Position numbers and translations under genes: made by a program. A DNA stretch of 35,084 nt from Psammoneis japonica. Taxonomy: Eukaryota. The first letter of the stretch is position 1; every line of letters starts with the position of its first letter. Below the pieces are notes generated by a model. The model was not told where the DNA came from. It made no database searches and saw only the letters and a list, made by a program, of their open reading frames with translations. Shown in pieces: positions 1 through 35,084 of the stretch. Location of the stretch: the NCBI GenBank assembly GCA_008632985.1, contig QPGO01000022.1, forward strand, positions 744,001 through 779,084, given 5' to 3'.

Positions 1-1019
1 GCATTGTTGACAATCAAGCAAATCAGCCAAGTGGGAAACTGGGCTTGATGAAATCTGGTTTGACTGTGCAGGAGATGGATTTTGCACATCATGTTTGCAA
101 TGCAATCATTGTGAGTGTTGTTGTGTCAACAATTGAGCCAGTTGGCAAAACAGAAACAACAACAAATGACACATGTCACTTGTCAGTTGTTGATTTTAAC
201 AACAGTGCATGTGAACAAATTGCTGACATGGCTCAGAACAACCACACAAATCAATCTCATCCACTCTCTTTTTCATTGGCTGTGTGAGTTTTTAATGGTG
301 TGTCAACTGTTTCTCCTCTGCACACCTTCTTGTTGTGCCTGCTCCCTTGTCTTTGCTCTGTTGTTTCTTTTTGTTCTCCAAACTGTCTTTTGCTGTCCTG
401 CATGGCCTTGCATCTTCTTGATCTTGGGTGTGTTGGTGTTTGTGCTCCAATTGGTGTCATGCTCCTGTTTTTTTTCTTTTTCAACAAGAGTCAGTTTCAG
501 TGCATGTCATTTGTTGTGTGAGGGAGGCCAAAAAGCAATGCCTGCAAGAAGAAAGCACAGAAGTCTCAAGTTTTGCATGTTTGGTTGGCAACCATTTCAC
601 AATGATGTTGCTTTCACTCACCTTTGTGCAACATGACAGTGAGGTGTTTTCTGCACATGCAAGTCATTGTTGCAAGAACATCTCCGACTGTCAAGGATTG
701 GCAAAAAAATCAGTTTTTTGCACCATTCTGAAAGCTGCCTGTTTTTGCACTGCACTTCTGACTGCACGCCTTTCTCATCTCTTTTCTTCATTTGGATGTT
801 GTTCAGCACAGTCCCAGGCTGTTTTTGGGCTTTGTCAGTGCCTTCTTGCAACACTGTCATTGTGCACAGGATGCATCCTGTGTTTTGTGTGGCACCAGTG
901 ACAATGGTGTTTTTTGGCATGATGCCAAGCCAGTTGACCTTGTGATCATTGTCAGCATCATTTTGCAAGTGGCAATTTTGTCAAAAAGCCTTTCACTCAG
1001 TCTCACCCCCCCCATCTCA

Positions 1020-1233
1020 CTGCATGGCTTGCAAACACATTGTTGATGCTGTCAATCACTGCCACCATGTCAGCCAGGTGCAGAAGCTAAAAAGTGAGCA
1101 CAAGATTTGCAACTCAACAGGAGCTGCAAATGCAAACTTGTCACATTGTCCTCAATTGTCAGTGCATCTCCTTTTCACTGTGCAACTTTGTCTGTGTCTG
1201 TCCTGCAAAACCTTCCTCCAAGCCCAATGTTCC
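1020..1233. repeat. Diverged direct-repeat copy of the unit at 2752-2960
   Basis: tgcatggcttgcaaacac...gctgtcaa...ccaggtgcagaagctaaaaagtgag...tgcaaacttgtcacattgtc...cccaatgttcc aligns collinearly with 2752-2960 and 3080-3270. Confidence 0.8.
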
Positions 1234-1239
1234 TTCCCA

Positions 1240-2750
1240 CAAGCTTCAATTGATTGGTCTCATGTGCATCAAGCAAAGGAAAGTGACGCTTGGAATCCAT
1301 GCCACCTGACACCACCACATTGACCACTCCATTGATTCCTGTGGTCTGCATCATCCAACTCTGCCAACAATTGATCATTGTCAGGCCAACCCTTTCTCAC
1401 ATGCCCAACCTCATTGCATTTCCAACATCTTGTCTGCCTCTTCTTCTTGATCTGCACAAAACTTGCATCATCAGGTTTCTTGTTGGCCACACAGGCATCC
1501 AACACCTGCAGTGCCTCCTTGGCTGAATTGGGAAAAATGTCAACCCCAATGTGAGCTGCTGATGTGGATCTTTCAAGACATGCCAATGTTTCTCAGCACC
1601 TTCCATCAGCGCCACTGCTGACAACTTGTTTGTTTGTTTTTTGTCATGGGCATCATCAGCATCCTTGCTGATCCCATTTTTTGGCAATTTCTTCCAGGAT
1701 GATCCTGCCACAAGATGTTTCCACCACTTCAACCAAGCTCATCAACCAACCACAATGACATTGAAGTGCCTCTCTCTTTCACATTGATGAATGAAGACTG
1801 GCTGCTTCCAAGCCTTGACCACCTGGACATGTGGACTTGGGGTCGTCTTCTCATTTGCATCAAACAAAATTGACTCAAGAACATCCAGCAGCACCACCAC
1901 ATTCCTCACTCCTTTGCAACTCTTGTGAACTCTGTTGCTCTTTTTCAAGTTTATGATGAGAGGTCTATGTGCATTGCCTCGCAACAACTTCAAATGCCTT
2001 CACCTTTGGTGTCTTGCAGCAGATTGTGCTGTCTCCATTGTGCACACTCCATTTTGCACAGTGATCACACTCCTTGCCCCAGGTTGCCTTGTCCTCACTT
2101 TTCCAGTGTGGTGACTCCTCCCAACAGATGCACTGGCTTCTTTTGTTTGCTCTCTTGCCTCAGAGATGTCAGCACCTGCATCTCCAGCCCAAAACTTTTT
2201 TCCGACATGCTTGCTGATTTTCCTTGTCATTTCCATGTGACAATCTGCCTGTCATCCTGACTTGGCAATGGTGTCATGCACCCACTCTTTCAAATCTTTC
2301 TTGCTTCTACACTCAGCTCCTGTGTCCTTGCCCATGGATCTTTTCCAGGACATGTGTTTGGGCTTCACAGCTTGCCAGCAGTTGTTGCACACTCTGTCTC
2401 ACCAACCCCACAACACAACCTTGCTGCACCTTCCTTCAGCAGACCCTGAACAGCTTCTTGTTCAACAGCAAGGCCTTTCAGAGATCACTTTTTCACCCTT
2501 GTCTCCAGCTGGCTTGTTTGTTGCCATCTGCAGACACAAGGTGAACTTTTGGAGATTCCCATTGATTTCCCAGCCTTTTCCTTTGGACCAATTGCAACTT
2601 CCCAGCCCTTGTTGCTGGACTTCTCTTGACTTCCCAGCCTTCCAACAACATGCCACTCCTTTGAGTGTTGTGCCATGCCTTTTCAGCTTCTGTGCTGCAG
2701 TTTCATGGCTTGCCAACTGGCACACCTTTGGTCCCACTGGCCCCTGACTC
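1240..2750 (-). mobile_element. Degenerate LTR-retrotransposon gag relic (probably Ty1/copia, diatom CoDi-like)
   Basis: Minus strand ~1383-1427 encodes CWKCNEVGHVRKGWP, a decayed CX2CX4HX4C zinc knuckle. Upstream fragments (TRKISKHVGKKF..GADI, VVLLDVLESILF, KLSAVALMEGA) resemble diatom copia Gag as recalled, not searched. The frame is broken repeatedly. Confidence 0.6.
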
Positions 2751-2751
2751 A

Positions 2752-3388
2752 ATGCATGGCTTGTAAAACACACTGCCAATGCTGTCAACTGCTGTCATCA
2801 TGTTGACCAGGTGCAAAAGCTAAAAAGTGAGTGCAAGACCCACAACTCAATCTGAGCTGTGAATGCAAACTTGCCACATTGTCTGCAATTACCAGCACAT
2901 CTTTCTGCTCCAACTTTGCCTTTCTGTCCCACAAAAACTGCCTCTGACCCCAATGTTCCAACAGTGGCTGAGCATTGCAAGGTTGGTTTTGTGGGCTTGT
3001 GGCCCCCATGTCACATTGTGCAACCCAGCAACTGCAAGCTGAGACAAGCATTGTGGTTTCTGGCAGACCCCAGGCAATGCACTGCCAATGCTGTCAACTG
3101 CCATCACCATGTTGACCAGGTGCAAAAGCTGAAAAGTGAGTGCAAGACCCACAACTCAATCTGAGCTGTGAATGCAAACTTGCCACATTGTCTGCAATCA
3201 CCAGCACATCTTTCTGCTGCAACTTTGTCTTTCTGTCCCACAAAACCTGCCTCTGACCCCAATGTTCCAATGATGGCTGAGCATTGCAAGGTTGGTTTTT
3301 TGTGGGCTTGTGGCCCCCATGTCACATTGTGCAACCCAGCAACTGCAAGCTGAGAGCATTGTGGTTTCTGGCAGATCCCAGGCAATGC
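2752..3388. repeat. Tandem duplication, ~309-bp unit, 2 copies
   Basis: cactgccaatgctgtcaactgc at 2771 recurs at 3080. The copies are near-identical through ...ggcaatgc, and several differences are TA/TG/CA exchanges. Confidence 0.92.
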
Positions 3389-3389
3389 T

Positions 3390-5255
3390 TTAAAAGAGCT
3401 GTGGTTAGACATGACCATTGCAAGATTGATCTTGTGGCTTTGTGGCCCCATGTCACATTGTCTCCAACAGCAGTGGACACTTGAAAGAGTGCAAGGACCC
3501 CATGACAGTGTGCCGGCCAACCAGACAATTGTTTGCAGAGGGCATTGGTGTTCTTTGATGGACCTCAGGCCACACTTTGAGAACTGTGGTTGGGCTTGCA
3601 AGGTTGATCTTGAAGCTGTGTGGCCTGATGTCACCTTCCTTCTAGTGCCCAACAAGAGCAACATGAGAACTCCCAAACTCTAGAATGTGATGCCCTCACC
3701 GTGACTGTGCCAATCAACCAGACAACTGTCAGCAGAAGGCATTGGTGGTTGGTCACAGCACTTTGAGAACTGTGGTTTGGCATTGCAAGGTTGACCTTGA
3801 AGTGTTGTAGCCTGACATCACTTTGTGCCTGACAGCAGCAAACTTGAGAACTTCCAAACTCCAGAATGAAATGTCCCTGCAATGACAGTGCCAACCAACC
3901 TGAGAACTGCAAGCTGAGTGCATTGGCGGTCTTTGGTGCACCCCAGGTGACAGTTTGAGAGCTCTGGTTGGACTTTGCAAGATTGATCTTGTGTTTTCAC
4001 AGTGCCAGCCACATCATGTTGCTTGTCCCCCTGACAGCAGCAGCAAATTAACTTTCCCAACTCCAGAGTGCAGGAATCCATGGTGGTGCCAACAAACAAC
4101 CCAACAACTGCCAGCAAAGTGCATTGGCAGTGTTTGGCAGACCCGAGGTGACACTTCAAAAGGAGCTGTTGGTCAGCAGCCACTGCAAGGGCAATCTTTT
4201 TGTGCATTGTGGCCCTGTGTGAAAAGAGCAGCACACTTGAACTTGCAAACTCCCAAGCAAAACAACCCTGTGATGGTGCCAAGAAACCTGTCAACTGCCA
4301 GAAAAGTGCACTGGTGGTCTTTGGCAGACCCCAGGTGACACTTTGAGGGCTTCTTTTGTGGCATTGCAAGGTTGATCATGTGATGTTTTGGCCACATGTC
4401 ACATTGTCCACTCTGACAGAGAGCAGCGAACTTGACTTGCCCAACTCCAGAGTGCAGCAGTGATCCCATGGTGGCATCAACCAACCCAACATGAACTGCT
4501 GGCAGGGCTCGCCAATGGTTTTTGGCATGTCACAGGTGACACTTTCTTTAGAGCTGTGGTGGGGCATTGCAAGGTTGATCTTGTGGTGCTGGTGCAGCTC
4601 CAGTGGACCCCAGGTGACAGTTCGAGAACTGTGGTTGGACATTGCAAGACTGGTTTGGGGGCATTCTTGTGGCGCCATGTCACCTTGTCCCCAACAGGAG
4701 CAGTCTTGATTTTCCCACCTCCAGAGTGCAAGATCCTGCTGTGGTGCCAACCAACCCAACAACTGCCAGCAGAGGACATTGGCAGTGCTTGGTGGACCCC
4801 AGGCAACACTTTGAGAGCTGTGGCTGGGCATTGCAAGGTTGATTTTGGAGTGCTGTGGCCCCATGTCACCTTGTGCTCACAGCAGCAGACTCTTGAGAAC
4901 TTCCAAACTCAAAAATGAAATGGCTCCATGACAGTGCCAACCAACCTGACAACTTTCAGCAGAGGGTGTTGGTGGTGTTTGGTGGATGAGGGCCCCAGGC
5001 AACACTTCAAGAACTGTTGTTTGATGTTGCAAGATCAATCTTGTGGCATTGCAGCCCCATGTCACTTTGTCCCTGACAGCAGGAGCAAGCAGATTTGCTT
5101 GATGTTCCCAACTCCAGAGTGCAGAGACCCCATGATGGTGCCACAAATGACCAACCTGACAACTGCTTGGTGTGCAGGGCATTGAAGATCTCTGGTGGAC
5201 CCCAGGAGACACTTTGAGATCTGTGATTGAGCATTGCAAGGTTGATCTTGAAGCA
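3390..5255. repeat. Diverged satellite-like tandem array, ~180-208-bp unit, ~10 copies
   Basis: The core motif (c)attgcaaggttgatcttg recurs at ~3416, 3595, 3781, 3973, 4181, 4362, 4565, (4640), 4829, 5025 and 5232. Shared sub-motifs include ccccatgtcac, ccaactccagagtgcag, gtgccaaccaacc and gaccccaggtgacactttgagagctgtgg. Confidence 0.85.
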
Positions 5256-8017
5256 GAGACTGAACTTTTTCTAAACTCTTCAAGAGCAAAACAACCCATG
5301 ACAGCACCAAACCACCTGACAACACCAAGCATGAGGTGCCACCAACTGCTCAATTTTTCAAAGGTTGTTGCATTGCAGTTGTGTGTGTGTCATGCACTCC
5401 TGTCAATGGTGTGCCTGCAGCACATGCATTGTGCATCCCTTGCAATGACATGCATGTCATGTGCCTCATGCAGCTCATCCTGACAAAGAAGAAAGTTTGC
5501 CCATGATTGTTGGGTGACAAATCTGGTGTTGAGCTAAAAAATTGTGGACCTGTTGCACTGTGTGTGCTTCTTGTTCCAGAAAAGGAACCTGTGCATCTTT
5601 GCACACAGTGAGGCAATTTGCGCTGGCACCAAAACAAAGCTTGCCTTTCTCTCTGCTTTGTTGTGCACCCCCTGTTTTTTGCTCATGCATTTTCAATCAC
5701 TGCCCAAAATTCCAAGCAAAAATGTCTTAAATGCAACAACCATTTCCAAACATTCTTTCCAAATGAGGGCCAACTTGGTTGTTGGTTGTTGGCATGCATC
5801 CTTGCCATTCCCAAAGCAATGGTGCAGGTGCCTGGCTGAACCCAAGGACACAGTGGCAACATGCGCTGCTGTGCCATCAGCAGCAATGTCAAGCTCTGAC
5901 TCAACAAAGCAATGCAAAGACAGAAAATGATGCATCAACACACAACACCAAGGTGTTGCATGACATGTGGGAAGCATCACATGGGGCAACAATGCAGGAG
6001 ACAACCACGCAACTTGCTTTGATGCAGACAAGGATGCAGAAGCTTGTTGCATCTTTTTCACCCCCATGATCCACAATTCAAGCCCCCACCTCCACAGTTT
6101 TTTGCCAAATGAAGATGGGCATTTTGTCATTGTGTGTTTTTTGTCATGACTTTGAAGATGACAATGCTGTTGCAGCTCTTGTTGTTGCTGCACCAACATG
6201 ATTCTGTGTCAGGTGTTTTTGCAAAAGAAAATTGCAACTGTCCCACTGCTGAGTGAAATGATGTCCATTGAAATCTGTTCTGGTGAACAAACAGCCAAGG
6301 TGCCAATGGGAGATGGAGGCACATCATTGAGGCTGCACTGAAATTTTTTTGAAAATGTCAATGGAGCACATGTTTGTTGTTTTTGTTGTCAGATGTGCAA
6401 CCAGGGCACAGTGGGCTGTGACAGAGGGGTTCCATTTTGTCACTAAAACAATGGGTTGGCAGATGAATTGTGCAGTGTCCAACGAAACAAAGAGAAACAA
6501 ACCTGCCAGTGCAAATGCCCAAAAATGCAGGAAAAGGGTGACCAAATGGAAAGGTCTTTTAACCAAGTAAACAAATTCTCAACAGGGTCAAACTTTGCAA
6601 AATCAACAAGCATTGCACATTTGATGGCATTGCAGCCATCATCTGTGTGAGCATCAATTGTTGCAAAGAAAAATCCAGGTGTGCAGCTTCAAACAGACAA
6701 TCACAACAATGAAGCTGTTCACAATTCAAATGACAGAACAAAGCACAGTTGACATTTGCAAAAATTGTGCATCAGTGGAAATTGTGGTCACAAATGTAAA
6801 AGTTGCAATCATTGTCCATTTTTCTTGTTCTTGTTGAGCATGGAAACACACCACAGATGCAAAATGTGTCCAAAGCAAGACTCAGCAGAGTCAAGCAAGG
6901 CTTTGACAAAGTGCACAAAAGTGGCAAAAGGGCTGCTGGCTGGCAGCTGCTCAGTGGAGGCTTGGTTTTCTGGGCTGCATGGGCTCAATGATCTCAAAGA
7001 AGCTGCCACATTTTGCAAAGCATTGTCAAGGCAAATGACCCCACCTTGCACAGCTTTAAGATGTTTGTGGTTTGAACCATGCCACTCTCTGCTCAGCAGT
7101 GCTGCTCTAAATTCATGCTTTGGATGTGACACAGGATCTTCAGCATGAGCATGGAAAATCTGTGTTGCAAGCAAATCAATGTTCTTCACATGCATTGCAA
7201 GGTGCTGCAAGCAGCGCACATTCTTGCAACAAGTTGTGCTGCCACCACTGTGCACTTGGATCCTCTCAATCATGTCTCACAGCAAAGAGAAAGTGTGCAC
7301 CACTGTCAGGGGCTGTGCATTCATGGACAGGCCTTTGGACACAGAAGGGCATTTTTTTTTAAATGACAGCACCTCAGCGCAGTGGGGTCCTGCGCTGTGC
7401 TGTGGCATTGTGTGCAAACAACTGTGTGTTTGGGCCATGCCAGGCAGGTGTGCATGCTGTGTGCTGTGCAGAGTCTGTGTGGCATGATCACAGGAAAAAA
7501 GCAACCCTTGCCCCGCCAGTCCAAAGCCCCACTTGTGGATCCAATTTTGTCAGAGAACAGTGTGCTGAAAGAGCAGAGCTGAGAGCAAGGAGGAGTGAGC
7601 TGCACCAATGAGGCACAATGCACTCACCAGTCTCTCCTGACCCAAGTTTGACTTCAAAACAAAGGGAGGAACAAAACAGGAAATGTGTGTGCACCCCTGG
7701 GTCTCTGACTTTGGCTTTTTGACATCATGTCACACACTGAAAGCAAATGCCAAGCAGGAGCCAGGCCACAACAAGGTTCTGTGTGCTGCTTTGCTCCATG
7801 GTGCAGCTTTTTAGCTCATGTTGCACTCACATGTCCTGCAACAAAAGGTGGAGGAAAGTTGCTGAACATGGAGCACATCTCACAGGGGAAGGTGCTGCAC
7901 ACTTGCAAGCTTTGACCTGCATCAGGCAAAAAAGAAAGCACCAAGCAAAAAGCATGCTGCAATGAGATGCAGTGCAGCAGCAAGTTTCTCTCCATGTTGT
8001 GTGCTGGTGCAAGAAGA

Positions 8018-8019
<2 letters not shown>

Positions 8020-8076
<57 letters not shown>
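8020..8076 (+). repeat. Poly-G tract (~57 G)
   Basis: Uninterrupted G run read directly. The length may be unreliable in the assembly. Confidence 0.9.
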
Positions 8077-8077
<1 letters not shown>

Positions 8078-8729
8078 GCTGCCTGGGTGTGGAAAATGTA
8101 AGAAGATGCTGCTGACTGGGAATGGCATGACAACCCACGTGCTGTGCATTTTTAGCTCTGTTTTATGCCACACTAAAAGGAGGCACTGAGCAGGAAGTGG
8201 ACCTCAAAATGAGGTGCTATGCACTTTGGTTCTGAGTCATGTGCAACCAGCAGAGAAGATCGACGAAGCTGGACATCTGCTCTCCCAAAAGCCCACAAGC
8301 AAAACGAGAAATTCCTTTTTGCGTGGACATCCAAAGTCACTTGTGTGCAACACGGACGCATGAACTTAAGTGGTTGATGCACTGCAGGTTGGCCATGATT
8401 TGATCAAAATGTCTAACATTTTTTCATCACCTCCCACGCATTCCGTCGCAGCAGTCGCCGGGTGTTAGAAATGAGCCACGGCCTCAACAGAAGACATGTC
8501 GTGATGTAAAATGTCCTCGGAACGGATTAATGATGCGCTTTCACATGGCAGAGCTGCGGTGATATGATCATCGTCCCTTCCTCTGGACAGAGATTCTTGA
8601 CGTTTACTTTGAAAAAGCCGAAACGTGAGCTCATCTAGGTATGGTTTACGTGATTCGTACGATTGACTGGTTCGAGGTAGTACCGGTACTGTATGATGCT
8701 TTCGTGTTTCTACGAGATCGTTCTTCAAT

Positions 8730-9509
8730 CTACTGCAGCATCTCAAACGACCCACTACTGGATGACCACCGACAAACTAGAGTCACTCGAAATTCTGCCA
8801 AGGCGATGCCAAAGTGCACCAAGAGCTTGCATTGTTCCGCGGATAATGTCGCACCCTCCTTACAAAGCAAATGTTGCGTCTTTCCACCGACGAGTACAAG
8901 TCTTCCATTTTGAACTTCCACGGGTAATCCTAGTTTTCGAAACTGATCCACCATGGAGACCGGGTGGGACCCTACTAATTCCTGAGAAATAATGACTTGT
9001 CGAGGAGAAATCGAACCAGCTCTGGCAAAATCTTGTTGGACCATGTTTTCAAAGTATGTCTCCACTTCCTCACATGGCAGTGACGTCGAAAGCAATCCAA
9101 CACTACCAGTTACCAGCTTTGAGACTCTCCTTAGGTTTTCTCCGTATTCTTCTTCCGGTGTTCTTCCGAGGGCAATCTGTAATAGTTTATTCTTTCCTAG
9201 GAATATTCTTGATTCTTTCCCCTCCATGTCTGGCTTGCGAAAATGCATGCGAATATCCTTGAACTTGTTGCTTCTCATATTTTCGTACGAGAATAGATAC
9301 AACGTATCATGTTGATCAATAGCATCGCGCACATCTTGAATGACTGATGCCTTGTGCTCTTTCGTCTTCTTTGACGTTTGCGTCAAGGACACTACACAAA
9401 ATGTGATGAAACACGACAAATATTAGCGTTTGCGGAAGAATGAGTCTGATCTTTGAAGGATGACTTTCAGTTTGCACCTACCGACTTTGACTCGTTTAGA
9501 CCTCGGCAT
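8730..9509 (-). CDS. MRT4: mRNA turnover protein 4 / 60S ribosome assembly factor Mrt4 (uL10 family); exons 9509-9482 and 9391-8730
   Basis: The spliced N-terminus [18 protein letters not shown] is the typical Mrt4 start. Other motifs are [40 protein letters not shown] and LSAEQCKLL. Intron 9481-9392 (GTAGGT...TAG, 90 nt) restores the frame. Confidence 0.95.
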
Positions 9510-9763
9510 GGTTTGGCAGCACAAAGTTCCGACAATGTGTTGCAACACGTACCGGTAGTATAGTAGTTGAATGATGATGATATCACAAGCTTTGAATCGG
9601 CGGCAAGTTTTGGTTTCCGAAAACGCAAAAAATGGGTGGAGATGAGAATGGGCACGTGTGAGGGACGGACAAATTGGCGCGCGATCTTTCAAAAATAAAA
9701 TCCTTTTTTCGTGACTGAATATCTTTTTATTCAAAAATGTTACCTTGGCCTCACGATGACGCC

Positions 9764-9865
9764 GAACAAGACAATGATGAGGTATGAGGTTATCTGTGAG
9801 ACGGAAGGCGTCTGCGTAGCAACACTAAAAGTAAAAGATACAGACATCATAACTGATTCTTGTTC
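9764..9865 (+). ncRNA. Candidate box C/D snoRNA
   Basis: Box C ATGATGA at 9774-9780 and box D CTGA at 9853-9856 are closed by a perfect 8-bp terminal stem (gaacaaga 9764-9771 / tcttgttc 9858-9865) with canonical spacing. There is an internal hairpin agacg-gaagg-cgtct. No target was identified. Confidence 0.55.
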
Positions 9866-9982
9866 TCACCTTGCTAACTCATAGGGCTATGTCACAGCGA
9901 ACGATTTTGAGACCACTCACGCCTCACTCCTGACACCCGACACCACAAGGTCCGACACAGATCAAATTCCGATACAGATACG

Positions 9983-10960
9983 ATGCAGATCTTTCATCTA
10001 GGAGCATGCCTACTACTGTTGTGTACGTTTGGACGTGTCGCTTCTGACTCTTCCTTCCCCTCGTGTCCGACAAACCCTCGACGACCGCAAGCCTATGGAC
10101 GTATCTCGAACGAAGAGTTTCTCCTCACGCCGGAGCAGATCGAAGCCTTCCGACAAGATGGATGTGTGACCGTTCCCGACGTTCTGACTGAGGAAGAAGT
10201 TCACGAGCTAGAAGTAATCTTCGATAAGTTTTTAGATGGCACAATTCCAGTTCCCGGAAAGGATTTCTGTGACATGTCCAAGCCGTTCGGCATTCCACCA
10301 GATCAGTGGTCCATTGTCAATTGCATGCTTCCTACCCGGTACTATCCTCCGATGCAGAACAATGTGTACGAAAAACTGACAGCGTGCATGGCGAGACAGC
10401 TGTTTCCAACTTCAGACATGACGAAAGACTACGATCAACTCCTTAACAAGCGACCGGGGAAGTCGGATGCGGTTTTTGCGTGGCACCAAGACATGGGGTA
10501 TTGGCCAGGCTCAACAGTACTGGGAGTTAAAGAAACTGACACTTGCACGTTCTCACTAGCGATTGACGACTCCGATGAGAAAAACGGTTGCCTAAGGTAT
10601 GTGCCAGGTTCAAATTTGGCCAAAACACTGAGAAGGCATGATCCTCTTGTTGGTAACTCTCGTGATGAAGGACATGCGTTGACCATTCAAGTGGGTGAAG
10701 ACGAAGAGATACGACTGGCGCCAGCCAAGCGAGGAAGTATCACGATTCATGACGAGTACGTTGTGCACGGTAGCAGTGGGAACACCTGCACGAATCGTCA
10801 AAGAAGAACATATGTCCTAGCATTTCGTGCTGGAAAAATCGTAGAGGCGGAACGGAGAATTGGCTTTACGCATTCCCATAACGACGACGTTAATTGGGAT
10901 ACTTTTAATGATGGGGAAGATCACCATCTTAACGATGGGGATACCGAGAAACGAAATTGA
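9983..10960 (+). CDS. Phytanoyl-CoA dioxygenase (PhyH) family Fe(II)/2-oxoglutarate dioxygenase with N-terminal signal peptide
   Basis: Intronless 325-aa ORF. It has the PhyH-like N-motif LTPEQIEAFRQDG, an HxD in WHQD, NGCLRYVPGS, a distal His in VHGSSGN and an RRT 2OG-binding Arg. The N-terminus MQIFHLGACLLLLCTFGRVAS is hydrophobic. Confidence 0.88.
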   Translation: MQIFHLGACLLLLCTFGRVASDSSFPSCPTNPRRPQAYGRISNEEFLLTPEQIEAFRQDGCVTVPDVLTEEEVHELEVIFDKFLDGTIPVPGKDFCDMSKPFGIPPDQWSIVNCMLPTRYYPPMQNNVYEKLTACMARQLFPTSDMTKDYDQLLNKRPGKSDAVFAWHQDMGYWPGSTVLGVKETDTCTFSLAIDDSDEKNGCLRYVPGSNLAKTLRRHDPLVGNSRDEGHALTIQVGEDEEIRLAPAKRGSITIHDEYVVHGSSGNTCTNRQRRTYVLAFRAGKIVEAERRIGFTHSHNDDVNWDTFNDGEDHHLNDGDTEKRN

Positions 10961-11516
10961 CCGTCTACGCAACCTCCACGGCGTACGTTGTCACTGTGAC
11001 GAGAGGTCTCCTCTAACTATATGTGCCATTTTAAGTTGAGTTACTACCCCGACTCTGTTGTCGAAGAGTCCAATCTTGCGTGCTATCTAGTGCTAGTCGA
11101 CCTCCGAGACTCCAGGACGTCGATTGGTAGTTGGTATCTCAGCGTCGCACCACCAACTTCAGAAATCCCGATACCTGAGTAGATCCATCAGTAAGTGGAG
11201 GCGTGTTGAACTGCAAAATAAGTAGGTAAAGCTTGAGCCTCGGAAGAAGCCTTTTCATATTTTGAAATGAAATATCATCAAAACGTCGCGTTTGTTCAGT
11301 GATGACTTGTTCTCCTCTCTAATTGTGTCGTACAGAATCAATCGACGAACCAGAACTTTTCGCATGGTAAATTGGATATTGGTGTTGATGTCGGGTCTTC
11401 AGAGTTTCCATCCGGGAAAGGCAAGGAAGTCTCTGTTGTCAAGCGGTTGAGTCGATCTAAGAAAGAAGCTAGTGGAACAGATAGATACCGGTCAGTAAGA
11501 TCGAATGACGACAATT

Positions 11517-12850
11517 CTATTTTCTATCTGCGTCCAACATGGTCTTCGCAATGTACTCTGCGGTTCTTTCGCACTTTGGAACACCTTCTCCTTGGGCATA
11601 ACATGCTACAACGTTTCGCCACCCTTCCACGCTACCGAGTTCACCCGCCCATTGATAGAGTTCAAACGCTTTGGACTGGTCTTGCTTAATTCCCTCGTGC
11701 TGTCCCCGGTGCAGCATGGCCCCGGCAGATACAGCGGCATCAGCATTTTTCCTTTTCGCAGCTTCCATGAAATCTGACAATGCCATTTGGTAGTCTTGTG
11801 CGTATCCATCCTCGCCATGATAGTAGCAATGGCCGCGAAGGAAGAGGGCGTCTGGGTCTCCAACTGCAGCAGCAACGTCAAGTCGACGCACAAACTCAGC
11901 CGGTGTGCATGGTAAAATACCCAGTTCATCACGCCCATTACGATACAGCAATGCAAGATAATAAAGGGCCCCGCCATGACTAAGGTCGGCAGCCTTCTGC
12001 ACCAGATCAAATCCCTCGCGAACCTGCGAATCCTGATCCGACGTATGACTCGGATCATCGCTAGATAGGAAGTGCACCCCTACAAAGTACATGGCATCTG
12101 GATCGTTAAGTCCTATGGCACGCTCGAATGCTTCCATAGAACCTCTCCTATCTGGATCAACCACGGTGTTGACGTGAACCTCAGGGTGACTATCCGATTG
12201 AGGATACCCCGTCCAAAGCAAGTGCCCCAAGTTGAACCATCCTTCAGCGGCACCACTCTTTCCCGCCATTTCATATAAATGCAACGCTTCTCTCACTAGA
12301 GACTCAACATTTTCCTTATCATTCCCCGATCCTTTTTCGGTTCTTACATTGGCTTCGTCAAGAGCGGTATTTCCGAGGCGGACAAGGGCTTTTCCGTGCC
12401 CGTGTTGGAACGCTGCTTGCTCCATGAGCTCTTTGGCGACCATTCTCAATCTTTTCTCCTCTCCTTGCTCATTCACAAGTTCCTTCTCTCGCTTCGTTTG
12501 CCGAGCGATAGTTTTCACAACAGCCACCCCTTCACTCAGCGATGGTCTTTCTTGCGCTCTTTTCCATGCTTGAAATTGCTCTTCCGACTTTTCCTCCTCT
12601 CTGTCTCTTCGAGTGCCTCTGCCGCCTCTAGAGCATCAAGAGCACGTTTGTAAAAATCATCACCACTTGCTTGGGTTTCATCCAGCTTCGACGATTCTTG
12701 CTCAAAATCAGAACTAACTGAGTACCGCTGTGCAATTTTCATTGGATGAAGTTGTGCTTCCCTCCATCCTGTCCTCGATGATAACTTTCGTGTTGAACTT
12801 GTAAGTACAACATGGAAACGTGTGCACAAGCTCACAGGTGGGAACTTCAT
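11517..12850 (-). CDS. Sel1-like repeat (SLR/TPR) protein, possibly mitochondrial; one apparent frameshift near 12590
   Basis: Multiple SLR motifs: AAEGWFNLGHLLWTG, DPDAMYFVG, HGGALYYLALLYRNG, DPDALFLRGHCYYHGEDG, KAFELYQWAGELG and ACYAQGEGVPK. The 5' ORF 12850-12536 joins the main frame (…KSEEQFQAWKRAQE…) if one base is added, e.g. in the T4 run at 12589-12592. The N-terminus is Arg/Ser/Thr-rich. Confidence 0.82.
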
Positions 12851-13150
12851 GTTTTCGACCTCGTTAAATTCTCACAGCGCAGGGCAGCGCTACATTGCGG
12901 TCCACCCAACCATGCCATGTGCCATGGGCCATGGCGCCAACTCAGACCTCCCCAACCCAGAACCCAGACCAAAGCCAGCGCAATGACGACTCACTCGATT
13001 AAAATGTCTTCTCAGGGCAATAACTGCTCTGCGCAACACCACCGACCTCGAGACCAGGACCGACGGACTGACGCCAATGGCGCAAAGGACGATTGACGAT
13101 ACGAAACTAGAACGCTACACCGACACAGAAACCTCAGAAGAGACAGCGCA

Positions 13151-14648
13151 ATGGCGGAAGTATTTCTTACAGAATTATGGCCGTCTCTATCACAACAAGG
13201 ACGCGACGACGATCCTCAGACGCACCTGAAAAAATTGCGGCGTGAAGTGGACCGAGCACTTTGGGAGAAGAACGATCCGTCGTGCAGTCCTTTTGAAGCT
13301 GCTTGGGCTGCTCATCGGCTGTTACAGGATGACGTCGTTCTACAGCACTTGGAGTGGAGCCGACGATTGGCGTGTTTACTGCTGTTAGAATCGGTAGCCT
13401 GTATGGGAAGCCAGGGACGAGCTGCCGAGGACAGTGCGTTCTTTCCGATGATCGTACATCACTTACTGGAACTGCTCATACCTCGCCCGGCATCGGCGGA
13501 TGATTCTGATGCCGACCGCGTCTGTGTAGAGATATTGCTTGAATGTTACCTTCTCCCAATGCTGGGTGAAGACTTGTACAATAAGTTTTCAAAGCAAGTA
13601 CAACAGGGAGAGAATAACATGGACAACGATGTGATTGCTGAAGTGGAAGAGGTCTTGGAACAGTGGACGGGTATTGACGTGAAGGAAAATTTCATCAACC
13701 CTCTCGATTGGGTCACGTCAAACGACGGGAAGGAGGCCTTCAAACATCTCTTTGAAAGGTCTTCCCTGGAGTCAAAATCAGATTCACTTGCTAAGTCATT
13801 GGAGCCCCACTGTCCTGGTGCTCTCCCTCGAGTCTCTTGCCGAAAACATCTTCGGATCTAGCTACCATTCAATTGAATTCGCGAGAACGAAAGGATCTAC
13901 TCAGATACCTTGAACAAGAACTTGCGTGGGTCTCACCAGCACTACAGAATTATATTTCATCAACCAACGAGGACGAACAGGAGGTTTTGAAACTCCTGTC
14001 GGTAGATTCGTTTGCAGCCCCTCTCTCTCCGGACGAAGAACGCAAGGTACTGGCTGCCCTTGTCGCGAAGGAGCAACAACAAGAGGCTAAATCCTCAGTC
14101 TTGTAAAGAGATCGGGTCTGACCCCTCAGACTTTGCCACAGTTGGTAGAGCACAACCCTCTTGTAGCTTACGAGTGCTTGCTACGGCTTTTGTCAACTTG
14201 TCCAGATGAAGTCAAGAACGAATACTTGTCTGCTCTCGTCGGAATGGACATGAGTTTGCACAGCATGGAGGTTGTCAATCGCCTAGCAACGCAAAATAGC
14301 GATCAAGATGCCCTGCTTCACCAGGAATACATTCACTTGTACATTTCCAACTGCATCGCCAGTTGTGAAAACATTCAAGACCGCCACGCCCAAAATCGAT
14401 TAGTTCGCCTTGTTTGTGTGTTCTTGCAGAGTCTCATTAGGAATCGAATTGTCAGTGTTGAGGTACGTCATAAGTGTTGTGGAATCATCATGTTCTGATT
14501 GTCAGCCTTGTCACACAGTTGTTGAACGCTTACGTTCTTGCATTTTTGTTTCGACCAGGACTTGTACTTTGAAGTTCAATCTTTCTGCATTGAGTTTTCT
14601 CGAGTACGCGAGAGTGCTGCTCTGTACAAACTACTCAAAACAATGTAG
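13151..14648 (+). CDS. CNOT11: CCR4-NOT transcription complex subunit 11; intron 14463-14558; two apparent frameshifts (~13805, ~14090)
   Basis: The conserved C-terminal domain reads [18 protein letters not shown]…[14 protein letters not shown]…[35 protein letters not shown]. After the GT-AG intron it continues [29 protein letters not shown]. Confidence 0.92.
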
Positions 14649-15223
14649 CACTCTGTTGCAGTGACTCTGTTGCAGTGCGGGACGGGAAAGGTCACAAAGC
14701 CTCTAACTGATAGCATGCATACTAAACTAGTATATGAACTGCGAGAAATGTTCGACCGAGAGCCTCTTCTGTCATTTTTCTACAGACAGTTGGTTCTCAC
14801 TCTTAGTTTTCCTGTGATGCCCTGACGGTGGGAATAGACGATGAATTTTAGAGAAATCCCTCACATCCTTGCTCAATGGTTCTTCCCTTCATATGAAATA
14901 TTTGTTCCACACCTTGTCTACGAAACGACGGAGATTACTTGTTTGCTTTAGCTTGGCTATCAATTTTGTACTATGGAAGCATCAAAGAAACTTCTTTATT
15001 CCATAGTAGCCTGAAGCTTTAGCCACTGCAAAGGTACAAGTTGTTTCTGGTTGTTGTCTCCACCTTTAGAGTTGTACCAGAAACGTTGGAGACATGTACT
15101 CCGAAGTATCTATCTACGGTACGAAAGCAGCTAGCTCATTATTGATAATCCTAGGTTTATCTTTGAGCAACAAAATAACTAATCATACGACTACATATGC
15201 CAAGGAAAGCAAAAACAGAAACC

Positions 15224-16694
15224 CTATTTTGTTTTGGCAATGCCACAGTCAAGAATTCGACGAACTCGTTTTAACGCCTCTTCTCCGGCGCAGGCGTCAT
15301 GACGATTGTCGTCGACGGCAGCATGCTTCTGCAGCAGCCTAGATACAATGGTTTTCCATCCAGGATCTGTGGGAGGAGAATCTCCCACATGAAAGCCTTG
15401 TACATAAGGACAGTAGTAGCGATGAGAAGCTTGAGGGTCCATTGCACCCTCCTTCTTATATACGCGTTGTTTCTTCGTTGGTCGCGAAGAGAGTTCGTCT
15501 CTACGGGGATTGGACTGTGAACTTCTCATGGGAAGCGCTTCCGTGCTTTGACCGGTTGTGCGTGGCTGTAACTCGGCGACAGCCAAACAAAGATCACACC
15601 GAACTGAGAGCGTGGGTAATTCTGTCGATTTTCGATTGTCGGCTGATCCAACTGGTAGCCACCCAAATAGCGCCAATAGCGCAAGAAACTTTGACGTTGA
15701 AAAGCCTTTTTCGTCGCCCATTCCCAGAATACTGCATATCCTTCTTAGAGAGGGAAGCTCCGCATGCACGGAATCTTCGACAAGAGTCTTTGGACCAGAT
15801 ACTGAGGATGAGAAGGATTCGAAATGCTTCGGAATTGACACATGTAAACCCTGATCATTATCTCCCTCATCCGAAAGTGCAAGTGAATTTCCAAGTACGG
15901 CTATTCGTTGTTCTAATAGCATCTTCGGGTCGGGAGCTTCCAGAAGTTGCAGAGTTTCTTCTGGTAAAACATTGGCGAAGCACGTCGGAACAGAGGCGCC
16001 TTGCATTGGTATTGCCGGGCATGTCAACAAATATTGTTCTGCGTCAAGCCGAAAGGGGCAGTCCCTTGCGTGAGAGAAACCAAGTCGCTTCTTGTAAGTA
16101 GCACAGAGCGATTCAACGCCTTTCCTGCTCAAGTGAGGAAGGAAGGTCACGGCGACTGATGCATGGCAATCGCAGGTCAACAAGTCAGGACCGGCGTTGC
16201 TATACCTGTGCAAGTGCATACGTTGAACACGCACAAAGTTTGAGTGAGTTCAAAATGAAGTCATGTAGGTCTGTGTGTAGCTTGTACATCCACGAGTCTC
16301 CGGAAAAAAGTACAAGTTTGGTGGGCGCAAGGCCTCGGACCACGAAGTTGAAAGCTTCTACGATGTTGGTGATGTATGAGCGACCGAGGAGCCACGAGAT
16401 AGAGAGGCTACCCAGCACAAACAAACTATTGCATCCCGTTGCGGATCAAGTTCTTCGTGCGTCTGTTTTCACTTACCCAAAGCGAGCAGCGACCAAAGGG
16501 GACAACGTCAACGGCTTGGCGAAGTACCACGATGAACGAAAAGTCCTCAGTCGTTCTTCGTATTTATCCCGACAGCCTTGTAAATCTCGGTTTATCTCCT
16601 TCGTTACTGATTCCCATAGTGACAAAATTTCTTTCTCGGGAGCATGGGGAGCGTCCGATGGGTTAGACTTCTTGGGTGATTCCTCGACGGCCAT
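15224..16694 (-). CDS. NIPA/ZC3HC1 (Rsm1/Pml39-like) C3HC zinc-finger protein; exons 16694-16477 and 16205-15224
   Basis: The spliced product gives the zf-C3HC module ERLRTF..WYFAKPLTLSPLVAARFGY…LLTCDC…HARDCPF. A second module reads LALFGW…VRCDLC…DPQASHRYYCPY. Intron 16476-16206 is GTAAGT…CAG. Confidence 0.82.
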
Positions 16695-16779
16695 GGTGCC
16701 GCTGTAGCCTGTGTCATGGTGGAAGAGGGACAGAGGACAGAACTGTGCGATGGCGATCGATGGACGAACCAAGAGACGA

Positions 16780-17120
16780 GCGCATCGAGCGCGCGATCGA
16801 TAGATAGGTAGATCGAGCGATCGCGACGCTCGCGCGCGAAGATGATTCCCTTCTTACTTCTGGCTTTGCGAGTGATAAAGCGTAAAAAATAATGTATACT
16901 ATGGAATATTAATATTCTATATAAATTTTAAATAGGGCAAGCCCATATAACATTTTGCCGTTGAGAACTTGAGTTCGACATTTTTACTCGTATAATTAGG
17001 GATAATTATCCTTCGTTCTTAATAACGCATACATCATGAAATAAATTAGAATTTGAATACAACTATAAAGTTTTAAAAAGAAAGTTGAGCTCAACGGTCA
17101 AAATTGGATATCTATACGAG
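16780..17120. promoter_or_regulatory. Divergent promoter region: CG-rich quasi-palindrome followed by an AT-rich island
   Basis: It lies between the head-to-head NIPA-like and giant-protein genes. 16780-16840 reads cgagcgcgcgatcga…cgagcgatcgcgacgctcgcgcgcg. 16883-17120 is strongly AT-rich and contains the palindrome gaatattaatattc. Confidence 0.4.
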
Positions 17121-17369
17121 CGATAGTGACTCATTTGAAAGGCTGCTAACAGTTATCCTGTGAAATGATCTTCATTAAGCGCAGGAGATATTTAATAATT
17201 TTCAAATGTTCACGGCGAATTCGAATCAAACTGTGGTCATATTTTGCGGGACCCGGGGTGCTTTTCAACCGCCGCACCTCCAAAACACAAAGACCAGCAA
17301 CTATTCTCACAATAAAAACAACACCATACTTTTTGCCAAGCGCATCGAAGCCTACCGGCATCAGACACC

Positions 17370-20300
17370 ATGCGCTTCGCCTACGCATACCCGCTGATCG
17401 TATGTCTAGCGACGGGAGCTGTAGCCGAATTCGAAGTCGGAAGCCGAGATGCCCAGCATACCGAGCGAAGACGGCTGGGAATGATGGATTTTTTCAGAAA
17501 AGCCGCATCTTGGAAGATACCAGTAGCGGATTTGTTGCGTACGGGTGATAAAGCGGCGATGGATCGCGAGCTTCAACAAGCAACGTGTGCGCCGACACGA
17601 TCACCCACCCTGCATTACTTCTGGCCAACTTCGGCGCCAACTGCGGCGCCAGACGAGCAAGATAGAACCCCAAGCCCTACCGTTGCATGGTCTGATGATG
17701 AAACTCCAAGTCCTACCCCCAACGCCCCTGACATTACTCCAGATCCAACGACCGCCCCAACACCGTCTCCCACTCCGCCACCTACACCGCCAGTTACGCC
17801 GCCGCCGACGCCATCGCCGACGCCATCTCCAACGTTACCACCGACGCCGCCACCGAGCCCGCAACCGTCGCTTCCTCCGACACGGCAGCCGACAATTCCG
17901 GTAACAAAGTCGCCAACGCCGGCTCCGACGTCAGGCCCCACACCACCGCCGACACCTACCCCAACGATGAGTCCTACACCTGCACCAACTCCTGCTCCGA
18001 CTCCGGCACCAAGCGTATCCACTCCAGACACAACCTCGGCGCCGACAAAAACGCCTACCAGTTACCCGTCTCCATCACCTACTTTACCGGTGGAATGCAT
18101 TGTGGATGTAAGTGATATCCAGACATGATCTACTTGAACTATTAATAATGCTCAAACATTCCTGTCCATTTTTTTCAGGTTGAACTGGACTGCGTCTCAA
18201 CAGACGATAACACTCCTTGCGATGAAATTGAACAACCCCCACCCCAATGCGTTGATGGCGGCGACCTCACGGAGTTGATGTTCAGGCTGGACGTGCGCTC
18301 ATGCGCAGACAGCTTCAACTCTCAAGGTACCGATGCCACATGTACAGAAGAGGACGGTCAACCTACTGAAGATGCTGAAATTCTGTGTACGAGCAGTGGC
18401 GGAGACACCCTCTTCTATGGAGAAGTGGAAGGAGGTGATACATTTCTTGTTAAGAAAGACGATGGTAGTGCTCTCCCCGAGAAAATTGATTGCAAAATCG
18501 TTAGCACAGACAGCTCAACTTTACAAAGGGTGTCATTCAAAAGTACTGGGAGCTTGCGTCTCAAAGACGAGTTTGGCAGTATGACGCTGGAGAGCTGCAC
18601 CTCTGATGGGGAAACTTCCGAATGTACTAAAGAGGTCATGTACACGATGACCATCGACAATGTGGGGACAGTGGATGTAAACGTCACAGTCGCAGAGGTC
18701 TATAACAACGGCACCGTTAAGGACTTGATTGATCGTGTTCCCGACACGGAATTATCCCCTGGCGAGTCAACGAGTGTAACTGAAGTCCAAAAGGTTGACT
18801 TTTGTGTTTCAGGTGAACACAAGGTGATAGCTCGCGTCGAAGCTGAACCTGAAGGTGGAAAAGAGTGTGAAGCTAGCGACGAGTACGAGTTTGAAACTAA
18901 CCCGCTTCCAGCTCCGCCGCCAAGTACACCACCATCTCCAATCCCCACGGCTTCTCCTACAGCTGCGCCATCTATTTCAAAACCAGATTCAACATTCGTT
19001 CCTACCAACGGACCTACCCCCCCCCGCCCACGCCAAGTCCTACGTTGATGCCTGAACCGGACAGAGAACCAACAAGCTCTCCGACTATTGCATGGTCAGA
19101 CGATGAGACGCCTCCTCCTACCTTTGATGTGCCTGATCAGACTCCTCAACCTACAGTGGAGCCTGTCGAGTGCTATGTTGACGTAAGTGCTTCGTGCGTT
19201 CACAAAGGTCAAAACAAACGACTTGCTGATACCGCTCTCTTATTGTAATTGTTATCAGGTTGAGTTGGATTGCGTCTCAGTAGACGATGGAACTCCATGT
19301 AAGGAAATTAAGCCATCACTAGGTGAGGGTGATGAAGACGGCGACCTCCTTGAGCTGGGGTTCAGGTTAGATGGACGACTATGCGCGGACAGCGTCAATT
19401 CCCAAGGACCTGATGCCACCTGCACGGAGGAAATCAACGGAATGCCCACCGAAGACGGCGATATTCTTTGTACTGGTAGTGGAGGAGAGATTCTTTTTGA
19501 AGGAACCCTTTCAAGAGGCGATACATTTGTCGTTAAACAAGAAGACGGAAGTGCCCTTCCCAATCAAGTCACCTGTTCTCTAGTGAGCACCAATCAGTTG
19601 ACGTCGCAACAGGTTTCATTGAAAACGACAGGAAGTTTGGTTGTCGATGACCAGTTCGGTAGTCTTACTTTGGTCAGCTACACGCAGGACGAGAATGACG
19701 AGGAACCGTCGGACTGCATCCAAGAGGTCATGTACAATATGACCATAAGTAATGCTGGAACAATCGATGTGAACGTTACTGTTGCCGAGATAGACAAGAA
19801 TGGAAACGTGACGGACTTACTTGATCGAGTTCCGGACAAAGATTTATCACCTGGCGAGTCTACGAGTGTCACGGAGGTCCAAACTATTGATTTCTGTGTT
19901 TCGGGGTCATACAAGGCTGTTGCTCGTGTCGAAGCAGAGCCTGACGACGGTGACGAATGCGAAGCTACAGACGAGTACGAATTTGAAACCACCCCACTTC
20001 CCACTGCGCCACCGAGCCTATCACCGCCACCGTCACCTGGCCCAACGTCTCCCCCAACTGCAGCACCAACAATGCCGCAACCTGACAAGACGCCGCCTCC
20101 TAGTGGTGGTCCGACGTCTCCTCCGACTCTCAGTCCAACTTGTGAGCACGACACCCCAAGTCCGACCCCAGTAGACAATCCTGATGGAACCCCGAGCCCA
20201 ACTTTGCCACCACCAACACCGACGCCTCCTCCAGTTGTAGGACCGACGCCACCAACCACGAGTCCAACGATGCCGCCACCGACACCAACGCCCCCCCTGT

Positions 20301-23300
20301 TGTCGGACCAACGCCACCACCGACACCCAATCCTACTCCCAGTCAGCCTGATGGAACGCTGAGCCCAACACCGCCACCTCCCCCAGTTGCTGGTCCAACG
20401 CCTCCTCCGACTCTCAGTCCAACTTGTGAGCACGACACCCCAAGTCCGACCCCAGTAGACAAACCTGATGGAACCCCAAGCCCAACATTGCCAGCGCCTA
20501 CACCGACGCCTCCCCCAGTTGTAGGACCGACACCACCAACGCCGAGCCCAACGTTGCCACCACCTACACCGACGCCTCCTCCAGTCGTAGGACCAACGCA
20601 ACCGCCATCACCCAATCCTACTCCCGGTCAGCCTGATGGAACACCGAGTCCAACATCAACGCCTCCCCCTGTTGCTGCACCAACGCCTCCTCCCACCTTT
20701 GATGTACCGGACCAGACTCCTCAACCTACAGTGGAGCCTGTCGAGTGCTATGTTGATGTAAGTGTTCCGTGTGTTAACAATGATCACAACAAACAAATTT
20801 GCTTATTTTGTTTTTTGTCTTCCAATTGTTGTAAGGTCGATTTAAACTGCGTTTCAGTGCAAGATGGGACGCCCTGTAAAGAAATCGAGCCGTCTCCAGG
20901 TCAGGGTGATGAAGGCGGTGACCTCCTTGAGCTGGGGTTCAGGGTGGATGGACGTTTATGCGCAGGAAGCGTCAACTCCCAAGGACCTGATGCCACCTGC
21001 ACGGAAGAAATCTACGGAATGCCTACCGAAGACGGCGATATTCTTTGTACTGGTAGCGGAGGTGAGATTCTTTTCGACGGTACCGTTTCAAGATTCGATA
21101 CCTTCGTTGTAAAGCAAGAGGACGGTAGAGCCCTCCCTGACAGAGTCACCTGTACTCTAGTGAGTACCAATCAGTTGACTTCGCAGCAGGTCTCATTGAA
21201 AACGACAGGAAACTTGGTTGTCGAGGACCAGTTCGGTAGCCTTACTTTGGTCAGCTACAAACACGACGAGAACGACGAGGAACCATCGGATTGCCTCCAA
21301 GAGGTCATGTACAATATGACCATCAGCAATGTTGGACGGATTGATGTGAACGTTACTGTTGCCGAAATCGAAACGAATGGAAACCTGACGGACTTGATCG
21401 ATCGTGTTCCGGACAAGGATTTATCACCTGGCGAGTCCACGAGTGTAACGGAGGTTCAAACTATTGATTTCTGTGTTTCGGGGTCATACAAGGCTGTTGC
21501 TCGTGTCGAAGCAGAGCCTGACGACGGTGACGAATGCGAAGCTACAGACGAGTACGAGTTTGGAACAGGAACTAACACACCCCAGCCAACTCCGAGCCCC
21601 ACGAATCCTACTACTCCGCCCCCAACCGCCCCGGGACCAGACCTCACACCGTCTCCTACAAGTGCCATGCCAACCCCACCTCCAACATTCCCACCGACTC
21701 CTCCTACGCCAACGCCTCCTACGCCAACGCCCCCTACGCCAACGCCCCCTACGCCAACGCCCCCTACGCCAACGCCTCCTCCTGTTGTAGGACCAACGCC
21801 ACCACCGACACTTAACCCAACTCCCGGTCAGCCTGATGGAACCCTAAGCCCAACACCGCCGCCTACCCCCAGTCCAACCTGCGAGCACGACACCCCTAGT
21901 CCAACCCCAATGGACAGGCCTGATCGAACCCCAAGCCCAACGTTGCCACCGTCGATGCCGACGCCTCCTCCCGTTGTAGGACCGACGCCACCAACCCCTA
22001 GCCCAACGTTGCCACCACCTACACCGACGCCTCCTCCAGTCGTAGGACCAACGCAACCGCCATCACCCAATCCTACCCCCGGTCAGCCTGACGGAACACC
22101 GAGTCCAACATCAACGCCTCCCCCTGTTGCTGCACCAACGCCTCCTCCTACCTATGATGTACCGGACCAGACTCCTCAACCTACAGTGGAGCCTGTCGAG
22201 TGCTATGTTGATGTAAGTGTTCCGTGTGTTAACAATGATCACAACAAACAAATTTGCTTATTTTGTTTTTTGTCTTCCAATTGTTGTAAGGTCGATTTAA
22301 AATGCGTTTCAGTGCAAGATGGGACGCCCTGTAAAGAAATCGAGCCGTCTCCAGGTCAGGGTGATGAAGGCGGTGACCTCCTTGAGCTGGGGTTCAGGGT
22401 GGATGGAAGTTTATGCGCAGGAAGCGTCAACTCCCAAGGACCTGATGCCACCTGCACGGAAGAAATCTACGGAATGCCTACCGAAGACGGCGATATTCTT
22501 TGTACTGGTAGCGGAGGTGAGATTCTTTTCGACGGTACCGTTTCAAGATTCGATACCTTCGTTGTAAAGCAAGAGGACGGCAGAGCCCTCCCTGACAGAG
22601 TCACCTGTACTCTAGTGAGTACCAATCAGTTAACGTCGCAGCAGGTCTCATTGAAAACGACAGGAAACTTGGTTGTCGAGGACCAGTTCGGTAGCCTTAC
22701 TTTGGTCAGCTACAAACACGACGAGAACGACGAGGAACCGTCGGATTGCCTCCAAGAGGTCATGTACAATATGACCATCAGCAATGTTGGACGGATTGAT
22801 GTGAACGTGACTGTTGCCGAAATCGAAACGAATGGAAACCTGACGGACTTGATCGATCGTGTTCCGGACAAGGATTTGTCACCTGGCGAGTCCACGAGTG
22901 TAACGGAGGTTCAAACTATTGATTTCTGCAACTCAGCGTCGTACCTGGTTGTTGCTCGCGTCGAAGCTGAGCCAGACGATGGTGACAATTGCGAAGCTAC
23001 CGACGAGTACGAGTTTGGAACAGGAACTAACACACCCCAGCCAACTCCGAGCCCCACGAATCCTACTACTCCGCCCCCAACCGCCCCGGGACCAGACCTC
23101 ACACCGTCTCCTACTAGTGCCATGCCAACCCCACCTCCAACATTCCCACCGACTCCTCCTACGCCAACGCCCCCTACGCCAACGCCCCCTACGCCAACGC
23201 CCCCTACGCCAACGCCTCCTCCTGTTGTAGGACCAACGCCACCACCGACACTTAACCCAACTCCCGGTCAGCCTGATGGAACCCTAAGCCCAACACCGCC

Positions 23301-26300
23301 GCCTACCCCCAGTCCAACCTGCGAGCACGACACCCCTAGTCCAACCCCAGTGGACAGGCCTGATCGAACCCCGAGCCCAACGTTGCCACCGTCGATGCCG
23401 ACGCCTCCTCCCGTTGTAGGACCGACGCCACCAACCCCTAGCCCAACGTTGCCACCACCTACGCCGACACCTCCTCCAGTTGCAGGACCATCTCCACCAC
23501 CCACAGCTAATCCTACTCCCGGTCAGCCTGATGCAACTCCCAGCCCTACATTGCCACCCACTCCAGAACCAACTCCCGCTGACTGTTTGGTTGATGTAAG
23601 GGTTTCAAGCTGTTGACGGATCTTTGCTTGTCGCGGTACTGTTTTTCTTACATATTTCTTCTTTCTGCTATCACACAGGCGGAGATTGATTGTAGATCAG
23701 CGGAAACCGGCGTTTCATGCAACGAAATACCGCAACCGGAAGCAAAAGTTGATGTGGTTGACTTCTCCTCCATGACCTTCAAGTACGAGCCGCGCTCTTG
23801 TGACGATAGCAATAATTCGCAGGGTGGATACGAGTTTTCGACGTGTACCGATAATGGAGTGGCTCCAAGTCCTGGTCCCGCTACGATTTGGTGTCGGGAC
23901 ACTGACACTGGAACTTCTTTATTCATCGAAACAGTCAAGGAAGGCGAAACATTTGTTGTGGTAAGCGCAGACGGTGGAAATCTCCCCCCTTCCATGAGTT
24001 TTACCATCATGGGAAGTGGCGCAGATCCGCAAGTTGTAACTTTTGATAAGGGTTCAAACCCCGAGTTCATCAGTCTTTATTTGAAGGATGAATTTGGCAG
24101 TCTTACTTTGGAGGGTTACTCCAACGCTTTGACATCAGTTTCTTGCCTGGAGAGTATCATCTACACTTACTCTATCGATAACATTGGGCCCGTTGATGTA
24201 ACAATCATTGTAGCAGAGCACGAGTACAATGGAGTGTCTACAGACCTAATGGATCAGGTGCCAGACGAGTTTCTCTCTCCCGGTCAAAGTACAACGTTTT
24301 CTGACCTTTCAGAAATCAATGTTTGTGAAGCCGCCCTTCATCGATCTGTTTTATCAGTTGGAGCTGTTTCATCCGATAATGAAGTCTGCTCCGATCAAGA
24401 TTATTTCCAGTTTACGACTTCATCGCTGCCCAACATACCTTCGACGCCGTTCCCAACACCACCGCCCAGTTTGTCACCGACGCCGGCTCCAACCCCATCC
24501 ACGCCAGAGCCAACACCGGCTCCCACCCAGGCACCAACAGAGACTGATATGGATATAACACCGGCTCCCACCTCCACGTGCATCATTGAGGTAAGTTCAA
24601 TTGCAACCTGTTCGAAATTTTATGGATGTCACCAGTACAGCACGGGCCGCTCACACCAGTAACGATTCTTTTGCTGTCGCAAAATTATAGACGGATATCT
24701 TGTGCTTCTCTGCAAATGGTGTGCCATGCCAAGACATCTCGCAGCCTCAACCGGTGTGCACTTCTCCGACTGTGCTACATTTCAAGTACGAGAGACACCC
24801 TTGTGGTGGAAGCATCAACTGTCAGAGTGATTCATTCCAATGTACCGAGAACACGCGTGACTACGTACCGGATGATAACCACTACCACGGAAAGGGTGGA
24901 TCAGATAATGGCTCTACTGGACCCGGCGCAGGAAAAGGAAGGGAAGGTGGATCAACCGGCGACCTCCCTCGATCTGATCTAGGAAAAGGAGGATCAACTG
25001 GTACCTCTTCTCAACCCGATGTAGGTAAAGGAGGGAAAGGCGGATCAACTGGAGACCTCCCTCGAAATTATCAAGGAAAAGGAGGGAAAGGCGGATCAAC
25101 CGGCGACAACCCCAAGTCTTATGCAGGGAAAGGCGGGAAAGGAGGATCGACCGGCGACATCCTCAAGACTGCTACAGGGAAAGGAGGGAAAAAAGGAAAG
25201 AAAGGCGGCGACACCGGCGACAAGAATCAAGCCGAGGCGAAGGCGAAGGGAGGAAAGAAAGGTGATGGCAGGCGTGGAAGAGTCCTTCATGCCATTCGAG
25301 AAGATGACGACTACGATGTTGTGAGCATCGTGTGTATTGACAGCAGCCACAACGTCGTTGCCGATCTCCAAGGTGTATATGATGGGTACAAGTTCTCTGT
25401 CGAACTTGGTGATTCGCAACAGGATCTGCTGGTTTGCTCAATACAAGACCCCGGCGCACAGTCATCCCAGGTGGTCACGATTGACACGTCCAATACAGCG
25501 ACCTTCCATCTCAATGACAGATTCGGCAGTCTGTTGTTAGACGGATGTACTACCAATGGAGATGTCCTTAATCAGTGCAACCACGACGTTGTGTACTCCT
25601 TTTCAATCAGGAATGTTGGAAACTCGGACGTCACCCTTACTGCTGCAGAGGTCGAGTACAACGGTGCAACAACAGACCTACTTGCCGAAGATAAGATCAA
25701 CACGGATCTCATTCCTGGCGAATCGACGAGTTATCTACACCAGGATAGTATTGACGTTTGTGTTGCCGACACACATACCACCATTATGCGAGTTAGAGGA
25801 GAGCCCGATGATGGGAACATGTGTGAGGACGTTGACATTTTCATATTCAGTACGAATGATCTTCCGACGCCTCCTTGTCCCACTGCACCACCGAAGGTGT
25901 CACCCCAGCCAACCCTGGCACCTCTTACGAATGCACCGACTCCCGGTACGGCTCCTACTTTAAGGCCAACTCCCGGAACACCTGATCTCACCCCAGGCCC
26001 TACACCGGGAACACCTGATCTTACCCCAAGTCCTACACCCGGAAGCTCTGATCTTACCCCAAGTCCTACACCTGGAACGCCTGACATCGGTGAAACACCT
26101 AGCCCAACATCTGCCCCACCTTGCGACGTCTCTCTCGAGATTTCCTGTACCGACGACAGGGACAATACCACGAACTGCCAAGACGTTTCTGCTGTCTCTA
26201 TTTGTCAAGAGACTCCCACCGAAATTGTACTACGCTTCAATGGTGGCATGTGCAGTCAAAGCTTTCATACCCAACCACTCGGGGTATTCCAATGCGCCGA

Positions 26301-27243
26301 CGCCAACGGTGGACCGAGTACCACAGCGGCTTCGTACATGAGGATCACAGATTCAACTGGGGTCGGCATTGTCTACTTTGAAGGTCCCATCTCACCGGGT
26401 GAACTGGTAACGGTTTCTGGCGATGGCTTTGCTGTAGCTTCAGACATTGCAATATCAATTTCTGCTGGGACTGCACCTGGTGGCGTGCAACTGCAGACCG
26501 TTGGCTTTCATACAGGCTGTATCGATTATATGATGTTCTCTTGGGACACCTACGGGTCTACCGAGATTGTTGGCTGGACGAACGAAAGACAAGGAAAAGT
26601 GACAACCCTGCTTGATGCTACCTACAACTACAGGATCCAAAACAATGCTACAAATAGCAACGTCGTCCTTGAATCCCTGGAAAGTACGACAAATGGTGTG
26701 TCAACCGACCTCACCGAGCAAGTGTATGGTCTAATTCTTGGTCCTGGCGGTAGCTTTATTGCAAGGCAACGCGTACAAATTGACCTCACGGAACGGAGAG
26801 AATACACGACCACAGCCGTTGTTACTGCGTTCGTCCCATTGGGGCCAATCTGCGCTGCTACGGATACATTGATCTTTGAGGTTGGAGTCGACCAGCCTGA
26901 CCCAACCTTGCCACCGAAAGTAACCCCTTCTCCCACACCGGGCATACCTGACAAAACCAAGTCTCCCACTTTGCCACCGACTCCATCTCCAACGCCAGGC
27001 ACCCCGGATAAAACTCCATCTCCAACACCAGGCACCCCGGACAAAACTCCATCTCCAACGCCGGGTACCCCCGACAAAACACCATCTCCTACGCCAGGCA
27101 CCCCGGACAAAACTCCATCTCCAACACCAGGCACTCCTGATAAAACTCCATCTCCAACGCTTGGTACCCCCGACAAAACACCATCTCCTACGCCAGGCGC
27201 CCCTGATATGTCCTACAAGTACGACTACTCACCCTGGTGGTAA
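17370..27243 (+). CDS. Giant (~3,130 aa) secreted modular Pro/Thr-rich protein with 7 Cys-rich domains (mucin/adhesin or cell-wall-like); exons 17370-18107, 18179-19182, 19259-20757, 20836-22212, 22291-23595, 23679-24590, 24691-27243
   Basis: Signal peptide [19 protein letters not shown]. Six phase-0 GT-AG introns (71, 76, 78, 78, 83, 100 nt) join the ORF-track fragments. The repeated domain is C..F.....C..S.NSQ...C…LKD.FGSLTL…Y..TI.N.G..DV…LSPGES…C…D.Y.F, separated by PT/PS-rich linkers. Two poly-C frameshifts (19017-19025, 20291-20297) are each repaired by +1 C. The domain may correspond to a diatom-enriched DUF (recalled as DUF7467, unverified). Confidence 0.85.
20506..23480 (+). repeat. 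Near-identical intragenic tandem duplication, ~1,455-bp unit (domain + linker + intron)
   Basis: The intron donors at 20758 and 22213 are 1,455 bp apart and the 78-nt introns are identical. The second copy has one fewer 15-bp PTPTP unit. Confidence 0.93.
26980..27210 (+). repeat. Coding minisatellite, 7 x 33 bp ([11 protein letters not shown])
   Basis: Direct reading of the repeat before the C-terminal [10 protein letters not shown]. Confidence 0.9.
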
Positions 27244-27642
27244 CTACCGTACTACTCTCCTCCTGGAAGCCCTGCTCCTCTCTGTGCATTAAATGACGGA
27301 ATGCGGGGATGGTTGATGTATCTGGGTCACCATTTTTTGGTGCCGTAGACTACTTTCTCAGCCTGTTGTCCCCTAGTCAGACATCTGTCTATATTTTTAA
27401 TGCGAGTGCATGCAACACTCTGTCGAGGGAGCTGTGATGCGGGCAAACGTTTCTTTTGTGTACTGTCAGACCGACTTCAAACACGATGTAAGATCGATAG
27501 GGCCTATGTACAGTTTTGTAATACAAACTAAAAACAGACATAACCTAAAAACACGTACAACGTAGGGCCCTACCGTACAACAGTATGATGTGCAGTAGTA
27601 CCTATCTCTACTACGGTAGTCCTAGGTTGCGAGGCAACGATT

Positions 27643-29121
27643 TCAAAAGACCTCAGATTTCAATCGATTATGAATAGCCTCGACGTCCAACGACGGATCA
27701 ACATACTTTTGTGATCCATCGCCGTTGCAATTCTTTCCATCCTCATCGCAGGGAAAGTTGTCCAACGTAAAGGCACCTGGAGTCGCCCAAGCAACTTCGG
27801 ATTCGATTCCTAAAAGATTAAAACCCAATGCGAGTCTCATGTATCCCATCTCTTCCGGAAAATAGAGCAGAAAGCGAGATAAGAAATCGAATACAAACAG
27901 CAATACTCGTCCCATGCATGCAACATGAAAATATGCTCACCACCCCAATATTGACCCCAGCTGTTTCTGATTATCCAATGCTGCTTTCCGTCTTCCACCC
28001 CCCAACCTACAATCGACACGATATGGTTCGTACTCTGGGAATGCGATTTGTCCTCAAAGACGCCACCGCGGTAACCAACAATAGGTTCGGCGTTGATAAC
28101 CGCCGCAACAGGTCCCCGTGCATAGATCTCAGCCTTGATTGCATCGACATCGTATTCAATCAGCCCGTACTCAGCAACCGTTGCGTTGGGGAAATAATCA
28201 ATCTGAAAACCCATTGGAACGCAACAACACATAACGATGACTGAGAAAAGAGCGAAGTGACCAACACATCTTGACGTCCAACACAGAACTCACCTCCGTG
28301 CACGCTCCGCCCATCCCTGCAAACGTATCACAAGTGCGACAGGTATTCACGGCCGAGCACGTGGTATCCACCTCAGAACAGAATCCCTCTGTAGACTCCT
28401 AAAGCAAAAGGAAGTGGCAGTTCTCAGTTGTCAGCAAAAAGTCGCAACTGAAGGACTACCAACGGACAAGAACGACGCTTACCGACGAGCACGCCATGTA
28501 GGGCATGCATGTGTCGTAAGGAATATAGCCTGTGCTCTTGATGAATTCGTAGACTCCTGTGTGATATCCTCCGTGACAGCTGCCGGCAACTTCTCCACCA
28601 CAATTCAAAACGTGCTGAATCGACAAGTTAATGTCTTCGCCTGCTCCCTTCCTCGCAATCTTGATGCGATCTGCCAAGCTGCTCACGGCACCATGAGCCC
28701 AACAACTACCACAATACTGCAGACGAGAAAAAGCGAGTCAGTCGTGCGGAAAAGCACACACGTACTTCACGAGAGAAACTTGCTGCCAACAAAGATTCTC
28801 ACCTGAGGCAAGTGCTGGTTTAAGCTGCGCGTTAGATATGAGGTTTCATTTACATTGCCCCAAGTAAACGCCGAGGGGAGCGACACAGGATCAATGTACG
28901 TGTGCGGCAAGTCATGGTGGTAGTCGTTGAGAACGGTGTGTCCCTCCATGCGCTACCGGTACAAAGGTACAAAAGAATCACGAGTCACAGGATGAGGGAT
29001 GAGGTAAGAAAACACAAGTAACCGTCACGCAATCAACGCACATTCTTACCTTGATCTCATTCATCCTCTCGCCGTAAGACCCTCCAAGGACGGCTAATAA
29101 CGAAACAAACTGCAGCTTCAT
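27643..29121 (-). CDS. CTSZ: Cathepsin Z/X-like papain-family (C1A) cysteine peptidase, ~343 aa; exons 29121-29050, 28952-28803, 28716-28483, 28398-28294, 28202-27941, 27851-27643
   Basis: Signal peptide and a short propeptide. Spliced [29 protein letters not shown] gives the cathepsin Z HIP-type mini-loop plus the catalytic Cys. NHIVSIVGWG carries the His and WIIRNSWGQYWGEMGY the Asn. All five introns are GT-AG and frame-consistent. Confidence 0.93.
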
Positions 29122-29399
29122 GGTGTTGATCGGGCACTCACTGAGCGAATCGGAATTTGCGACTTGTGAAATGAGATGTCGCTGTGTTGTGTGTTGCGTG
29201 TTGGCGGTTGGCGGCATCTTCATCGTGCGTCGTGCGTCGTGCGTTGAGCGTTGAGAATAATGTTTCCGGGTTTCTTGAATTCGGATACGTAGAATCGTTA
29301 TCAGATTTTTACATACGAAGTACCCAGTACTGTGTTACGACAGTTGGCGCGGGAATGCAAAACTCGAAGATGCTGGCCCGCAGTTGAGGCCTGAGGCCA

Positions 29400-32300
29400 G
29401 GGTACCGGCAGGTGCATTGCAGCTTCGTTCAAGGCACAACATGCTGGGTGCTGCTCTGATGTGATGTGCAAAACAACAACAACCACAAACAATGAATCGT
29501 GTCCCATGAGGACAAGCAACCACCACCTCTGGCCCCCTCAACAATGTGCTCAAAAGAAACCATCACTGGAAAACTGCACCTCCATTGAGCTGGCGGGCAA
29601 TGGGAGTGCAGAGGTGTGTTGCCAATGAGAGAGCAAGAAACCAGTCCCCACCACCACCGCCATGCCACACACAATCACCCCACAAAATAAACTCTTGTGG
29701 CCCAATTTGCGCTTTTGTCTTGAAGACCCAAAGAGCTCCCCCCTCTTTTCCAAATGTTGACAATCTTTTTTCAGGCTGCTGCTCACATGTGCTGGCGCAA
29801 CCTGTGCTGAAGGTGGTCTGCTGGCACGGGCATTGCCTGCCTGCCCCTGTCACCATCTCTGTGCATGGGATGTGGCAGAGCTGTGGTCATGCTTGGGTGG
29901 GTTGACTGGCAGACTCTGTGCCATCAAAACCCTGACAACAACGGCTTCTTGTGGATTGGCTCCTCATGGGGACCACCAGCATGTCAGGTCATTGTTTCCA
30001 GGTTGCTTTCTTTGGAAGGCATTGTGTGGTGTGATGTGCTGGTCAGCAAGCAAAGTCATTTTGAAGCCAGGCTGTCAACAACAATTCAAGAAAAGAGCCA
30101 GCTTTCAAGAAGTGTTTCGTGACAAGCAACAAAAAGCATGACCAAATTTCAACATGTTGCACACACTCAAAAACTGCAGATTGATGCAGCAGACAAGCTT
30201 TTGACAAAGTGAGCAGAGTCCATGACCCATGGTGGTTGTCCCTTTTTCTTGGTGACAGCCCCAGATCATGGCGCCAATGTGCCACACGTTTGTGTGGTGT
30301 CATCCAAGAGGCTCCCTCTCAGGCCTGTGGAGCCTTTTCTGTGGTCGCAAGCAAGTGTGACATTTTGCTCAAAGCTTCCAGCAAGTGTGCTGCATTTCAT
30401 TGCTTGCACATTTTGAGTTGCCTTGCACATTGGCAGTCTTCCTGTTGTGTCCACACTGCTTTTTGATCATGCCAATGAGCTCAAAGGCCATGAAGAACCA
30501 CCACCCAGTGTTGAGTCTGTTTGTGCCATGCACCTTCTTTCTTTTCTGAGTTTGCTGGGCTTCTCCAACAACTGTGCAGTTGGAAAATGCTCACATTCAG
30601 GATGTGCAGCAACCTGCACTTTGCATGGATCCTCACAATGATGTTCTCTGCCCTGTGCCTCCAGGTTTTCAAGAAAGTCCTCAATGGCAAAGAATCCTCC
30701 AATGAGAGTCAATGTCATGAATCATCTGGTGTTGAGTCTGTTTGTGCTGTGCACCCCTCACCCCTCATCTGAGTTTCTGTGGCTTCTGCCCTGTGCCTCC
30801 AGGTTTTCCAGAAAATCCTCAACAGCAAAGAATCCTCCAATGAGAATCCAAGCCATGAGCCATCCAGTGTTGAGTCTGTTTGTGCTCTGCAACCCTCTCC
30901 CTTGTCTGAGTTTTTGTGCTTCTCCAACAGCCTTGCAATGAGGAAACATGCTCACATTGGCAGCACCTTGCGACTGCACCATTCCTTGCAATGACAATCT
31001 GCTCCAGCTTTTCAAGGAAATCCTCAATGGTGGATCCTCCTCATGTTGCAGCTGCCACACTTCACAAAGCTGGTGGCAGTGTGCAAATTTTTTTTTCAGC
31101 TCCAAAAGTGGCTGTTGGCTTGCAATGACAGAGCAGCTGCATTGAAAGCAGTTGCTGCAAAAGAGCAAGCACAGTTGTGATGGTGCAACAACTCAGAGTC
31201 ACCTGCCTTGGTCGATGGGTTTCACACCAGAAAAAATCCTCACACCAGATCTGGCATGTTCTCTTGTCAGTGGTTGCCAGCTCTTTCTTGTCAAACCTTC
31301 CTTCAGGGTGCCAGAGTCAGGTGCACTTGTTTGACAAGAATTTGCTCTCTCCCCATTGCTGCTGCAGCACAACAGGTTTTCTGGCTTCCAAGATGATGTG
31401 GTGCAGTGGACAGCTGGCTGGCAGCCAAATGATGGACAAGGGGTTGCACCCCTGGGCCACAGTGTTGTCACCTGCAGAATGGCAAATGTTTCCTTGTATT
31501 TTGAGTGTGGCTGAGTTCGCCCATCACATCACACACTTTGTTTTTGTTCTTGGGACATTCAGCATTTGATGCCTGCCATGCTGATCCCTGACATTGTGCA
31601 GCAAATCCTTCTCTTTGACAATGAAAAACTCAAAGCAAAGGAAACAGCAGTTCATCAGGCCCACTTGGTCCTTGAATCCATCTGGCAAGAAGTCACCACA
31701 GTTCACAGCTCTGCCTGTTGCTCATCTTGCTCCACTCCAGAGTGCCCCAGCTTTGCTGTCATCGTGAAGCCTTGCATGTTTCAGGAAATGAGATGCAATG
31801 CCTTGCACCATTGCACCATGGTTGCAGGCAGCAATGTTTTTTCTTTGCCCATTGTTGCAAAGAATGCAAACTTTGGCATGCTGTCACTTGGTGAATCTAG
31901 CTTCTTCGGCTGTTTTTCAGCTCATGAGTGCACAGTTTCAACTTGAACAAAACATGTGCAACATTGCAATTGTGAGATTCTGGATGAAGGCATGTGTCAG
32001 GTCATGTTTCCACACTGAATCTGTTGCTGAAGAGAAATTGCAGGACATGTGGGCTGCATTCTTGCACTCTAGAGGCACGTCATCCAGCCAAAAATGCTCT
32101 GCACCCACATGAGAAAAAGATGTGAGCTGTCTTTGAATCTCCCAATCTGGAAGTCCACTTTTCTTGCAAGCTGACACCATTGTTGCCCCAGGTGCCATTG
32201 TCAGCACTCACAGCCTCTGAACTCACAGGGTGTTTGACTTTGACCCAGTCTTTCCAGGCCAACATGTTGCCAGCAATTTTGTTTGGACATGCTCTTGCAG

Positions 32301-35084
32301 TCATCTTGGTTGTGACAATCTCAATCAACACACCCATTTCCACCAGCATGCTCTCCTTGCATCCCAAGAATGCTGTGCCCCATCCAAGCTTTTCTTGTGC
32401 TGTTGCAGCTTTGCTGGTCCATTGTTTCTTGTCTTGCTGCACATGCCAAGAGCCAAGAGTGCAGTCTCTTCTAAAGATCTTGGGTGGCTCCGCCATGTGA
32501 TGTTGACTGCATTTTCTAGAGAGCTGGTGGCAACCCATTTTGATCAAGCCTGCAGAGGTCAAGCTGATGCATGTGAGTTGGGGCACAGAGAGTGGCAGCT
32601 GTGGCATTCTTTAGATGACATGGAAAAGTCCTGCATGGTGTGCACTCCTTGTGCTGGAAGTCATCTTCTCCAGCACCCATGTGAGTCTTGCTCTGAGACA
32701 GCATGTGTGGGCAGATTTTCTGTCTAAACAGCACACTGGGGACATGAGCAGAAGTGTGCTTCATCAGGATGAAGGCACTTTCATGTGCATGCCTTGAGCA
32801 GCTTTGCCAAACCTTTGTGCCATTGGGCTGATGCCTCCCTGTTTTTGGTTTCTCTGCCAGGGTTTCCCCCACATGGGTGAGGGCTCCCCCTTGAATTTTC
32901 TGGAGAAGTGTGGTTCCTTCCAGCAGGCCAGTCAAGCAGCAGCTCAACTGCTGAAGCAAGGAGACATCTTGTGGGGTGTGTGTCATGCATTTGTTGCTGC
33001 CCATCCACACACAGGCCAAGATTGGGGGGCAAGAGCTCACCCTTGTCAACATCACCAAGTTGGAAAGCTTTGTCACTGTCGTGTGGCCATTTTGCTGTCA
33101 TGCCATGAACCTCCGTTGATGACCACAGCAGCAGTGGCACATGAGGCCAGCATGGCAGGTTTGAACAGACCCAGCAGACAATGTGATTTTTGCTTGCCTC
33201 CATTGACTGCTGCAATGCACCAACAAGGGAAAGCACCTCCCAAACCCAGCAAGCCTTGTCCATGCAGGTGCTCATGAGTCACCCAGCAGCTCTTTCCAGT
33301 GTCTTCCAAGCTTCAACTCTCTTGTGTCATTGCTTTGTGAGTGCAAAAGGAGTGCCCAGTCCAAGCAGCTCTGTTTCTGACATTTTGGTTGTTTTGCATC
33401 AAGAAAACATGTGGAAAAGTCATTCTTCAAGGCTGCTGGCAGCTCTCTGTTTGGCTTGGCTTCTTCCTTGTGTTCACAAGCAAGGAATGCCCATTGCTCC
33501 TTCAACAAACATGGCATCCCCAGCTTGCCCAGCTCTCCGACAGGAGGTCTTGAAGGCTGCATCTCTTCTTGTGCCACCTTGGCAAAACAGAGAGCTCCAT
33601 TTCTTCACAGCATTTCTTGCTGCAATTGCTGCAGTTGATGGCAGCATTCTGTCATCATTCTTTGCACACTGAGCTGCACAGTTGTTGGCTTTCTTGTCAC
33701 AGTTGAGTCATTCTCCTGCAGCTCTGGCAGATCTCTCTTTGAGCAGGGTGCCTGCACTCTTCATAATTCTCTGCTTCTTTTCCAAAAAAGGTCAGAAAAG
33801 AACAAATGTGCACAACTCCAGCATCTCATCAGAAGCAGCATTGGCTGGAGAGACAGGCATGAGCACATTTCCAAGTTTGTGTGCTTGCCTTGCCCAGGCC
33901 TGTTTTCAGAGAAGCTGCACCACTGTTCATTGTTGGGTTGTTTCTCCAGCAGTGGTGCAGACTGAGGCCTCAGCAAGTCAAGTCAAAAGTGCCTGTGTGA
34001 TTTCTTTTCCAGCAACCCAAAGTTGGCACTCATTTTGCCTGTTTTCCCTTTTGTCTCAAGGCAGTCATCAACAGCCCACTTGGCAAGATTGTCGATGGCA
34101 TTGTCCTCCAAGAATCTTTGGAGCATCTCTTCAGCAGCTTGCCAGCAGCAACACATTGCAGCTCACTTCTGGGCTCACTCATGCCAGCACATCTGCCACA
34201 ACCTGTGATCCACACATGTCAAGATTGTTGCCCCATTCTTGCAATGTCTGCTCTCATTTGATTGCTCCTCCAACCACAATGAAAGTGTCAACGCAGTGCC
34301 ATCTGCTCTTGCACTTCCTCTGTGGGCAATCCAAATGCTGCAGCTCCAACAGCTTTGTCTCCCACCATGGTCCATCAGAATGGAGCCCTTGTGGTCATTG
34401 CTGGGCTGGCTGTGTTCTTCACAATCAATTTCAAATTTTGCCATCTCCCTCATTGACACAAAAAGCTTTTCAGAGCACATGACACCACTCAGAAATCATC
34501 TCTTTCAAGACAGACTTCCCACCAACTTCTCTTCCAACTCTCCCAAAACTTCTCTCTGGACAGCTTGAAAGATTTTTTTGAAAAAGACAACTTGGCATCA
34601 TGCTGTGTGGCTCAAGCATGTTGCTGGACTTCATGTTTGGAACTTGCCACCCATCACCAAAGCTCTCAAAACATCTGCTCCTGCTCTTTTCTGTGTGGAG
34701 TTGTTGCACTTTGGTTTAAGTTGCTTGCACTTCTTGGGGTTGGGTTCAGAGCCAGTTGTTGCAAACCCCCCCTCCCTTCCCCCCTCCTCAGCAGCTGGTG
34801 CAAAGCAAGAGCATTGGTGATGAGATTGGATCATCGCAGCTTTTCAGCATGCAAAAACACAGTGCCATTTCTGTGCAGGTGATGACACACAATGATGCCA
34901 TGACAATCTCACACTGTGACAAAAACTGCGTGACACACCAGCGATTGTCTCCATTTCCAAAGCAAGTCCATTTCAAAGTTCTTGTCAGGTCCACTCTGTT
35001 GAGAGGATCTCAAATCCAGTCTAAAAAACAGATTGGTTTGTGCTAAAGTTCAGAGCTGATCTGTGAACTGAGGCATGTCTTTTT
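29400..35084. other. Hypermutated repeat/heterochromatin-like domain depleted of both CpG and TpA (right flank), probably decayed transposable elements
   Basis: Same composition as the left flank, starting ~280 bp upstream of the cathepsin ATG. Overlapping spurious Tyr-free ORFs occur in all frames. No protein family could be recognised. Confidence 0.85.
30495..31045. repeat. Nested diverged direct repeats (~138-bp and ~358-bp periods)
   Basis: gtgttgagtctgtttgtgc occurs at ~30508, 30729 and 30867. ctgccctgtgcctccaggttttc…gcaaagaatcctccaatgaga occurs at ~30648 and 30786. On the minus strand both copies read LIGGFFA(I/V)EDFLENLEAQGR. Confidence 0.8.

Follow-up and report, generated by a model that had tools for sequence, protein, structure and literature searches.

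Deamination of 5-methylcytosine is the established fate of methylated CpG, and vertebrate genomes have a CpG observed/expected ratio (o/e) of roughly 0.2. RIP in ascomycetes changes CpA to TpA and hence enriches TpA. In E. coli, very-short-patch repair carries out a T:G>C:G correction tied to cytosine methylation, and CTAG is scarce. Conversion of A to G with a 5′ T (U) is known from ADAR hyper-editing, from the WA hotspots of polymerase eta and from TadA/ADAT acting on U-A, with ADAR working on RNA of one strand where the 5′ neighbour is U or A and a 3′ G is preferred. Oxidised thymine miscodes as C, and we know of no natural enzyme which deaminates adenine in double-stranded DNA. Suppression of CpG/UpA in viruses is far milder than an o/e of 0.05.

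In diatoms, methylation of transposable elements (TEs) at CG is attributed to DNMT5 in the accessible part of a report which also describes DNMT4 enzymes of unexplained function, relatives of RID, a factor in RIP (PMC9998398). RIP-like C>T hypermutation at TpCpG in TE-like repeats of Pucciniomycotina is described in the available sections of another (Horns et al., 2012, PMC3318451). In dinoflagellates, 5hmU is made by TET/JBP homologues and is enriched on transposable elements, according to the accessible text of two papers (PMC11572971, PMC11071213); older reports cited there give 5hmU a preference for TA and TC, and base-resolution mapping in Breviolum is stated to find no sequence preference (PMC11572971/PMC11071213). 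A literature search, with subscription-only papers outside it, returned no account of joint CpG and TpA loss in repeats, whether of diatoms or of other eukaryotes, and 5hmU in diatoms was not found in the literature.

The window analysed here is a single 35-kb stretch (35,084 bases) of Psammoneis japonica DNA, in which two flanks (1-8019 and 29404-35084) were contrasted with a gene island (8261-29403) encoding 60S P0, a PhyH-type dioxygenase, a Sel1-repeat protein and an array of DUF7467 proteins. Use was also made of X1, a public read set whose contigs were built independently, whose platform is unrecorded and which may be the window's own source sample. The features are as follows.

1..8019, no strand: left CG/TA-free domain, continuing past the left end of the window; 23 CG, 27 TA
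668..5336, no strand: stretch of the left domain whose repeat family has many copies in this genome, from summed contig depth
996..1233, plus strand: copy 1 of three copies of a ~230-bp segment (others at 2727-2959 and 3076-3268)
1272..1592, minus strand: open frame of 107 aa, bearing a weak trace of a CCHC zinc knuckle (PF00098, E=0.013)
3388..5345, plus strand: ten diverged tandem units of ~190 bp each, with columns mixing TG and CA
8020..8076, plus strand: poly-G run of 57 G, at which TA depletion stops exactly
8078..8260, no strand: border strip, CG-poor with normal TA, continuous with the island within a single X1 contig
8261..29403, no strand: gene island of normal composition, used as contrast
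29404..35084, no strand: right CG/TA-free domain, continuing past the right end of the window
30647..30923, plus strand: two tandem 138-bp units inside the right domain

The two flanks (13,700 bases) were found to contain only 51 CG and 39 TA, compared with 811 and 552 expected from the density of the island; about 94% of CG and of TA is thus gone from both flanks and replaced by TG/CA. In 1-kb windows over 1-8000 and 30001-35084, CpG o/e is 0.02-0.09, TpA o/e is 0.00-0.08 and the o/e of TG and CA is 1.6-2.3, with values over 9001-29000 of 0.76-1.29 for CpG and 0.43-0.86 for TpA. The strand-symmetrised o/e of CG, TA and TG/CA is 0.05, 0.05 and 1.93 in the left flank, 0.08, 0.03 and 1.83 in the right flank and 0.95, 0.64 and 1.13 in the island. 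The left flank has 1932 TG+CA steps, and in 200 mononucleotide shuffles of it the minima were 391 CG and 505 TA (observed 23 and 27). As shares of pyrimidine-purine (YR) steps, TG and CA account for 0.494 and 0.480 in the left flank and 0.481 and 0.491 in the right, with CG at 0.012-0.020 and TA at 0.009-0.014; such equal TG and CA products on both strands are the pattern expected of methylation-driven CpG decay.

The initial annotation of this DNA had reported near-elimination of CG and TA with an excess of TG/CA, and this is borne out by the 1-kb windows, the island-density expectation and the shuffles alike. It had placed the affected DNA at 1..8260; the left domain is indeed depleted, but a second depleted domain exists from 29404. 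The adjacent genes, described there as rich in CG and TA, are so throughout the island, including the 2,441 bases outside ORFs of at least 100 aa, where CG o/e is 0.95 and TA o/e 0.78. Flank TpA o/e (0.03-0.05) is therefore not similar to that of intergenic DNA (0.78), and since this likely non-coding island DNA has normal composition, the depletion is confined to the flank domains and is a domain-specific effect, as had been proposed, rather than the state of all non-coding DNA.

Like methylation-driven CpG decay, the change in the flanks turns CG into TG/CA on both strands of silent repeats and stops sharply at genes which are presumably unmethylated. That decay cannot touch TpA, however, which here is lost equally, and the CG o/e of 0.05-0.08 is deeper than in vertebrate genomes. 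The share of YR steps among dinucleotides is equal in flanks (0.235-0.247) and island (0.241), so that transitions alone suffice and the arrangement of purines and pyrimidines is preserved. When all CG and TA of the island were converted to TG/CA in simulation, G+C reached 0.480 and TG/CA o/e 1.93, as observed in the flanks (0.473-0.486 and 1.83-1.93), whereas conversion of CG only gave 0.440 and 1.63, off the observed values; these simulations start from island DNA, mostly coding, as a stand-in for the ancestral repeat composition. The simulations undershoot the GpC excess (1.30 observed, 1.03-1.05 simulated), and the ApT deficit is deeper than simulated (0.77 compared with 0.85-0.86). CpG decay as the full cause was rejected on the TA count (39 against 552) and on the failure of the CG-only simulation to reach the G+C and the TG/CA excess, and the YR share and the two simulations support the second process, with TG/CA as its products, which the initial annotation had suggested.

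That the sites mutated in place after duplication is indicated by repeat copies which differ from each other by adjacent TG<>CA doublets. Three flank repeat pairs which do not overlap have such doublets at 16 of their 154 aligned YR sites, and four pairs of island paralogs have them at 5 of 645. In the oldest flank pair they occupy 11 of 52 aligned YR sites, a share which does not discriminate between loss of CG only (0.148 expected) and of CG and TA (0.207 expected), doublets arising equally from CG or TA; the tandem 138-bp pair at 30647-30923 has three among its 18 substitutions. Few doublets of the control types (GT<>AC, GC<>AT) occur. Copies of the ~230-bp segment are 76% alike in the ACGT alphabet and 91-93% alike in a purine/pyrimidine alphabet. 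The frame at 1272-1592 contains no TA at all, and since a working gene needs Tyr codons, as follows from the genetic code, the absence of TA would not be original to a coding element.

With RIP this locus shares irreversible transitions in repeated or silent DNA and the destruction of coding capacity. The dinucleotide outcome is the opposite one, with TpA erased (o/e 0.03-0.05) and CpA/TpG enriched (1.83-1.93), the reverse of the RIP indices, and fungal CpA>TpA RIP, already set aside on first inspection, is excluded by this loss of TpA, which it would have increased. Mutations of one RIP event share a strand, whereas the flanks are without strand-wise tracts: by a runs test, TG and CA follow one another at random (z=0.65 left, -1.08 right), which argues that the mutation is not strand-processive. 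RIP also acts on duplicated DNA with limited leakage; near-single-copy DNA, which may however be an old repeat, is affected just as strongly here. The RIP-like process of Pucciniomycotina is, in fungi other than ascomycetes, a comparable C>T change of TE-like repeats at sites with a CpG, but is described as restricted to TCG, whereas here the loss is equal for ACG, CCG and TCG and about 2-fold smaller for GCG; an A:T>G:C component and the word "TpA" are absent from the accessible text of that report (PMC3318451).

The few surviving sites point to a marked context preference, a bias of surviving TA toward Y-TA-R which is new here: 28 of the 39 remaining TA are Y-TA-R (22% expected, P=6e-11). 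Retention relative to island density is 0.18 for TAA and 0.11 for TAG but 0.018 for TAC and 0.020 for TAT, i.e. a loss of ~98% for TAC and TAT compared with 82-89% for TAA and TAG. Counting both strands of the flanks together, 12 TAY triplets remain where 635 would be expected from island density. For CG, all four NCG are depleted (retention 0.045 for ACG, 0.050 for CCG, 0.054 for TCG and 0.115 for GCG), the excess of GCG survivors being weak and non-significant. The asymmetry predicted from the TAY bias is seen among the products, with a ratio of YTGY+RCAR to YCAY+RTGR of 1082:638 in the flanks (P=4e-15) compared with 1.15 for island DNA and 1.08 when the simulation ignores context, although a YCG>RCG bias in the CG process could lie behind it partly or wholly. 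Biased creation of TA, by C>T at YC sites, could likewise add in part to the Y-TA-R excess, but 28 of 39 exceeds the 50% ceiling of such a model (P=0.005).

In nature TadA acts in a U-A-C context, which the TAY bias resembles. Polymerase eta (WA) and ADAR were ruled out as the source of the TA loss, as ApA is undepleted in the flanks (AA/TT o/e 1.21-1.25) and a 3′ pyrimidine is preferred; ADAR hyper-editing is also contradicted by the strand-symmetric change. Selection on RNA against CpG/UpA, as in viruses, should leave working coding sequence, which is contradicted by 12 TAY against 635 and by the lack of any Pfam domain at its curated cut-off in 124 flank frames. Very-short-patch repair illustrates that a methylation-linked repair bias can remove a TA-containing word, but it is bound to CCWGG and leaves a mild deficit, whereas 94-97% of TA is lost here across a chromatin domain. 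Dinoflagellate 5hmU offers a parallel from marine algae of a different group, with modified thymine on repeats and an overlap with 5mC; in the accessible sections of both papers this 5hmU is an epigenetic mark and is not given as a mutational signature (PMC11572971, PMC11071213). Co-targeting of TC, as in the older dinoflagellate reports, is unsupported in the flanks, where TC/GA o/e is 0.85-0.96 and CC shows no gain.

The depleted domains have sharp borders, defined to tens of bases. On the left, TA-poor DNA reaches as far as the poly-G run (8020-8076) and CG-poor DNA as far as 8260, the two ends lying ~180 bp apart, the strip at 8078-8260 having 1 CG (10.8 expected, P=2e-4) and 5 TA (7.4 expected). 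The right domain begins sharply at 29404, with no homopolymer at that border; over its edge (29404-30350, 947 bases) TA is nearly gone (1 site) and CG is partly lost (13 sites), with a CG density of 13.7 per kb compared with 3.2 per kb deeper in the domain (P=2e-4), so that CG loss trails TA loss over ~900 bp. Because their footprints differ at both borders, CG loss and TA loss are taken to be two processes.

Much of the left flank is repetitive. Over 668-5336 the summed X1 contig depth is 460-2185, compared with ~56 in single-copy DNA, and 1172 X1 contigs were placed at a likeness of at least 80%; 368 letters of other family copies, counted by eye, held 3 CG, 4 TA and 79 TG+CA. As many as 197 of the 1172 contigs (97+100) are at least 95% alike to the depleted copy in the window, which indicates that copying of depleted DNA continues, and some members of the family may spread already depleted. 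The adjoining 5337-8004 is as depleted as 668-5336 at a depth of 67-109 (at least 80% likeness; single-copy ~56), and could be an old repeat with relatives diverged beyond 20%. The effect may not be repeat-targeted, as it was initially viewed, since this near-single-copy DNA is depleted equally; a process directed at a chromatin domain agrees with the data no less well than one directed at repeated sequence.

The first two ~230-bp copies flank the zinc-knuckle trace 1.73 kb apart, in the manner of LTRs or of a long tandem unit, and X1 joints (1042>2799, 1118>2860, 2737>1016) link copies of the segment. Judged from its sequence, the minus-strand frame at 1272-1592 is possibly the relic of a retroelement Gag, its PF00098 match (E=0.013) falling under the curated cut-off. 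For this 107-aa frame, a word-based homologue search gave no candidate and a HMMER search of 1.84 billion representatives gave 17 matches at E<=0.001; the eight of these checked in Pfam contained no Gag domain and were generic zinc-knuckle/RRM proteins or carried unrelated domains. No match at the curated cut-off was obtained from Pfam for 124 stop-to-stop frames of at least 70 aa from both flanks, with matches at chance level only, and twelve longer flank frames had no protein domain match. A purine/pyrimidine-degenerate 26-mer from 1404-1429 hit five loci in metagenomes, none of them a relative of the window; these are chance matches, as they have ordinary composition and no BLAST similarity to the window. 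BLAST in the purine/pyrimidine alphabet, left against right flank and flank against island, gave no homology above a reversed-sequence null with a top score of 142 bits, and Rfam gave no match at gathering score over the whole window. The tandem units of the flanks are 66-72% alike, and those of ~190 bp at 3388-5345 show a rare surviving TA or CG among their TG/CA columns.

The TA loss matches no mutation process known to us or found described. It is probable that two superimposed processes share roughly one domain, a decay of CG and a TpA-specific A:T>G:C change, both ending in TG/CA. The flanks would be silent, largely repetitive diatom nuclear DNA, in which nearly all self-complementary YR steps would have become TG or CA by single transitions, in place and on both strands. 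One step would be CG>TG/CA through deamination of 5-methylcytosine in presumably CpG-methylated repeats, and the loss of CG fits such deamination. The other would be TA>TG/CA through a separate, strictly TpA-specific A:T>G:C process, a polarity we infer from indirect arguments, which would run about 10 times faster with a pyrimidine after the A (TAY>TGY, which is RTA>RCA on the opposite strand). For its chemistry we would favour an enzyme which modifies or deaminates a base at TpA in silent chromatin, acting either on thymine, by hydroxylation or oxidation to a 5hmU/5fU-type product which mispairs with G, or on adenine, by deamination to hypoxanthine. More tentatively, the agent may be an as yet unknown TpA-directed activity with a TAY/RTA preference in diatom silent chromatin, which together with CpG methylation would make up an independently evolved, RIP-like genome defence. 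Such an activity could be a natural double-stranded DNA adenine deaminase or a thymine hydroxylase with a miscoding product, and the defence would be an irreversible rewriting of all self-complementary YR steps in DNA that is invading or silenced, with a dinucleotide outcome opposite to that of RIP and a second, non-cytosine chemistry.

These two processes could in principle be one. A single enzyme or complex might recognise the diagonal 5-methyl groups common to fully methylated CpG and TpA, for example a TET/JBP-type dioxygenase which oxidises both 5mC and T and so yields 5mC>T and T>C at both steps. Both lost steps are self-complementary YR, they are depleted to a similar extent (0.012-0.020 and 0.009-0.014 of YR steps) over nearly coinciding domains, and dinoflagellate TET/JBP homologues are reported, in the available part of one paper, to make 5hmU on repeats with overlapping 5mC (PMC11572971). 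The separation of the CG and TA borders by ~180 bp on the left, the ~900 bp lag of CG on the right and the differing context rules (Y-TA-R spared, GCG excess non-significant) nevertheless make this rather unlikely. It is also quite improbable that the composition was inherited, from master copies of non-coding elements or satellites which became CG/TA-free and then spread depleted, with a motive such as escape from CpG methylation or from an RNA-level CpG/UpA sensor. Viral suppression is much milder than an o/e of 0.05; depletion in near-single-copy 5337-8004 and in the whole right flank equals that of the high-copy part; older copies show independent TG or CA outcomes (11/52); the borders are positional and sharp, with a CG-only strip beside the island; and the frame with the zinc-knuckle trace lies within depleted DNA. 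What speaks for inheritance are the 197 of 1172 placed contigs at least 95% alike to the depleted copy, the CG and TA poverty of other family copies (368 letters) and the young tandem pair 2771-3080/3080-3388, which was duplicated after depletion since only 2 of its 79 YR sites are discordant. Joint suppression of CpG and UpA is also described for RNA viruses in the accessible part of one report (PMC5659819).

A genome-wide neutral equilibrium, in which ordinary mutation removes CG and TA and selection keeps both near genes, would suit flanks which look old and unconstrained, with units 66-72% alike and no Pfam domain in 124 frames. It is nonetheless very improbable given the 2,441 island bases outside long ORFs (CG 0.95, TA 0.78), borders sharp within tens of bases and island paralogs with ordinary substitution patterns. 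An artefact or foreign DNA, be it modified bases called wrongly, a chimera formed at the poly-G or another organism, is barely credible. The 57-G run at the left junction is unbridged by the short-read X1 contigs, reads seeming to be cut at 8009-8086, and X1, its platform unrecorded, is possibly the source sample. However, X1 contigs differ from 3326-8008 by 1-3 letters in each 1.3-2 kb, at a depth (61-69) near that of the island (52-57), and because they reproduce this sequence, the depleted letters are present in accurate reads and are no assembly artefact. One contig (8087-13767) shows the TG/CA-rich, CG-poor strip continuous with the island, the right border is without a homopolymer, and the repeat copies carry a coherent evolutionary signature. 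An argument from polymorphism was dropped: three of six single-contig flank differences between the window and X1 involve CG/TA<>TG/CA, which is the neutral prediction because ~48% of flank positions sit in TG/CA steps and any transition in such a step makes a new CG or TA.

If two superimposed processes are confirmed genome-wide, this would be the first purge known to us of TpA from silent DNA by A:T>G:C alongside CpG decay, would point to a missing base modification, deaminase or repair bias at TpA in diatoms, and would offer a concrete phenotype for testing the diatom DNMT4 (RID-like) enzymes, as these are described in the accessible part of PMC9998398. A natural TA-specific A:T>G:C mutator on double-stranded DNA would, if real, be of interest for base editing. 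The conversion alters ~10% of positions and leaves independently mutated copies ~10% different, so that repeat relics are under-detected by ordinary searches; the purine/pyrimidine alphabet recovers them (91-93% compared with 76% identity). In a further, RNA-like run, X2, no contig lies on 1-8671, which is not to be taken as silence, and one contig is spliced over 16203-16473 with a canonical GT..AG intron on the minus strand.

The window was found to be tripartite, with an island of ordinary composition lying between two domains that are nearly without CG and TA, both of which extend beyond the window ends. The features referred to below are as follows.

1 to 8019: left depleted domain, containing a segment of ~230 bp in three copies and ten tandem units of about 190 bp
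1272 to 1592, minus strand: weak CCHC zinc knuckle, the sole coding trace of the left domain
2771 to 3388: 310-bp tandem duplication, 94.5% alike
8020 to 8076: perfect run of 57 G, exactly at the end of TA depletion
8078 to 8260: border strip of 183 bp from the poly-G run to the island, TG/CA-rich and nearly CG-free
8261 to 29403: island, with genes for a 60S P0 protein, a PhyH-type dioxygenase, a Sel1-repeat protein and an array of DUF7467 proteins
29404 to 35084: right depleted domain

In 1-kb windows, the observed/expected ratio (o/e) in the domains is 0.02–0.09 for CpG, 0.00–0.08 for TpA and 1.6–2.3 for TG and CA, while the island has 0.76–1.29 for CpG and 0.43–0.86 for TpA. The strand-symmetrised values for CG, TA and TG/CA are 0.05, 0.05, and 1.93 in the left domain, 0.08, 0.03, and 1.83 in the right domain and 0.95, 0.64, and 1.13 in the island. 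In the 13,700 bases of the two flanks there are 51 CG and 39 TA, compared with 811 and 552 predicted at island density. The joint loss of CG and TA described in the initial annotation is confirmed by these figures. The left domain named there stands, but the right domain, which had not been included, is equally clear. This depletion is not the general neutral state of the genome, as CG o/e is 0.95 and TA o/e 0.78 in the 2,441 bases of the island that lie in no ORF of at least 100 aa.

The depleted DNA was compared with contigs built from k-mers of one public read run (X1), which contains 92% of the words sampled from 4500–11500. These contigs differ from the window by two letters over 3326–4771, three over 4799–6755 and one over 6743–8008, and their depth is 61–69 in the depleted DNA and 52–57 in the island. 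This match, at a depth close to that of the island, argues against both miscalled bases and a contaminant; X1 is possibly the source sample of the assembly itself. A further X1 contig (8087–13767) is continuous from the TG/CA-rich, CG-poor strip into the island.

Positions 668–5336 belong to a high-copy family, as many related contigs are stacked there with a summed depth of 460–2185. In total, 1172 X1 contigs are at least 80% alike to the window, 592 of them less than 90% alike. At that threshold the stretch 5337–8004 is near single copy (depth 67–109), with depletion as strong as in the high-copy stretch. Only two of 79 pyrimidine-purine (YR) sites are discordant within the 310-bp tandem pair, so this duplication postdates most of the CG and TA loss and copying of depleted DNA continued. 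Used as a query, the zinc-knuckle frame matched only generic zinc-knuckle proteins and yielded no intact relative.

The YR share of dinucleotides is 0.235–0.247 in the flanks and 0.241 in the island, so the purine/pyrimidine pattern is intact and transitions suffice to account for the composition. Simulations were carried out with island DNA as a stand-in for the ancestral repeat composition. Conversion of every island CG and TA to TG or CA gave a G+C of 0.480 and a TG/CA o/e of 1.93, and conversion of CG alone gave 0.440 and 1.63; the flanks have 0.473–0.486 and 1.83–1.93. The fit of the joint conversion indirectly supports the view that CG and TA both ended as TG/CA; we infer the direction of the TA change from an ancestor approximated by island DNA. 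Flank repeat copies are 91–93% alike in the purine/pyrimidine alphabet and 76% in ACGT. Of the 52 YR sites aligned in the oldest pair, 11 carry adjacent double changes between TG and CA; three flank pairs together have 16 in 154, and four island paralog pairs five in 645. Control doublets are rare. Such a doublet is exactly what results when one ancestral CG or TA becomes TG in one copy and CA in the other. By these alignments, the YR sites were mutated in place, after copy duplication. The order of TG and CA along the sequence is random (z = 0.65 and −1.08), and there are thus no strand-wise tracts.

The loss of TA is dependent on context. Y-TA-R accounts for 28 of the 39 TA sites that survive in the flanks. 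The contexts of TG/CA steps would give 22% (P = 6e-11), and a model with biased creation only has a ceiling of 50%, which is likewise exceeded (P = 0.005). Retention relative to island density is 0.018 for TAC, 0.020 for TAT, 0.18 for TAA and 0.11 for TAG. On the simplest reading, the TA event would be TAY>TGY (RTA>RCA on the opposite strand), about tenfold faster than at TAR. An excess of YTGY+RCAR over YCAY+RTGR is then expected among the products, and the flanks have 1082:638 (a ratio of 1.70), compared with 1.15 in the island, 1.08 in a context-free simulation and 1.50–1.60 in a TAY-biased one. Part of this asymmetry could come from the CG process, if it acts more on YCG than on RCG; the surviving CG sites have a weak GCG excess only. 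The second, TA-directed process proposed in the initial annotation gains indirect support and can be refined to a TAY bias. In both flanks GpC o/e is 1.29–1.31 and ApT 0.76–0.78, against 1.03–1.05 and 0.85–0.86 in simulated CG/TA conversion. The TAY bias raises GpC and lowers ApT as in the flanks, yet short of the full amount, and the residue may come from the ancestral repeats themselves or from an additional A:T>G:C bias that depends on context.

The two losses have unlike footprints at both borders. The strip at 8078–8260 has one CG against 10.8 expected (P = 2e-4) and five TA against 7.4 expected, suggesting that CG loss reaches further than TA loss, or that the strip is a separate later insertion. 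At the right border TA is absent from 29404 onward, and CG density is 13.7 per kb in the first 947 bases compared with 3.2 per kb deeper (P = 2e-4). Together with the unlike context rules, this favours two processes within a common domain over a single enzyme for both losses. The X1 short-read contigs end either side of the 57-G run and do not bridge it; the run may act as a boundary element, form a G-quadruplex or mark a weak point in the assembly.

Deamination of 5-methylcytosine yields CG>TG/CA, and the CG loss would have arisen in this way if the locus is, as presumed, methylated. Diatom transposable elements are described as methylated at CG via DNMT5 (PMC9998398). In its CG half the pattern is ordinary methylation-driven CpG decay, though an extreme case. 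The change of TA to TG/CA requires A>G or T>C, which to our knowledge cytosine chemistry cannot give, so another process is needed. Our preferred candidate is enzymatic modification or deamination at TpA within silent chromatin, either by an enzyme that hydroxylates or oxidises thymine to a base pairing with G, or by an adenine deaminase. For the adenine route, the U-A-C context of TadA bears a resemblance to the TAY bias. If the domain is at equilibrium, the left-domain counts (1932/(2×23) for CG and 1932/(2×27) for TA) would place both losses at about 40 times the rate of re-creation by transitions at TG/CA steps. By the accounts in PMC11572971 and PMC11071213, TET/JBP homologues of dinoflagellates make 5hmU, which is located on transposable elements; older work gave it a TA/TC preference, and base-resolution mapping in Breviolum gave none. 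As far as these accounts go, this is a precedent for the thymine route as a mark, not as a mutator. Polymerase eta and ADAR were ruled out as the cause of TA loss, as ApA is untouched.

The outcome is RIP-like in that silent DNA has been point-mutated irreversibly. However, ascomycete RIP acts in the opposite dinucleotide direction, RIP or APOBEC-type events leave the strand-wise tracts which the flanks do not have, and the flanks have no clear copy-number dependence; the process is therefore not ascomycete RIP. The TpCpG-specific hypermutation of Pucciniomycotina, as outlined in PMC3318451, was also rejected as its identity, as was selection of the CpG/UpA type, since the coding capacity of the flanks has been destroyed. 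No account of CG and TA being lost together from repeats turned up in the literature searched.

The island dioxygenase has 63–79% identity to its listed matches, and those with an organism name are nearly all from diatoms (e.g., Nitzschia, Amphora, Seminavis, Cyclotella, and Skeletonema), which identifies the window as diatom nuclear DNA. A contig from a second public run (X2; 15165–16727, minus strand) is spliced over 16203–16473, a canonical GT..AG intron, indicating that X2 is RNA despite the run's 'DNA?' label, and X2 contigs cover gene bodies from 8710 to about 18000. The DUF7467 array (18149–27243, plus strand) consists of five long open frames that all carry this domain. Its large internal duplications (20274–22111 and 21758–23551 are 93% alike) and Pro/Thr-rich tandem repeats of 15, 33, and 66 bp suggest a family of rapidly evolving proteins that are secreted or exposed at the cell surface.
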